Of a stretch of DNA of 64,000 nucleotides, positions 1 through 64,000 are shown in pieces. The position numbers were made by a program, and so were the translations under genes. This DNA is from Capsulimonadaceae bacterium. Its GTDB lineage: Bacteria; Armatimonadota; Armatimonadia; Armatimonadales; Capsulimonadaceae. The notes beneath the pieces were generated by a model. That model saw only the letters and a list, made by a program, of their open reading frames with translations, ran no database searches and was not told the DNA's origin. Each line of letters begins with the position of its first letter. Position 1 is the stretch's first letter. The stretch spans positions 2,272,001 through 2,336,000 of the forward strand of contig OZ244065.1 in the NCBI GenBank assembly GCA_965215505.1. The letters are read 5' to 3'.

Positions 1-144
1 CATGCGGACGACGGGCGCGGCGGACGCGGAATGGGCGGCCATCGGGTGAGCGGGCTTGGGCGGCGCGGACAGGGCGGGCGATGCGAGGGCAGCAGCGCCA
101 ATCGCAGCGAGCGCGGCGGACAGGCGGGGAGAGCGAAGCTTCAT
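1..144 (-). CDS. 5' part of an exported protein running off the window edge (MKLRSPRLSAALAAIGAAALASPALSAPPKPAHPMAAHSASAAPVVRM...)
   Basis: Manual translation from ATG at 144. AAAGGAG RBS upstream, signal-peptide-like N-terminus and a promoter at 178-206. Confidence 0.7.
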   Translation of the reverse strand, partial: MKLRSPRLSAALAAIGAAALASPALSAPPKPAHPMAAHSASAAPVVRM

Positions 145-177
145 GGAGTCTCCTTTGGTGTGACTTCTTCAGCCGAC

Positions 178-206
178 ATTGTAGCACGCGGGCCGCCGCG
201 CGTCAA
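178..206 (-). promoter_or_regulatory. sigma70-type promoter TTGACG-17-TACAAT with extended -10 TG
   Basis: Reverse complement reads TTGACG (206-201), a 17-nt spacer, then TACAAT (183-178) preceded by TGC. Confidence 0.6.
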
Positions 207-1051
207 GGGAGCGGACGCTGTGAAAGCGGGCGGCGGCAGAAGCCGCGCAGCGCCCCGGCGAAGCCCGCCGGGTCGGTGTCCATCGGGCAGTGATGGGCGG
301 TCGGGAAGACCACAAGTTCGGCCCCGGTCAGGGCGTCTGCCAGGGCGATGGACCCGGCGAGGGGGACAACGGCATCCCGCGCGCCGTGCAGGATCAAGAC
401 GGGCAGGCGCAGGGCGAGGAGCCGCGTCGTTGGCAGCGGGTTGTCGGTGAGCGCCTGGAGCTGACGCTGGAGCATGCGGTCGTCCGGGTTTGCAAGGCCG
501 TACCAGTGCGTCCGCCGCGCTTGGGCCTGCCAGAAGCCGAGCGGGTTGTCGGGGCGGGTCCGACGTCCTGCCGCCGCCAGGGGCAAGGAGGCCAGACGCA
601 TCAGGCGTAGGGCTGGGATGCCCAAGCGACCGTGCAGCGGCCAGCGGGCGCGGACCGGCAGCGCGGTGGGGTCCAGGGCGGCATCCACGAGGACCAGGCG
701 GCGGGCGAGGCCCGGATAGTCGAGGGCGACCTGGGCGGCGAGGTTACCGCCCAGCGAGTGGCCGACGAGGGTGACGTGGTCCAGCCCAAGCCGAACACAC
801 GTCTCGGCCACCCACCGCGCCGTGTCCGACATCGTCCGCAGGCTTGGCGGCAGGGCGGTCCTGCCGGTGCCGGGCAGATCCAGGGCGATGCCCCGGAACT
901 CGCCGGACAGCCGGGCCAGCGTGTTCCACCACAGCTCCTTGCTGCCGCCCCAGCCGTGCAGGTAGAGGAGCGTTTCGGGCGCGTCCTCCGGCCCCGCCGC
1001 CAGCGCGCCGACACCGGGGAGGGCCGGCAGGTCAGCCGGAGTCGCCGCCAC
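203..1051 (-). CDS. alpha/beta-fold hydrolase
   Basis: LYLHGWGG oxyanion motif, GHSLGG nucleophile, HGARD Asp and AHH His. Start uncertain (GTG 1051 or 1108). Confidence 0.85.
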   Translation of the reverse strand: MAATPADLPALPGVGALAAGPEDAPETLLYLHGWGGSKELWWNTLARLSGEFRGIALDLPGTGRTALPPSLRTMSDTARWVAETCVRLGLDHVTLVGHSLGGNLAAQVALDYPGLARRLVLVDAALDPTALPVRARWPLHGRLGIPALRLMRLASLPLAAAGRRTRPDNPLGFWQAQARRTHWYGLANPDDRMLQRQLQALTDNPLPTTRLLALRLPVLILHGARDAVVPLAGSIALADALTGAELVVFPTAHHCPMDTDPAGFAGALRGFCRRPLSQRPLP

Positions 1052-2588
1052 CGCCAAAGTCCCCTCCCCCTCCGAAGTCGGCCCCGCCGCCGAAGTCTGC
1101 GCCGCCACTGTCGAACCCGCCGCTGTCCGTCATGAAGTCGGAACCGCCGGTGTCGGTGTAACCGCCGGAGTTGTCGTAGGCCGCCCCATTCGTCATGAAG
1201 TCGGAGCCACCGGTGTCGGTGTAGCCACCTCCCTGATAGCCGCCGTCCTGCATCGGCGCATCATAGCCCTGGTATATGGGCATGTCCGTTGCGAAAGCGT
1301 AGGGCGCATAGCCCATCCCGTAGGCGGGCGTGAGCAGGCCGCCCAGGAGTTCCGCGCCGACGAAGCCCGCGACCACGCCCCCGCCGAAGCCGCCCCAGCC
1401 GGCGTTCTCGTAGCGCCAGTAGTCGTTGTACGGGTCGTAGCCGTTGTAGGCGTACCAGGGGACATACTGGCCGCCCTGCTGGAAGGCCAGCACCTGCGGC
1501 ATCCGGCCCGCGCGCAGCTCGTTGGCCTCGTCGGGCGTCACTAGAACCTGACGGCTCTGGCCGCCGACGGTGAGCGTGACGGGGACGAGCGACCCCAGGG
1601 GCGCGGGCCGGCCCGAAAAGAACGAGACGCCGCGCTGGTTCTGCGGGATGGCGGCGACCTCGGGCTGGCTGTCCGGGAGCGGCGCGGGGCGCACGGCGTC
1701 GTCGCCAGGGATGTTCCCCACACCGCCGGTCGCGCGGTCCTGGTAGCGGCGGGCCTGGTCTATGTCCGCCTGGGCCTGGGCGAAGAGGGCCTGCGCCCGG
1801 TTCAGGTCGGTCAGCTCGGTCGCGCGGTCCATCGTCTTGACCGCCTGCTCGTACCGAGCCGAGGCGGACTGCCGGAAGGCACGCACCTGATCCGAGTCGG
1901 GGTTGTTCTTGGGCAGGACGTCCATGTAGCCGTCCAGGTACTCGATGCCGCTCAGGACATGCTCCCGGAGCGACTGGATCGGCCCGCGCGCCGCCGTGAG
2001 CGTCTGCCGCTTGCGCCGGGAGGCGGCGAGGAGCAGGCCGCCGATGACCAGGACCACGACGAGGAACACGACCCACAGGCCCGCCGAACTCCGGTATTCC
2101 TTGCCGTTGATGTCCGAGGCGACCGCCTGCGCCAGTGCCGCCGTGCCGTCCGTCGGATTGGTGAAGATAGCCGAGGCGTACTGCCGCGCGAGGCGCGTGT
2201 TTTCCTGCTCGTCCAGGCCCGTCGAGACGACCGTTACACCCGCCGTACCGGCCCCCTGGCCGTGAAGCACCACGACGACGAGGCCGTCCTTGTCAAGCCC
2301 CAGGCTCTGGTGCAGTTGATGGGCGTAGCCGTTCCGATTGCTCTGGCCCGGGGGCAGGGTCGCCAGCACGGCGATCTTAATGCGGGTGTGCGGGTTGCCC
2401 TGGGCCTGCATCGCCGCCTGCTCCAGCGTTTGGACGTTCACGCCGCTGATGCTTGGGTCCACATAGACGTTGCCCGCCGATAGGGCCTGAAAAGCCTGGT
2501 CAAGATCGCCCTGCTGCGCCCATGCGACTCCGGAGGTCAGCAGGCACAGCAGCAGGGCGAGGAGCGGGACGAAAGATTTGCGGATCAT
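1032..2588 (-). CDS. exported/membrane protein: TPM-like N-domain, one TM helix, helical region, Gly/Tyr/Asp-rich C-tail
   Basis: Signal peptide ending AWA-Q, TM segment LWVVFLVVVLVIGGLLLAASRRKR, and a GGGADFGG low-complexity tail. Confidence 0.7.
   Translation of the reverse strand: MIRKSFVPLLALLLCLLTSGVAWAQQGDLDQAFQALSAGNVYVDPSISGVNVQTLEQAAMQAQGNPHTRIKIAVLATLPPGQSNRNGYAHQLHQSLGLDKDGLVVVVLHGQGAGTAGVTVVSTGLDEQENTRLARQYASAIFTNPTDGTAALAQAVASDINGKEYRSSAGLWVVFLVVVLVIGGLLLAASRRKRQTLTAARGPIQSLREHVLSGIEYLDGYMDVLPKNNPDSDQVRAFRQSASARYEQAVKTMDRATELTDLNRAQALFAQAQADIDQARRYQDRATGGVGNIPGDDAVRPAPLPDSQPEVAAIPQNQRGVSFFSGRPAPLGSLVPVTLTVGGQSRQVLVTPDEANELRAGRMPQVLAFQQGGQYVPWYAYNGYDPYNDYWRYENAGWGGFGGGVVAGFVGAELLGGLLTPAYGMGYAPYAFATDMPIYQGYDAPMQDGGYQGGGYTDTGGSDFMTNGAAYDNSGGYTDTGGSDFMTDSGGFDSGGADFGGGADFGGGGDFGGGGDSG
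1128..1229. repeat. 39-bp imperfect direct repeat encoding GGYTDTGGSDFMT twice
   Basis: Copies at 1128-1166 and 1191-1229 differ only at synonymous positions. Confidence 0.85.
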
Positions 2589-2684
2589 TGGTGTCTCCGA
2601 TTGGCTCTACGGGTTGGGAATCGGCTTCGTTTCGGGAGCAGGCAGGCTGTCCCCTAACGTATCATACCCAAAGGAGGGCCTGCC

Positions 2685-3446
2685 ATGTTACTCGACGACA
2701 TCCTGACGACCCTGCGGCGGCTCGCGCCGGAAGAAACCGCGCTGGACGGTGACCCGGTCGGCCTGCTCATCGGGCGCGAGGCGGGGGACGTGACGCGGGT
2801 CGGCGTCTGCCTGGACTGCACGCCGGACGCGGCCCGGCGGACCGTAGAAGGAGACATCCACCTGGTCGTCGCCCACCACCCCTTGATCTACCGGCCTTTG
2901 AAGCGGCTGGGGACTGACCCCGTTTCGCGCGCCGTCGCCATGTTGGTGAAGGCCGACATCGCGCTGTATGCGATGCACACGAACTGGGACAGGGCGGCGG
3001 GCGGCATCAACGACACGCTGGCGGAGTGCCTGGAACTGAAGGAAGTCAGGCCGCTGGGGGCGGAGGGGGAGGCATCCCTGCCGCGCATCGGCGACCTCGC
3101 CCCGCCGCGCCCGCTGGCTGACTTCGTAAGATTTGTCGAGGCGGCCCTGGGGTGCGCGGGGACGAGCGCCCTGCGCGTGAACGGGGTTGACCCGAGCCGG
3201 ATGATCTCGCGGGTGGCGGTCTGCGGCGGTGCGGGCGCGGGGCTGGCCGAGGCCGCCCTTGCAGCGGGGGCGGAGGCGTATGTGACGAGCGACGTGCGCC
3301 ACCACGAGTTCTGGGAGGCCGAGGCGCGCGGTCTGGCCCTGCTGGACGCCGGGCATTCCGCGACCGAAACGCCCGGAATGCGCGCCCTGGTCCGGTCCCT
3401 GCCTGGGCTTCTGGAAGGGGTGGAAGTGGTGTGGGTGGGTGACTGA
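2685..3446 (+). CDS. Nif3/YbgI-like dinuclear metal centre protein
   Basis: D-x-VGLLIG, VAHHPLIY, HTNWD, GGIND, VAVCGGAG, SDVRHH and DAGH-x-x-TE motifs. AGGAGG RBS. Confidence 0.92.
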   Translation: MLLDDILTTLRRLAPEETALDGDPVGLLIGREAGDVTRVGVCLDCTPDAARRTVEGDIHLVVAHHPLIYRPLKRLGTDPVSRAVAMLVKADIALYAMHTNWDRAAGGINDTLAECLELKEVRPLGAEGEASLPRIGDLAPPRPLADFVRFVEAALGCAGTSALRVNGVDPSRMISRVAVCGGAGAGLAEAALAAGAEAYVTSDVRHHEFWEAEARGLALLDAGHSATETPGMRALVRSLPGLLEGVEVVWVGD

Positions 3447-3511
3447 GGCGGACCCCCTCCCCCGCAAGCGGGAGAGGGGCCGGGGGTGGGGGTCCGCCTC
3501 AGTCACCCACC
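3434..3511. repeat. perfect 24-bp inverted repeat enclosing a REP-like element; probable bidirectional 3'-end hairpin
   Basis: GGTGGGTGACTGAGGCGGACCCCC at 3434-3457 and its exact reverse complement at 3488-3511. Confidence 0.9.
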
Positions 3512-4842
3512 TTCTTCCGCACCAGGGAGGCGATCTCGTGGGCGAGGGCGTCTATCTCGGCCTGATCCGGGCCTTCGGCCATGACGCGCACCAGCTTTTC
3601 GGTGCCGGAGGCGCGGACGTTGACCCGGCCCCGGCCAGCCAGCCGGGCTTCGGTGGCCTGGATCGCCTTGGTGATGTCGGGGTCGGAGGCCCAGGACTGC
3701 CGATCGCGCACGCGGACGCCGAGAAGAATCTGCGGGTACTCGGTCATCTGGTCGGCCAGGGCGGACAGCGGGCGGCCCGTCTCGCGCATCACTTTCAGCA
3801 CTTGCAGGGCGGTCAGCAGGCCGTCGCCGGTCGTGGTCAGGTGGCCGAAGATCAGGTGCCCGGACTTCTCGCCGCCCAGGACGTGGCCGTCCCGCCGCAT
3901 GGCTTCGGAGACATAGCGGTCACCGACGGCGGTCCGCAGCAGGGTCAGCCCGGACTCGCGCAGGGCCACTTCCAGGCCCATGTTGCTCATGATGGTGCCG
4001 ACGACGGTGTCGTTCGCCAGTTTGCCCGACGCGGCCAGGTGCCGGCCCACCAGCAGCATGACGCGGTCGCCGTCCACCTTGCGACCCAGTTCGTCGGACA
4101 GGATCACGCGGTCGGCGTCGCCATCGAAGGCCAGGCCCATGTCCGCGCGTTCGGCGATGGTCCGCTGCATCATCTCCTCGGGATGGAGCGAGCCGCACCC
4201 GGCGTTGATGTTGACGCCGTCCGGGTCGCAGTGCAGGGCGACGACATCGGCCCCCAAGTCGGCGAAGACGCGCGGGCCGAGGACGGAGTTGGCCCCGTTC
4301 GCCGCGTCCAGGACGACGCGCAACCCGGCGAGCGAGACGCCGTCCATGGTTTCTTCCAGGTGTTCGGCGTACAGGCCCGCCAGGGCGGTGTCGTGGGTCA
4401 GCCTGCCCACGGCGGCCCCCGAGGGCCGCTCCCAAGTGTCAACCAGGGCGAGATGCGCCTCGATCTCGGCCTCCAGGGCGTCGTCCAGCTTGTAGCCATC
4501 CCCACCGAAGAACTTGATGCCGTTGTCGGCAAAGGGGTTGTGCGAGGCGGAGATGACGACCCCGGCATCGAAGCCCTGCATCCGCGCGATCCCCGCCACG
4601 GCCGGGGTCGGGACGACGCCCGCCGTGACGACGTGGGCGCCTATTGAACACAGCCCCGCCGCCAGGGCGGACTCGAGCAGCGTGCCCGAGACGCGCGTGT
4701 CGCGGCCGATGATGAACCGGGGGGTGTGCCCCCGGCCCAGTGTCCGGGCGGCGGACGCCCCCAGCGCGAGGGCCAGGGCGGGGGTCAGCTCGGTGTTCGC
4801 AACGCCGCGCACGCCGTCGGTTCCAAATAACTTCTCGGCCAT
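3499..4842 (-). CDS. glmM: phosphoglucosamine mutase
   Basis: FGTDGVRG, GVVISASHNP, AFDGDADR and GGEKSGH motifs. Canonical position after cdaA-cdaR. Confidence 0.96.
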   Translation of the reverse strand: MAEKLFGTDGVRGVANTELTPALALALGASAARTLGRGHTPRFIIGRDTRVSGTLLESALAAGLCSIGAHVVTAGVVPTPAVAGIARMQGFDAGVVISASHNPFADNGIKFFGGDGYKLDDALEAEIEAHLALVDTWERPSGAAVGRLTHDTALAGLYAEHLEETMDGVSLAGLRVVLDAANGANSVLGPRVFADLGADVVALHCDPDGVNINAGCGSLHPEEMMQRTIAERADMGLAFDGDADRVILSDELGRKVDGDRVMLLVGRHLAASGKLANDTVVGTIMSNMGLEVALRESGLTLLRTAVGDRYVSEAMRRDGHVLGGEKSGHLIFGHLTTTGDGLLTALQVLKVMRETGRPLSALADQMTEYPQILLGVRVRDRQSWASDPDITKAIQATEARLAGRGRVNVRASGTEKLVRVMAEGPDQAEIDALAHEIASLVRKKVGD

Positions 4843-4872
4843 GGAAAGGGTGTGTTCTCCTGTGTCTAAATC

Positions 4873-5883
4873 TTAGGGTGCTGCGGTAGGCAGTAACGGG
4901 TGGGCCGGGGCCACGCCGGGCGCGGCAGGGGCGGCTGGGGCCGCGGGCGGCGCGATGACGTGGACGGTCACGATGATCGGGCCGCGCGGGGTGAGCGTGA
5001 CGCCGGGGGGGACGACCGGCTCGACGCGCCGCACCACGTCCGAGGTAGCCCCGGAGACGTCAATCGGCTGAGTCGTCAGTGTTCCGACGGGCGCGAGCCG
5101 TTCGGGCCGCCCCTCGGCGATGACGGTGGCGGGCGCGGCCTCGATGTTGCCGAAGCGGTAGGGCGCGGCGGGCATCCCCTTGACGTCGGCGCTGACGATC
5201 AGGGTCTTGCGGGACAGGGCGGGCGTCATCCCCATGCGGACATGGGCGGTGGGCGGAGTGACGGTGACATCCCCGACGGGGCTGCCGGCGGCGTCCAGGG
5301 CGACGATGGTGAAGTCGTCGTCCACCGCCCCCGCCGCCTGGTCCGGGTCGGCCTGAGCGACGAGGCGGACGACGGAGTTGACGGCCGCGCGAGTGCCGGT
5401 GATCACGGCCTCACGCGGCGTGATGACGGGGGCGGTAAAGGCATAGGCGGCGGGCGCGGTGCCGATGTCGTCGGCGCTGATGGGGAGCTGACGGCGACGG
5501 CGGGGCTGCAAGACCAGGGCCACCGGATGCGGATCGGTTTCAACGGTGACATCGGCGGGCAGGGCGGACAGGTGGACAGTCAGGGGGGGCGTCTGACCCG
5601 CCCGCGCGTGGGAGAGGTCCACCCAGGCGGTGACGGTCGTGTCGGTCAGGCGTCCGATATCATCGGGCGGGCCGTCCAGCGTGACCGAGACGGACGGCAG
5701 AGATCTGTCGTCCAGGATCAAGTTCGGCGGCAGGTTGTGGACGGTCAGCGGCAGCATCAGGATGTGCGGCGGGCGCGCATTGATCAGCCCGGCGGCGTAG
5801 AAGTGCAGGACGACGGCGAAGAACAGGCACAGCAGCTTGTACCCGAAGTTGTGGCGGAACGCGCGCTGGAGGAAGGCGAGCAT
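4873..5883 (-). CDS. cdaR: YbbR-domain diadenylate cyclase regulator (CdaR-like)
   Basis: N-terminal TM (NFGYKLLCLFFAVVLHFY), repeated YbbR-like V-x-V-x-G-P modules, located between cdaA and glmM. Confidence 0.85.
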   Translation of the reverse strand: MLAFLQRAFRHNFGYKLLCLFFAVVLHFYAAGLINARPPHILMLPLTVHNLPPNLILDDRSLPSVSVTLDGPPDDIGRLTDTTVTAWVDLSHARAGQTPPLTVHLSALPADVTVETDPHPVALVLQPRRRRQLPISADDIGTAPAAYAFTAPVITPREAVITGTRAAVNSVVRLVAQADPDQAAGAVDDDFTIVALDAAGSPVGDVTVTPPTAHVRMGMTPALSRKTLIVSADVKGMPAAPYRFGNIEAAPATVIAEGRPERLAPVGTLTTQPIDVSGATSDVVRRVEPVVPPGVTLTPRGPIIVTVHVIAPPAAPAAPAAPGVAPAHPLLPTAAP

Positions 5884-5903
5884 GGTATGTCCTGGGCACC
5901 TTC

Positions 5904-6938
5904 CTAAGACCGCGTCTCGGCGGGGGAGGCCAGCTCCCCGGCGGGTTCGGGCAGGCGGGCCGGGTCGGGAGGACGGGCCGGGTCGGGCGCGGGTGGCCGG
6001 GCAGCGCTCGCCGCCGGAACCCCGCCCCCTTTGTTGGCTCTGCCGCTCGCCCTGGCCGGCCTTTCGCCGGCCTCGGCGGGGCGGGCGGCGCGGGGCCGGA
6101 TGAAGCCCCGGCGGCGGCGGACGCTGGGCCGGACGTGGCCGGTGTATTCGCGGATCAGGAGGTCGCGCAGCCGGCCGTCGTCGCGCAGGCCGCGCGCCAT
6201 CTTGCCCTCAAAGGCCAGCGAGATGATCCCGGTCTCTTCCGAAACGACTACGACCAGGGCGTCGCTCTGCTCCGAGATGCCCAGGGCGGCCTTGTGGCGC
6301 GTGTGGACCTGCATCCCCTGCACCTCGCGGATCTCGGACAGCGGCAGGGTGCAGCCGGCCGCCACGACCCGGTCGCGGCGGATGACGACCGCGCCGTCGT
6401 GCAGAGGGGAGCCGGGGTAGAACAGGGTGCAAAGCAGATCGTGGTTGACCTCGGCGTTAATCAAGGTGCCGTTGTCAATGATGTAGCCCAGGTTCGCCTC
6501 GCGCTCCAGCACCAGCAGCGCGCCGATCTTCTTGTCGGACAGGCTCTCGGCGGCCAGGACGATCTCGCCGACCATGGAGGACAGGTTCTCGCGGTCCAGA
6601 CCGGTAAAACCTTTACCCCAGAAGCCGAGCCGCCCGACTTCCTCCAGGGCGTGGCGCAGCTCGGGGTAGAACAGGATGACGATGGCGACCGGGCCGAGCG
6701 GGAGGATCTGCTGGAGCAGCCAGGAGAGGGCGGAGAGCCGCGCCCAAGTGGAGAAGAGCAGCATGCCGACGAACACGACCAGCCCGGTGATGATCTGCCA
6801 GGCCCGCGTCCCCTTCGCCAGCATCATCAAGCGGTAAATAAGGTAGGCGACGATAAGGATATCGGCCCCGGTCCGCACCAACCCCCAGGCGTCCCCCCCG
6901 AGCAGCCACTTCAGTCCGTTGTGCCACAGTTCATGCAT
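5904..6938 (-). CDS. cdaA: membrane-bound diadenylate cyclase
   Basis: Three N-terminal TMs, FYPELRHALE, SPLHDGA and HTRHKAALGISE (RHR-like) motifs, VVSEETG. Confidence 0.93.
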   Translation of the reverse strand: MHELWHNGLKWLLGGDAWGLVRTGADILIVAYLIYRLMMLAKGTRAWQIITGLVVFVGMLLFSTWARLSALSWLLQQILPLGPVAIVILFYPELRHALEEVGRLGFWGKGFTGLDRENLSSMVGEIVLAAESLSDKKIGALLVLEREANLGYIIDNGTLINAEVNHDLLCTLFYPGSPLHDGAVVIRRDRVVAAGCTLPLSEIREVQGMQVHTRHKAALGISEQSDALVVVVSEETGIISLAFEGKMARGLRDDGRLRDLLIREYTGHVRPSVRRRRGFIRPRAARPAEAGERPARASGRANKGGGVPAASAARPPAPDPARPPDPARLPEPAGELASPAETRS

Positions 6939-7020
6939 CGCGTGCCTTGCCCCGGCCCCTTCGTCCCCGTCGCCCCTCTATGCCAATTATGACACAAGCA
7001 GGGCCGTATTGCAAGGACGC

Positions 7021-7066
7021 AAAAACGCGGGGGCGGCTCCGAGAGTGATCTCGAAGCCGCCCCCGC
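7021..7066 (-). terminator. intrinsic terminator downstream of the S53 protease gene
   Basis: GCGGGGGCGGCT/AGCCGCCCCCGC stem followed by a T-run on the minus strand. Confidence 0.75.
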
Positions 7067-7079
7067 ATCCCGAAGGGCT

Positions 7080-9899
7080 TTAGCCGCCGGGCGCGGCGGG
7101 CGGGGTCCCGGTCCCGCCGGGTGGCGGCGGGGGGCCTGCCACCGGCGGCACGATCAGGACCGCGGCCTGCTTGGCGTAGATCCAGTAGCCGTTGTAAGGG
7201 TCGAGCGTCCCCGATGTCGGGCTGACCGCCACATAGACGTTGTTCACGGTGTCATACCGGAACAGGTTCGGCTGGACCGGGCTTGTGGCGACGGTCAGGG
7301 CGACCGCCCCAGTGCTGACGGCGGTGTCGGCGGTGACCGTGGAGAGCGGGACCGAGCCGAGGAAGGGATCGCCGATCTGGTTCCAGCCCGCCATGAGCGG
7401 GATGCGGTAGGACTGGGTCAGCGAGGCGGGGACGCCCAGGCGGTGGAGGTAGTTGGCGACGGGGAACTTGATCCAGTACCCCTGGCCGAGCCGGAGCGTG
7501 TCGGCGGGCGGGGCGGGATAGAAGACATAGGCCGCGACTGAAGGCTCCCACTGGAGCAGGCGGGGGTTCGGGCTGGTCAGCGGCGTGGTCAGTCCGAACA
7601 GGGCCGCGAAGTCGCCCAGGTTGGTGAAGTCATACGGCGCGGAGATCATCTGCAAGCCCGCCGCGAAGGTGTGGGCGGGGACGAGCGCGAAGGACTCGGT
7701 CGTCGTCGAGCCGGCCGCCGGGGTGATGCTGACGGGCGTGGGCGAGGCGTAGTGCGTACCACCGGCGGCGGTGACGACGGTAGAGGTGTCCACCTTGATT
7801 GTCAGGACGAGTCCGGCCGGCACGGCCAGCGTGTAGGCACCGGTCGCAGAGGTGGTCGCGGTCGCCTTGACAAGCCCCGTGGCGGCGGAGGTGGCCGTGA
7901 CGGTCGCGCCGACGATGGGGCCGGCGGGGGTGGCGTTGTCGGTGACGAAGCCGCTCACGGTCGCGGTGCCCACACCCTGGTCCGCGTTGAAGGACAGTGC
8001 GGCCACGAGCGGGGCGCCGACGAACGAGCCGAAGCCCGAGGCGTCGTCATAGCCGACGCCCGCCGAGTAGAAGAGGTTGTCACCGGTCGTGATGTCGTGG
8101 AAGATCGTGTTGTAGCCGGTGCCTCGGGCGAGGCTGTAGAGGGTCGGGTTGGCGAATCCCAATGTCGTCGTCAGGCCGTTCAGCCCGCGCTGCTGGTTGA
8201 CCAGGGCGGTGAAGGCGGCCCAGAGCGGGGCGGCGGCGCTCGTCCCGCCGACGGTCACGGCGGTTCCGCCGAGGTAGATGTCATAGCCGGTGGCCGGGTT
8301 CGCGTCCAGTGCGACGTCCGGGATGTTCCGCTGCTTCGGGTCGGTCCCCAAGCCGAGCTGATAGCTGGGGGTGGGCCAGTCGGCGCTGATGCCGCCGCCG
8401 CCGCCCTCAGGGCCGGTGGCGTTGTTGGCCGTGCCGGTCTTCCAGACGGTTTCGGAGACGTAGCTGCCGGGCGTCGTCACCCCCGCCGCGCTGGTGGTCG
8501 GCTTGGAGTAGCTCAGGGTCGTGCCGCCGACGGCGGTGACGAACGGGTCCGAGGCCGGGCTGTCCACCTCGACCGACGTGGGGCGCTTGGGGTAGCCGTC
8601 GTAGGCACCCTGGTCGCCGGTGGCGGAGAAGATGGACTGGCCCTGGGCGGCCATCTTCTGGAAGATGGCGTCCTCGGCGGCGATGATGGTCGGGTCCTCA
8701 TCCTGTTCGGGCTGGCCCCAGGAGGTGCTGATCACCTGGACGAGCGGCTTGCCGCTGCCGTCGAGGGCGGTGTCGTCGGCCATCCGCGTGAAGATGTCCA
8801 CGACGACGGTCGGGGTGGGAGCGGCCACCGTCCCCTGACTGCCCTCGTAGCTGTAGATGGCGGTGGCCTTCGGGGCCAGCGCCAGCATCATGTCAATGTC
8901 GAGCGTCACCTCGTCCTGGCCCGCGCCGGTCGTGCTGGTCGTGACGAAGTTGTCCACCGCGACCGGCTGCACGGTCCCGAACACGGCCGCCGCCGTGCCA
9001 ACCGCGGCCTGGTAGGGGACGGCAGGCAGGCTGAACTGGCTGATGAAAAGGTTGATGTCGGTCTGGGCGAAGCTGTCCAGCTCGAACAACCCCAGCGTCT
9101 GTCCGGTGCCATCCAGCAGGGTGGTCGTGCCGGTGGTCGTGCCCGTCGTGGACGACCCGTAGAGGGGCGTGATGGTGTTGAGGGAGTAAGCCAGCTTGAC
9201 GTCGTTGGGCGACAGGCCGCCCGCCGGGCCGCTGCCGATGCCCGTCCCGCCGCCGCCGACGGGGACGCGGGGCCGAAGAGTCATGCTCCAGGGCTGGGCG
9301 CGGTGGAAGTGGGGCCGGAGGTGGCTGATGTCGCTCAGTCCGGCGACGCCGGCCAGGCGGGCGGCGACCGAGCGGGCGATGCGCGGCGTCACGTCGTTGG
9401 CGTAGACGATGCGGCCGTCGGTCGTGCGGTAGTGGCTCATCTGGACGGCGAATGCCGCCTCAACCTGGGCGGAGGTCCCGGCGATGTCCAGCACGGTGCG
9501 GCTGGGGTGGGTGCCGGTCACGGTAAGGCCCTGCGCCCGCGCCCAGGCGGCCACCGCCTTGTAATCTTCCTCGGTCGGGCCGAACCGCTGGACGAACTCG
9601 TCCGAGGTGACAAAGCGCCCATACAGCGCGTCGCCCGGCGTGTACTGGCGGCGCAGCAGGTCTTCCAAGGCGGCCTGGTTCCGCAGCGGCAGGGTCAGGG
9701 CGAGGTGGAGCGGGGTGCCAGGCGCCAGGCGGCCCAGGGCGCGCGCCCCGCGCAGGGCGGGCGCTTGGGCAGCGTGGAGCGCGAGCGGGGCGCGCGGCTC
9801 CGCCGCCCGCGCGGGCGCGTGGCCGGACGCGGTCAGCGCCAGGGCCAGCAGCAGCGCGGGCTTCAGCGCCTTGGGCCGGAGGGTATGGGAGAGATGCAT
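7080..9899 (-). CDS. secreted S53 (sedolisin/kumamolisin) protease with activation propeptide, carboxypeptidase-regulatory-like domain and unknown C-terminal domain
   Basis: Signal peptide, pro-kumamolisin-like propeptide, EVTLD (Glu/Asp), TGDQG (oxyanion Asp), GGTSAAAP (Ser), DITTGDN and GYDDASGFGS Ca-site motifs. Confidence 0.92.
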   Translation of the reverse strand: MHLSHTLRPKALKPALLLALALTASGHAPARAAEPRAPLALHAAQAPALRGARALGRLAPGTPLHLALTLPLRNQAALEDLLRRQYTPGDALYGRFVTSDEFVQRFGPTEEDYKAVAAWARAQGLTVTGTHPSRTVLDIAGTSAQVEAAFAVQMSHYRTTDGRIVYANDVTPRIARSVAARLAGVAGLSDISHLRPHFHRAQPWSMTLRPRVPVGGGGTGIGSGPAGGLSPNDVKLAYSLNTITPLYGSSTTGTTTGTTTLLDGTGQTLGLFELDSFAQTDINLFISQFSLPAVPYQAAVGTAAAVFGTVQPVAVDNFVTTSTTGAGQDEVTLDIDMMLALAPKATAIYSYEGSQGTVAAPTPTVVVDIFTRMADDTALDGSGKPLVQVISTSWGQPEQDEDPTIIAAEDAIFQKMAAQGQSIFSATGDQGAYDGYPKRPTSVEVDSPASDPFVTAVGGTTLSYSKPTTSAAGVTTPGSYVSETVWKTGTANNATGPEGGGGGISADWPTPSYQLGLGTDPKQRNIPDVALDANPATGYDIYLGGTAVTVGGTSAAAPLWAAFTALVNQQRGLNGLTTTLGFANPTLYSLARGTGYNTIFHDITTGDNLFYSAGVGYDDASGFGSFVGAPLVAALSFNADQGVGTATVSGFVTDNATPAGPIVGATVTATSAATGLVKATATTSATGAYTLAVPAGLVLTIKVDTSTVVTAAGGTHYASPTPVSITPAAGSTTTESFALVPAHTFAAGLQMISAPYDFTNLGDFAALFGLTTPLTSPNPRLLQWEPSVAAYVFYPAPPADTLRLGQGYWIKFPVANYLHRLGVPASLTQSYRIPLMAGWNQIGDPFLGSVPLSTVTADTAVSTGAVALTVATSPVQPNLFRYDTVNNVYVAVSPTSGTLDPYNGYWIYAKQAAVLIVPPVAGPPPPPGGTGTPPAAPGG

Positions 9900-10028
9900 C
9901 GGGGACAAACTCCTTGATCGGGAAAGCGGCTTCGAAAAAGCGGGTGCGGACGTGAAGGGTGCGGACGCGGGCCGTGGCGCTGCCGGGTGCAGCGGAACGC
10001 ATCTTTTCGTATATTATCTCTAGGACCT

Positions 10029-10057
10029 ATTATAAGGGAAAGAAGCGGCGCTGTCAA
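10029..10057 (-). promoter_or_regulatory. consensus sigma70 promoter TTGACA-17-TATAAT for the S53 gene
   Basis: TGTCAA at 10052-10057 and ATTATA at 10029-10034 on the + strand, 17-nt spacer. Confidence 0.8.
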
Positions 10058-10099
10058 GCATCAAAACGCGGCGGGCCGAAATACGGGGGTGCCGGGCGC

Positions 10100-10615
10100 T
10101 CAGGAGAGGCGCCCGAAAGGGTTGTCGCGCTGCCGCCCGACGTGCAGGAGCCGCAGCAGCAGGTACACCGGCAGGGCAAGCAGGGTGTTGTAAATGACCT
10201 CACCGCCCGCCTGCTCGACCCAGCGGCGGACGTGGTGGACGGCCAGGCCGGGGGCCATCAGGACGTACAGCATCTCGGCCAGCACGGTCGTCGCCAGGAC
10301 CACTACGGGGGGAACGACCAGGTTGTCACGGATCAGGCTGCGCCCGAAGCCGCCGGCGAAGGCGCCGGCCAGGATGCGGCTGACGAACAGACTGCCGTAG
10401 GTCTGCGGGAAGGCCGCCGCCGCCAGCAGTCCGGCCCAGAAGCCCAGGACGGCCCCGCGCGCGCTGCCGACGAGCAGCGCCCCGCAGGAGAGCGCGACCA
10501 GCGGCAGGTCCGGCTGCGCGCCGTGAACACTGACGGCGTGGGCGAGGCGGCCCTGGAGGATGGCCGCCAGCCAGACCAGCAGGGCGGCCAGGAAGACGTG
10601 GCGCGTCGGGATCAT
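10100..10615 (-). CDS. mreD: rod shape-determining protein MreD
   Basis: Hydrophobic 171-aa protein with QPDLPLV and GAVLGFWAGLL motifs. ATGA overlap with mreC. Confidence 0.85.
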   Translation of the reverse strand: MIPTRHVFLAALLVWLAAILQGRLAHAVSVHGAQPDLPLVALSCGALLVGSARGAVLGFWAGLLAAAAFPQTYGSLFVSRILAGAFAGGFGRSLIRDNLVVPPVVVLATTVLAEMLYVLMAPGLAVHHVRRWVEQAGGEVIYNTLLALPVYLLLRLLHVGRQRDNPFGRLS

Positions 10616-11517
10616 GGGTTGGGCTGGGTTTGTGCGTCAGGCGCGTCTTGCGGCGGGCCGCCCTTCGCGCCCGCGCCGTCCGTGGGCGTGTCCTTGATCA
10701 CGAAGACTTCCTCGAGGTGATCGTAATCGGCGGCGGGACGCAGGAGGGCGGTCTGGAGCGACCTGGTCTTGTCTATCGAGATGGACGCGACTGCCCCGAT
10801 GGGTACGGACTTCGGGAAGACGCCGCCCAGGCCGGACGTGGTCACGGCGTCGCCGACGTGCAGCAGGGTGTCGCTCCGCAGGTAGGTGACGCGCAGATCG
10901 CCCGCCCCGTCGCCCTGACACAGCCCGATGGGGCCGCGCGGGGTGTGGTTGTGGACGAGAGCGCCGACGCTCGAACCAGAATCGGTCAGCAGCAGGACGT
11001 CGCAGGAGTGGGCCGAAACGTCCAGCACCTGCCCGACCAAGGCCCCATTGGGGGCGAGGACGACCGACTGTGGGTGGATGCCCTGCGCGCTGCCCCGGTT
11101 CAGGATAAGCGTGTCGGAGTGCGGGTTGGGCTTGAGCGCGGCGACCTGAGCGGCGAGCAGGGGGCGGGGGGCGCGCTGCTCGAACCCGAGCAGCCGCCGC
11201 AGGCGGCCGTTCTCGGCCTGTGCAGTCAGCAGGGACTTGTTCTGGGCGGACAGGTCCAGGACGCGGGCCTTCAGGGCGGCGTTCTCGCGGGCGAGGCGAG
11301 GACCGGATAGGAGTGACCCGGCGCTCAGGTGCCACCACCGGCCGCCGAGGGCCGCCACGACCTGGGCGGGGACCAGACCCATGTCCGAGACGGCCCCCGT
11401 GACGGGGTCCGCCGCGCCGCGCCGGGCCGACCGGCCGTGCAGCGCGGTCAGGAGGCCGCAGAGGACCAGCAGGAGGAGCAGTGTCCCCCCGCGCCGGTTG
11501 TCGCGCTCAGGTCGCAT
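10612..11517 (-). CDS. mreC: rod shape-determining protein MreC
   Basis: ENGRLRRLL coiled coil, LNRGSAQGI, VTTSGLGGVFPKSVPIG and LEEVFV motifs. Confidence 0.93.
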   Translation of the reverse strand: MRPERDNRRGGTLLLLLVLCGLLTALHGRSARRGAADPVTGAVSDMGLVPAQVVAALGGRWWHLSAGSLLSGPRLARENAALKARVLDLSAQNKSLLTAQAENGRLRRLLGFEQRAPRPLLAAQVAALKPNPHSDTLILNRGSAQGIHPQSVVLAPNGALVGQVLDVSAHSCDVLLLTDSGSSVGALVHNHTPRGPIGLCQGDGAGDLRVTYLRSDTLLHVGDAVTTSGLGGVFPKSVPIGAVASISIDKTRSLQTALLRPAADYDHLEEVFVIKDTPTDGAGAKGGPPQDAPDAQTQPNP

Positions 11518-11532
11518 AGGAAGTGCCGTGGG

Positions 11533-11671
11533 GAGGCCCCCACCCCCGCCGCAGACGGCGATCCCTCCCCCGCAAGCGGGAGAGGGGTGTGGAGAAGAGG
11601 GCGCTCATTTCTTTCTTAACCCTCTCCCGCTTGCGGGGGAGGGTGGCACGCTCGCGTGCCGGGTGGGGGCC
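11533..11671. repeat. inverted pair of REP-like elements (CCCTCCCCCGCAAGCGGGAGAGGG) between mreB and mreC
   Basis: Copy at ~11563-11586 and reverse-complement copy at ~11620-11643. The same motif occurs at ~3455-3478. Confidence 0.8.
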
Positions 11672-11679
11672 GGGCGGCG

Positions 11680-12756
11680 TTAACGCCCCGGCGACGTGTA
11701 GTGGCCCAGCCGCGTCTCGGTCAGCAGTACATTACGGAGCGCACTGGAGCGCGAGGCCTCGTCCAGACATTTGCCGGTGCCCAGCACGACGCACGAGAGC
11801 GGGTCGGGGGCGATGTGGACGGGCATCCCGGTCTCACGCGAGATCAGCCGGTCCAGGCCGCGCAGAAGGGCACCGCCGCCGGCCAGCATGATGCCGCTGT
11901 CCATGATGTCGGCGGACAGCTCGGGCGGCGTGTCTTCCAAAGTCTCCTTGACGGTCTCGACGATGGCGTTGATCGGGTCGGCAATCGCCTCGCGAACCTG
12001 TTGGGAGGTGATGATGGTCATGCGCGGCAGGCCCGTGATCAGGTCGCGCCCGCGTATCTCCATCGAGGTCTCATGTTCCAGCCGGTCGGCGGAGCCGATG
12101 TTGATCTTGCAGTCCTCGGCCATGCGGTCGCCGATGAGCAGGTTGAAGGCCTGCCGGGCGTAGGCGACGATGGCCTCATCAATCTCGTCGCCCGCGATGC
12201 GGATCGAGCGGGAGGCGGCCATGGCGCTCAGGGAGATGACGGCCACCTCGGAAGTCCCGCCGCCGATGTCCACGATCATGGAGCCGACCGGCTCGGACAC
12301 GGGCAGGCCCGCCCCGATCGCCGCCGCCATCGGCTCCTCGATAAGATAGGCCTCTTTGGCACCGGCCTTCTTGGTCGCCTCGATGACCGCGCGCCGCTCC
12401 ACCTCGGTGATGCCCGAGGGGATGCCGACGACGACGATGGGGTGGACGAACCCCTTGCGGCGATGAACCTTCTCGATGAAGTAGCGCAGCATCCGCTCCG
12501 TCTGGTCGAAGTCGGCGATGACCCCGTCTTTGAGCGGGCGGATGGCGATGATGTTGCCCGGCGTCCGGCCCAGCATCCGCTTGGCTTCCTCACCGACGCT
12601 CAGAACCTCATTCGTCCTCCGGTTGACGGCCACCACGCTCGGCTCACGCAGCAGTATCCCGCGCCCCTGGACATGGACGAGCGTGTTGGCGGTGCCGAGG
12701 TCAATGCCCATGTCGCGCGAGAACCGGCTCGACATCCGGCGGATGAAATTGAACAT
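11680..12756 (-). CDS. mreB: cell shape-determining actin-like protein MreB
   Basis: [33 protein letters not shown] and LAGGGALL motifs. Start taken at MFNF. Confidence 0.96.
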
Positions 12757-12819
12757 GAAGAACGTGCTGCTCCTGACGTGAGGAGCCGGGCGGCGCAGGC
12801 CGCGTCGGCTGTCGGCTTC

Positions 12820-12828
12820 ATTATAGCA
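12820..12828 (-). promoter_or_regulatory. extended -10 element TGCTATAAT for mreBCD
   Basis: ATTATAGCA on the + strand, ~65 nt upstream of the mreB start. Confidence 0.6.
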
Positions 12829-12927
12829 TAATTGGGGCGCGATTGCGGCGGAGCGGGGCAGGCGAACGGGCATGGAATTATTTTTCTGCTCCCACTCTCG
12901 TGGAGCAGAAACGTGGAAATATCAGGC

Positions 12928-12953
12928 GTTTGCCCCAAGTTTCGCGGGGGTAA
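12928..12953 (+). promoter_or_regulatory. putative SigB/SigF-type promoter GTTT-N16-GGGTAA
   Basis: GTTT at 12928-12931 and GGGTAA at 12948-12953, upstream of the ysnF-like gene. Confidence 0.45.
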
Positions 12954-13042
12954 AGTGGGGCTGTCCGGTTGGCTCGACCCGCGACGCGGCGGCCTGACAG
13001 GCACTCAACGACTAAGCACATAAAACGATCAGGAGAACAACA

Positions 13043-13864
13043 ATGGCAAGCACAGTGGTAGGACTTTTCGAGACGCGCGCCGAGGCCGAGGCCGCCCTGA
13101 ACGACCTGATTTCCAGCGGCTTCAGCAGCAGCGACATCGACCTGAAAGCGGCAGGCTACGGCGGCGGCGGCCTGATCAGCGAACTTGAGGGCGAGGGCGT
13201 CCCCAGCGCCGACGCCAAGCTCTACTCCGAGGGCGTCTCGGCGGGCGACGCGCTGGAGATTGCCCACACGAGCGACGACCGCGCGATGCTGGCGCAGGAG
13301 ATCATGAACCGGCACGGCGCTCTGGACATCCACGACGCCTTCACCCAGCGCAGCGGCACCCTGACGACCGGCATGGCCGATGCGGGCCTGGTCGGCGCGG
13401 GCGCGGCGGCCTCCACACTTTCATCCGGGACGGCGACGACCGGCACGGTGAACGCGGGCGACGAGGCGGTGATCCCGGTCATCGAGGAAGAGCTGGCCGT
13501 GGGCAAGCGGCAGATCCAGCGCGGCGGCGTCCGCGTCTTCCAGCGCGTCACCGAGCGCCCCGTCCAGGAGAGCGTGTCGCTGCACGAGGAGCATGTGACC
13601 ATCGAGCGCGTGGCGGTTGACCGGCCCGTGACCAGCGCCGACGCCGCCTTCCGCGAGGGCACCATCGAGGTGACCGAGACCGCCGAGGTCCCTGTCGTCG
13701 CCAAGGACGCCCGCGTGGTCGAGGAAGTCGTCGTCGGCAAGACCGCGACCGACCGGGTCGAGACCATCTCTGACACCGTGCGCCGCACCGACGTGGAGGT
13801 CGAGGAGATCCCCGGCACGACCACGACGACTGGCACCACGACGACCGGCACGACCAAGCTCTAA
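13043..13864 (+). CDS. YsnF/AvaK (DUF2382) domain stress protein
   Basis: IPVIEEELAVGKR, EEHVTIER, VVAKDARVVEEVVVGK and DTVRRTDVEVE motifs. AGGAG RBS. Confidence 0.9.
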   Translation: MASTVVGLFETRAEAEAALNDLISSGFSSSDIDLKAAGYGGGGLISELEGEGVPSADAKLYSEGVSAGDALEIAHTSDDRAMLAQEIMNRHGALDIHDAFTQRSGTLTTGMADAGLVGAGAAASTLSSGTATTGTVNAGDEAVIPVIEEELAVGKRQIQRGGVRVFQRVTERPVQESVSLHEEHVTIERVAVDRPVTSADAAFREGTIEVTETAEVPVVAKDARVVEEVVVGKTATDRVETISDTVRRTDVEVEEIPGTTTTTGTTTTGTTKL

Positions 13865-13873
13865 AGGAGCGGA

Positions 13874-13902
13874 GGCGGGCGGCTCACCCTGAGCCGCCCG
13901 CC
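13874..13902 (+). terminator. GC-rich hairpin between the ysnF-like gene and the next gene
   Basis: GGCGGGCGGCTCA-CCC-TGAGCCGCCCGCC. No U-tract, so it may be a stabilising or processing hairpin instead. Confidence 0.5.
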
Positions 13903-13909
13903 GTAAGGG

Positions 13910-14614
13910 ATGTTTGACATGGCAGAGAAGTACACTGAAGATCAGGGCCGTGTGGGGGCCGAAGGCGGCGCCCAGATTTATCAGGAGAAGAAGGGCCTCC
14001 CCATCTGGCTGTGGCCGCTGCTGGCCTTCCTGCTGCTGGGCCTCCTGTTCTTCTTCCTGCGACCCCACGGGCAGAACAACACGGCGCAGCAGACGGCGAC
14101 GCCGCCCGCCGCCGCCCCGACGGCACCCGCCGTGGCTGACGCCACCACGGCGGCCCCTGTTGCAGGCGGGACGGACACGTCTGGCAAGGACATCAAGGTC
14201 CATAGCGGCACGGACATCACTACAGCCAAGCCCGGACAGGCCAGCGTCCCCGGCGTCCCCTTGAGCGACGTGGTGGCCTTCGCGACCGCCGCCGACGCGA
14301 CGACGTTCATCGGGCGCAAGGCCAAGCTGACTAACGTCCAGGTGCAGAAGGTCATCACCGACCGCGCCTTCTTCGTCGGGCCGAGCGCCCAGCAGCAGAT
14401 GCTGGTCCTGCTCGACAAGGGTATGGACGCCGGGGCGAGCGGCGGCAGCAAGGTAACAATCGCGGCGGGCCAACCCGTCTCCCTGATCGGCGTCGTGGAG
14501 GCCCTGCCGACACAGGAAGCCGTCAACCAGACCTACGGGGTCAGCACAGCCGATTTCGCCGCCATCCAGGACCAGAAGGCGTACCTGCACGCGACGGTCG
14601 CGCAGCAGAAGTAA
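13910..14614 (+). CDS. single-pass membrane protein with Ala/Pro/Thr linker and extracytoplasmic domain
   Basis: EKKGLPIWLWPLLAFLLLGLLFFFLRP anchor and coding-like codon usage. Start 13910 or 13919. Confidence 0.8.
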   Translation: MFDMAEKYTEDQGRVGAEGGAQIYQEKKGLPIWLWPLLAFLLLGLLFFFLRPHGQNNTAQQTATPPAAAPTAPAVADATTAAPVAGGTDTSGKDIKVHSGTDITTAKPGQASVPGVPLSDVVAFATAADATTFIGRKAKLTNVQVQKVITDRAFFVGPSAQQQMLVLLDKGMDAGASGGSKVTIAAGQPVSLIGVVEALPTQEAVNQTYGVSTADFAAIQDQKAYLHATVAQQK

Positions 14615-14634
14615 GCAGAAGAAGCACGACAGGG

Positions 14635-14668
14635 AAGGCCGGGGGCAGTGATGCCCCCGGCCTTTTCT
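14635..14668 (+). terminator. intrinsic terminator
   Basis: AAGGCCGGGGGCA-GTGA-TGCCCCCGGCCTT followed by TTCT. Confidence 0.8.
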
Positions 14669-14680
14669 GCTGCATGACCC

Positions 14681-17890
<3,210 letters not shown>

Positions 17891-17944
17891 GGTGCGTCGT
17901 TATTCTACCCGGAGAGATGCGCGAGAAGCAAGCGAATCCGCCGC

Positions 17945-17974
17945 TTGACTACTCCCGTAGTCCTATGATATACT
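17945..17974 (+). promoter_or_regulatory. promoter TTGACT-18-TATACT (extended -10 TG) with overlapping palindromic BlaI-type operator GACTAC-N4-GTAGTC
   Basis: Palindrome at 17947-17962 overlaps the -35 element and resembles the ACTACA-N2-TGTAGT BlaI/MecI box. Confidence 0.75.
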
Positions 17975-18010
17975 GTTCGTGCCTCTGACCGGCCGGAAGG
18001 AACACACACG

Positions 18011-18409
18011 ATGAATAAACCGCCCACGCTGGGCGACCAGGAACTCGCCCTGCTCCGCCACGTCACCGACCACGCGCCCGTCACCGTCCGCGAGGTGGCC
18101 GAGGGCTTCGGCGAGTCGCACGGCTTGGCCCGGACGACTGTCCTGACCATGATGGAGCGCCTGCGCCGGAAGAACTTCCTGACGCGGCGCAAGGACGGCG
18201 GCGCGTTCCAGTACCTTCCCGTCGTCGCCAAGACCGAGCTGATGCAGAACCTCGTTCATGACTTCGTCGAGAAGACATTGGGCGGCTCGCTCTCGCCGTT
18301 CGTCGCCTATCTCAGCGAGGCGAAGGGCCTGTCGGCTCCTGAGCTTGCCGAACTGCGGAAGCTGATCGAGACGCAGGAGTCCGAGGGCAGGTCGCCCGAG
18401 AGGAGCTAG
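18011..18409 (+). CDS. BlaI/MecI/CopY-family transcriptional repressor
   Basis: LGDQELALL, TVREVAE, LARTTVLTMMERL and FVEKTLGGSLSPFVAYL motifs. Directly upstream of an M56 gene. Confidence 0.93.
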   Translation: MNKPPTLGDQELALLRHVTDHAPVTVREVAEGFGESHGLARTTVLTMMERLRRKNFLTRRKDGGAFQYLPVVAKTELMQNLVHDFVEKTLGGSLSPFVAYLSEAKGLSAPELAELRKLIETQESEGRSPERS

Positions 18410-18413
18410 GCCG

Positions 18414-20447
18414 ATGGGCGCGGAAGCGATCTTGATGCCGGCGGTGGGCTGTGCCGCCCGCCTCGTCCATGCCGCCCTGTGGGGCGGGCTGTTCATCGCC
18501 GGGGTCGGCGCGGCCTGCCGCCTGGCCCCCCGCCTGCCGGCTGCCGTCCGCGCGGGCCTCTGGTGGCTGGCCTGCCTCAAGCTGGTCTTCGGCCTGTTCT
18601 GGGCCGCCCCGCTCGCCCTGCCACTGCTCCCCGCCCCCGCCGTCCGCCCCGCAGCCGCCTTCAAGCCTGTCGCCCCGGCTGCCGCCGTACCGCCCTCTCG
18701 GGCCGCCTTCCCCGGCGTGAAGAGCGCCACGCCGCCCCAAACCGGCAGCACGCGGCCCGTCCCGGATGCCCCTGGCCCGTGCCTCTCCTGGCCGCTCGGC
18801 CTGCTTCTTCTGTGGCTGGCGGGCGTCGCCTTCTCGCTCCTGACGGCGCTGGCGCAGGGCATCCGCCTCGCCCGGACGGTGCGGGACGCTTCCCCGGCCC
18901 CCCTCGCGGGCATGGACCCGGACGCTCTGGCCGCCGCATCGGGGCTGCGCCGCACGCCGCGCGTCTTGCAGCACTCCGCCGTGTCCGCGCCGTGCGTGAC
19001 GGGCTGGCTCCAGCCCACCATCCTGCTGCCGCCCGGCCTGGGTCAGACTCTGACGCCCGAGGAGCTGCGGCTGACATTAGCGCACGAGATGGCGCACGTC
19101 CGGCGCGGCGACCTGCGGCTGGCCCTCGTCCCCGCGCTGGCCCGCGCCCTGTTCTTCTTCCACCCCCTGGTCTGGTGGGCCAGCGCCGAGTGGGGCGCGG
19201 CCCGCGAGGAGGCCTGCGACGCCCTGGCGCTGGGCGCGACCGGTGCGTCCCCGGCGCGGCTCGGTCACCTGCTGCTCCGGCTGGCGTCCGGCGAGGCGAG
19301 CGCGCCCGCCCTGGGGCTTTCGTCCGGCTACCACGGCCTGCGCCGCCGCCTGGTCGGGCTGACGCGGACCGCCAGGGAAAGCCGCACACTGTCCCGCTGG
19401 CTGCTGGCCTGCGCCCTGCCCCTCCTGCTCCCCTGGCGTCTGACGGCCGCCGCGCGGGTCCTGCCCGCCGCGCCGACCGGGGACGCCGCGCCGTCATACC
19501 AGGTTACGGACATGGGCGAGATCGGGGACGGCAGCGCATTGGCCCTGAACGACGCGGGCCAGATCGCGGGCGCGACCCCCGGACCCGACGCCCTCGCACA
19601 CGGCTTCGTCTGGGACGCGGGCCGGGCCGTGCCGACGGGCGCGCTGCCCAAGCACCACGCCAGCATCGCCTACGGCATCAACAGCCGGGGCCAGGCGGCT
19701 GCCGCCTCCTACAACATTCCGGGCCGGGGCCGCGCCTTCCTCTGGGACGGCACCCCGCACCGGCTGGGGTCGCTGCCGGGCTACCCTTACAGCGAGGCGC
19801 GCGGCGTCAACGACGCCGGGCAGGTCGCCGGCTCGGCGGAAACCGGCGGCCACGACCGCTGGCGGGCCTCAGTCGCTCGCGCCTTCCTCTGGGATTCGGG
19901 GCAGATGACCGACCTGGGGACATTGGGCGGACCGTACAGCCGCGCCTACGGCATCAACGGCGCGGGCGTCGTCGTCGGCAAGGCCGACACGTCCGTCTTC
20001 GGCCAGACCCACGCCTTCACCTGGGCGGACGGCCAGATGACCGATCTGGGGACATTGGGCGGCGCGAACAGCCTCGCCTACCGTGTCAACGACCGGGGCC
20101 AGGCCGTCGGCTACTCCGAAACCGGGCCGGGCGCGACCCGCCACGCCTTCCTGACGACCGAGGGTGTGATGCACGACCTGGGCACCCCGCTGGGCTTTGA
20201 TGACAGCGTCGCCTACGATGTCAACGGCGCGGGCGAGGCCGTCGGGGCCGCCGCGACCGCGCCCGACTCCCCCGGCACGCGCGCCCTCCTCTGGCGCGGC
20301 GGCCATACGATTGACCTGAACGGCCTGCTCCCCGCAAATTCCGGCTGGACTCTGGAGGAGGCTCGCGCCATCAACGGCCGGGGCCAGATCGCTGGGACGG
20401 GCCGCTTCCACGGGGCACCCCGCGCGTTCCTGCTGACGCCGCGCTAG
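18414..20447 (+). CDS. BlaR1-type M56 metallopeptidase fused to an extracellular HAF-repeat beta-propeller
   Basis: TM segments, LAHEMAHVRRGD, FFFHPLVWW and REEACD motifs, then repeated GIN-x-x-GQ...HAF-x-W...MTDLGTLGG units. Confidence 0.9.
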   Translation: MGAEAILMPAVGCAARLVHAALWGGLFIAGVGAACRLAPRLPAAVRAGLWWLACLKLVFGLFWAAPLALPLLPAPAVRPAAAFKPVAPAAAVPPSRAAFPGVKSATPPQTGSTRPVPDAPGPCLSWPLGLLLLWLAGVAFSLLTALAQGIRLARTVRDASPAPLAGMDPDALAAASGLRRTPRVLQHSAVSAPCVTGWLQPTILLPPGLGQTLTPEELRLTLAHEMAHVRRGDLRLALVPALARALFFFHPLVWWASAEWGAAREEACDALALGATGASPARLGHLLLRLASGEASAPALGLSSGYHGLRRRLVGLTRTARESRTLSRWLLACALPLLLPWRLTAAARVLPAAPTGDAAPSYQVTDMGEIGDGSALALNDAGQIAGATPGPDALAHGFVWDAGRAVPTGALPKHHASIAYGINSRGQAAAASYNIPGRGRAFLWDGTPHRLGSLPGYPYSEARGVNDAGQVAGSAETGGHDRWRASVARAFLWDSGQMTDLGTLGGPYSRAYGINGAGVVVGKADTSVFGQTHAFTWADGQMTDLGTLGGANSLAYRVNDRGQAVGYSETGPGATRHAFLTTEGVMHDLGTPLGFDDSVAYDVNGAGEAVGAAATAPDSPGTRALLWRGGHTIDLNGLLPANSGWTLEEARAINGRGQIAGTGRFHGAPRAFLLTPR

Positions 20448-20455
20448 GAGTCCGC

Positions 20456-21532
20456 ATGCGGGTTTTGTTCCTGTTACCGCTCCTAGCCTTGTTCTCCCTG
20501 CCCACCCTACCGGCGGCTGACACGTCCACCGCCCGGTTCGCCGTGACCGACTTGGGCGCGATCTCCGGTGTGGATGGGTCTGTGGGGGCGCTGGCCCTCA
20601 ACGACCAGGGGCAAGTCGTCGGCGGGGACAGCCACGCTCTTCTCTGGGACAAGGGCAGAGAATATGACTTAGGCGTCCTGCCTCCGGGGCCGCCGGAGGA
20701 TGATATCAGCAGCACCGCCTATGGCATCAACAACCAGAGCCAAATCGTGGGGGGTTCGGGCGGCTTCGGCCCCATTTTCATGAGCGGCTTGCAGTTCGAG
20801 CGCGGCTTCCTCTTTCAGAAAGGCACCCTGCGTCAGTTGACCCAAGAAGGTGCTTCCTTTGAGCCTCGCGCAATCAACGACAAGGGCCAAATCGTCGGGC
20901 TGGATGCCTACCGGGGCTTCCTCTACCAGAACGGCAGACTGCTCCTGCTCGGCACGTTGAGCCATGTGCCGGTCGGCAACCGCAGCGCCGCCCGCGCCAT
21001 CAACAATTCCGGGCAGGTCGTCGGCTGGAGTACCGTCAATAGCCTCCGCCGAGTCACGGCGAGAGAGCTGACCACACACGCCTGCCTGTGGCGGACGAGT
21101 GGGAAGGCCGTCCGGCAGCGCGACTTGGGCACCCTGCCGAGCTGGGTCAACAGCTACGCCTACGGCATCAACGACCGGGGAGAAGTCATCGGGTCCGTCA
21201 GCGACACCACCGGCGGCACCTACGGCGTCTCCCCGGACGCACATGCCCGAGCGTTCCTTTGGCGCGGCGGAAAGATGACAAGCCTCGGCACCCTCCCCGG
21301 CAGCCACAGCAGCGAAGCGTTCGGCATCAACAACGCGGGCGCGGTCGTCGGCCAATCAGGAGGCAGAGCCTTTCGCTGGCAAGCGGGTCACATGCGAAAC
21401 CTAAACTCCCTCCTCCCCGCCGGGTCAGGCTGGGTTCTGGCGGAAGCCCGCGCCGTTAACAACAGAGGCCAGATCGCCGGCAACGGCACGTTCCATGGTA
21501 AGCCTCATGCTTTCCTGCTGACGCCACGGTAG
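20456..21532 (+). CDS. secreted HAF-repeat protein
   Basis: Signal peptide, A-x-GIN-x-x-G-x-VVG and DLGTL repeats, C-terminal HAFLLTPR. Confidence 0.88.
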   Translation: MRVLFLLPLLALFSLPTLPAADTSTARFAVTDLGAISGVDGSVGALALNDQGQVVGGDSHALLWDKGREYDLGVLPPGPPEDDISSTAYGINNQSQIVGGSGGFGPIFMSGLQFERGFLFQKGTLRQLTQEGASFEPRAINDKGQIVGLDAYRGFLYQNGRLLLLGTLSHVPVGNRSAARAINNSGQVVGWSTVNSLRRVTARELTTHACLWRTSGKAVRQRDLGTLPSWVNSYAYGINDRGEVIGSVSDTTGGTYGVSPDAHARAFLWRGGKMTSLGTLPGSHSSEAFGINNAGAVVGQSGGRAFRWQAGHMRNLNSLLPAGSGWVLAEARAVNNRGQIAGNGTFHGKPHAFLLTPR

Positions 21533-21544
21533 ACTAACACTTTT

Positions 21545-22426
21545 ATGAAGTCGCTCCTCGCTACGTTCGGCGCTTTTTTGGCAGTGGCCGCCCTTTTATG
21601 GATATGTGGGTGCTTCGCCGACATGCGGCCTGTCATGGACGCGCAGGCGGCTTCCCAAGTCGGGAGCGGCCCCTACACGCCTTCTGCCAGGCGTCCGCCT
21701 CCCGGAAGCCGGGGGCCTCGGTACAGTGTGGCAGGAATCAGGGACGCGCGGCCAAACGGATGCGGCGCGGCACTCGACATCCGCGGGGTCGCACCGGGCG
21801 TCTTCCGGACCGGGGTGGATCATCCGGATCTGCGCGGCCCGGCCCCGCCAGATATTCGGAGCAGACGCTTCCAGTCTCTGCCGGGGTATCCGGAAGTATA
21901 CGCGCTCGCCGCCGATCACCATGGTCAGGTTGTCGGCTACTGCAAGTCCGTTGGGAGCGGTGCGTGGATGCGGGTACAGGCCCACGCGCTCCTGTGGCGG
22001 CGGGGCCGCGTGCGCGCTCTGGAGACGCTGCCGGGCTATCAGATCACCCACGCCACTGCAATCAGCGACCGGGGCCTGATTGCGGGCGATGCGACCGTTG
22101 ACTCCTTCCCTGGCAGCAGGGATGATCCCGGCCATGCCGTTTGCTGGGTCGGCGGCAGGGTCCGCGACTTGGGGACGGGATGGGCGATAGCCGTCAACGA
22201 CGTGGGGGAGATCGTGGGCGACTCGGGCACGGGGCCGGCGGACTATTTCCATGACGCCCACGCCCTACTATGGACGCGCGGCTACCGGTACGACCTGAAC
22301 GACCGCATCCCGCCCCGCTCCGGCTGGCTGCTGGTGCAGGCGACGCGCATAGATGATCGTGGGCAGATCGCCGGATGCGGCACTCTCCACGGGGTGGCGC
22401 ACGCTTTCCTGCTGACGCCGGACTGA
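21545..22426 (+). CDS. exported HAF-repeat protein, degenerate
   Basis: N-terminal hydrophobic segment, HALLW/HAVCW repeats, C-terminal HAFLLTPD. Confidence 0.8.
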   Translation: MKSLLATFGAFLAVAALLWICGCFADMRPVMDAQAASQVGSGPYTPSARRPPPGSRGPRYSVAGIRDARPNGCGAALDIRGVAPGVFRTGVDHPDLRGPAPPDIRSRRFQSLPGYPEVYALAADHHGQVVGYCKSVGSGAWMRVQAHALLWRRGRVRALETLPGYQITHATAISDRGLIAGDATVDSFPGSRDDPGHAVCWVGGRVRDLGTGWAIAVNDVGEIVGDSGTGPADYFHDAHALLWTRGYRYDLNDRIPPRSGWLLVQATRIDDRGQIAGCGTLHGVAHAFLLTPD

Positions 22427-22430
22427 AGCT

Positions 22431-22844
22431 ATGAAGACACGAAAAATCACCAAGAAACGAACGGCGCTGTCAACCGCCCTCATCACCGGGGCGATCCTCT
22501 TCACCCTGAATGCTGGGGTGTTCCTCGCGATTCTCATCGCCGACACCGTTCAGGGGGTGCAGACGGGGACGGCCCTGCCCCAACGGAGTCAGCCCTCCGG
22601 TTGGTTCCATCTGCCCCTCATGCTCCTCACTGCCGCCGCCGTGGCCGCCTTCCCCATCGGGCTGTGGGGGTGCGTCCTCCGACGGCGTGCCGTCGCCAAG
22701 CGCCTCTCGACGCCCGCCCCACACGGCAAGTACCTCCTCTGGGGCCGGAACCTGCGCCGCCATGCGAGCATCCCGGCGCGGTACGGCGGCCTGCGGCCCC
22801 CGAAGCCTCTGCGCCCCACGCGCCGCCGGACGGGCCTCCGGTAG
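22431..22844 (+). CDS. small two-TM hypothetical protein
   Basis: ATG 4 nt after the previous stop and two hydrophobic segments. Confidence 0.55.
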   Translation: MKTRKITKKRTALSTALITGAILFTLNAGVFLAILIADTVQGVQTGTALPQRSQPSGWFHLPLMLLTAAAVAAFPIGLWGCVLRRRAVAKRLSTPAPHGKYLLWGRNLRRHASIPARYGGLRPPKPLRPTRRRTGLR

Positions 22845-22917
22845 TAGCCCCCTTTGACAGACCCCCCCGGTCGGTGCGCTACAATGAAGACGAGTCTAAG
22901 CCGAGTGGAGGGGAAAC

Positions 22918-23433
22918 ATGACACCGACAGAGGAACAGACGGATCAGGAGCTAGTCACGCTGCTGGCCGAGCGGGGCGGCACCTGGGAGGCTTCCAAGGC
23001 GCTGGCGGAGCGCGGGAAGGCGGCCATGGGGGCATTGCTCGGGGGCCTGGAACACCCGGACGCCAGGGTCCGGGCGGCCTGCGCGCTGCTGCTGGACCAC
23101 ATCGCCGACGACGGCTGCGTCGGGCCGCTGCTCCAGGCGATGCATCACGATCCGCACGGGGCGGTGCGCCGGTGCGCGATGCATTCCCTGGTGTGTGACG
23201 GCTGCAAGGAGTGTCCACTGGATACGGACGTAGTAGGGGCGCTGATCGAGTCGGCGCGGACGGACCGGAGTCGGGCGGTGCGCCGCCGGGCCATCTTCTA
23301 CCTCTCGCAGCAGCGGCCCGACGCGCGGACGAGTCCTGCGCTAAAGGCTCTGCTCGCGGGCGAAACCGATGCGATCACCCGAAAGCGGGCGCAGAGGGCG
23401 TTAGCCAAGGCCATTCAGTTTGCGGGCGGTTGA
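22918..23433 (+). CDS. HEAT/PBS-lyase-repeat protein
   Basis: L-x-HPDARVRAACA-x-LL, DPHGAVRRCA and DRSRAVRRRA repeats. GGAGG RBS, with TTGACA and TACAAT elements upstream. Confidence 0.82.
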   Translation: MTPTEEQTDQELVTLLAERGGTWEASKALAERGKAAMGALLGGLEHPDARVRAACALLLDHIADDGCVGPLLQAMHHDPHGAVRRCAMHSLVCDGCKECPLDTDVVGALIESARTDRSRAVRRRAIFYLSQQRPDARTSPALKALLAGETDAITRKRAQRALAKAIQFAGG

Positions 23434-23533
23434 AATCGCAGCAACAAAGGCACAAAACCTGCCTTCGCAGGTTAAGAGTCTGAGTCGCCGGAGGGCGACT
23501 TTGTGTTTTTGTTGGCGCGACTTCAGTCGCCGG
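23425..23533. repeat. composite REPIN-like element with inverted arms and two internal hairpins
   Basis: Left arm GGCGGTTGAAATCGCAGCAACAAAGGCACAAA versus reverse-complemented right arm GGCGACTGAAGTCGCGCCAACAAAAACACAAA. Internal hairpins ACCTGCCTTCGCAGGT and AGTCGCCGGAGGGCGACT. Confidence 0.7.
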
Positions 23534-23596
23534 CTTGGGAGATGTCTATCAGGGCATTGGCAGGATTAGAGGCGGGGGGCGGCGAATAGAACCGGC

Positions 23597-24709
23597 ATGG
23601 CGCAGGAAGTAGTTCGGGAAGTGGCGGCGGGGCAGGCGGCGACAGGGGAGCGACAGGAAAAGGGCGGGCCGGCGCGGCTGGGCGCGCTGGACGTCTGCCG
23701 GGGCCTGGCGATCCTCGCCGTCCTCTTCATCCACGTCTCCGGCCACTTCCTGCCCGCCCTGCACCCCGCGCGATCACACGCGCCGCCGACCTGGGCGTGG
23801 TACGCCTTGGCCGTGCCGAACCAGGACGCGCAGTGGGCAGTGCCCTGCTTCCTGATGCTCAGTGCCTTCGTCAATGCCCTAAGCCTTTCGCGCGGGAACG
23901 ACGTGGGCCGCTACGCCAAGCGCCGGGTGCAGACGGCCCTGGTCCCCTACCTCCTGTGGAGCGCGGTCTACATCGCGGTCAATGTCCTCATCAAGCACCA
24001 GCACGCGCCGGGCATCCGGGCGACTTTGACGCTGCTCCAAAACGGGACGGCGTACTTCCACCTATACTTCTTCGTGCTGGTGCTGGAGATGTACGTCCTG
24101 CTGCCGCTCGTTCTCCCTTTGTTCCGACGCCGACCGCCCTTCTGGGCCGTCGCGACGGGCGCGGTCGTCTTGCAGGCGGCCATTTACGGCCTGAACCGCT
24201 ATGTCTTCCCGCACCGGTTCCAGACGACCATTCTGTGGGACGTCCTGCCGGTCGCGCTCGGCCTCTGGCTGTTCGGCCAGTCGGCCCGCTGGCCCCAGAT
24301 CTTCCGCCGGGGCGCGTGGGGGGCAGGGGCGGTGACGCTGGCCGCGTTCGCCCTCTACACGCCGCTGGCCGTGGCGGCGATGCTGCACCGGCCGGTCAAC
24401 ACGGCGGAGTATCAGTTCGGGCAGTGGGGCTTTACGGCGGGGATGAGTTTCCTGGCGTTGGTGCTAGCCGACACGCTGGGGCGCAGACCGTTGACGGCGG
24501 TGCTAGGCTACCTGGGAGCGGAGTCGCTGGCGATCTACGTCATGCACCCGCTGGCGATTCTGGCACTGGATACGCTGGGGGTGAACAGGGTCGTGGGCGC
24601 GGGGGTAGGAGTGATAGTCTATTATGCCGCCTGCCTCGCCCTGCCGCTGGCGGCGGCGTGGATTTGGAAGCAGGGAAAGACAATGGTAACGGAAAAGGCA
24701 TCCGCGTAG
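23597..24709 (+). CDS. acyltransferase family 3 (membrane-bound O-acyltransferase)
   Basis: LDVCRGLAILAVLFIH, AVPCFLMLS, PYLLWS, YFHLYF and LG-x-x-SLAIYVMH motifs. Confidence 0.92.
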   Translation: MAQEVVREVAAGQAATGERQEKGGPARLGALDVCRGLAILAVLFIHVSGHFLPALHPARSHAPPTWAWYALAVPNQDAQWAVPCFLMLSAFVNALSLSRGNDVGRYAKRRVQTALVPYLLWSAVYIAVNVLIKHQHAPGIRATLTLLQNGTAYFHLYFFVLVLEMYVLLPLVLPLFRRRPPFWAVATGAVVLQAAIYGLNRYVFPHRFQTTILWDVLPVALGLWLFGQSARWPQIFRRGAWGAGAVTLAAFALYTPLAVAAMLHRPVNTAEYQFGQWGFTAGMSFLALVLADTLGRRPLTAVLGYLGAESLAIYVMHPLAILALDTLGVNRVVGAGVGVIVYYAACLALPLAAAWIWKQGKTMVTEKASA

Positions 24710-24731
24710 GGGCGCGATTCATCGCGCCCTC
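24706..24731 (+). repeat. GTAG-type REP-like element supplying the TAG stop of the acyltransferase
   Basis: GTAGGGGCGCGATTCATCGCGCCCTC. Confidence 0.8.
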
Positions 24732-24760
24732 CTATCGCACCTTCCGTCATCGGCGCAGGT

Positions 24761-25126
24761 TCATATCCGCCAGAACGCCTCGTCGGGCGCGTCCGGCGTC
24801 GGCAGGGCGCGGGCGGCGCAGCCGACCAGGACGGGTTCCAACGGTGTGCGCGGCTCGCGGACGCCGCAGGCCGCCGCGCCCGGTTCGTCATCTCCCGCCC
24901 CGCCCCTCGCCGCGATCTTGTATCCCTCAGCGACCAGCGTAGCCAGTTGCTTCAGTACGAGTTCTGGGATTTCGTCGCCCCGCGCGTCCTGCCCCACCTC
25001 GGCGGCGTGACGTAGGTAGACTTCTTGTAGCAGCTTGAACCGCCACTGCCCGACCGGCTCTATCCCCGCACTTCGGCAGCCCAGCAAATAGCACTCGTAG
25101 TCTTTGTCAGTGTCATCGTAAGCCAT
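24761..25126 (-). CDS. hypothetical protein (MAYDDTDKDYECY...)
   Basis: GGAGG RBS before ATG 25126. Visibly lower GC than flanking genes. Confidence 0.55.
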   Translation of the reverse strand: MAYDDTDKDYECYLLGCRSAGIEPVGQWRFKLLQEVYLRHAAEVGQDARGDEIPELVLKQLATLVAEGYKIAARGGAGDDEPGAAACGVREPRTPLEPVLVGCAARALPTPDAPDEAFWRI

Positions 25127-25197
25127 CGCCCCAACCTCCGTAATCCAGCAGTGTCGGCAAGCGAACACCACCATTGTAACACGGCTCGGGCGGGCCG

Positions 25198-26481
25198 TCA
25201 AGCGGGTGAAGGAGCGCCTTCGGCACGGACCGTGACCCGCACCGGGACGTTGGCGGCCAGTGGCAGGCTGACCGTGACGAGGGAGCCGCGCATCAGCCAG
25301 CCGCCTGTCTGGAGATGGGCGACATCCTGCGCCTGCGCCGCCGGGAGGCCGCCGATCGTAACGCGCGGCGACTGATACAGCGGCCAGGGCGTCGGCACGG
25401 AGAGCGTCAGGACGTCCGTGTCGAACGGGCAGGTGACGGTCAATTCTATTTCATCCGGCGTCGCGCTGACCTCCCAGCGGGCGGTCCGGGCGGCAAGGAA
25501 GCGGCGGGTCATGTCGGACAGCCTGCACCACTCCACCTGGCTGCCCCAGAGCGCGGCGACGCGCCGGGCGACTTCCTGATGGACGCGCAAGCCCAGCCCG
25601 CTGCCGCTGGAATAGAGCGACTGCCAGTGCGTGACGAACACGAGCGGCCCGCCGCCGCGCTTCAGTTCGGCCAGACGCCCGCCCGAACCGTCGGCAGTCA
25701 GAAGGCGGTCGGCCAATGTCTCGGGGGCCTGCGTTTGGTCCGGGTGGCCCGGCTCCTGCGTGTTCCAAACCTCATCGTCCGTCCCCGTCCAGACGCTGAC
25801 GACGGCCTCCCCCGCCGCCGCGTCCAGCAGGGTGATGCGCGGCGGGACGAAGGGGCTGACCGAGTCCATTTGCAGGAAGTTATGGGTGACGCGGCGGCCG
25901 TTGACCCGCGATTCCGCCGCCAGCAGGGCGTGGGCGTACAGCGCTTCATCGCCCCGGTAGAAGCAGGGCTGGGTCAGGCCATGATTGGGCAGCCCGGCCT
26001 CGCCCAAGATCTGCATGGCCGACGCGAAGTAGTCGGCAAGCGTCCCCTCGTCCTGCTGCTCGCTCCACTCGTGTTCACTCTGGGGCAGCAGGCGGCCCGT
26101 CGCGACATCGAGCGCCCGCGTGTGGGTCAGAATCTCGCAGTGGATGTCGAACTGCGGCATGACGACTTCGCGCGCCAGACTCAGCCACGCCCGCAGTTCG
26201 TCCGTGTCGAACCCCTCCAGCGCGTTGTCTATGCGCCCCAGCCCGGCGGGGAAGGGCAGGATCGTGAAGTCGCCCCGGACGCCCGAGTCGGACACCCACC
26301 GGCACCACGTCTCCATGAAGGACAGGGGGATGGTGCGGGGATAGACCGGGGCGGCCTGACCATCCACCTGATGGCGGAAGTACCAGAGCGGGTTGATGCA
26401 GGGGGCGGGGTCGTCCATGATCAGCGAGATCGGGACGCGCAGGTTGGGGTGTTCGACGAACGGCTGGGGCGTCAGCGGCAT
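25198..26481 (-). CDS. conserved hypothetical protein, possibly polysaccharide-deacetylase-like fold
   Basis: 427-aa ORF with GAGGTG RBS. N-terminal SLIMDD plus later H-x-E-x-x-TH and THWQS segments. The fold is a guess. Confidence 0.7.
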   Translation of the reverse strand: MPLTPQPFVEHPNLRVPISLIMDDPAPCINPLWYFRHQVDGQAAPVYPRTIPLSFMETWCRWVSDSGVRGDFTILPFPAGLGRIDNALEGFDTDELRAWLSLAREVVMPQFDIHCEILTHTRALDVATGRLLPQSEHEWSEQQDEGTLADYFASAMQILGEAGLPNHGLTQPCFYRGDEALYAHALLAAESRVNGRRVTHNFLQMDSVSPFVPPRITLLDAAAGEAVVSVWTGTDDEVWNTQEPGHPDQTQAPETLADRLLTADGSGGRLAELKRGGGPLVFVTHWQSLYSSGSGLGLRVHQEVARRVAALWGSQVEWCRLSDMTRRFLAARTARWEVSATPDEIELTVTCPFDTDVLTLSVPTPWPLYQSPRVTIGGLPAAQAQDVAHLQTGGWLMRGSLVTVSLPLAANVPVRVTVRAEGAPSPA

Positions 26482-26542
26482 GGCTCACCTCTGGGATGTC
26501 TATGGAGCAGATTTGGCCTGCCAGTGGGGTATACTCCAGGCC

Positions 26543-26731
26543 ATGGTACAAGTGACTTGGGAAGAAGTCAAGCAGGGAACGGAGTTCGTCATCACGCGCG
26601 ATGACGCCCCCCTGGCACACCTATCGCCTGTTCCTAAAATGCGGCAACTGGGGAGCGCGGTGGGCATAGTCACCTACATCGCGGAGGACTTCGACGCACC
26701 ACTGGAAGACTTCCAAGAACACACTGATTGA
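26543..26731 (+). CDS. Phd/YefM-like (DUF2281-tailed) antitoxin, N-terminally shortened, no adjacent toxin
   Basis: GTEFVITRDDAPLAHL-x-P and RQLGSAVG...IAEDFDAPLEDF motifs. TATACT ~7 nt upstream. Confidence 0.7.
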   Translation: MVQVTWEEVKQGTEFVITRDDAPLAHLSPVPKMRQLGSAVGIVTYIAEDFDAPLEDFQEHTD

Positions 26732-26802
26732 TGGCATGTAGCGGCTTCCGCAGGTAACGCGACAAACACGGACACGGCAACAGGCGATTGCGGGCAGGTG
26801 CG

Positions 26803-26828
26803 GAGGGCGCAGCGAGCAGCGTCCCTAC
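26803..26828 (-). repeat. GTAG-type REP-like element
   Basis: GTAGGGACGCTGCTCGCTGCGCCCTC on the minus strand. Confidence 0.65.
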
Positions 26829-26904
26829 CCAGGTTTCCTCTTCTGTCCCCTGGACAGGTCCCCCTCAGCGAGTGAGTTCATCCACTCGTCCTCCCCGTCT
26901 TTCC

Positions 26905-28911
26905 CTACGTCCCCAGCGCCTCCGCCTCGGCGACCGCCTGCTCCCAGGCGCTCAGGGCAGCCAGCAGGTCGTCTTGCAGGCGCGTGTGTTCGGCGGCGAG
27001 CGAAACCATGTCGGCGACGGTGTCGGACGGGCGGGCAAGCCGGGCCTCGACCTCCCCGATGCGCGTCTCCGTCGCGTTGACGGCGCTCTCCGTCGTCAGG
27101 ACGCGCTCGCGCGCCCGGACGCGGGCTTTGCTGAGGTCGCGGGCGTTCATCGCCGGCGCGGCGGGCGGGGCCGTGCCGTTTGTTCCGTTCGCTTTGCCGA
27201 TTCCATTGGTCTTAACGGGAGCGGCAGCGGCCTTCACGGGCGCGGGCAGCGGGACGGCCTTGCGCGCCAGGGTCTTCGACGGGGCGGGCGCAGGTGCCCG
27301 CTGCGCCTCGCGCCAGGCATTGTAGTTGCCTTCAAACAGGGTGCCCTGCCCCGTCCCCGACAGCGCCAGCGTCTTGGTCGTCGTCGCGTTCAGGAGGTAG
27401 CGGTCGTGGGAGATCAGCAGCAGAGTCCCTTCGTACCGGGCCAGCATCTCGGTCAGCACCTCGCAGCTCGCGATGTCCAGGTGGTTCGTCGGTTCATCCA
27501 GGATCAGCAGGTTGCACGGCTCCAGGATCATGCGGGCCAAGGCCAGCTTGTTCTTCTCGCCGCCCGAAAGCATGCCGACGCCCTTGAACACGTCGTCGCC
27601 GGTGAACAGGAACCGGGCCAGATAGTTGCGCGCCTCGGTCTCGGTCATGTCGGCGGCGTCCAGGATCGAGTCGAGGACGCTGAGGTCCGGGCGCAGGCCG
27701 TCGGCGGCGTGCTGGGAGAAGTAGGCGACGCGGGCGTTGTGGCCCAGGCCGACCGACCCGCGCGTCGGCTGCTCCATGCCCAGAATCAGCTTCACCAGGG
27801 TCGTCTTGCCCGCCCCGTTCGGGCCGACAAGTCCGACGCGCTCGCCGCGCTCGATCAGAAAGTTCAGGTCGTCGAACAACGTCCGCTCGCCGAAGGTCTT
27901 GGTCAGGGCCTCGGCCCGCAGGACGTCCCGCCCGATGCGGCCCGCCGAGTCGGCGTCGAAGAGGGCGCGGACGTTGCGATTGTCGGTGTAGACCCGGTCC
28001 ACCTTGTCCATGCGCTCGATGCGCGTCTCCATGCGCGCCCGCAGCTTGCTCTGGACCGAGTCGCCCCCCATGTTCTTCTTGATGACGGCTTCCAGGCGGG
28101 CGATCTCCGCCTGCTGCTGGTCGTACATGTCCTGCTGCCGGGCCAGCCGCTCGTCCTTCTGCCGCCGGAAGTGGCTGTAGTTGCCCTTGAAGACGGTCAG
28201 CCGCTGGTTCTCTAGGTCGCCGATCGTGTCGGCCACGGCGTCCAGGAAATACCGGTCGTGGCTGACCAACAGGATGGCGCCCTCGTAGCTCTTCAGGAAG
28301 CCTTCCAGCCACTCGGTCGCGGCGATGTCCAGGTGGTTCGTCGGTTCGTCCAAGATCAGCAGATCGGGCCGGGCGAGGACGATCTTCGCCAGGGCCAGCC
28401 GCGTCTGCTCACCGCCCGAACACGACCCGACGCGCTTGCCGAAGTCGGCGGCGGTGAAGCCCAGCTTCTCCAGGACTAGTGGGATGTCCGCCTCGATGCG
28501 GTAGCCGCCCGCCGCCTCGAACGCCTCGCGGGCGTGGGAGTAGGACTCCATCGCCGTTTCCAGGGTCTCATCGGTGGCGGCCGACGACATGGCCTCCTCC
28601 CACTTCTGCACCTCGGCTTCCAGGGCGCGCACGCCCAGGAACACGGACTGCGCTTCCTCCAGGATGGTGTGTTCGGGATGGACCGGTGCCTCCTGCCGCA
28701 GATAGCCGAGGCTGTGCCCCGCGGCCAGGGCGGCCTTGCCGGTGTCCGGCAGCTCCTGCCCCAGCAGGATTCGGAGCAGGGTGGTCTTGCCGCAGCCGTT
28801 GCGCCCGACTAGGCCCATCTTCTGCCCGGCGGCGACGCTGAAATTGATTTCCTGGAACAGAAGGTCCGTCCCGTAACTTTTTTCTAGATTGGTGACCGTC
28901 AGGATGCTCAT
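26905..28911 (-). CDS. ABC-F family ATPase (two NBDs, C-terminal coiled coil)
   Basis: GRNGCGKT, GPNGAGKT, SGGE and two LDEPTNHLD motifs. No TM segments. Confidence 0.95.
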   Translation of the reverse strand: MSILTVTNLEKSYGTDLLFQEINFSVAAGQKMGLVGRNGCGKTTLLRILLGQELPDTGKAALAAGHSLGYLRQEAPVHPEHTILEEAQSVFLGVRALEAEVQKWEEAMSSAATDETLETAMESYSHAREAFEAAGGYRIEADIPLVLEKLGFTAADFGKRVGSCSGGEQTRLALAKIVLARPDLLILDEPTNHLDIAATEWLEGFLKSYEGAILLVSHDRYFLDAVADTIGDLENQRLTVFKGNYSHFRRQKDERLARQQDMYDQQQAEIARLEAVIKKNMGGDSVQSKLRARMETRIERMDKVDRVYTDNRNVRALFDADSAGRIGRDVLRAEALTKTFGERTLFDDLNFLIERGERVGLVGPNGAGKTTLVKLILGMEQPTRGSVGLGHNARVAYFSQHAADGLRPDLSVLDSILDAADMTETEARNYLARFLFTGDDVFKGVGMLSGGEKNKLALARMILEPCNLLILDEPTNHLDIASCEVLTEMLARYEGTLLLISHDRYLLNATTTKTLALSGTGQGTLFEGNYNAWREAQRAPAPAPSKTLARKAVPLPAPVKAAAAPVKTNGIGKANGTNGTAPPAAPAMNARDLSKARVRARERVLTTESAVNATETRIGEVEARLARPSDTVADMVSLAAEHTRLQDDLLAALSAWEQAVAEAEALGT

Positions 28912-28945
28912 GGTTGGTACTTGATTCGCCTTGAAAACGCCCTCT

Positions 28946-28975
28946 ATTGTAGCCGAGGGAGGCGGGGGGTGTCAA
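28946..28975 (-). promoter_or_regulatory. sigma70 promoter TTGACA-18-TACAAT for the ABC-F gene
   Basis: TGTCAA at 28970-28975 and ATTGTA at 28946-28951. Confidence 0.7.
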
Positions 28976-29027
28976 GGCGCGGCGCAGCAGCAGGAACCCA
29001 CCTGCTCCCCGGCGCGTTAGACAAGGC

Positions 29028-30155
29028 ATGACACTCTTCAGGGTCCTCCTGGGCCTGCTCGGCCTGTTCCTCGTGCTGCTCATTATCTGGGAGGGCTTTG
29101 AAACTATTATCCTGCCCCGCAGCGTCACCCGGCAGCTCCGGCTGACGCGCGGGTTCTATCTCGCGCTCTGGCCGTCCTCGGCGGCCATCGCGAAGCGCCT
29201 GCCCACGGACCGGCGGCAGCTCTTCCTCAGCTACTTCGGGCCGCTCTCCCTGCCCCTGCTGCTGGTCCTCTGGGCGCTGGCCCTGGTGGTCGGCTTCGCC
29301 CTGATTCAGTTCTCCCTCCCCTTCGGGCTGAACCGCGTGCCGGGGATGAACCGACTCGGGACGGCCCTGTACCAGAGCGGCGTGACTTTCTTCACGCTGG
29401 GCTACGGGGACGTGACGCCGCACACCAACCTCTCACGCCTGTTCGCCGTCGCCGAGGCCGGGGTCGGATTTGCCTTCCTCGCCGTCGTCATCGGGTATCT
29501 GCCCGTGCTGTACCAGGCGTTCTCGCGGCGCGAGTCCATTATCTCCCTGCTCGACGCCCGCGCCTCCTCGCCCCCCTCGGCGGCCGAGATGCTGCGGCGT
29601 CACGGCGAGGGACACCGCATGGCCTCGCTGACGGCCCTCCTGGCGGACTGGGAGGTCTGGGCGTCCGAAGTCTTGGAAAGCCACCTCTCCTACCCCGTCC
29701 TGACTTACTACCGCTCCCAGCACGACCACCAATCCTGGCTGGGCGCGCTGACGGCGATCATGGACACCTGCTCCCTGCTCATCGTCGGCTTCGCGGGCGA
29801 CCCGGAGTGGCAGGACGAGCTGCGCTGGCAGGCGCGGATGACCCTGGCGATGTGCCGCCACACCGTCATCGACCTGGCCTACGTTTTCAACCGCGCCCCG
29901 GACACGTCGGCCCCGGACCGACTGCCGCCGGCTGACCTCCTCACCCTGCGCCAGACGCTCGCCCGCGCCGGCCTGCCGCTCTGCGACGGCCCCGAGGACG
30001 ACGTCAAGCTCGCCGAGCTGCGCGCGCTGTATGAGCCGTATGTCACCGGGCTGGGCAGTTTCCTGATGTTCTCCCTCCCGCCCTGGCTGCCGGACCCGGA
30101 CACGCCGGACAACTGGCAGACGAGCGCCTGGGACCGCGACACGAGGCACTTCTAA
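29028..30155 (+). CDS. potassium channel family protein
   Basis: Selectivity-filter motif TFFTLGYGD flanked by TM helices, followed by a soluble C-terminal domain. Confidence 0.88.
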   Translation: MTLFRVLLGLLGLFLVLLIIWEGFETIILPRSVTRQLRLTRGFYLALWPSSAAIAKRLPTDRRQLFLSYFGPLSLPLLLVLWALALVVGFALIQFSLPFGLNRVPGMNRLGTALYQSGVTFFTLGYGDVTPHTNLSRLFAVAEAGVGFAFLAVVIGYLPVLYQAFSRRESIISLLDARASSPPSAAEMLRRHGEGHRMASLTALLADWEVWASEVLESHLSYPVLTYYRSQHDHQSWLGALTAIMDTCSLLIVGFAGDPEWQDELRWQARMTLAMCRHTVIDLAYVFNRAPDTSAPDRLPPADLLTLRQTLARAGLPLCDGPEDDVKLAELRALYEPYVTGLGSFLMFSLPPWLPDPDTPDNWQTSAWDRDTRHF

Positions 30156-30158
30156 GCC

Positions 30159-30686
30159 ATGCCGCAAGCAGCCATGCCGCAGGAGAAACAGGGGTGGGAT
30201 ACGCGCGCCTGGCTGGTCGGCATCCTCGGCGGCGCGGTCGGGGGGAGCATAACGGCCTGGGCCACCTATTCACCGTTCGTGAAACCTATTAATGCGGCCC
30301 TTCATTCCGCCAATGGGTCCAGTTGGGTATGTGGATGTGCCGGCGTTTTGAGCCTCCTGGTGCTGCCCGGCGTTGTGAGCGGCATTTCCCGGCGGCGGAC
30401 GTTCTTGTGGGGCGCACTCCCGCTCGTGCTTTTCCTTATTGCCACTGACGTGCAGGATTGGGTGGGATTCGGGGCGAGCCACGTCGCACAGGAGTTTTGG
30501 GTGACTCTGCTCGTCATCGGCGGCTGCCTGCTGGTCTCCTCCGGCCCCGTCTCGGCCATCCGCTACGGGCGCGTCCGCGCACGACGCAGGCGGGAGGCAG
30601 CGGTCGCCGCCCTTGCCGCACAGCGCGAAGCGGCCTCCATACCGCAAGAGGGCATCTGGCCGCCGCCGCCGGACTACCGGAAATAG
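30159..30686 (+). CDS. four-TM hypothetical membrane protein ending EGIWPPPPDYRK
   Basis: Four hydrophobic segments. Starts 3 nt after the previous stop. Confidence 0.7.
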   Translation: MPQAAMPQEKQGWDTRAWLVGILGGAVGGSITAWATYSPFVKPINAALHSANGSSWVCGCAGVLSLLVLPGVVSGISRRRTFLWGALPLVLFLIATDVQDWVGFGASHVAQEFWVTLLVIGGCLLVSSGPVSAIRYGRVRARRRREAAVAALAAQREAASIPQEGIWPPPPDYRK

Positions 30687-30719
30687 GAGGGCGCAGGATG
30701 AGAAAAAGGCACATGGCAG

Positions 30720-30788
30720 GAGGGCGCGGCAAGCGGCACCCCTACAGCCTTGTACCTGAATCGTAGGGGCGCCGCTTGCCGCGCCCTC
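30720..30788. repeat. inverted doublet of GTAG-type REP-like elements
   Basis: GTAGGGGTGCCGCTTGCCGCGCCCTC (minus, 30720-30745) and GTAGGGGCGCCGCTTGCCGCGCCCTC (plus, 30763-30788). Confidence 0.85.
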
Positions 30789-30854
30789 TTTCCTAATCCA
30801 CCCGCGTACCCACCCGCTCGGCCCGTCGGGTGCATGTGCTATAATCAGGAATCC

Positions 30855-31454
30855 ATGAACCAGCCACCGAAAATCGCGGTCGTCGCCATGCAGGGCGACT
30901 TCCAGAAACACATTGACATGCTGACCCGGCTCGGGGCGGACGCCTACCCCGCCCGGACGCCCGGCGACATCGCACGGGCGGACGGGGTCATCCTGCCCGG
31001 CGGCGAGAGTACCACCATCGGCAAGCTGCTGGCCCGCTACGGCGTGGACGAAGCCATCCGGGAGTCGTCGGCCCAAGGCAAACCGATCTACGGCACCTGC
31101 GCGGGGCTGATCCTGCTGGCGCGCGGGATCGCCGAGGGGACCGGCGAGCGCGGCGGGCAGCCGACCCTGGGCCTGCTGGACGCCGTGGTCGCCCGCAACG
31201 CCTTCGGGCGGCAGGTGGACTCGTTCGAGACGGCCCTGGACATCCCCGCCCTGGGGCCGGACCCGCTGCGGGCGGTCTTCATCCGCGCCCCGTATGTCGC
31301 CGAGGCGGGGCCGAACGTCGAGACGCTGGCGACCTACGACGGTAAGACGGTCTTCGTCCGCCAGGGGACCATTTTAGGCAGCGCCTTCCACCCGGAGCTG
31401 ACCGACGACGACAGGCCGCACCGGCTGTTCCTGTCACTCGTGAAGCCCCGATGA
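30855..31454 (+). CDS. pdxT: pyridoxal 5'-phosphate synthase glutaminase subunit
   Basis: PGGESTT, GTCAGLILL, RNAFGRQVDSFE, FIRAP and FHPELT motifs. TGCTATAAT at 30837-30845. Confidence 0.96.
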   Translation: MNQPPKIAVVAMQGDFQKHIDMLTRLGADAYPARTPGDIARADGVILPGGESTTIGKLLARYGVDEAIRESSAQGKPIYGTCAGLILLARGIAEGTGERGGQPTLGLLDAVVARNAFGRQVDSFETALDIPALGPDPLRAVFIRAPYVAEAGPNVETLATYDGKTVFVRQGTILGSAFHPELTDDDRPHRLFLSLVKPR

Positions 31455-32680
31455 AGAACCGCCGATGGCTGGGAGTAGTAGCCGCCGCCCTGTGCCTGCT
31501 GGGCCTGCTGGCGTTCTGGCTCCGGCCCGGCCACACCCGCGCCGCCGAGAAGAAGGCGGACGCGCCGCTGAGGCTGCTCTGGACGCGGCCCATCGCCGGA
31601 TTCCGGGGGGCGGCGCTCTCGCCGCAGGGGGAGCTAGTCGCCCTCTCCAGCGGGGCCAAGGGGGCAGTCTCGCTCTGGCACTGGCGCACCCAGCCCGACC
31701 GGCCGCTTTGGGTGCATGCGGCCACCAACGCCTCGTCCGTGGACGTAAGCGCGGCCGGCTCCTTCGTGGTCGCCTGGGCACCGCTGGACCCGGCCCAGCC
31801 CGAACTCACCGTGCTGCGCGGCGATGACGGAGCGACGCTGTCGCACCGGACACTCGACGGCGCGGTGTGGGACGCCCAGCTTTCCGCCGACGGCACCTAT
31901 GCGGGCGTGGTCACGGGCGGCAAGTCGCTGTGGCTGTACACGCTCAGTGACCAGCCGTACCGGCCTGGGAAGGCTGAGAAGCGCATCCGCCAGTGGTCGT
32001 TGGGGGGCATCGGCGATTCGGTCGCCATCACCTCCCCCCCCGCCGGCTCCTACCTCGTCACCGGGGCTTGGGACGACAGCGGCATCGCCTGCTATACCCT
32101 GAGCGGGAAATGCCTGTGGCAGTACCCCGAGAAGTCACTCACGCGCCCCCGGCTGACCAACCGGCTGTTCACCGCCCAGCTTTCCGGCGACGGCCGGTAC
32201 GTCCTGGGGCTGTCCTACGGCAACGTCCGCGAGAGCGACCCGACCCTGTACCTGTGGCGTAGCGACGGCGGCGGCACCCCGCAGTGGAAGACGGAACTGG
32301 GCGACGACGCCTTCTACCCTACTGCCCAGATCACCCCGCAGGGCGGGTATGTGGCCGTCTCCTACCTGCATCAGATCGTGCGGGGGGACCGGAGCCTGTC
32401 CGAACACCAGATCCGCCTGCTGAACCACGACGGCAGCACGCGCTGGCAGGGCGGCGGCCTGCTCTTCTCCCCCACCCTCATCGCGCTGGCCCCCGACGGC
32501 GGCAGCGTCCTCGTCTCCGACGGCCAGCGCACTCTGTACGCCCTGGGCGGCAAGGACGGCCGCATTTTAGGAAGCTACCCGCAGCCCGGCCTGATCCGCC
32601 AGACGGCGCTCTCGGCGGACGGCCGCGTTCTGCTGGTCTACACGGGCGACGGGACCTTAAGTTTGTGGCGGGTCGGGTGA
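31451..32680 (+). CDS. membrane-anchored WD40/PQQ-like beta-propeller protein
   Basis: N-terminal TM and repeated LSADG/LSGDG/ITPQG/LAPDG blade turns. ATGA-coupled to pdxT. Confidence 0.8.
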   Translation: MKNRRWLGVVAAALCLLGLLAFWLRPGHTRAAEKKADAPLRLLWTRPIAGFRGAALSPQGELVALSSGAKGAVSLWHWRTQPDRPLWVHAATNASSVDVSAAGSFVVAWAPLDPAQPELTVLRGDDGATLSHRTLDGAVWDAQLSADGTYAGVVTGGKSLWLYTLSDQPYRPGKAEKRIRQWSLGGIGDSVAITSPPAGSYLVTGAWDDSGIACYTLSGKCLWQYPEKSLTRPRLTNRLFTAQLSGDGRYVLGLSYGNVRESDPTLYLWRSDGGGTPQWKTELGDDAFYPTAQITPQGGYVAVSYLHQIVRGDRSLSEHQIRLLNHDGSTRWQGGGLLFSPTLIALAPDGGSVLVSDGQRTLYALGGKDGRILGSYPQPGLIRQTALSADGRVLLVYTGDGTLSLWRVG

Positions 32681-32693
32681 GTCGGCGGCAGAC

Positions 32694-32724
32694 AAAAAGG
32701 AGGGCGGGGGAACCCCGCCCTCCT
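32694..32724 (-). terminator. intrinsic terminator between convergent units (ends the six-gene ABC operon)
   Basis: AGGAGGGCGGGG-GAA-CCCCGCCCTCCT with an A-run on the left. Confidence 0.75.
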
Positions 32725-32754
32725 GCCGGTTTTCCTCACATGTCCCCGGCGTCC

Positions 32755-33528
32755 CTACACCAGCACCGCCTCCGCCATGCTCGCCAGATGCTCGGCTTCG
32801 CCCGCCATGCCGCCGATGTTGAGCTTGATGTCGGCCCGGTTCTCGATCTTCTCGACTTTGCCGTCCTTGATCCAGATCACGCGGTCGGACACGTCCACCA
32901 TCTTGTAGTCGTGCGTGGCCGTGATGATCGTCACGCCCTGCTCCTTGTTGAGCCGGCGCAGCAGGGCGATGATCTCCTCGCCCGTCTTCGAGTCCAGGTT
33001 GCCCGTCGGCTCATCGGCAAGGATGATGCTGGGGTTATTCGCCAGCGACCGGGCGATGGCGACGCGCTGCTGCTGGCCGCCCGAGAGTTGCGAGGGCTTG
33101 TGGTGGTAGCGGTGGCCGAGGCCGACGATGTCCAGAAGCTCCATGCCCCGCGCGATGCCGTCGTCGGTGGGCTGGCCGGCGAAGATGGTCGGCAGGGTGA
33201 CATTTTCCAACGCAGTCATGACCGTAATCAGATTAAACGTCTGGAAGATGTACCCGATGGTGTGGCAGCGCAGGTAGGCGAGCTCCCCGGCGTCGAGCTG
33301 CGCCATGTCCACGTCGTTGATGAACACGCTGCCGCTGTCCGGCTTGTCCAGGCCGCCGATGGCGTTAAACAGGGTAGACTTGCCCGACCCGGACGGCCCC
33401 ATGATGGAGATGTACTCGCCGCGCCGGATGTCCACGTTGACTCCGTCGAGCGCGCGCAGCTTCTCTTCGCCGAGGGTAAAGACTTTGACCACGTCCTTGG
33501 TGCGGACGATGTATTCCGTTGCTGACAC
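32755..33528 (-). CDS. ABC transporter ATP-binding protein, LolD/MacB-type
   Basis: [42 protein letters not shown] and ATHD motifs. Confidence 0.95.
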
Positions 33529-33549
33529 TGATGATTTCTCCCGGTAGAA

Positions 33550-34179
33550 TTAGACTTCGGTGCGGAGGGCGGCGGCGGGCGGCATCTGGGCGGCGCGCTG
33601 GGCGGGCAGGAGGGCGGCGATAAGCGTTAGCAGCCCGCCGATGACGACGCAGCCCAGCAGCGTCCCGAAGATGACGCCGGCCGTCAGGTGCGTGACGCCG
33701 GGGTCCCAGCCGAGCGATGCCCAGCGGACCAGGAAGATGCCCAGGAAGCCCAGTATCCAGCCGGCGAACGAGGCCACGAAGCCCATGAAGATGGCTTCGA
33801 TGAGGAACAGGCGCACGATCAACGAGTTCAAAGCCCCCAGGCACTTCATCGTCCCGATCTCGCGGAACCGCTCCGAGACCGACATCAGCATCGAGTTCGT
33901 GATGCCGACCGTGCAGACCAGCAGGGCCATGATGACCAGCCAGACCTGCCGGTTAAAGGCCGCCGAGTTGTGGGACTCCAGCAGCGCGGTCACGCCGGAG
34001 AAGCACAGGAAGGCGATGCCGAGAAAGATGCCCGCGCCCGTGATCATGGACCGCCAGAAACGAATCTTAAGTGAGTTCATGGCGATCTGGATCGCCTTGC
34101 TCCACGGCAGGTTGATCTGCGTCTTAATGCCGCCGTCGCCTCTTGGTTTGCGGCCGTTGCCGCTGATCGCTACGGACAT
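33550..34179 (-). CDS. minimal FtsX-like ABC permease (4 TM, almost no periplasmic loop)
   Basis: GITNSMLMSVSERFREIGTMKCLGA, FLIEA and PAQRAAQMPPAAALR motifs. Confidence 0.9.
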   Translation of the reverse strand: MSVAISGNGRKPRGDGGIKTQINLPWSKAIQIAMNSLKIRFWRSMITGAGIFLGIAFLCFSGVTALLESHNSAAFNRQVWLVIMALLVCTVGITNSMLMSVSERFREIGTMKCLGALNSLIVRLFLIEAIFMGFVASFAGWILGFLGIFLVRWASLGWDPGVTHLTAGVIFGTLLGCVVIGGLLTLIAALLPAQRAAQMPPAAALRTEV

Positions 34180-34642
34180 TGGCTGTCCCCTTTCCTTTAT
34201 TCGTCCCAGTGGGCTTTGTCCCCGCTGGCTGAAGCCCGATCAACCCGCGCTGGGCGAACATCCGCATGGCCGTGATGACGCCCACCTCGCCCTGGCGGCG
34301 GTTCATCTTGTAGGTATCGCAGGCGTACCGGATGAGCTGGTCTACGCTGTGCTGCCCGTCGCAGCGCGCCCAGAGCTGGGCGTTGATCTCGTCCAGCTCA
34401 ATGGTGCGGGTCGCCGTGACGCGGAAGATGCGGGTCAGGATTCTGCCCACCCGGTCATCCCGGCGCGGGACGGTCAGCTTCGCGCCCGGCGTCTCGTCCT
34501 CGGCCGCCCTCATCTCCCAGACGATTTCGCGGCTGCGAACCGGCTTCAGCCCCAGCATCTCGCCGCGCGGCAGGCCCGCGCTCTCGCGCGCCAGGAACGG
34601 GATGGACTGACGCAGTGTGTTCAGCAGGCCTAACTGTGGCAC
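34124..34642 (-). CDS. PqqD-family / RiPP-recognition-element-like protein
   Basis: IELDEINAQLWARCDGQHSVDQLI...MFAQRGLI matches the L[DN]-x5-W-x-x-x-DG-x-x-[ST]V-x-x-[IL]...GL[IL] pattern. GTG start overlaps the upstream stop. Confidence 0.78.
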   Translation of the reverse strand: MPQLGLLNTLRQSIPFLARESAGLPRGEMLGLKPVRSREIVWEMRAAEDETPGAKLTVPRRDDRVGRILTRIFRVTATRTIELDEINAQLWARCDGQHSVDQLIRYACDTYKMNRRQGEVGVITAMRMFAQRGLIGLQPAGTKPTGTNKGKGTANVRSDQRQRPQTKRRRRH

Positions 34643-35634
34643 AGGGTACGCTCGACGATCTCGTCCACGACCTGCGGCTGCGGGCGGCGACTGAAGGACT
34701 GCACTAGGTGGACCTTGTTGCTCTCCGGACACTCCCAGATGCGCGCTTCAAAGTGGGTGGCGGGCATCTGGAGCCGGGTGATCTGCGGCACGGCATGGGA
34801 CATCCAGTAGGACAGACCCAGACGCCGCCCGGTCAGGGCCAGCGCGGGGTGGCCTTGGGCGGTCGCCTCGCGGGCCTCATACTTCAACTGCCCCTCTAAC
34901 GCCTGGTTCTTCTGCCGGAACCACTGATCTAAATACGCGCCCCGAAGCTGGACGTTTGCGACGCCCCACTGCTCCACGGAGAGTGAGTCCATGGAGCTGC
35001 CGCGCACGAACGGGAGCTGCACATAGATGTTCATGAGCTGCGGCTTGGTCTTGAGGGCGTAGTCGCTCGGCACCTGCGTGTGCAGGTCGTACAAAGACCA
35101 GACGTGCCAGTCAGTGTCCTCGGAGTGGCATTCCAAGGTCTGGAGGGCGTCGGCGGCTAGGGCGCCGAAGTCGTCCCGCGCGCCGCCGACGACCTGGGCG
35201 ATGACGACGCGCATGCACTCGGAGCAGTGCCAGATGCGCCCGATCGCCTTCCGGTCGGCCTTCCAGGTGAACGACCTCTGGCCGGTCCGCTCCGGGTGGC
35301 GCGCGTCCCGGACGGCTTTGGTCTGCGTCACGGTGGCGATCTTCTGCCGCTTCGCGCTCTTTTCGATGGAGGCGAGGTAGAGGGTGAGCCGCTTTTCCAG
35401 GTCGGCGTCCGTCACCTTGCCCTTGACCGGAATCCAGCGGACGTCCACGCCCAGGACGCCATGCGCCTGGAACTCGCTGTTGTCCAGGCGCAGGCTGCCG
35501 GCCTTGGCATCGCCGCCATAGGAAACCAGGTTCCAGGCGGGCGGGGCCAGCATGGTCAGCCCCTGCCAGCCCATCGTCTTCCAGCCCTTACGGGCGGGCG
35601 GGCGGCTTACTTCTTGTCTCACAAGTGTTGTCAC
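34630..35634 (-). CDS. soluble hypothetical protein with two-fold internal repeat
   Basis: 334-aa ORF with no TM or signal peptide. Paired motifs RIWHCSEC and RIWECPES. Confidence 0.8.
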   Translation of the reverse strand: MTTLVRQEVSRPPARKGWKTMGWQGLTMLAPPAWNLVSYGGDAKAGSLRLDNSEFQAHGVLGVDVRWIPVKGKVTDADLEKRLTLYLASIEKSAKRQKIATVTQTKAVRDARHPERTGQRSFTWKADRKAIGRIWHCSECMRVVIAQVVGGARDDFGALAADALQTLECHSEDTDWHVWSLYDLHTQVPSDYALKTKPQLMNIYVQLPFVRGSSMDSLSVEQWGVANVQLRGAYLDQWFRQKNQALEGQLKYEAREATAQGHPALALTGRRLGLSYWMSHAVPQITRLQMPATHFEARIWECPESNKVHLVQSFSRRPQPQVVDEIVERTLCHS

Positions 35635-35650
35635 GTTTTGATATACGACC

Positions 35651-37726
35651 CTAGAAGGGCAGGAAGTTCACGGTCTTCTGAATCAGGGCCAGGGCGATGG
35701 CGGACATGCCGATCAGGCCCGTGCCGCAGGCGAAGCCGGCCAGCAGGACCGGCGTGTAGAGCTGCCAGCGCTCCAGGCCGAACCGTTTGGCGAAGTAGTA
35801 GCGGCCCAAAAGCGCGCCGATGAATGTCGGGATCGTGTTGTGCGGGATGTTGCCGATGCCGCCGATGAAGCCGTAGAAGAACAGCAAGGGCCACTTGAAC
35901 AGCAAGGTCGCCCCGTACATCCCCCCCGCGACTAATGCGCCGATGCCGATGACCGGCCCCTTGATGGCGTGCAGCGCCCACGAGGCCCCGTTGCCGGAGT
36001 TGATCTGGGTCCAGATGGACAGGTTGATGACCGAGAGCGGCCAGAACTTCTGGGCGTAGGGGAACTGCGCCGAGGGGATGTCGTTCGTGTGCCACAGGAA
36101 GCCCCAGTAGACGAAGCTCGTGATGAGAATCAAGGGCAGCATCGTGAGTTCCAGCCAGAAGATGCTGGTGAACTTGGTCCCCGTCAGCTCGATCTCGCGG
36201 AATTTCTGCGCCTGCCCGCCGTAGTCGTTGAGCGGCAGCGGCGCGAACCAGATGTCCGGCTTGGTGTAGCCGCTCCTCAAAACCACCGCCTGGTTCAAGA
36301 ACGGGAACGTGACGCCCTGGCCGGTCAGCCCGATCAGGCGGGCGGAGACGTAGGAGTTCAGCGGGGTCCAAACCAGGCCGTAAAAGATGACGATGGCGAT
36401 GGGGAAGGCCGGGACGAGTTGGTGGTTCAGGAGGACATACCCGCAGGTCGCCGCGAACCACGCCCCCACGGCGGCCCACCAGGGGAAGTCGCCGCGCCCC
36501 TGCGGCACTTTCCCCAGGCTCCCGCGCTGGGCGGACCGCTCGGTCCCGCGCGACTTGAGGACCGTGAGCAGGACGGCGAGCAGGCCGAGGGCGGCGATGG
36601 TGAGCTGGGTCCCGATGCTGAACGACATCCAGAAGTCGAAGTCAATGGAGGCCTTTGTCTGGATCGTCGGCGAGCCGGGGACCCAGTGCGGGAAGATGCT
36701 ATTTTGGCCGTTGACCAGGTGCGCCTGTCCGAGATGGTACATGATCGGGTTGGCGACGATCTGGGTGGCGATGGAGGAGATGAAGCTGCCCAGTACGATG
36801 GAGTAGGGCAGGATGAACCCGAACATGACCAGGCCCAGGTCGGGGTTGTAGCCGGTCAGGGCCGTCGGCAGGATGCGCTCGGTGTTTGGCGTCAGGTCCA
36901 TGAACGGGATCGGCAGGATGGTGACGGGCTTGCCCAGGGCGACGCCGGTGAAGATCGGGATCGCGAGGTAGAAGAAGCCGAAGATCAGGCCGACGATGGT
37001 GCCGGTGGAGAAGACCTGCCAGCGCCACGAGTCCTCCTTGGTGGAGGCCTCGGCCAGCGCGGTCGCGCCCGAGGCGGCGATGGAGGCGAACGGGAAGGGC
37101 AGCCGCTCCACGTCCGACGTGATCCGGAACAGCATGTAGCCCAGGCCCATCCACTTCATCCGGTCGAAGACCTGGCCGAACAGGATGATGGCAATGGGGA
37201 AGAGCCAGGCGGTGTCCCACAGGCTGCGGTGCGCGTAGGCCGGCGAGCCGGGCTGCGGACCGATCCAGGCAGGCAGCAGGTGGACGACGCCCACCATGGC
37301 GGGCGACTGCATGATGTACTGGGTCGCGATGAGCGCGCCGAACGGCCCGCCGGAGATGCCCGGCAGCCCGCCGAAGCCGGACCCGGCCAGAGCGCCGGCC
37401 ATGTAGAACAGGCAGTAGATCTCCTGTCGCTTGAGCGGAAGGAACGAGCGCCGGGCGATCTCGGAGAACAGGACGATCGTCACCCACTGGGCGGCCGCGC
37501 CCAGCCCCTGCCCGGCGACCAGGCCGAGGTAGATCGAGCCGGGGAGCATGATGAGGCAGACGAAGAGCATGCCCACCACGACCTTGCCGGTGAAGCCGTT
37601 CTCGAACTGTATCTGTTGGCCGCCCTCGTCGTTAGCCGTGTCTTCGGACCGCTCGCGCGCCGATTCGATGTCGTCCGGGGGCGCGGCACCGCGCCCGCGC
37701 TTCGTTTTTTGTTCCAGTGATGCCAC
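35651..37726 (-). CDS. OPT/YSL-like multipass membrane protein (putative peptide transporter)
   Basis: 691 aa with roughly 15 or more hydrophobic segments. LKRQE and DVERLPFP motifs are reminiscent of OPT-superfamily proteins. Substrate unknown. Confidence 0.72.
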   Translation of the reverse strand: MASLEQKTKRGRGAAPPDDIESARERSEDTANDEGGQQIQFENGFTGKVVVGMLFVCLIMLPGSIYLGLVAGQGLGAAAQWVTIVLFSEIARRSFLPLKRQEIYCLFYMAGALAGSGFGGLPGISGGPFGALIATQYIMQSPAMVGVVHLLPAWIGPQPGSPAYAHRSLWDTAWLFPIAIILFGQVFDRMKWMGLGYMLFRITSDVERLPFPFASIAASGATALAEASTKEDSWRWQVFSTGTIVGLIFGFFYLAIPIFTGVALGKPVTILPIPFMDLTPNTERILPTALTGYNPDLGLVMFGFILPYSIVLGSFISSIATQIVANPIMYHLGQAHLVNGQNSIFPHWVPGSPTIQTKASIDFDFWMSFSIGTQLTIAALGLLAVLLTVLKSRGTERSAQRGSLGKVPQGRGDFPWWAAVGAWFAATCGYVLLNHQLVPAFPIAIVIFYGLVWTPLNSYVSARLIGLTGQGVTFPFLNQAVVLRSGYTKPDIWFAPLPLNDYGGQAQKFREIELTGTKFTSIFWLELTMLPLILITSFVYWGFLWHTNDIPSAQFPYAQKFWPLSVINLSIWTQINSGNGASWALHAIKGPVIGIGALVAGGMYGATLLFKWPLLFFYGFIGGIGNIPHNTIPTFIGALLGRYYFAKRFGLERWQLYTPVLLAGFACGTGLIGMSAIALALIQKTVNFLPF

Positions 37727-37774
37727 GGGGGCATGTCTCCTTGTCGAAGCCTCGTCGAAACAGGGCGGGAAAAA

Positions 37775-37800
37775 GGGGCGAACACGAGGTTCGCCCCTAC
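37775..37800 (-). repeat. GTAG-type REP-like element inside the operon
   Basis: GTAGGGGCGAACCTCGTGTTCGCCCC on the minus strand. Confidence 0.75.
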
Positions 37801-37810
37801 GGGGCAGGCG

Positions 37811-40800
37811 TTACAGGGCGGGCGCGACCGCCGCCGTCTCGCCCGCAGCGACCGGGATGGGGGCCGTGCCGACGCCCTCGCCGATCTCCAGGTAGCGTTC
37901 GCGTTGGTCCGCCGTCAGGGTGCGCCAGATGAGGAACTGCTTGCGGACGACGTTCAGGAAGCGGCGGTTGACGCGCTTCCAGTTGGACACGTCGCCCGAA
38001 ACGCGCGTCAGGGTCAGGTGGACGGCGTAGACGTCTTCCAAGTCCGTCGGGGCGGTGTCGAGCGAGATGGTCTGGGACACGCCCAGGTCGAACGGCGCGA
38101 GCCAGATGCGGCCGGTCAGCCGGTAGCCCGTGCCGCCCTCCATCATCTCGCGGCCCGTGCGGATGTCCTGGGTCAAGAAGTCGCCCACGGACTGTTCCTC
38201 GTAAGCCCGGAACCACTCGGCCAGGAACTGGTTGATGCCGGGGGCCTGCGCGCCCGCCACGGCGAAGGGCAGGGAGAGCTTCCAGACGTCGCCGTCCGGC
38301 TCGGGCACTTTCCACGTCCGGTCCACGGCGGGCGTCGCCACCTCGGACGCCTTGCGGGCGGGGAAGATGGTGGACAATAAGACGACCGCGACGACCAGGC
38401 CGATGGCGAGTTCGGCGGACGTGGACGAGAAGTTCAGGTACAGGCCGGGCAGGATATGGAAGACGGAGATCGCCTTGGCCAAGCCCTGGCCGATCAGGTA
38501 GCCCGACACGGCCCCGATGATGCCATAGACCAAAGCCTCGGCGATGAACAGCATGGCGATGTTGGACGGCGACAATCCAATGGAGGAGAAGATCGCGATC
38601 TCCTTGACCCGCTCGAAGACCGACCCGAGCATCGTGTTCAGGACGATCAGGGCGGCGATCAGGATGGGGATGATGATGTTGATCAACCCCTGCGACGAGG
38701 TCGCCCCGATGGCCGAGAAGCGGTGGTTGTCGGTCGAGTCGATGACGGTCCCGTTGGCCTGCTTTTTGAAGCCGCCCGCATACAGGTTCAGGTCCAGGCG
38801 CGGCATCAGGTCTTGCAGCTCGGTGTAGACGGTCGGCCCGGACCCCATGTTGATTCCGACCGATTCGAGGCTGCCGCCGAGGTTGATCAGGGTCGTGTAC
38901 GGCACATACAGGACGGCGTCCGGGTCCAAGTGCAGATATTCCTGGAAGCCCTGGGAGGCCGCCGACTGCGAGGACGACGAGGACGAAGAGCTGCTCTGGC
39001 TCTGCTGGGCCTGGTAGTCCACGGGCGTCAGGGTTTCGTTGTCCAGGTCCTTGATGGCCTTGAACTTGTCCGGGTCCATGATGCCGATGACGAGGTACGG
39101 CACGCCGCTGAAGTTGACCGTCACCCGGCCCACGTCACTCGGGGCGATCTGGAGGCTGGCCGCGACCGCCTTGGGGACGACGGCGGCGTAGGTGTCGGTG
39201 GCATTGAACCAGCGGCCCTCTGGCCTGCCGTCCGGCCCGGTCATCAGGGCTTTGTCCATGCCCGTGACCTGCGCCTCCTGCGGCGTGAAGCCGGTGACGC
39301 CTTTGACGTCGGTGCCGAGGTGCGCGCGGGTCAGGTGCAGGAAGGTGGTCTGGCCGGGCGTCGTGCCGTAGAACCAGGCGCGCGGGGCGACCGGGTAGCG
39401 GCTGCCGTACTCGTCGTTGAGCAGCCGGTAGGCCGTGAAGTCCAGGGTGTCCCAGGTCGGCAGCCGGAGCAGCAGGCCCTTGTAGGCGGCGACGCCCGGC
39501 GCGGACACGTCGTTGTAGCGGATGGTGTTGACGATCGACGTGAACGACAGTACGGTGAAGGTCAGCAGCACGAGTGTCAGGCAGGTCAGCAGCGTCCGTT
39601 CTTTGCGCCGGCGCATGTTGGAGATGCCCAGGGCGAAGGCGGCGAAGGCGATGGAGGCCTTGCCCACGTCGGCCTTGTGGACGCCGGACACGGACTTGTT
39701 GAACTGCTTGAGCTGTTCTTCGAACTTGCCCCACACCAGCAGTGAGACGATGACGGACAGGGCCAGCATGACGAACGCGATCAGGATGATCAGCGGGTTG
39801 ACCGAGCCGATGGCAAAGGCCGGATGGATCTGCGAGAAGACGATGAAGACAGCCAAAAAGATGCCGAAGGCCGCCCCGAGCTGCCGCTTCAGGTCGGAGA
39901 AGCCGAAAAGCAGCCGCTCCAGGAAGTAGGCGAAGGGGATCAAGAGGAACAGGTAGAAGATGACCCCCTGGACCACGTCGTTCGCCGTCTGCTGCACCTG
40001 CGGGTAGACGCGGGCCTCGTTCGCCCAGGCCTGACGGCTGTAGGCGTCGAACAGCTCGTAATCTTTCTTCTGGTAGGCCTCCAACGCCTGCTGAATCTCG
40101 CCCGCCGCCTGGTCGTGCAGGAACGTCACGGGGTTGGTCTTGTCGCCGAGTTGGACGATGCGGAACCGGGCCAGATTCTTGATTCGGAAGTCGTCCAGGC
40201 TCCACATGTCCTTGGCGACGCGAAGGGAGGTGTTGTTGATCGCGCCGTAGCGGACGATGTCGTCCGGGTTGTTCGGGTCGGGCGGCTTGTTGTAGTTCGC
40301 CAGCCGGGCGGAGGGTACGCCGACGGCGTAGCCGATGCCGGTGGGGTGGTCGGGCGTGGAGTTGATGAGCAGGAACCGGATGGCCGGGCCGTCGCCCGCG
40401 ATGACCTTGAGCCGCGTCGTGGTGTCCGGAGGCGAGAACAGCGTCAGCAGGCCCTGGCCGCGCTGGATGCCGTACTGGCGCGGCTCGCTGTCCGAAGCGC
40501 CGTCGAAGACGCTGATGTCGTTGACGCGCTTCAGGGCACCCTGGTTGACCAGCTCGTAGATGGTGGTGGCGACGCACGGGAAGACGATGACCTGGGTCTG
40601 TTTGAAGTCGCTGGTCAGGTCGAACTCGATGGGGTAGTTGGCCGCGCCGTTGACCCCACGGTCCGGCGCGTAGTCCACGTCCCCCCGGTTGCCCAGGCTG
40701 TCGTCGGCCGGGTGCAGCCGGAAGGCGTCCAGGTGCATCTTCCCGTCCGGCGCGAACCGAAGCCCGCCGCCGTTGGAGATGACCAGGGGCATGCCAACGA

Positions 40801-42637
40801 AGTCGAAGGCCGCCGTGCCGGGGGCGGTCGCCTGAATCAAGTTGGTGCGGACGCCGGTCGAACTCGTCCACTGGCAGCCGACCACGGCCAGAGTGTCCGT
40901 GATGGGCTTGTCGGGGACGAAGTTGGTCTTGGGGTCGAACAGCAGGACGCGGCCATGCAGGCGGCTGTAGCCGAGCCTCAGCCCTTGCCGGGTCCAGGCG
41001 GGCCAGGTGGGGACGGGCATCAGCGAGGCGGCGCTGTCGGGCGTGATGGCGTTCGGGTCGTTGGTGTCGTTGAGGACGTGCCAGTATTCGCAGGCGAGGG
41101 TCTTGGTCTGGGTGGCGAGGTTGACGACGTTGACCGTGGGCAGGGTGTCTGCGGGGGTGTCCACCTTCTGCCGGGCGTCGTCTGTGGTGGCGAAGGTGAT
41201 GCCCTTGCCGCCCGCCATCGTCGCCGTCTCGGCGTCAAAGTCGAAAAAGCCGGGGAGGTAGTTGCGCCAGCCCTTGCCGTTCGCGCCGTTGACGCCGTCG
41301 GCGAAGGCGACGGCGGGGTCGAACCCCAACACCTGCCCGGCCTTCTCGGCGTTCTCGCGCATCGTCCGCCCGATGTCCGAGAAGTCGCTCTGGATGTCCT
41401 CGCGGTAGTCGTAGAAGTAGCCCTTGTAGAAGACGCCCACGCTGCCCGTCTGCGAGGACAGGTCCAGGCCGGAGAACAGCAGGAGGTCGGTCCGGTCAGG
41501 CAGGCCGGCGTGGAAAACGCCGTGCTTCACCGTGTCGAGCGTGGAGACGGGCCGCCAGTCGTCCAGGTGCTTGTCTACGAAGGTCCGCGCCCCCTGGATG
41601 CCCAGAAAGTGTGCGCCGCTGGCGACGAACTGGACTGTCCGCTTGGGTGGGTGCGCTTTGAAGGCGCGCGCCAGTTCCAGCATGGCCGCGATGCCATCCG
41701 CCGCGTCCGCACCGGGTGCCTGGGTCGGGACGATGGACATGGAATCGAAATACGACTCGATGACGATGTTCTGGCCGGCCAGCGGCCCCGTTCCGGGGAT
41801 GGTGCCGACGATGTTGGCGGCGTCGCGGGTCTGCCAAGGGTTGTCGCAGGTGAGGTGGACCGCAAAGCCCGGCGTCGTCAGGGCCGCGGACTGGAGCAGG
41901 GCGGCGTCGCCGCGCGTGATCCAAAACCGGGGCATGTTGATAGGCAGGCGCAGGAACTTCAGCTCGCCCTCGCCGCGCTGGATCTGGTCCGGCTCGACGA
42001 AGATGATGGCCTTCGCGCCCAGCCGGGCGGCGTTCTGCCAGTCCACGCCGCAGTTGAAGTCCAGCAGGACGATACTGCCCTCGACGGGCTTGCCCCGGAA
42101 GGCGCGCAGGTCGCCCCGCCCGGCGTAGATCAGGGGGCCGTCAATGCCCGAGGCCGGCAGCGTGGAGGTGCGGACGAGGTTCGGCCAGAGCGGCTGCAAG
42201 GCCAGCGGCCGGGCCAGGCCCGCGCCCTGCACGGACGCGCCGTTGTCGGCGGGGACGGTGACGGGGAAGGTCTCCTCGTGGACGTTCGCCGCGCCGAGTA
42301 TCTGCTTCATCTGGGCCAGCACATAGGCACGCGCCTGGTCGCCGCCCGGCGACCCGGCCATGCGGGAGTGGGCGATGACGGGTGCCCCGGCGGGCTGGTT
42401 GGGGACGGAGTAGTGGATGCCCGACAGGTCGGCGATGGTTCTGGACAATCGGGCGGGGCTGACGCCCCCGGCCAGGGCGACGTAGTTCCTGGCCGCCTCG
42501 GGGTCTACTTTAATCTTGGGCTGGTCGGCGCGCGCCCCGGTCAAACACGGCATCAGGGCCAGGGCCATGAGCAGGCACCGGCAGAAGAAGAAGCAGGAAC
42601 GGGAACGCGCGCCGGGAGCGCGCTGGAAATCCTTCAT
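37811..42637 (-). CDS. giant fusion: signal peptide + M28-like/PA ectodomain (metal ligands substituted) + TM bundle + MacB/FtsX permease + C-terminal soluble domain
   Basis: RMAGSPG, PA-like GPLIYAGRG...EGSIVLL, NIVGTIPG and GIAAMLELAR motifs, then SNMRRRKERTLLT, NTMLGSVFERVKEIAIFSSIG and FPARKAS permease motifs. Confidence 0.88.
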   Translation of the reverse strand: MKDFQRAPGARSRSCFFFCRCLLMALALMPCLTGARADQPKIKVDPEAARNYVALAGGVSPARLSRTIADLSGIHYSVPNQPAGAPVIAHSRMAGSPGGDQARAYVLAQMKQILGAANVHEETFPVTVPADNGASVQGAGLARPLALQPLWPNLVRTSTLPASGIDGPLIYAGRGDLRAFRGKPVEGSIVLLDFNCGVDWQNAARLGAKAIIFVEPDQIQRGEGELKFLRLPINMPRFWITRGDAALLQSAALTTPGFAVHLTCDNPWQTRDAANIVGTIPGTGPLAGQNIVIESYFDSMSIVPTQAPGADAADGIAAMLELARAFKAHPPKRTVQFVASGAHFLGIQGARTFVDKHLDDWRPVSTLDTVKHGVFHAGLPDRTDLLLFSGLDLSSQTGSVGVFYKGYFYDYREDIQSDFSDIGRTMRENAEKAGQVLGFDPAVAFADGVNGANGKGWRNYLPGFFDFDAETATMAGGKGITFATTDDARQKVDTPADTLPTVNVVNLATQTKTLACEYWHVLNDTNDPNAITPDSAASLMPVPTWPAWTRQGLRLGYSRLHGRVLLFDPKTNFVPDKPITDTLAVVGCQWTSSTGVRTNLIQATAPGTAAFDFVGMPLVISNGGGLRFAPDGKMHLDAFRLHPADDSLGNRGDVDYAPDRGVNGAANYPIEFDLTSDFKQTQVIVFPCVATTIYELVNQGALKRVNDISVFDGASDSEPRQYGIQRGQGLLTLFSPPDTTTRLKVIAGDGPAIRFLLINSTPDHPTGIGYAVGVPSARLANYNKPPDPNNPDDIVRYGAINNTSLRVAKDMWSLDDFRIKNLARFRIVQLGDKTNPVTFLHDQAAGEIQQALEAYQKKDYELFDAYSRQAWANEARVYPQVQQTANDVVQGVIFYLFLLIPFAYFLERLLFGFSDLKRQLGAAFGIFLAVFIVFSQIHPAFAIGSVNPLIILIAFVMLALSVIVSLLVWGKFEEQLKQFNKSVSGVHKADVGKASIAFAAFALGISNMRRRKERTLLTCLTLVLLTFTVLSFTSIVNTIRYNDVSAPGVAAYKGLLLRLPTWDTLDFTAYRLLNDEYGSRYPVAPRAWFYGTTPGQTTFLHLTRAHLGTDVKGVTGFTPQEAQVTGMDKALMTGPDGRPEGRWFNATDTYAAVVPKAVAASLQIAPSDVGRVTVNFSGVPYLVIGIMDPDKFKAIKDLDNETLTPVDYQAQQSQSSSSSSSSSQSAASQGFQEYLHLDPDAVLYVPYTTLINLGGSLESVGINMGSGPTVYTELQDLMPRLDLNLYAGGFKKQANGTVIDSTDNHRFSAIGATSSQGLINIIIPILIAALIVLNTMLGSVFERVKEIAIFSSIGLSPSNIAMLFIAEALVYGIIGAVSGYLIGQGLAKAISVFHILPGLYLNFSSTSAELAIGLVVAVVLLSTIFPARKASEVATPAVDRTWKVPEPDGDVWKLSLPFAVAGAQAPGINQFLAEWFRAYEEQSVGDFLTQDIRTGREMMEGGTGYRLTGRIWLAPFDLGVSQTISLDTAPTDLEDVYAVHLTLTRVSGDVSNWKRVNRRFLNVVRKQFLIWRTLTADQRERYLEIGEGVGTAPIPVAAGETAAVAPAL

Positions 42638-42850
42638 TGGCGGGTCTATCCTTGGTGGGCGGCCCGGCGCAGCACCGTCGGGCGCGCGGGCCGCTAAGGT
42701 CAAGCGGACGTTAAGAGGGCCAAATCGCAAGCACATTCATAATATCACAAACCCACAAAAAAGGCAATAGGCCAAAACGCGGGGAAGCGGCAGCCCTCCG
42801 GCCACACAACAAAGCGCCCCGCCGGCGCTTGCGCCGGGGTGGGTGCTTTG

Positions 42851-42859
42851 TGCTATACT
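42851..42859 (+). promoter_or_regulatory. extended -10 TGCTATACT placed for a leaderless gmk transcript
   Basis: 6 nt upstream of GTG 42866 with no SD sequence in between. Confidence 0.6.
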
Positions 42860-42865
42860 CTCTCC

Positions 42866-43501
42866 GTGACTACCTCTACAAAACCCGGTGACACCGGCCT
42901 GCTCGTCGTCGTCTCCGGCCCGTCCGCCGTCGGCAAGGATACCGTCCTGGATGCCCTGCTCTCCCGCGCCGACCTGCCGCGCCCCGTCCAGAAGTGCGTT
43001 ACCACCACGACCCGCGCGCCGCGCCCGAAGGACGGCGGGCGGGGGATGGAGGAGGACGGCGTGGACTACCACTTCGTCAGCCCCGCCCGCTTCAACGAGA
43101 TGGTGGCCCACGACGAGCTGCTGGAATACGCCGAGTACGCGGACAACTACTACGGGACGCCGCGCGCCTGGGTGTCCGAGCGGCGTCGGCTCGGGATCGA
43201 CGTCATCCTCAAGATCGAGGTCCAGGGCGGCCTGATCGTCCAGGAGAAGGCCCCCGACGCCGTGCTGGTCTTCTTGCAGCCTCCGTCGCTGGAGGAGCTG
43301 GAGCGCCGCCTGCGCCACCGCCGGACGGACAGCGAGGACCAGATCGCCAAGCGGCTGCTGCACGCCCGCAAGGAGATGGCCCAGCGCCCCCACTACGACT
43401 ACGCCGTGACCAACGACAGCGTGGAAGACGCCGTGGACGCCATCCGGGCCGTCCTGCGCGCGGAACACTGCCGCATTCATAACGGGGCCGCCGATGTCTG
43501 A
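42866..43501 (+). CDS. gmk: guanylate kinase
   Basis: SGPSAVGK, TTRAPR, DGVDYHFVS, NYYGTP and PPSLEELERRL motifs. Confidence 0.96.
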   Translation: MTTSTKPGDTGLLVVVSGPSAVGKDTVLDALLSRADLPRPVQKCVTTTTRAPRPKDGGRGMEEDGVDYHFVSPARFNEMVAHDELLEYAEYADNYYGTPRAWVSERRRLGIDVILKIEVQGGLIVQEKAPDAVLVFLQPPSLEELERRLRHRRTDSEDQIAKRLLHARKEMAQRPHYDYAVTNDSVEDAVDAIRAVLRAEHCRIHNGAADV

Positions 43502-44681
43502 GAACCCTAAGCGCGTCGTGTTAGGCGTATCCGCCTCCATCGCCGCCTACAAGGCCGCCGACCTTGCGAGCCGGCTGGTCAAGAGCGGCGTCGAGGTCTT
43601 CCCGGTGATGACGGCGGGGGCCGCGAACTTCGTCCAGCCCGCGACGTTCCGCGCCTTGACCCACCACCCCTGCCCCATTGACACGTTTGAAGAGCCGTTC
43701 CCCGGCGAGATCGCCCACATCTGGCTCGCGCGCAACTGCGACCTGTTCGTCATCGTGCCCGCCTCCATGAACGTCATCGCCCGGCTCGCCAACGGGCTGG
43801 CCGAGGACATGCTGACTGCCTCGGCGATGGCCTGCACCGCGCCCATCCTGCTCGCGCCGGGCATGAACACGGGCATGTGGAACAACCCGGCCACGCAGGC
43901 GAATTTGGCGAAGCTGCGCGACTACGGCTACTACTTCATCGAGCCGACGACCGGGCGGCTGGCCTGCCGGACGGAGGGCGTGGGCCGAATGGCCGACGTG
44001 GAAACGATCTTCAGCGCCATCCAGGAGATGCTGGCCCGTTCGGGATCGTGGGCGGGGCGGAACGTCCTGGTGACGGCGGGGCCGACGCGCGAGCCGCTGG
44101 ACCCGGTCCGCTTCCTGTCTAACCGGTCATCGGGCAAGATGGGCTACGCGCTGGCCGAAGCCGCCCGCGTGCGCGGGGCGAGCGTCACGCTGGTTTCCGG
44201 TCCGACGGCTTTGGCCGCGCCGGGGGGCGTGGAGTTCGTCCGCGTGGAGACGGCGGCGCAGATGCGGGACGCCGTGCTGCCGCGCGCCGCCGGGGCAGAC
44301 CTGATACTGGCCGCCGCCGCCGTCGCGGACCACCGGCCCGCCGAGTTCGCGGCGCAGAAGGTCAAAAAAGATGCCGGGGCCTATGCCCTGCCGCTGGCAT
44401 CGAACGACGACATCCTGGCCGCCCTGGGGCGCGCAAAGCGGGCAGGCCAGACATTGGTCGGGTTCGCGGCGGAAACCGAGAACCTCCTTGACAACGCGCG
44501 GGGCAAGCTGACGGCCAAGAACCTGGACTGGATCGTCGCTAACGACGTGACGGCGGAGGGGGCGGGCTTCGACGGGGACACGAACGTCGTCACCCTGCTC
44601 GGGCGCGGCGGGGGCGAGACTGCCCTGCCGCTGCTGACCAAGCGCGAGGTCGCCGAGCGGATACTGGACGCGGTGGGCTGA
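43494..44681 (+). CDS. coaBC: phosphopantothenoylcysteine decarboxylase/ligase
   Basis: SIAAYKA, APGMNTGMW, GRLAC, TAGPTREPLDPVRFLSNRSSGKMG and VGFAAET motifs. Confidence 0.97.
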   Translation: MSENPKRVVLGVSASIAAYKAADLASRLVKSGVEVFPVMTAGAANFVQPATFRALTHHPCPIDTFEEPFPGEIAHIWLARNCDLFVIVPASMNVIARLANGLAEDMLTASAMACTAPILLAPGMNTGMWNNPATQANLAKLRDYGYYFIEPTTGRLACRTEGVGRMADVETIFSAIQEMLARSGSWAGRNVLVTAGPTREPLDPVRFLSNRSSGKMGYALAEAARVRGASVTLVSGPTALAAPGGVEFVRVETAAQMRDAVLPRAAGADLILAAAAVADHRPAEFAAQKVKKDAGAYALPLASNDDILAALGRAKRAGQTLVGFAAETENLLDNARGKLTAKNLDWIVANDVTAEGAGFDGDTNVVTLLGRGGGETALPLLTKREVAERILDAVG

Positions 44682-44695
44682 GGAGAAACAACAGC

Positions 44696-44731
44696 AAAAG
44701 AGGGCGGGGGCCATGCCCCCGCCTCTTTTTT
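44696..44731. terminator. bidirectional intrinsic terminator
   Basis: AAAAGAGGGCGGGGG-CCATG-CCCCCGCCTCTTTTTT between convergent genes. Confidence 0.8.
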
Positions 44732-44738
44732 GGTTCTT

Positions 44739-45683
44739 TTATTGCACGGTGGGGGTGAGGGCGGCGGGCGGCGCGGAGGCGCGCTTCAGGGTCGAAGTGA
44801 CCTTCATGTCCATGTTCACCGGGGCGTTCGCGCCGGGCGGCGTCATGTTCATGGTGATGTTGGCGCGGCCGGTCTGCCCGATGATGGCCCCGGCGTCTAC
44901 GTCGAACCGCATCGTCCCGGTCCCCGTGACGTTCCCCTTCATCGGAGGGCCTGCGGGTGCCGCCCCCGCCGCAGTGGCGGAGGTGTCGAACGCGCCGCTG
45001 GTGGTCTGCTTGATGATCGCGACCGTCTTGCCGCCGGTCGTGTCCAGACTCAGCAGCGTGAAGCCGGCGGCGATGTTCGTCCCCATCATGCCCATGGCGA
45101 CGGCGCTCTTCCAGGTGTCCCCGGCCTTGACGGGACCGTCCGGGAACTGGCCCAGGCTGCCCATCGGGTTCATGTGGGTCATGTCCATGCCCGGCATCGG
45201 CCCCGCCGCACTCATGCCCTCGCTGGGCGTGAAGGACACCGTCTTGCCGGTCGGCAGGATCACCATCGTCCCGATCGTCTTCATCTGGGCCAGCTTCTCG
45301 GGCGGCGTGGGCATCGTCTGCCCGTTCATGCCCATCTGCATCGCGTCCAGCCCGACGTCAAGCGTCGCCGCGCCGTCCGAAGCCTGGACGGACTTGACCG
45401 TCTGGTGCATCAGCATCTGCATGTGGATGTGGAGCGGCATCCCCGCCCCGCCCTGCCCGGTCAGCAGGGTGCCGTCGGTGTCCGTGGTCAGCGAGTAATA
45501 CAGAGTCTGCCCCGGCGTGAACTTGAGCCGCAGCGGGACGGCCGAAGCCGCCGAAGGGGTGGCCGTGGGTGCCGCCGTCGGCACGGCGGGCGGCACGGGC
45601 GGGGCGGCCTGTGCGTGTGCGGCGAGCGGAGAGGCGGCAAGCATTAGAGCTGCCGCGAGTGAATAGCTGTTGTTCTTTGTCAT
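44739..45683 (-). CDS. exported Met-rich beta-strand hypothetical protein
   Basis: Signal peptide MTKNNSYSLAAALMLAASPLAAHA, LRLKFTPGQTLYY and FPDGPVKAGDTW segments. ATGA-coupled to the FHA gene. Confidence 0.8.
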   Translation of the reverse strand: MTKNNSYSLAAALMLAASPLAAHAQAAPPVPPAVPTAAPTATPSAASAVPLRLKFTPGQTLYYSLTTDTDGTLLTGQGGAGMPLHIHMQMLMHQTVKSVQASDGAATLDVGLDAMQMGMNGQTMPTPPEKLAQMKTIGTMVILPTGKTVSFTPSEGMSAAGPMPGMDMTHMNPMGSLGQFPDGPVKAGDTWKSAVAMGMMGTNIAAGFTLLSLDTTGGKTVAIIKQTTSGAFDTSATAAGAAPAGPPMKGNVTGTGTMRFDVDAGAIIGQTGRANITMNMTPPGANAPVNMDMKVTSTLKRASAPPAALTPTVQ

Positions 45684-46678
45684 TGTTCTGGCTCCTGGTT
45701 TCCCTGAAAACGGAAATAGTTGTCGCCGATCTTGATCTCGTCCCCGAGGTTCAGGATGGCGCGCTGGACGCGCATCCCGTTGACATACACGCCGTTCGCG
45801 CTGCCGAGGTCCATCACCGTCCATTTCCCCTGGTCGTCGCGCTGGACGCGGGCGTGCTGGCGCGAGACGGTGTTTTCGGCCAGCACGATCTCGCTGTCGC
45901 CGTCGCGCCCGATGGTCAGGTCGCCCAGGGTCAGCGCGAACGTGCTGCCCGCCGCGATCCCCTGCAAGCCGACGAGGGAAGGCCCGCCGGGCGGCATCAG
46001 CTCCAGCCCGCGCGGGGCGCCTGTCGCCGCGACCGCAAGCCCCGCCTCTTCCGGGACCGGCTCCGGCGCGCGCCTGGTGGGCACATAGGCGGTGATCTTG
46101 TCCTGGTCCTCCGCTGCCTCCAGGGCGGCGGGTTCCGGGGCCTCGATGCCGAGCCGCCGGGCCACCAGCCGCAGCGGCTCGCCGCGCGTCTTGACGAGCT
46201 GGACGACGACCCATAGGACGCCCGCCGCAAGGGCCAGGCTGAACAGGCCGGTCACGAGCCGCCCCACCCCGCCCGCACGGTCCGGGGCGGGCGCGGGGGA
46301 CGGCGGGATGACGATCACGGCGGGAGCGGCGGGAGTCGCAACGGGGGCGGGGGCAACCGGCTGGAAGTCCGCCACGGCCAGCGTGATTGGGGCAGGGACG
46401 CCACCCGCCCCGACCGTGACGGCTCGGGCGGCAACCTGTCCGGTGTGGGCGTCCAGCACGAGCAGGCGGTCACCAGCCGTCAAAGTGGCGGCGATCTTGA
46501 TACTGGCTTTACCGGAAACGCCGATAGGAAGAGCCGTGACGGCCCCGGCCTTCGACTGTATCCAATACGAGTACGCCCCGCTGTCCGGCAGCGTCAAGGT
46601 CAGCGGCGGGGCGGCTATGGCGGACGGGGCCGACGCCAGCAGGCAGAAGGCGGAGAGGAGCGCGAAGAGTCTAGTCAT
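45680..46678 (-). CDS. single-pass membrane protein with extracytoplasmic N-domain and cytoplasmic FHA domain
   Basis: Signal peptide, TM segment, then IGR...VSRQHA...DLGSANGVYVNG. Confidence 0.9.
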   Translation of the reverse strand: MTRLFALLSAFCLLASAPSAIAAPPLTLTLPDSGAYSYWIQSKAGAVTALPIGVSGKASIKIAATLTAGDRLLVLDAHTGQVAARAVTVGAGGVPAPITLAVADFQPVAPAPVATPAAPAVIVIPPSPAPAPDRAGGVGRLVTGLFSLALAAGVLWVVVQLVKTRGEPLRLVARRLGIEAPEPAALEAAEDQDKITAYVPTRRAPEPVPEEAGLAVAATGAPRGLELMPPGGPSLVGLQGIAAGSTFALTLGDLTIGRDGDSEIVLAENTVSRQHARVQRDDQGKWTVMDLGSANGVYVNGMRVQRAILNLGDEIKIGDNYFRFQGNQEPEQ

Positions 46679-48254
46679 AAGTGGGTGCCTCGGCATGGCA
46701 GTGGGCGATGGCGGCGGGCAGGTGGTCCAGGAGGTCGGTCGCGATCAGCCCGGCCGGCCCGCCCTGTTCGGCGGCGGTCAGGTCCCCGGCCAGACCGTGC
46801 AGGAACGCGCCCGCCGCTGCCGCCTCCCAGGGTTCGAGCTTACCGGCCAGCAGGGCGGCGATGACGCCCGAAAGCACGTCCCCCGACCCGCCGGTCGCCA
46901 TGCCGGGGTTGGAGGTCGTGTTGACGGCGAGCCGCCCGTCGGGACCGGCGATCAGCGTCCGCGCCCCTTTCAGCAGGACGGGGCAGCCATAGTCGCGTGC
47001 GGCCTGCTCCACGGCGGCCCGGCGGTCGGCCTGCACGGTTTTCGTGTCCGTCCCCAGGAGCCGCCCCATCTCGCCCGGATGGGGGGTCAAGACCGTCGCG
47101 GCGGGCCGGCTCTTGACCACGGACGCGCCCCGGTCCGGCTCCAAAGCCAGGCAGTTCAGTGCGTCGGCGTCTATGACCAGCGGCACCGGGCAGCGGGCGA
47201 CGAACTCGCGGACGAAGGCGCGCGTCTCCTCACTGTCCGGCCCGCCCAGGCCCGGCCCGAGCGCGGCGGCCGTGCCCTTGGCGGCAAGCTTCAAAGCCGC
47301 TTCTACGGCGGACCGCGCGAACGTGCCGCCCTCGGTCTGTGCTAGCCCGCGCGTCATCACGACCGGGCTGACGCGCGCCATGAGGGCGCTCTGGATGCCT
47401 TCCGGGACGGCCAAAGTCACCAGACCTGCGCCGGTCCGGGCCGATGCCTCGGCGGTGAGTGTCGGTGCCCCGACGAACCCGCTCGACCCGGCGAAGACGG
47501 TCACATGGCCGAACTGCCCTTTGTTGCTGTCCCGCCCGTTGACGCGGGCCGGCAGCCAGCCGTTCACGTCGGCGGCCTGGGTTTCGCCCACCAAAACGTC
47601 GTCCGCCGCCATCACCTGCCGGGGCATGCCGATGTCGGCGACGACCAGTTCCCCGACGTATTCCGCGCCGGGGTAGACCATCAGGCCGAACTTTGGCAGC
47701 GCGAACGACACGGTCAAAGTCGCCTTGACGCAGGCTCCTTCCACCCGGCCGGTGTCGGCGTCCAGACCCGACGGCACATCCACGGCGACGATGGGGCAGC
47801 CGCCCTCGTTCATGGCGTTGATGACCTCGGCCAGTGCGCCCGTGACGCCGCCCTTGATCCCGGTGCCGAGCAGGGCGTCCACGATCAGTTCGGCACCGCC
47901 CCTGACCTGGGGGGCGTCGGAGGCGAGGAAGTTCAGCCCGAACCGCACCGCCATCTTGAAGTTCGCGGCGGCGTCGCCGGTCAGCGCGAGCGGGTCCGCC
48001 GCCAGCCACACCTCCACGTCCGCGCCGAAGCGCGTCGCCAGGTGCCGCGCGACCGCCAAGCCGTCGCCGCCGTTGTTGCCCTTGCCGCAGACGACCCCGA
48101 TGCGCTGGCCGCGCAGCGGCCCGAACCGCTCGGCGATCACGTCCACGACGCGCAGGGCCGCGTTCTCCATCAGGACGAGGCTGGGGACGCCGTAGTCCTC
48201 GATAGTGCGCCGGTCCATCTCGCGCATCTGCGCCGCTGTGGTCAGTTTGAGCAT
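46671..48254 (-). CDS. nnr: bifunctional NAD(P)H-hydrate epimerase/dehydratase (YjeF)
   Basis: LMENA, CGKGNNGGDG, DALLGTG, VDVPSG, VIDADALN, LTPHPGEM and MATGGSGDVL motifs. Confidence 0.95.
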   Translation of the reverse strand: MLKLTTAAQMREMDRRTIEDYGVPSLVLMENAALRVVDVIAERFGPLRGQRIGVVCGKGNNGGDGLAVARHLATRFGADVEVWLAADPLALTGDAAANFKMAVRFGLNFLASDAPQVRGGAELIVDALLGTGIKGGVTGALAEVINAMNEGGCPIVAVDVPSGLDADTGRVEGACVKATLTVSFALPKFGLMVYPGAEYVGELVVADIGMPRQVMAADDVLVGETQAADVNGWLPARVNGRDSNKGQFGHVTVFAGSSGFVGAPTLTAEASARTGAGLVTLAVPEGIQSALMARVSPVVMTRGLAQTEGGTFARSAVEAALKLAAKGTAAALGPGLGGPDSEETRAFVREFVARCPVPLVIDADALNCLALEPDRGASVVKSRPAATVLTPHPGEMGRLLGTDTKTVQADRRAAVEQAARDYGCPVLLKGARTLIAGPDGRLAVNTTSNPGMATGGSGDVLSGVIAALLAGKLEPWEAAAAGAFLHGLAGDLTAAEQGGPAGLIATDLLDHLPAAIAHCHAEAPTYD

Positions 48255-49198
48255 CAAAACACCCCCGCGATCCGCGCCCGCTCCGCCTCATCAATCGGCG
48301 AAACGCCTACGGCCCCGACGTTCTCCTCCACCTGCGCCGCCGTCTTTGCGCCGACGACGACGGAAGAAACGGCCAGATCGTCCAGAACGAAGCGCAGGGC
48401 CGCCTGCGCCGGCGTCCGCGCACCATCCCGATTTAGGAAATCCAGTTGGGCCGCCGTCTGCGCCATCGCCGCCACATATTCGGGCGGCAGGGAGGCCCGG
48501 ATGTCGCCTTCGGGGAACCGCGCGTCGGGACCATACTTGCCGGCCAGAAACCCGTTTGCCAGCGGCTCCCGCGCGAGAACGCCTACCTTGCGTTTGCGCG
48601 CCAGCGGCAGAAGCTCTGTCGTCGCGCCCTGGTAGAACAGGCTGTAGCCGACCTCCAAGACATCTACGGGCAGGCTGTTACGCAGCAGCCAAACCCCGTC
48701 CTCCGGCTCGGCCACCGAAACCCCGACCCACTTGATTTTTCCGGCCCGGCGCAGCGCGTCCAGCGTTTCCCAGACACGGAAGCGGTCCAGGTCTTCCACG
48801 GGCGGGTTCATCAGCAGGAACACATCCAGCGCCTCCCGCCGCAGCCGGGTGAGGCTCTGCTGCACGGCATGGGCCAGGGCCAAAGGCGTCCAGTCCGGTT
48901 CCAGCGTCCCGTCTTTGCGGTAGAAGTTGATGCCGCCCTTGGTGACGATGACCGGCGGCGGGCCGCACCACTCGGTCAGGACCTCCCCCAGCAAGGCCTC
49001 GCTGTGCCCATGTCCGTAAACGTCGGCGGTGTCGAAGAGCGTGACGCCAAGCTCCAGCGCCCGGCGCAGTGCCGCCTTGGAGACGGCGTCGTCGGTCTCC
49101 CCGTAGGAGTTGCCCCACCCGTTGCCGCCGATGGCCCAGCCGCCGAAGCCGATCTCGGACACCGAAAGCCCCGTCCTGCCCAGCCGCCGCGTTCGCAT
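48254..49198 (-). CDS. aldo/keto reductase
   Basis: RRLGRTGL-x-VSEIGFG, FDTADVYG-x-GHSE and PLANGFLAGKY motifs. Confidence 0.93.
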   Translation of the reverse strand: MRTRRLGRTGLSVSEIGFGGWAIGGNGWGNSYGETDDAVSKAALRRALELGVTLFDTADVYGHGHSEALLGEVLTEWCGPPPVIVTKGGINFYRKDGTLEPDWTPLALAHAVQQSLTRLRREALDVFLLMNPPVEDLDRFRVWETLDALRRAGKIKWVGVSVAEPEDGVWLLRNSLPVDVLEVGYSLFYQGATTELLPLARKRKVGVLAREPLANGFLAGKYGPDARFPEGDIRASLPPEYVAAMAQTAAQLDFLNRDGARTPAQAALRFVLDDLAVSSVVVGAKTAAQVEENVGAVGVSPIDEAERARIAGVF

Positions 49199-49518
49199 CA
49201 GGCGGACGGTGCCCCGAACGGCCGCTTGGCCTTCAGCTTCTCGTCCAGCCGCTTCGCCTCGGCGCGGGCCGCCAGGTACGCCTTGGCATCGAAAGCCGGG
49301 AACCGGCCGCCCAGGCCCATCGCCACGTCGTCCGGCAGGTCCAGGCCGGTCACCTGGTCCAGAAACTCCGGCTCCCGCGCGACGACGGCGGTCAGGTACA
49401 GTATCCCAGTGTCAAACAAGATCTTCGTGTTCTGCGGCGCGTTGGGCGTCTGCGCCCGCAGGCTGACGCCCTTCTGGAAGGCGTAAAAGCACAAGGTTTT
49501 GTAGCGGTCTAGGTTCAA
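49198..49518 (-). CDS. hypothetical protein
   Basis: 106-aa ORF TGATG-coupled to the AKR gene. GAGGA and TATACT elements upstream. Confidence 0.65.
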   Translation of the reverse strand: MNLDRYKTLCFYAFQKGVSLRAQTPNAPQNTKILFDTGILYLTAVVAREPEFLDQVTGLDLPDDVAMGLGGRFPAFDAKAYLAARAEAKRLDEKLKAKRPFGAPSA

Positions 49519-49653
49519 GTCACGGGTTCCTCGAAATCAGTATACCCAACAGTCCGCCCGGAATGTGGCACGGCAGCCGGACAAACGCTTTGTGTCTCCT
49601 GCTCGGCAGGGGCCGCCCGATTCGCGCCCGGTTTCGGGTACAGTGGTTGCGCC

Positions 49654-50736
49654 ATGACCCAAACCGCGTTTATCCCGAACACCGAGGCCCCCGCCGCTTC
49701 GCCCGTGAACCAGAAGACCGTCTACGTCATCTTCAACCCGGTCTCGGGCAAGAGCGACCCGGAGGGGCGCAAGAAGGTGATCTCCGACGCCCTGGCCGCC
49801 CACGACTACACCTGCCAGTTCATCGCCACCACGAAGGAGCAGGGCGCGAAGGCCTGCGCCGAGGAGGCCTTGCGGCTCGGCGCGGACCTACTGGCCGTCT
49901 CGGGCGGCGACGGGACCGTCATGGAGGCCATGTCCGCCCTGGTCGGCACGGACACCCCCATCGCCGTCTTCCCCGCCGGGACCGGCAACCTGCTCTCCAT
50001 CAATCTCGGCATCCCGACCACCGTTCCCGACGCCGTGGATGTCGCCCTGGGCGGAAACCTGTATGCCCTGGACCTCGCCCGCACGGGGGACGGCCGGTAC
50101 TTCGCCATCATGGGGGGCCTGGGCATGGACGCCCAGATGATCGCCGATGCCGACCGGGAGGCGAAAAACAAGATGGGCAAGATGGCCTACTTCGTCGCCG
50201 CCGTCAAGAACCTGCCCCGCCGCCGGCTCCGCGTGGAGATCACCCTGGACGACCGCCCGCCCCTGCGCCGCCGCGTCAAGTCCGTCCTGCTGGCGAACAT
50301 GGGCAAGATCACCGGCGGGCTGGACGCCATGCCGACCGCCTCCCCCAACGACGGCCTGCTGGACGTGGGCCTGCTGAAAGCGGCCACGCTCGGCCACTGG
50401 GTCCACCTGATGGGGAGCGCCCTGCTGGGCCGCGCCCACCAGGACCCCTCCCTGGAGGTCTACCAGGCCCGCAAGGTGGTCCTGCGCCTGCGCCGTCCCC
50501 AGCCCGTCCAGTTCGACGGCGAGGACGGGGGCCGGACGCGCGAGTTGACTGTCGAGATCGTCCCCCACGCCGTCAATGTGCTGATCCCCGAGGCCGCGCC
50601 CGGCACCCAGGAGGCCCAGGACCTCCCGCCCGCCGTCGTCGCCGAGCGGACCGCCAAGCGCCGCCTGCTGGTCCCCCTGGCCCTGCTCCTGCTGGCCGTC
50701 GGGTCTGCACTGGCCTGGCGGCAGCGCAAACCGTAG
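49654..50736 (+). CDS. diacylglycerol/lipid kinase family protein (YegS/BmrU-like) with C-terminal TM anchor
   Basis: FNPVSG, GGDGTV, PAGTGNLL, NDGLLDV and QFDGE motifs. Confidence 0.92.
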   Translation: MTQTAFIPNTEAPAASPVNQKTVYVIFNPVSGKSDPEGRKKVISDALAAHDYTCQFIATTKEQGAKACAEEALRLGADLLAVSGGDGTVMEAMSALVGTDTPIAVFPAGTGNLLSINLGIPTTVPDAVDVALGGNLYALDLARTGDGRYFAIMGGLGMDAQMIADADREAKNKMGKMAYFVAAVKNLPRRRLRVEITLDDRPPLRRRVKSVLLANMGKITGGLDAMPTASPNDGLLDVGLLKAATLGHWVHLMGSALLGRAHQDPSLEVYQARKVVLRLRRPQPVQFDGEDGGRTRELTVEIVPHAVNVLIPEAAPGTQEAQDLPPAVVAERTAKRRLLVPLALLLLAVGSALAWRQRKP

Positions 50737-50758
50737 GGGCGCGATTCATTGCGCCCCC
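50733..50758 (+). repeat. GTAG-type REP-like element supplying the TAG stop of the lipid kinase
   Basis: GTAGGGGCGCGATTCATTGCGCCCCC, with a partial second copy TCATCGCGCCCTCC at ~50764-50777. Confidence 0.78.
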
Positions 50759-50816
50759 TTCTATCATCGCGCCCTCCTCTACTACTGCGACTGGGACAAA
50801 GACGCCCAGCCACTTG

Positions 50817-51341
50817 CTAGAGTGGGTCGGACGGCCGAGTGTCAGGCACCGAGCATTGTGAAGCCGCGGGCAGTCCTGGCCTTGACGAGACATACTCTTG
50901 TGCGTCATCCGCGCTGAATGCGAAGACGCGGCACCCCTGCTCCCATGCTTTTTTCAGCATCACTTTCGCTTCCGCTCTGGCCTCCTCCGCAGTGAGTTCT
51001 CCTGGGTGGCTCCAAATCAGCATCGCCAGGTTGTGAGTTGCAGTCCCGATCCCCTGGTCAGACGCCTTTGTTAGCCACTTGATGGCCTCCGGGTTATCCA
51101 GTTCTTCCCAGAGTGCCATTTCCTCCCTGCTGAGGCGGCTCCACCCATCCTCATCCTCCGGCTTGGGAAACCTGTAGAGGCTGTCCGTATACAGAAACCC
51201 TACACAGGCCTGTGCCTCCGCGTTCCCAGCCTCGGCTAACGGCAGCAGAATGGCGAGTGCGGCGGAGTAGTTATTAGCCTCTACGGCGGCCAGCCCATGT
51301 TGGAACTGCTCCTGATCGCTTTGCACGCGGCGATACCTCAT
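50817..51341 (-). CDS. Sel1-like repeat protein
   Basis: LLPLAEAGNAEAQACVGFLY and AIKWLTKASDQG...HNLAML. Visibly lower GC. Confidence 0.75.
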   Translation of the reverse strand: MRYRRVQSDQEQFQHGLAAVEANNYSAALAILLPLAEAGNAEAQACVGFLYTDSLYRFPKPEDEDGWSRLSREEMALWEELDNPEAIKWLTKASDQGIGTATHNLAMLIWSHPGELTAEEARAEAKVMLKKAWEQGCRVFAFSADDAQEYVSSRPGLPAASQCSVPDTRPSDPL

Positions 51342-51361
51342 AAACACCGGAACCGGCGCGC

Positions 51362-52378
51362 TCACAGCGGCAGCATTTGCGCCTGCCCCGTGTCCGCCGA
51401 GCGCAGGCCCGCCTCCAGAATCTCCTGCGCGTCGCGGCTGACCTGGGCGGAGCAGAAGCCCTCGATGGGTGCCCCCGTTTCCAGGCAGTGCAGGAGGTAT
51501 TCGGGGGCGTTCCGGTGCGGAGCGACGGGGGCGGGGGGCGTGATCGTCTCGGCCGCGTGGCCGGGGCGCTGCCAGACCACCTTGTCGCCCGCGACGGACA
51601 GCGAGCCGCCTACCCCGTAGGCGATGGGGTTCGCGCCCTCGGCGTAGGGGACGGTCTGGGTCCAGGAGGCCTCGGCGATGCCGAAGGCGTGAGGGTACTT
51701 CATCAGGATGATGGCGTTGTCGTCGGGGACGGGGTAGTCCTTGACGAACACGCCGCGCATCCCCATCACCTGCGTCGGGACGCCGAGGAAGCGGGCGTTC
51801 ATGTCGGCGGCGTAGCCGCAGTAGTCCATCAGGGCACCCGCGCCGTTCTTCTCGGCGTCGTACAGCCACTCGTAGAAGAACGGGTCGCAGCCGATCTCCT
51901 TGGGGCCGTTGTGGGCGGACCGGTACTTGAGGTAGGTGATCGCACCGATGTCGCCCGCGACCAACCGGCGCTCCCACTCCTGGATCGCCGGGGACCAGGC
52001 CGTCGGCCAGTTGATCAGCAGGCGCGTCCCGGCCTCCCGCGCGGCCCGCAGCATCCGGTCCGCCTGGGCCAAGGTCGCCGCCATCGGCTTCTCGCTGATG
52101 ACGTGGATGCCCTTCGCGGCGCAGGCCTCCACGATGTCCGCGCCGACGCTGTTCTCCGAGGCGGCCTGCACGATGTCCAGATCTTCTTTGGCGATCATCT
52201 CCTGCCACGAGTCGTAGACCCGCGCGATGCCGCCCGCCCGTGCCCGCTCCCGCAGGGGCGCGTTGACGTCCCCCGCCGCGACCAGCTCCACGTCGGGCAG
52301 CGCCTCCCAGTGATTCAGCTCGCCCCAGACGTGGTCATGCACCATCGTCGCCACGCCCACTTTGTACGTTTTCGCCAT
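51362..52378 (-). CDS. Gfo/Idh/MocA family oxidoreductase
   Basis: GIHVISEKPMA and GAGALMDY motifs. GGAGG RBS before MAKTYKVGV. Confidence 0.92.
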   Translation of the reverse strand: MAKTYKVGVATMVHDHVWGELNHWEALPDVELVAAGDVNAPLRERARAGGIARVYDSWQEMIAKEDLDIVQAASENSVGADIVEACAAKGIHVISEKPMAATLAQADRMLRAAREAGTRLLINWPTAWSPAIQEWERRLVAGDIGAITYLKYRSAHNGPKEIGCDPFFYEWLYDAEKNGAGALMDYCGYAADMNARFLGVPTQVMGMRGVFVKDYPVPDDNAIILMKYPHAFGIAEASWTQTVPYAEGANPIAYGVGGSLSVAGDKVVWQRPGHAAETITPPAPVAPHRNAPEYLLHCLETGAPIEGFCSAQVSRDAQEILEAGLRSADTGQAQMLPL

Positions 52379-52525
52379 GCCGTCCTCCCGTCCGTTCACC
52401 TTGCGGTAAGGATACGCGGCGCGTGGCTGAATCTCCTTTGCCTCTTGCGCTCCGGCCTGATTTCGTATATAATAAAGTGTAGAAGAGGGCGGGCCGGAAG
52501 ATTGGCCCGCGCGGAAGGAACACGT

Positions 52526-52822
52526 ATGACATTTCTCCATGAGCATCGGGGCTTGACGCGGCGGCTGTGCCTGGCCGGCGCGGGCGCGGCCCTGGTCGCC
52601 CTGCTGGCCGGGTGCGGCGGCGGGGGCGGCAACGGCAACAACGACGGCGGCACGACTGGCACCACGGGGACCAGCAGCGGCACGACAGGAACCACGGGCA
52701 CGACCGGGACGACCGGCACTACGGGGACTACAGGCACCACGGGAACGACAGGGACGACCGGCACCAACTCCGGCAGCAGCAGCCCGCCCGCCCCGCCGAT
52801 CCTGCCTTTCATACGCAAGTGA
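52526..52822 (+). CDS. small putative Tat lipoprotein made almost entirely of (GTT)n repeats
   Basis: LTRRLCL twin-arginine, LAGC lipobox, about a dozen GTT-like triplets with varied codons. GAAGGA RBS and GTGA coupling to the next gene. Confidence 0.75.
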   Translation: MTFLHEHRGLTRRLCLAGAGAALVALLAGCGGGGGNGNNDGGTTGTTGTSSGTTGTTGTTGTTGTTGTTGTTGTTGTTGTNSGSSSPPAPPILPFIRK

Positions 52823-53649
52823 GTCCGCGCAGCCTGCGACTGCTCCTGGGTCTGCTGGGGGCGGCGTTCGTCGCCCTGACCGCCTGGTCCCTACGCTACT
52901 TTTCCCATTCCCAGATGCTCACCGCTTTGGGACAGGACTACGCCCAGCCCGGCCTGGGACAGATCGGGCTGAAGGCAGGGGATGTGCTTGTGGTCGCGCA
53001 CGAGCAGGGGCGGCGGCGCTGGCGCGTGTCGGCCCGGACGCTGACCCTGAGCCGCGACCGGCGCTCGGTGAGCGTGGACGGCATCAAGCAGGGGACCTTG
53101 TACGGTGCGGACGGGAAGCCGGAAATCTCGCTGGACGCCGGCCACGCCCTCTACGCCACCCCGTTCGGCCAGATCGGGACGGGGGCGATGGGGACATTGC
53201 GGGTGGACGGCGGCGTCCGGGCCATCCTCCTCAGCGCCCAGCGTCCCGTCCTGACCAGCCGGGCGCTGGCCTGGGATGCGGCCCGCAGTGAGTTGTCCAG
53301 CCCCGGCCCGGTCACCGCGTCCGTCTCCCGGCTGTCAGTGACGGCAGGGAACGGCACCTACGACAAGCCGCCCGGCGCGGCGACTGAGTCCGCGCGCGGC
53401 ACGTTGCGGCTCGGCGGTGGCGTCCGCGCCCTCCTCCACAGTGCGCGCGGCCCGGTCACTCTGGACTGCCCCGGCCTGACCTGGGACGCCGCCCAAAATG
53501 AGGTGCAGAGTCTGGGGCCGGTGACGGCCCTCATCCCTGGCGACCGTGGCACGGCGACCGTCACCGCCGCCGAGGCGAACACCAAGACGGGCTACCTGAC
53601 GCTGCACGACTTCCGGGGAACAGTTCGGTTGCCCAAAGGGGTAGAATGA
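52819..53649 (+). CDS. LptC-like membrane-anchored beta-jellyroll protein
   Basis: N-terminal TM, GRRRWRVSA segment, duplicated L-x-WDAA-x-x-E-x-x-S-x-GPVTA modules. Upstream of an LptA-like gene. Confidence 0.6.
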   Translation: MSPRSLRLLLGLLGAAFVALTAWSLRYFSHSQMLTALGQDYAQPGLGQIGLKAGDVLVVAHEQGRRRWRVSARTLTLSRDRRSVSVDGIKQGTLYGADGKPEISLDAGHALYATPFGQIGTGAMGTLRVDGGVRAILLSAQRPVLTSRALAWDAARSELSSPGPVTASVSRLSVTAGNGTYDKPPGAATESARGTLRLGGGVRALLHSARGPVTLDCPGLTWDAAQNEVQSLGPVTALIPGDRGTATVTAAEANTKTGYLTLHDFRGTVRLPKGVE

Positions 53650-54668
53650 ACATCATGCGTACCCAGCGACCACTCCTCCAGCGACCGTACCTCTGGGGCG
53701 TCCTCCTTCTGGCCATCCCCGTCCTGGTGACGGGCCGGACCGGGGGGACGCTGCGTGCCGCCCCCGCGCCCGCCCCCAAGCCGCCCGGCGACATCGGTGT
53801 ACAGGCCGGGCTGACAAAGTACCTCGCCGACCCGCGTATGACTGCACTGAGCGAGGGCATCCAGTTCACGCAGGACGACGCGGTCATGAAGACCGATCAC
53901 GCCACCGCCCTCCACGACAAGGACGGGAGCCTCCTGAGTGCCGACGCGCCCGGCCCGGTCCACCTATACGATCCACAGGATGACCTGACGGGGCAGCACG
54001 GGACGATAGACTTCACCAGCCACCTTGCGAAGCTGTCCGGAGACGTGATCCTGCGCGTCACGCCCGGCAAGCGTGAGGCGGAGGCCCCCGACGGATCCCC
54101 GCGCCGCCAGTTCAAGGACCCGGCCACGGTGACCTGCGCCCTGATGACCTACGACTACAGGCGCAAGGTCGGCAAGATCCCCGGCCCGCTCACGGTCCGC
54201 CAGATTATCCAGCGCCCGGAAGGGGCGCTGACCCGCACCCTGACCGCCGACACCGGCCTCTACAGCGGGCGGGCGCAGACCATCCTGCTGGCCGGCACGG
54301 TTAAAGGGGAGGACAGCGACGGTAACGTCATCAACGCGGACACCCGCGCCAGCGGCAAGCCCATCGTCATCGGCATCAAGGAAGGGTCCGAGTACCTCAG
54401 CGTCCCGTTCAAAACCAACGGCCGGTTCAAAGTGAAGCCGCAGGCGGATGACGGCAAGGAGGGCGGGGACGGCCTGGATGAAGTGCCGCCCGTCCCGCCC
54501 GCGCCCGTGTCGCCGTCGGGCAGCGTGCCCAATACCATCACGAACATCGCGCCGCCCGCCCCGGCATCCACACCGGCCACGCCGCCCGCGACAGTCACGC
54601 CTCCTGCATCGGCTCCGCCCGCCACAGGAACCGCGCCACCCGCCCCGGCGGGGACGGGCAAGCCGTGA
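53646..54668 (+). CDS. LptA/OstA-like exported protein with Pro/Ala/Thr tail
   Basis: Signal peptide and OstA-like strands (APGPVHL, AKLSGDVIL, LTADTGLY, ILLAGTV). Confidence 0.6.
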   Translation: MNIMRTQRPLLQRPYLWGVLLLAIPVLVTGRTGGTLRAAPAPAPKPPGDIGVQAGLTKYLADPRMTALSEGIQFTQDDAVMKTDHATALHDKDGSLLSADAPGPVHLYDPQDDLTGQHGTIDFTSHLAKLSGDVILRVTPGKREAEAPDGSPRRQFKDPATVTCALMTYDYRRKVGKIPGPLTVRQIIQRPEGALTRTLTADTGLYSGRAQTILLAGTVKGEDSDGNVINADTRASGKPIVIGIKEGSEYLSVPFKTNGRFKVKPQADDGKEGGDGLDEVPPVPPAPVSPSGSVPNTITNIAPPAPASTPATPPATVTPPASAPPATGTAPPAPAGTGKP

Positions 54669-55789
54669 GCGACATCCTGCACGGGATCGCCGCCCGGCCC
54701 GGCGTCGCCATCGCGGTCGCCGCCCGCCTGCATGACGACCTCGGCGTGCCCTCGCTCGCCCCCGAGCGGCTGCGGCGGCTCGGCGAGCGGCTGCGCTCCT
54801 ACGGCGTAGACAACCCCGAGCCGGAGCAGATCATCGTCGTCGCCGACCGCATCCCACCCGCCTTCTGGCTGGCCCCCCTGCCCGGCGTCCAGGTGGTCGG
54901 GCTAGCGGCAGCTAACACCGCGCCCCTTGCCCCGCCGCCCGATCTGCCCGTCGTGCTGGGGCTGGACGAGGCCGCCCTCGCCGCCATCGAGGAGGACGAC
55001 ATCCTGATTGTGGACGGCGACCGGGGCCGCGTCTATGTCGCCCCCGACGCCGCCACGGTGGCCCGCTACCAGGCCCCGTTCCTTTCCACGCGCCGCTTCT
55101 TCCTGGAAGGCTCACACCTGCCCGCCCGGACCGCCTCGGACAACCGCCTGATCTCGGTCCTGTGTTCCGCCCAAACTCTGGCCGAGGCGGAGGAGGCAAT
55201 GAAGTCCGGCGCGGACGGCCTGGTCGTCCCCGAAGGCAACGACTTCCTGGGGTCCGAGTCCCTGCCTCAGACGGCGGGCGAGCAGGCACAGATGCTGGGC
55301 GACCTGGCCCGGATCATCGGTGGCCAGCCGCTCACCCTGGACATCCCGCCGGAGCGGCTGGCCCTGACCGCCCTGGCGCGCGGCGCGGCTCGCCTTCCCC
55401 TGCACCTGGTCCTGCGGGACTGGGACGAGCTGCCCGACCTTTTGGGGCGCATTGAGGAGATCGAGGCCGCTCTGGAGCAGGACGACGCCCTGTTCGGCCG
55501 GGTCAAGATCGAAGCCGGGCTGGACGCCTCGGATGACGGGGACGATCTGCCCGAGTCGCTGGACGGTTTTTCGGGCGTGTTCGTGGCGGGGAGCATCCTG
55601 GACGCCTCCTGGGAACTCCTGCTGCCCGCCGTCGGCCAGGCGCGGCACGCGGGCAAGCCGGTCACGGTCGCCCTGGACGGCGACTGGTGGCCGCAGGTCT
55701 TGGGCGACGCCGTGGGCATGGGCTTCAGCCGGCTCATCGTCCCCGCCGCCGCCGTCGCGGACGTCAAGGACGCCGTGCGCGAGCTTTGA
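54665..55789 (+). CDS. degenerate PTS Enzyme I-like protein (PEP-utiliser swivel domain, phospho-His motif absent)
   Basis: LHGIAARPGVAIA, IIVVAD-x-x-P, LPVVLGL, ILIVDGDRGRVYVAPD, PART-x-x-D, GADGL and VKDAVREL are colinear with PtsI. No TSH motif. Confidence 0.7.
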   Translation: MSDILHGIAARPGVAIAVAARLHDDLGVPSLAPERLRRLGERLRSYGVDNPEPEQIIVVADRIPPAFWLAPLPGVQVVGLAAANTAPLAPPPDLPVVLGLDEAALAAIEEDDILIVDGDRGRVYVAPDAATVARYQAPFLSTRRFFLEGSHLPARTASDNRLISVLCSAQTLAEAEEAMKSGADGLVVPEGNDFLGSESLPQTAGEQAQMLGDLARIIGGQPLTLDIPPERLALTALARGAARLPLHLVLRDWDELPDLLGRIEEIEAALEQDDALFGRVKIEAGLDASDDGDDLPESLDGFSGVFVAGSILDASWELLLPAVGQARHAGKPVTVALDGDWWPQVLGDAVGMGFSRLIVPAAAVADVKDAVREL

Positions 55790-55793
55790 CGTG

Positions 55794-56594
55794 ATGACCA
55801 CCCCCCTCGCCGTCACCACCGCCATCAATCCGGGCATCGCTGTTGAGGCGCAGGCCCAGAGCATCGCCGCCGAACTCGGGGCACCCTTCGTCCCGCGCCT
55901 CGCCCGCCCCCTGCCCCAGATATTCGAAGCCGCCCAGGCCACGCGCCTGCTGATCGCCGGGGCGGACCACCTGCGCCTGCGGGACGGGGCGACCGGGACG
56001 GAATACTACTTCCACCCGAATCTATTCCTAATTCGCGGCTCGAACGTCTTGCGCGGCGTGCCGGACCATTTCCTGGAGGCCACGAGCCTCGGCCCCGGCG
56101 ATTTGCTTCTGGACTGCACCCTGGGCTTCGCGTCCGAGGCCGCCCTGGCTTCCCTGGTCGTCGGGGAACGCGGGTCGGTCGTCGGCTTGGAGAGCGTCCC
56201 CGAACTCGCCGCCGTCGCCCGCGCGGGTGTCCGGGACTTCCCCATGACGAGCGCCATGCTGGGAGCCGCCCTGCGCCGCGTCCGGGTCGTCACCGCCGAC
56301 AACGGCGCGTACCTGCGCGGCTGCGCGGCGCGTTCGTTCGACGTGGTCTATTTCGACCCGTTCTTTGACAAGCGGCTGACCGGCTCCGAGGCTTCGGTCA
56401 GCCCGCTCTTCGTCTTCGGCAACCCCGCCCCGCTCGACCCCGACGCCGTCCGGGAGGCCTGCCGCGTCACCCGCCGCCGCGTCGTCATCAAGCACCCGCG
56501 CCACGAGCCGCTGCCCGCTGGGGTGTCGGCGCGGGTCACCGAGACAGTCGGCAGCCGCAAGAGCCGCCTGGTGTACGCGGTGATCAGGGTGTGA
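55794..56594 (+). CDS. class I SAM-dependent methyltransferase (RsmJ-like)
   Basis: YYFHPN, LLDCTLGFASEA, GLES, FDVVYFDPFF and RRRVVIK motifs. Confidence 0.85.
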   Translation: MTTPLAVTTAINPGIAVEAQAQSIAAELGAPFVPRLARPLPQIFEAAQATRLLIAGADHLRLRDGATGTEYYFHPNLFLIRGSNVLRGVPDHFLEATSLGPGDLLLDCTLGFASEAALASLVVGERGSVVGLESVPELAAVARAGVRDFPMTSAMLGAALRRVRVVTADNGAYLRGCAARSFDVVYFDPFFDKRLTGSEASVSPLFVFGNPAPLDPDAVREACRVTRRRVVIKHPRHEPLPAGVSARVTETVGSRKSRLVYAVIRV

Positions 56595-56668
56595 TGAACC
56601 CACTTCCCCCGCATTTTAGGGTACAATTGTCGGGAACATTCATCGCCACAGAGTAAGGTTTAGGACTA

Positions 56669-59653
56669 ATGAGCGATTTAGACGAATTTTATGGACCCAA
56701 TGCCGGGTATGTACTCGACCTCTACGACCGCTACCAGCAGGACCCCAGCACGGTAGACCCCGCCACCCGCGCTGCCTTCCAGGACTGGACCCCACACGCC
56801 GAGACGCCTCACCGCAATGGGTCTGGCAACGGGTCCGTAAACGGCTCCATGAATGGGAGTGCGGCGAATGGGGCGGCGGCGAAGTCCAGCCCGACCGACT
56901 TCGCGGCCTGCCCGCTCCCGTCCGCGCCCCCAGCGCCGCCGCAGGTGGACGTGATGAAGATCGTCGGCGCGGCCCGCGTCACCCGGATGGTGCGCGAGCT
57001 TGGGCACCTGACCGCCCACGTTGACCCGCTCGGCAGCGAGCCGCCCGGCGACCCCGGCCTGGAACTCGCGACGCACGGCCTGACCACCGAGGACCTGGCC
57101 GCCCTCCCGGCCAGCGTTGTCGGCGGGCCGCTGGCCCAGGACGCCGCCAACGCCCTGGAAGCCCTGGGCCGTCTGCGGAAAGCTTATTCCGGCCCCATCG
57201 GCTACGAGGACAACCACCTCCAGACACCCGAGGAGCGCGAGTGGATGCGCGATGCGGCGGAAAGCCGGAGGTTCTTCAAGAGCATCGGCACGGCGGACAG
57301 GCGCAACATACTGAAGCGTCTGACCGAGGTCGAGTCGCTGGAGAAGTTCCTGCACACGACCTTCGTCGGGGCCAAGCGATTCTCCATCGAGGGCGTTGAC
57401 ATCCTCGTGCCGATGCTCGACCAGATCATCCACGAGGCCGCCCTGAGCCACACCCACGAGGTCGTCATGGGCATGGCCCACCGGGGGCGGCTGAACGTCC
57501 TGGCGCACGTCCTGGGCAAGCCCTACACAGACATCCTCCAGGAGTTCAAGTCCTCCAAGCAGGACGAGAGCGCCTCGGTCGCGGGCGGCTCCCAGCAGGG
57601 CTACTCGGGCGACGTCATCTACCATGGCGGCGCGCGGCGCGACTTCAGCGACAACGGCATCGAGGAGATGCCGATCACGCTCACCCCAAACCCCAGCCAC
57701 CTGGAGTTCGTGGACCCGGTCGTCGAGGGACGGGCGCGCGCCGCCCAGGAGGAGCGCAAGAAGCCGGGGCCGCCGGAGCAGAACCCGCAGGCCTCGCTCG
57801 CCATCCTGATCCACGGCGACGCCGCCTTCCCCGGCCAGGGCATCGTCCCCGAGACTCTGAACCTGTCCAGCCTGCCCGGCTACTCGGTCGGCGGGACGGT
57901 CCACATCATCACTAACAACCAGATCGGGTTCACCACGGCCCCGCGCGACTCGCGCTCGACCTTGTACGCCTCGGACCTCGCCAAAGGGTTTGAGATCCCC
58001 ATCGTCCATGTCAACGCCGATGACGCCGAGGCGTGCATCGCCGCCGCCCGCATGGCCTTCGCCTATCGGGAGAAGTTCGGCAAGGACTTCCTGATCGACC
58101 TGGTCGGCTACCGCCGCTGGGGCCACAACGAGGGCGAAGAGCCGGCCTACACCCAGCCGCGCATGTATGAGATGATCAAGGCGCACCCGACTATCCGCGA
58201 GTCCTACGCCAAGCAGCTGGAAAAGCAGGACGTCGTGACGCGCGACGAGGCGCAGGAGATGGTCGCGGCCGTCATGCAGCGCTTGTCGGAGGCCCGGACC
58301 AAGCCGACCGGCAAGGGTCTGGGCAAGGGGTCGGCGCTGCCCGAGGGCTTCACCGAACTCGCAAAAAACGTCAAAACGAACGTCCCCGCCGAACGGCTGC
58401 GGGCGCTCAATGAGGCGCTCCTGGTCCGCCCGGAGGGTTTCACGCCCAATGCCAAGCTGGAACGGCTGACCTTCCAAGCGCGCCGCGCGGCGATGGAAAG
58501 CGGGGAGGGCATCCGCTGGGCGCACGCCGAGACGCTGGCGTTCGCGTCCATCCTCGCCGACGGCACCCCCATCCGGCTGTCGGGGCAGGACTCACAGGCG
58601 GGCACTTTCAGCCAGCGCCACTCGGTCCTGCATGACCCGATGACGGGCGAAACCTACTGCCCGCTCCAGGCACTTCCCGAGGCGAAAGCTTCCTTCGCCG
58701 TCGTCAACAGCCCGCTGTCCGAGAACGCCGTGCTGGGCTTCGAGTACGGCTACTCGATGCACGCGACCGGCTGCCTCGTCCTGTGGGAAGCCCAGTTCGG
58801 CGACTTCGCCAACGGCGCACAGGTGATCGTCGACCAGTTCATCTCTTCCGGGAACGCCAAGTGGCAGCAGACCCCCTCGCTGGTCCTGCTCCTGCCGCAC
58901 GGCTATGAGGGCCAGGGGCCGGAGCATTCCAGCGCCCGCCTGGAGCGGTACTTGCAGCTCGCCGCCAACGACAACATGCGGGTCGCCTATCCCACGACGG
59001 CCGCCCAGTATTTCCACATCCTGCGCCGCCAGGCCGGCCTGCTCTGGGACGCCCCGCGCCCGCTCGTGCTGATGACGCCCAAGGGCTTGCTCAAAGTGGA
59101 CACCCCCCCGGTCGCCTCCACGCTCCAGGACCTAACCGAAGGCGCGTTCCAGCCCATGCTGGACGACCCGCGCCCGCGCGAGCGGGCGGAGGGCGTGACC
59201 CGGCTGGTGCTGTGCAGCGGCAAGGTCTATGTGGACCTGACCGCCAACAAGGATAAGGATAAGGACATCCGCGAGAGGTATGAGGCAGCACAGAACGTCG
59301 CCGTCGCGCGTATCGAAGAACTCTACCCCTTCCCCTACGCCGAGTTGGAGAAGATCATGCAGGGCTACCCGAACCTGCGCGAAGTGGTCTGGCTCCAGGA
59401 AGAGCCGCGCAACACCGGCGCCTGGGTCTTCGTCTCGTCCCGCATCCGCAGCCTGCTGCCGCCCGGCATGGAGCTGACCTATATCGGCCGCCCGAAGGCG
59501 GCAAGCCCCTCCGAGGGGTCCAAGCGCCGCCACGATGTCGAGCAGGGCCGCCTGCTGTCCGCCGTGTTCAGCGAGCTGCCCAAGCCGGGCCGGAACGGCG
59601 TCAAAACGAACGGCGCGAAAACGAAAAGGAGCGTCCCTGTCCATGCCAGTTGA
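56669..59653 (+). CDS. sucA: 2-oxoglutarate dehydrogenase E1
   Basis: [32 protein letters not shown]-x-[17 protein letters not shown] and [16 protein letters not shown] motifs. Confidence 0.98.
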
Positions 59654-60875
59654 AATCCGAGTCCCGCAGATGGGCGAGTCCGTCACCGAAGCCACCATCC
59701 TCCGCTGGCTCAAAAAGGAAGGCGAGACGGTCGCCGCCGGTGACCCCGTCGCCGAACTCGAAACCGACAAGGTGAACGTCGAAGTGCCCGCCGACTCGGC
59801 GGGCGTCATCCAGTCGTTCGCCCACGCCGAGGGCGACACGGTCGCCGTCGGCGACGTGCTCGCCATCGTCGGCGAGGCCGTCCGCAACGGGACCACTCCC
59901 GTTCCGCCCCCTCCCCCGCAGCCCCCAGATCCCGATCCGATAGCCACACCGCTCGCCCGGAAAATAGCCCAGGAGAACGGTGTAGACTTGAAGATGGTGA
60001 CGGGAACCGGCGAGGGGGGCAAGGTCACCCACATCGACGTCGAAAACTACATCAAGCAGAACACCGGCGGAACGACGACCGGGACGGGCACGGGAACGAC
60101 GACCGGGACGGGCACGGGAACGACGACCGGGACGGGCACGGGAACGACGACACAAGAACCCCCACCCACCCCCACCCGTCCCGAAGAGCGCGTCCGCATG
60201 ACGCGCCGCCGCCAGACGATCGCGACGCGGCTGGTCGAGGCCCAGCACACGGCGGCCATGCTGACCACCTTCAACGAGCTGGACATGACCGCCGTCATGG
60301 CGATCCGCGCCAAGCGAAAGGACACTTTCAAGGAGAAGAACGGCATCGGCCTGGGCTTCATGTCCTTCTTCACCAAGGCCAGCATCGGTGCGTTGAAGGC
60401 ATTCCCCCTGCTGAACGCCGAAATCCAGGGCCAGGAGATCGTCAAGAAGGGCTACTACGACATCGGCATCGCCGTCGGAGCCGAGGAAGGCCTGGTCGTC
60501 CCGGTCGTCCGCAACGCCGACAAGCTGACTTTCGCCGGCATCGAGAAGGAGATAGCGGGGCTTGCGGGCCGGGCCAAGAACAACACCCTGACCATCGAGG
60601 AGATGCGCGGCGGCACGTTCACCATCACGAACGGCGGCGTCTTCGGGTCGCTGATGTCCACGCCCATCCTGAACGCCCCCCAGGTCGCCATTCTGGGCCT
60701 GCACAAGATCGAGCCGCGCCCCATCGCTCTGAACGGCGAGGTCGTCATCCGCCCGATGATGTACGTCGCGCTGTCCTACGACCACCGCATCGTGGATGGC
60801 AGCGAGGCCGTCCGCTTCCTGGTCCGCATCAAAGAGCTGATCGAAGACCCCGAGGCGCTGCTGCTGGAAGGGTAG
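59643..60875 (+). CDS. sucB: dihydrolipoyllysine succinyltransferase E2
   Basis: GESVTEA, ETDKV lipoyl site, [19 protein letters not shown] and [10 protein letters not shown] motifs. Confidence 0.97.
60069..60151 (+). repeat. perfect 24-bp tandem repeat (~3.5 copies) in the sucB linker, encoding GTTTGTGT
   Basis: GGAACGACGACCGGGACGGGCACG at 60069, 60093 and 60117, plus a partial copy at 60141. Confidence 0.92.
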
Positions 60876-60888
60876 TCCTAGACGTAGG

Positions 60889-60923
60889 AGAGCCGCCCCG
60901 GCCTATGGCCGGAGCGGCTTTCT
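60889..60923 (+). terminator. hairpin terminator after sucB
   Basis: AGAGCCGCCCCGGCC-TAT-GGCCGGAGCGGCTTT followed by CT. Confidence 0.65.
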
Positions 60924-60994
60924 GGTGTCCGTCAATGTGGCACGTTCAGGAGGGACCGGAAGCCATCGGGACGGCGAGACACACGGCGATGCCG

Positions 60995-61117
60995 AGCCGA
61001 GTGGTTAAAAACCACTCGCTCGGAGAAGCGTCCTGCGGACGGGCAAAGGCGGTGCGCGGGTCCAGTCTTGTGTCCGAAGGACACCTGGCCTAGCGAGTGG
61101 TTTTCAACCACTGGGCT
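60995..61117. repeat. REPIN-like inverted pair of palindromes
   Basis: GCCGAGTGGTTAAAAACCACTCGCT (~60996-61020) and inverted AGCGAGTGGTTTTCAACCACTGGGC (~61092-61116), with internal GTGTCCGAAGGACAC hairpin. Confidence 0.75.
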
Positions 61118-61140
61118 TCTCCACCAGAAACCGTATCACC

Positions 61141-63792
61141 TCAGCCCGGTATGTCGAAATCGGTGTGGTCCTTCGTCGGGCTATCCTTCGTCTTGACCGG
61201 CTTGCCCTTCTTGTCTAACTGCACCGGCGGCGGCAGGAACTCGATGGCGGGAAGCTGGGTGCCGCTGGGGTGGAAGGGGACGCGGCTGAGGCAGAAGGCG
61301 TCAATCGCCAGGGCATAGCGGTTGTCGCGGGCGCGCGTTCCGGTGACGGTGATCGTCAGGGTGTGCTTGCCTCGGGCGAGGGTGGCGTCTCCGAAGTGGC
61401 TCCAGAGGAACCGCCCGGCGTACACGCCGCCTTCGGTCGGCACGTCCTCGGCCTGGTTCGCGCCGCCGTCGTCCACGGTGTAGGTGAACGGGGAGGAGTC
61501 GCGGGCGGGGCTTGCGGCCATCCACAGGGCGTAGGAGCCGCCGGCGTTGACGGAGAAGTCGTAGACGGCCCGGTAGCCGCCCCCGGCGTCGCCCGTGGAT
61601 GACGGCGGCAGGCGGTCGGTGTCCAGGGACAGGTAGGAGCCGCCCGAGGCTTCCGAGTCGGAGACGAGCGCGTCGAAGGTATGCGAGGACGCGCCCTCGG
61701 CTTCGAGCCAGACGAACGGCTGCAAGTCGCGCGTCATGTCGGCGACCAGCTTGGCGTAGGCGTTATAGCGCAGGTCCGCGTCCTGCGCTTTGACGGGGAT
61801 GGTGTTCCGCACCTGGAACAGCCGGTCCGCATACAGCTCGGTGGGCAGGCCCTGGTCCTTCGCCAGCGTGAGCAGGCGCGTCGCTTCCTTGTCCGCAGCG
61901 TCGGCGGCGTCCTCGGGCAGCGGCACGATCGCCACATGGCTGAAGACGATGGGGTCCGCGCCCACGGCGACCGTCCACTCGCCCTTCTTCTTGTCTATCT
62001 TCACCGGCATGCCGGCGGCGTCGGTGATGGCGGCGTTGGCGTCTTTGGCAAACGGGAACTTGGCCTGGGTCAGCGCGCCGTGGGGAGACCAGACGACGAA
62101 GCGCGGCAGCCGCCCGTCCGGGTCGGAGAGCTTGTAGGCCCGCAGGAGCGGGCCGAGCGAGAGCGAGTCGCCCGCCGAGAACAAGGCCCCCGCGCGGTAG
62201 GAGGGCAGCCACCAGACGCCGTCGGCCAGACGGCGCAGGCCGACCTGGAGGCCCGGCACCCCGGCGGGGTATGGCAGGACGCGCATCGGCTGCGCCAGCT
62301 CCGGGGCCTGGAACGAGAGCGAGGCCCCGTAATCGGCCAGCCGCCGCGCCGATTCGGGCGTGGCGGCGGGGGCGAAGAAGCCGCGCACCCCCGCCCCCTT
62401 CAAAGCGTCCCAGTCGGCATTCGCCGTCGCCGAGAGTGTTCCGCCAGGCTGGGCGGCGATGAGCCAGGTCGTCTTGGGCGTCTCCTCCGCCTGCGCGAAG
62501 GCATACGCGCCCGTGGCGACGTCGGCAACGCACAGCCCGTCGAAGCCGCCGCGCGCCTGCGGGTTGGTGAACAGGGCGCTGCGCCCACCCCAGCCGTAGA
62601 CGACCGGGGCGTCGGCGACGCCCTTCTTCAGAACGCCCGCCAGGGCGTTCATGTAGCCGCGCACGGACTCGAGCCGGAACTGCTGCATGTCGTCCCAGAC
62701 GTGGCCGCCGAGCGGGCGGTTGAGGACCTGGTACGGGACCTTCTTGATGGGGTCATAGATGTAGGGCGCACCCTTGCCCCCCGACCAGAGCGGCAGGGAG
62801 CGGGCGGCGACGGCGAAGTCGGGTAGGTCGTTGTTCTTGATGCCCCAGCTCCGGTACAGGTCATCCAGGTTATGGTTGTACTTCTTGGTCAGCCACGCCT
62901 CGAAGTCCAGCCGGTAGCCGTCGGTGGTCGGCACGACGTTCTCCACCTCGCCGTCGAACCCGATCCCGTCGCTGATCGGGTCCAGGAAGAACCGGAATCC
63001 CGGTCCCAGGTGGACGCGGCTAAAGAAGCCGAGCAGGCGGTCGCGGTACTCGTCGTAACCCTGCCACAAGTCCGGCAGGCGGCTCTCGGGCGTCCCCGGC
63101 AGGTACAGCCGCTGCGGATAGAGCAGCAGGACATCGCCCGAAGTCGGGTTATTGAGCGTCACCTGGGCCGTCTCGCCGCCCACGACCTGGGCCGTGCCGC
63201 TGTCTTCGATATCGCCGTCCTTGGGCGTCACCAGCACATAGAAGGCGTCGGCGAGGCTTGGGATGTGGCGGAACCGGGTCGGCCCCGTGGGGGCGGGCGA
63301 GGCGCTGCGGTAGACGGCGGGCTTGACGACGTACCCGATCAAGGGGTCTTTAGGAAAGTCCGCGATCCTCAGCCCGTAGTGGAAGCCGTTCGCGTCCAGA
63401 TAGTCCAGGACGCGCTGCGCCGCCGCCGGAGGCACATGCGTCAGCCCCTTCGCCCCCGCCGACAGCACCAGGTCATGCACGCCGCCCTTGCCCAACGCAT
63501 CCAGGGCCGCTTTGTCCTTCGCCCAATCGTCCTCCCCGCCCGCCCCCGTCCAGGATTGCGGCACAAAGACCGCCCCGGCGGGCAGGTAAGGCGCCCCCTC
63601 CCAGTTCAGCCCGTGCCCCTGCCCGATGCTCCACGCATGGCTGCCTCCGCGGGCGTCCTGGAACGTCCCGCTCGACTCGGGCTTCAGCAGGATCGGCGGC
63701 GGGGCCGGCGGCAGCAGGGGGGCGGCGTTGGCCGCACGCGCGGGGTGCGGCAGGAGCGCCAGGGTGAGGAGCAGGAGGGGCAGGTGTTTCAT
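61141..63792 (-). CDS. large exported protein, glycoside-hydrolase-like core with C-terminal CBM-like domain
   Basis: Signal peptide. FEAWLTKKY-x-x-NLDDLYRSWG resembles a GH42 segment, and WLEAEG...ASGGSYL...GSYALW...GKHTLTI resembles CBM6/35. Function unproven. Confidence 0.75.
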   Translation of the reverse strand: MKHLPLLLLTLALLPHPARAANAAPLLPPAPPPILLKPESSGTFQDARGGSHAWSIGQGHGLNWEGAPYLPAGAVFVPQSWTGAGGEDDWAKDKAALDALGKGGVHDLVLSAGAKGLTHVPPAAAQRVLDYLDANGFHYGLRIADFPKDPLIGYVVKPAVYRSASPAPTGPTRFRHIPSLADAFYVLVTPKDGDIEDSGTAQVVGGETAQVTLNNPTSGDVLLLYPQRLYLPGTPESRLPDLWQGYDEYRDRLLGFFSRVHLGPGFRFFLDPISDGIGFDGEVENVVPTTDGYRLDFEAWLTKKYNHNLDDLYRSWGIKNNDLPDFAVAARSLPLWSGGKGAPYIYDPIKKVPYQVLNRPLGGHVWDDMQQFRLESVRGYMNALAGVLKKGVADAPVVYGWGGRSALFTNPQARGGFDGLCVADVATGAYAFAQAEETPKTTWLIAAQPGGTLSATANADWDALKGAGVRGFFAPAATPESARRLADYGASLSFQAPELAQPMRVLPYPAGVPGLQVGLRRLADGVWWLPSYRAGALFSAGDSLSLGPLLRAYKLSDPDGRLPRFVVWSPHGALTQAKFPFAKDANAAITDAAGMPVKIDKKKGEWTVAVGADPIVFSHVAIVPLPEDAADAADKEATRLLTLAKDQGLPTELYADRLFQVRNTIPVKAQDADLRYNAYAKLVADMTRDLQPFVWLEAEGASSHTFDALVSDSEASGGSYLSLDTDRLPPSSTGDAGGGYRAVYDFSVNAGGSYALWMAASPARDSSPFTYTVDDGGANQAEDVPTEGGVYAGRFLWSHFGDATLARGKHTLTITVTGTRARDNRYALAIDAFCLSRVPFHPSGTQLPAIEFLPPPVQLDKKGKPVKTKDSPTKDHTDFDIPG

Positions 63793-63816
63793 GGGATTTA
63801 CAGCGTTTTTCGACGA

Positions 63817-64000
63817 TCAGAGAACAGACACCATGGGATAGGTGCGAATGGCGGCGTCCACGGTGACGAGGGTTAGTCCGTGTTGTATCGCCTGACCGAT
63901 GAGCAGACGGTCAAACGGGTCGCTATGCAAAAGAGGCAGGGCGGCGACTTGCGCTACATCTACTTCCTCAACGGAGAGGCTGATGATTTGGTGATATTCT
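63817..64000 (-). CDS. 3' part of a PIN-domain (VapC-like) toxin
   Basis: Manual translation ...LPLLHSDPFDRLLIGQAIQHGLTLVTVDAAIRTYPMVSVL*, containing the H-x-DPFDR-x-L-x-x-QA signature. Confidence 0.9.
   Translation of the reverse strand, partial: EYHQIISLSVEEVDVAQVAALPLLHSDPFDRLLIGQAIQHGLTLVTVDAAIRTYPMVSVL

Follow-up and report, generated by a model that had tools for sequence, protein, structure and literature searches.

A conserved six-gene locus of Armatimonadota combines a putative type VII ABC mechanotransducer with an OPT-superfamily permease

Six co-oriented genes, here called A to F, encode what appears to be a type VII ABC mechanotransducer beside an OPT-superfamily permease in the genome of a Capsulimonadaceae bacterium. 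We tentatively read the locus as one conserved membrane system in which the mechanotransducer works with OPT-superfamily permeases. Uptake of oligomeric nutrients is its most likely role, for which we infer both the direction and the substrate. An earlier sequence-only reading of this DNA knew of no characterised system of this composition, and likewise no description of the system was found in our literature search.

The ORF list and translations of the window (the whole stretch of DNA analysed, 64,000 nucleotides) place six minus-strand genes at 32755-42637, with one promoter-like site and one terminator. The features of the cluster and its flanks are as follows:

43494-44681, plus strand: coaBC, upstream flank, divergent
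42839-43501, plus strand: gmk, upstream of A, divergent
42739..42767, minus strand: promoter-like site (TTGCCT, 17 nt, extended -10 TG-n-TATTAT), a consensus match only
37811-42736, minus strand: gene A, longest ORF in the ORF list
37811..42637, minus strand: gene A, likely extent, 1608 aa, ATG start at 42637
37775..37797, minus strand: REP-like hairpin in the 84-nt A-B gap, GGGGCGAAC-6-GTTCGCCCC, then TTTTT
35651..37726, minus strand: gene B, 691 aa
34630..35634, minus strand: gene C, 334 aa
34124-34732, minus strand: gene D, ORF in the ORF list
34124..34642, minus strand: gene D, likely extent, 172 aa, GTG start at 34642
33550..34179, minus strand: gene E, 209 aa
32755..33528, minus strand: gene F, 257 aa
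32698..32724, minus strand: intrinsic-terminator-like hairpin, 12 pairs and a T run
31451-32680, plus strand: beta-propeller gene, downstream of F, convergent

The ATG at 42637 is the likely start of A since AAGGA lies upstream of it and it sits downstream of the promoter-like site, and the GTG at 34642 is the likely start of D due to the 13-16 nt overlap with C in orthologues. Neighbouring genes are separated by short gaps (A-B, 84 nt; B-C, 16 nt; E-F, 21 nt) or overlap (C-D, -13 nt; D-E, -56 nt). Because gmk and coaBC diverge upstream and the beta-propeller gene converges downstream, the unit was taken to be these six genes. Two promoter-like sites were found in the 12 kb scanned vs 1.0 expected, so the site at 42739..42767 is weak evidence on its own. 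The hairpin pattern of the A-B gap has eight copies in the 6.18-Mb genome compared to one for a reversed control pattern, which makes REP-like a fair label. The layout given in the sequence-only reading thus holds in its particulars: the ORFs and translations bear out six co-oriented genes with overlaps and short gaps, the largest gap carries the proposed REP, TGATATTAT lies in the region 5' of A (42747-42739, inside the promoter-like site on the minus strand), and the single terminator it places at 32694-32724 corresponds to the hairpin at 32724-32698.

Gene A encodes a giant permease with a pseudo-peptidase head. From the N-terminus, a signal anchor is followed by a PA and M28-like pseudo-peptidase ectodomain and by 522 aa of ectodomain assigned to no family. 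The rest of the protein consists of three TM helices, FtsX TM1, a MacB-type periplasmic core domain, FtsX TM2-4 and a 176-aa cytoplasmic C-terminal domain. These parts map as follows:

41900-42139, minus strand: PA domain; canonical metal/catalytic residues are replaced across the PA and M28-like region, 41534..42139
41534-41815, minus strand: M28-like domain, from alignment to YwaD, 2ek8 and AAP
39968..41533, minus strand: rest of the ectodomain, 522 aa, family-less
38342..39967, minus strand: membrane module (three extra TM helices, cytoplasmic linker, FtsX TM1, MacB_PCD, FtsX TM2-4), from Pfam, hydropathy and PDB sequence hits
37814..38341, minus strand: C-terminal cytoplasmic domain, 53 invariant columns in 36 sequences

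Pfam matches in A were Peptidase_M28 (4e-11, covering no more than the first half of the profile), MacB_PCD (PF12704; 8e-7, 29.9 bits vs a cut-off of 27) and FtsX (PF02687; 1e-13). The PA domain was matched below cut-off (E 1.3e-3), and no Pfam match at E <= 1 was found in 39968..41533 nor any Pfam family for 37814..38341, a domain that is retained in distant metagenomic A proteins too. The topology is self-consistent by hydropathy, and PDB sequence matches of the membrane module include YtrF, LolF, MacB and LolC.

Alignment to YwaD, 2ek8 and AAP showed that three canonical residues of the M28 site are gone. The His ligand is replaced by Tyr and the Glu-Glu pair by His-Phe, and the column of the bridging Asp holds Asp or Glu. 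The same substitutions were seen in an alignment of 60 sequences (the window's and 59 orthologues, one of them gapped at these columns): Tyr in 53 and Phe in five at the His ligand, Glu in 42 and Asp in 17 at the bridging Asp, His in 59/60 at the catalytic Glu, and Phe in 53 at the ligand Glu. The co-catalytic zinc ligands and catalytic Glu of an active M28 peptidase are therefore not conserved in A at the sites within profile positions 1-93 of 193, the span of the Pfam match, which is aligned without the two C-terminal ligands. The dead peptidase proposed for A was confirmed by this substituted site, conserved in the window and the 59 orthologues.

The partner permease E (209 aa) also scores above the FtsX cut-off (2.7e-16) and has four TM helices and no periplasmic domain, only an 8-residue loop; some E variants carry SLBB domains. 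Since MacB_PCD is present in A and missing from E, the permease pair is asymmetric. F is a MacB/LolD/FtsE-type ATPase (ABC_tran, 4.7e-33). Its best NCBIfam models are LolD (231 bits, cut-off 307.75), MacB, DarD and FtsE (199 bits, cut-off 264.85), every one of them below the equivalog cut-off. A and E score only 12-43 bits against the LolCDE, FtsEX and MacB equivalogs, which have cut-offs of 225-966. Taken together, the profile matches identify A, E and F as a putative type VII ABC mechanotransducer, made of an FtsX-type permease pair and a MacB/LolD-type ATPase.

B had no Pfam or NCBIfam match. Its AF2 model (pLDDT 79) was matched by Foldseek to barley YS1 (7wst/7wsr; E 2e-10, TM 0.59/0.66, next match E 1e-2) across the whole chain, at 13% identity. 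By hhalign, B aligned with DUF6785/6784 over 534 columns (probability 97.4, E 1.5e-11). Unlike OPT/YSL proteins, the 14 Armatimonadota B proteins that were aligned (the window's among them) gave no match to PF03169 (OPT) at E <= 10, and this genome had no PF03169 match anywhere. Two distant B relatives score above the Pfam OPT cut-off (L090, 7e-17; L159, 1.2e-17). B is thus an OPT-superfamily multipass permease at the fold level and by transitive homology, and the OPT-likeness first proposed from its sequence was upheld by the YS1 match. By the profile alignment, B is also homologous to the DUF6785/DUF6784 permeases, a relationship that is new here.

The remaining two proteins are cytoplasmic. 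C has no TM segment and no Pfam or NCBIfam match, and fold searches with its AF2 model (pLDDT 93) gave two tandem PsbP/Mog1-like domains. Residues 15-171 matched CyanoP (2xb3; Z 15.0, rmsd 2.8, 141 aligned) and residues 175-333 matched Tsi3 (4luq; Z 11.2), with the two-domain TplEi (5h7y) also among the matches. The Eag-type chaperone SciW (Z 8.9), DcrB and LpqN are among its fold relatives. The predicted PsbP/Mog1/DUF1795-like fold, an alpha-beta-alpha sandwich, does not by being shared show a function. The alignment revealed a conserved Cys/His site (C137, C140, H170, C302, C332). D is a PqqD-family (RRE-like) protein with an N-terminal extension of ~75 aa and a basic tail. With the trimmed start it scored 23.5 bits against Pfam PqqD (PF05402; cut-off 23.4), and all 37 aligned D proteins (the window's and 36 orthologues) matched at E <= 0.01, the best at 7e-15. 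With these results, the profile searches bore out all the domains named by the sequence-only reading (M28-like/PA, MacB/FtsX, PqqD-like, FtsX and LolD/MacB ATPase).

An interface among the operon proteins had also been anticipated, and one was predicted between C and D. Its ipSAE was 0.60 (runs 0.79, 0.59, 0.60) vs 0.00 for the best control, on a mark reached by 116/157 solved complexes and 2/215 mismatched pairs and at which passes at <=0.60 are more often wrong than right. Swapping C for another protein abolished the score, the runs shared at least 31% of contacts, and the partner pLDDT was at least 61. The model thus lends weak support to C as the predicted partner of D.

The distribution of the locus was surveyed in 80 Armatimonadota loci and 80 distant metagenomic loci. 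All six genes were present on one strand and in the same order in 61/80 of the former; 18 others were cut by contig ends, and one (L051) was without a detectable D. The sequence-only reading had named co-occurrence in other genomes, beforehand, as the point on which it could be refuted, and this one order across the phylum leaves it unrefuted. B, which is single-copy in this genome, was detected in 249/301 sampled Armatimonadota genomes and in 206/252 high-quality ones. No flanking gene recurs outside close relatives (the most widespread flank cluster spans 16 loci), and in some Chthonomonadales A and B are separated by a gene for a periplasmic DUF2092 protein, which may or may not include a redoxin domain. 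In 54 of the distant loci, B is preceded on its own strand by an A-type gene whose end lies <=300 nt away; A lies elsewhere in the locus in 14, <3 kb was available upstream of B in 11, and A was not found in one. The A-B pair thus appears, from these searches, to be the conserved core in distant metagenomic relatives. Next to this pair, C, D, the short E and F were seldom detected (C in two loci, F in three), possibly because the profiles are too narrow. A DUF6785/6784 gene adjoins the pair in 6/6 distant loci scanned with Pfam, where neighbours include GH130, sulfatase, TrmB, M20 and DUF5700.

This genome has ten DUF6785 genes, and B itself has no PF20581 match. Six of the ten lie on the same strand as, and adjoin, catabolic genes: GH125, with a divergent GH130 beyond; GH2-GH53-GH92-cupin; FGGY kinase-aldolase; an esterase; a TIM-barrel isomerase-like protein and an aldo-keto reductase; and GH116 with DUF2961. 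Among evenly spaced control loci, a GH family was found in 3/9, and NAGPA and CBM9 in a fourth. In this GH-rich genome the catabolic context is not above background at window level, and only same-strand adjacency counts. DUF6785 was found in 251/301 genomes of the set in which B was counted: 249 have both, two have DUF6785 only, none has B only and 50 have neither, a count that overstates the number of events since related genomes are not independent. The two DUF6785-only genomes, G184 and G209, are 80% and 89% complete; neither B nor DUF6785 occurs in the near-complete G009 and G052, and both occur in their congeners G145 and G206. The DUF6785 genes and B are unlinked, lying 24 kb to 0.6 Mb apart. 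Neither DUF6785 (PF20581) nor DUF6784 (PF20580) was mentioned in the literature searched. Because DUF6785 permeases of catabolic operons co-occur so strictly with the locus, the system may be a nutrient-uptake machine of a new kind.

On the uptake reading, F would use ATP turnover to drive movement of A's outer domains, as MacB, LolCDE and FtsEX do with theirs. The dead-peptidase head of A would capture an oligomeric substrate, peptide-like or glycan-like, outside the membrane and pass it to an OPT-fold permease for import, with C-D serving as a cytoplasmic adaptor at the inner face. The receiving permeases would be B in cis and the DUF6785/DUF6784 paralogues from catabolic operons in trans, so that a single-copy motor could serve the whole permease family. 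We regard this extension, in which the motor is a common extracytoplasmic loader or energiser in trans for B and the scattered permeases of glycan and peptide catabolic operons, as doubtful; trans-action on DUF6785 permeases is suggested only by co-occurrence. All six proteins may belong to one complex. The OPT/YSL fold relatives of B are importers, and its paralogues lie in catabolic operons; the direction in the sequence-only reading, in which a client is bound in the cytoplasm, moved out and acted on outside, found no specific support. The balance leans to uptake over export because of these paralogues and their strict co-occurrence with the cluster. Against uptake, we know of no type VII ABC system that imports, all of them acting outward or on the envelope, and an export client would fit the cytoplasmic PqqD-like and chaperone-like proteins at least as well. 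Importers of conventional type are encoded in the genome too (26 BPD_transp_1 and 43 MFS_1 matches), so the A-F system is not needed to explain sugar uptake.

Another explanation, which we consider rather unlikely, is an outward envelope machine. C and D would hold a cytoplasmic peptide or hydrophobic client and B would carry it across the membrane, after which A-E-F would extract it from the outer leaflet and present it on the pseudo-peptidase head, similar to LolCDE and YbbAP-TesA. Characterised type VII systems are all known to work outward. PqqD-family members bind peptides, the fold relatives of C (SciW, DcrB, LpqN) would suit a client-holding role, and the DUF2092 protein of some Chthonomonadales and the SLBB domains of some E proteins are consistent with envelope work. 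A near-universal, single-copy locus also suits a housekeeping role. However, a gene for a precursor peptide or a modifying enzyme is found neither within the cluster nor next to it, the 5' region having only the divergent gmk, and we know of no OPT-family exporters. Such a machine would also leave the strict co-occurrence with catabolic-operon DUF6785 permeases unexplained. The PqqD match of D could instead mark a leader-peptide recognition element, with A-E-F as the MacB-type exporter of a RiPP or peptide antibiotic, and F does score 220 bits against the darobactin-export ATPase model, below its 375-bit cut-off. This is hardly credible, given a fixed gene order and presence in 249/301 genomes of the phylum, unlike a biosynthetic island. 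Among the six genes and the flanks in the window, no precursor, radical-SAM, YcaO, lasso or other modifying enzyme was found, which disfavours such a cluster.

The dead-peptidase domain could also switch an extracytoplasmic hydrolase on and off, as in cell-wall turnover, while B imports the released peptides. The architecture is analogous to FtsEX-EnvC, a type VII motor with a catalytically dead metallopeptidase fold, and peptide recycling suits an OPT-type importer. This regulator is improbable, as no conserved hydrolase gene lies in or beside the cluster and the genes of the paralogous permeases mostly neighbour those of glycoside hydrolases and sugar enzymes rather than cell-wall genes. A biogenesis or quality-control factor that helps to insert, assemble or remove B and the DUF6785 permeases, with C-D chaperoning cytoplasmic or hydrophobic segments, would account for one machine co-occurring with many unlinked paralogous permeases. 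Nicalin, the dead M28 protein of the eukaryotic multipass translocon, is among the sequence matches of the A M28 region (E 4e-4), and chaperones of TM segments share the C fold. We hold this explanation to be quite improbable: it is pure analogy, the large ectodomain and MacB periplasmic domain point to work outside the membrane, and bacteria insert multipass permeases by SecYEG and YidC.

Several parts of the locus resemble known systems. Like MacB, LolCDE, FtsEX-EnvC and YbbAP-TesA, it has four-helix FtsX permeases, a MacB core domain (in A) and a separate MacB/LolD/FtsE-type ATPase (F). The asymmetric A/E pair is similar to LolC/LolE, and a dead metallopeptidase fold as outer effector is similar to FtsEX-EnvC, although in A this fold is PA/M28 rather than LytM and is fused into the permease. 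The locus differs from these systems in the three additional TM helices of A and its conserved C-terminal domain in the cytoplasm, in the lack of a periplasmic domain in E, in that the A-E-F motor is in every case accompanied by a gene for an OPT-fold permease, and in the cytoplasmic PqqD-like and PsbP-like proteins of the operon. To our knowledge, OPT proteins are not known to act together with an ABC motor. B is present as one copy in a fixed place behind A, in contrast to the multi-copy DUF6785 genes dispersed in catabolic loci, and D has no RiPP precursor or enzyme partner, unlike PqqD/RRE systems. Nicalin, nicastrin and the transferrin receptor also have a PA and M28 fold that lost its catalytic residues and serves for binding within a membrane complex, and a distant A protein is matched by the Pfam Nicastrin model (E 2.8e-5). 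Unlike these proteins, to which the nicalin and nicastrin matches are weak, A has the domain fused to an ABC permease and its substituted site is itself conserved (His 59/60). TonB-ExbBD serves many TonB-dependent transporters, and MsiK is the shared ATPase of actinobacterial sugar ABC importers. The A-F locus is comparable in having one single-copy energising module and many substrate-specific transport proteins in separate catabolic loci, but neither is homologous to the A-F motor.

In E. coli, only four kinds of type VII system are well understood: efflux, lipoprotein release, cell-wall hydrolase control and lipid extraction. In the A-F locus, a mechanotransducer and a dead peptidase are joined by an OPT-fold permease and a PqqD-like protein, parts for which no cooperation is known. 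The locus is a regular feature of an entire phylum that has been little studied, and its A-B core recurs in very distant metagenomic lineages. It provides the first functional handle on DUF6785 and DUF6784, Pfam families with multiple copies in these genomes. If the motor does act in trans on the scattered permeases, coupling of an ABC mechanotransducer to permeases of a secondary-transporter fold would be an architecture without precedent among described systems, functionally comparable to TonB-ExbBD, and one motor for many permeases would introduce a new principle into nutrient uptake, with a bearing on polymer feeding by Armatimonadota and their ecological peers.

Six minus-strand ORFs were found by ORF calling where the sequence-only reading had placed its genes (32755-42637), and all of them translate without stops. 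In transcription order they encode a giant FtsX-type permease with a pseudo-peptidase head (A), an OPT-like permease (B), a PsbP/Mog1-like cytoplasmic protein (C), a PqqD-like protein (D), a short FtsX permease (E) and an ABC ATPase (F), and are spaced by 84, 16, -13, -56 and 21 nt. Three sites accompany the genes:

42767-42739, minus strand, promoter-like site (TTGCCT, 17 nt, TG-n-TATTAT)
37797-37775, minus strand, REP-like hairpin in the 84-nt gap between A and B (palindromic GGGGCGAAC-6-GTTCGCCCC, then TTTTT)
32724-32698, minus strand, strong terminator-like hairpin 3' of F

The longest ORF of A begins at 42736. Since the promoter-like site would put the transcript start beside that codon, and AAGGA precedes the ATG at 42637, we took 42637 as the start, the same choice as in the earlier reading, which gives a protein of 1608 aa. 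The D ORF extends to 34732, and its likely start is the GTG at 34642 (172 aa), because D and C overlap by 13-16 nt in orthologues. The hairpin between A and B has eight copies with variable loops in the 6.18-Mb genome, compared to one copy of a control pattern; it could be an attenuator of transcription between A and B, or a REP-type element. Upstream of A lie gmk and coaBC on the opposite strand, and downstream of F is a convergent beta-propeller gene. A small precursor ORF 5' of A was ruled out, the region being the divergent gmk. Likewise, the 267-aa ORF at 42737-43540 (minus strand), which abuts the longest ORF of A, is not a gene but the antisense of the guanylate kinase gene (42839-43501, plus strand; Pfam 1e-43). 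Just 6-7% of sampled words were present in four ice metatranscriptome runs. Their contigs match at about 90% identity, which marks them as coming from relatives; they span portions of F, B and A as well as a single B/C junction (35416-35886). The RNA library may contain DNA, and neither a single transcript nor expression in this organism is demonstrated by them.

In Pfam, the first gene product combines a weak PA match and a Peptidase_M28 match to the first half of that profile with MacB_PCD and FtsX. Its topology by hydropathy is self-consistent: a signal anchor is followed by an external stretch of about 850 aa, three TM helices and a linker in the cytoplasm, then by FtsX TM1, the periplasmic core, TM2-4 and finally a cytoplasmic tail domain of 176 aa. 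This tail has 53 invariant columns among 36 sequences, and a Pfam search assigned it to no family. Compared to the active aminopeptidases YwaD, 2ek8 and AAP, the M28 site of A has Tyr in place of a His ligand and His-Phe in place of the Glu-Glu pair, while the bridging Asp is retained. In 60 aligned sequences (the window's A and 59 orthologues, one of them gapped at the site columns), the His-ligand position is Tyr in 53 and Phe in 5, the Glu-Glu positions are His in 59 and Phe in 53, and the bridging position is Glu in 42 and Asp in 17. Judged by these residues, the site is dead as an M28 peptidase, yet the altered site is itself conserved. Nicalin was among the weak matches of this region. 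E is an FtsX protein in which a loop of 8 residues takes the place of the expected periplasmic domain. F is a MacB/LolD/FtsE-type ATPase that scores under every equivalog cut-off. Only five genes in the genome carry an FtsX domain.

For B, searches of Pfam, NCBIfam and the PDB gave no sequence-family match, and the fold search alone was informative. Its AF2 model (pLDDT 79, pTM 0.79) has barley YS1, of the OPT/YSL family, as its sole match (E 2e-10, TM 0.59/0.66), the next being at E 1e-2. B is single-copy, and the genome has no Pfam-OPT genes. C, which lacks a TM segment, was modeled with high confidence (pLDDT 93) as two PsbP/Mog1-like domains. Its fold matches were CyanoP (Z 15.0), Mog1 (Z 12.2) and Tsi3 (Z 11.2), and they also included SciW (Z 8.9), an Eag-type chaperone, and TplEi, an immunity protein with two domains. 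The residues C137, C140, H170, C302 and C332 are conserved in the alignment and may form a metal site. D belongs to the PqqD family, with a match at E <= 0.01 for each of the 37 aligned sequences. Complex prediction weakly supports a contact between C and D: the ipSAE was 0.60 (runs 0.79, 0.59 and 0.60) against 0.00 for the best control. Solved complexes reach the mark of this test in 116 of 157 cases and mismatched pairs in 2 of 215, but most passes at or below 0.60 are wrong. At least 31% of contacts agreed between runs, with a partner pLDDT of at least 61, and replacing C abolished the score. When C, D and the C-terminal domain of A were predicted together, the score depended on C, and no contacts were reported.

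A profile of B retrieved 164 relatives from contigs representing one genome per species, and the best 80 were analyzed. Among these 80 loci, 73 carry Armatimonadota-lineage labels, six are labeled "bacterium" or "uncultured bacterium", and one (L015) is labeled as a Janthinobacterium lividum MAG. That locus holds a full Armatimonadota-type cluster with a B 82% identical, and its label probably reflects misbinning in the public record. The operon proposed from the sequence recurs, as tblastn and ORF assignment placed A-F on one strand in the same order in 61 of the 80 loci; 18 others are truncated where their contigs end, and D is undetectable in one (L051). B was found in 249 of 301 sampled Armatimonadota genomes, and in 206 of the 252 in the high-quality subset. 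The six-gene feature is real and conserved. Flanking genes were dropped as a functional clue, since none is common to the phylum and sharing is confined to close relatives.

Some Chthonomonadales have lineage-specific genes inserted within the cassette. Twelve of their loci contain an extra gene between B and C (e.g. L074 12251-13087, from the cultured Chthonomonas calidirosea; L077 12083-12949), whose product is a membrane protein some 280 aa long, with N-terminal TM helices and no Pfam match. It has a C-terminal motif ending ...LY.DGHV.AV.P, which we take to be the H-X9-DG tail of DUF1559/pseudopilin-like proteins. In some Chthonomonadales, A and B are separated by a gene for a periplasmic DUF2092 protein (L077 8825-9982; L055 5283-6329), which in L077 is fused to a redoxin domain, a part that varies among loci. 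DUF2092 is presumably LolA-like, which would echo LolCDE-LolA. A few lineages have a long E of 431-543 aa (L036 13441-14733; L073 8513-10141), and in L036 a pair of SLBB domains in the outer loop replaces the MacB periplasmic domain.

More distant relatives were sought among 1.84 billion proteins, where the B profile found 1081 cluster representatives at E <= 1e-3. A six-sequence alignment of the second tier, 28% identical to the window's B, led to 80 metagenomic loci, which were scanned with profiles made from the Armatimonadota genes. In 54 of them, an A-type gene, complete with ectodomain, FtsX module and C-terminal domain, precedes B on its strand and ends no more than 300 nt from it, and 14 have one elsewhere in the locus. 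Another 11 offer under 3 kb of sequence upstream of B, and in one (L103) no A-type gene was found despite enough room. C was detected in two loci, F in three and a second large FtsX permease in eight. Because A adjoins B in most distant loci while C and F are rarely detected, A-B is the conserved core, with an accessory set that is either different or missed by Armatimonadota profiles. Six long loci were scanned with Pfam, and in all six a DUF6785/DUF6784 gene adjoins the A-B pair, directly before A in five and directly after B in one. Two of the distant B proteins in these loci score above the OPT cut-off. Neighbors there include GH130, sulfatase, TrmB, M20 and DUF5700.

The window's genome has ten DUF6785/DUF6784 genes, none of them near the cluster. 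Profile-profile comparison with B (probability 97.4, E 1.5e-11, 534 columns) shows that this permease family is homologous to B. Six of the ten adjoin catabolic genes on the same strand:

GH125
GH2-GH53-GH92-cupin
FGGY kinase, aldolase and dehydrogenase
esterase
TIM-barrel isomerase-like protein and aldo-keto reductase
DUF2961-DUF2961-GH116

Two further genes lie beside M16 and M1 peptidases. Three of nine evenly spaced control loci also contain a GH family and a fourth has NAGPA with CBM9; a tenth (L173) was dropped for overlapping a DUF6785 locus. Since the genome is GH-rich in the controls, only same-strand adjacency carries weight, and enrichment of glycoside hydrolases in the surroundings of DUF6785 genes was rejected as not above control. 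One locus (L166) has an MbnB/TglH/ChrH family gene, of RiPP precursor modification, at 11120-11965 (genome 916620-917465; Pfam 8e-9), about 2.3 kb from the DUF6785 paralogue on the opposite strand, beyond three unassigned or weakly assigned genes. Another (L172, genome 300000-315600) has six co-oriented genes, one unassigned and five for glycoside hydrolases (GH29, GH51-like, GH10 with SASA, GH3 and GH31 with PA14), that end beside an IS1 transposase fragment.

DUF6785 was found in 251 of the same 301 genomes. The two positive sets are identical save for G184 and G209 (completeness 80% and 89%), where DUF6785 occurs without B; the reverse was seen in no genome, and both are missing from 50. 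Partly positive families contain identical genomes in both searches (f11 12/34, f22 12/17, f19 5/7, f6 2/6). Within one genus (g26, 7/11), the near-complete genomes G009 and G052 are without both, while the closed genomes G145 and G206 carry both, 0.5-0.6 Mb apart. Related genomes are not independent, so this co-occurrence is a pattern and not a statistic. It points to a functional tie between the B cassette and DUF6785, because unlinked genes are present or absent together. In a first look, DUF6785 candidates numbered 40-58 in some Armatimonadota genomes (G131 58, G045 51, G011 48, G176 47), where B matches ranged from one to three; scoring covered just four candidates per genome.

The analysis shows the parts list, topology and fixed order of the cassette, A-B as its core, and B as a homologue of the DUF6785 family, with which it co-occurs. 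We infer that an A-E pair would join two F subunits, in the manner of LolC and LolE with LolD, and that ATP turnover would move the outer domains of A. The dead-peptidase head may bind a substrate for import by OPT-fold permeases. B would act constitutively and each DUF6785 protein on substrates belonging to its own operon, with mannosides, galactans, arabinosides and peptides predicted from these operons, and C-D would be a possible cytoplasmic adaptor on the inner face of the membrane. Such uptake is a tentative reading, to which we give somewhat less than even confidence. To our knowledge, no type VII ABC system imports, which counts against it, as do the ordinary importers in the genome; its 26 BPD_transp_1 and 43 MFS_1 matches also led us to reject DUF6785 proteins as sole importers.

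A client for export would fit the PqqD-like and chaperone-like proteins, a further point against uptake. An envelope machine acting outward is rather unlikely in our judgment. We consider it improbable that the cassette encodes an FtsEX-like hydrolase regulator, and a shade more so that it is a biogenesis factor for OPT-fold permeases. A RiPP exporter is very hard to credit.

Full-text literature searches found no publications on this gene combination or on DUF6785/DUF6784. The six-gene system is a new variant within type VII ABC systems. A bolder reading of the uptake proposal, which is testable, is that one motor would serve many OPT-fold permeases.
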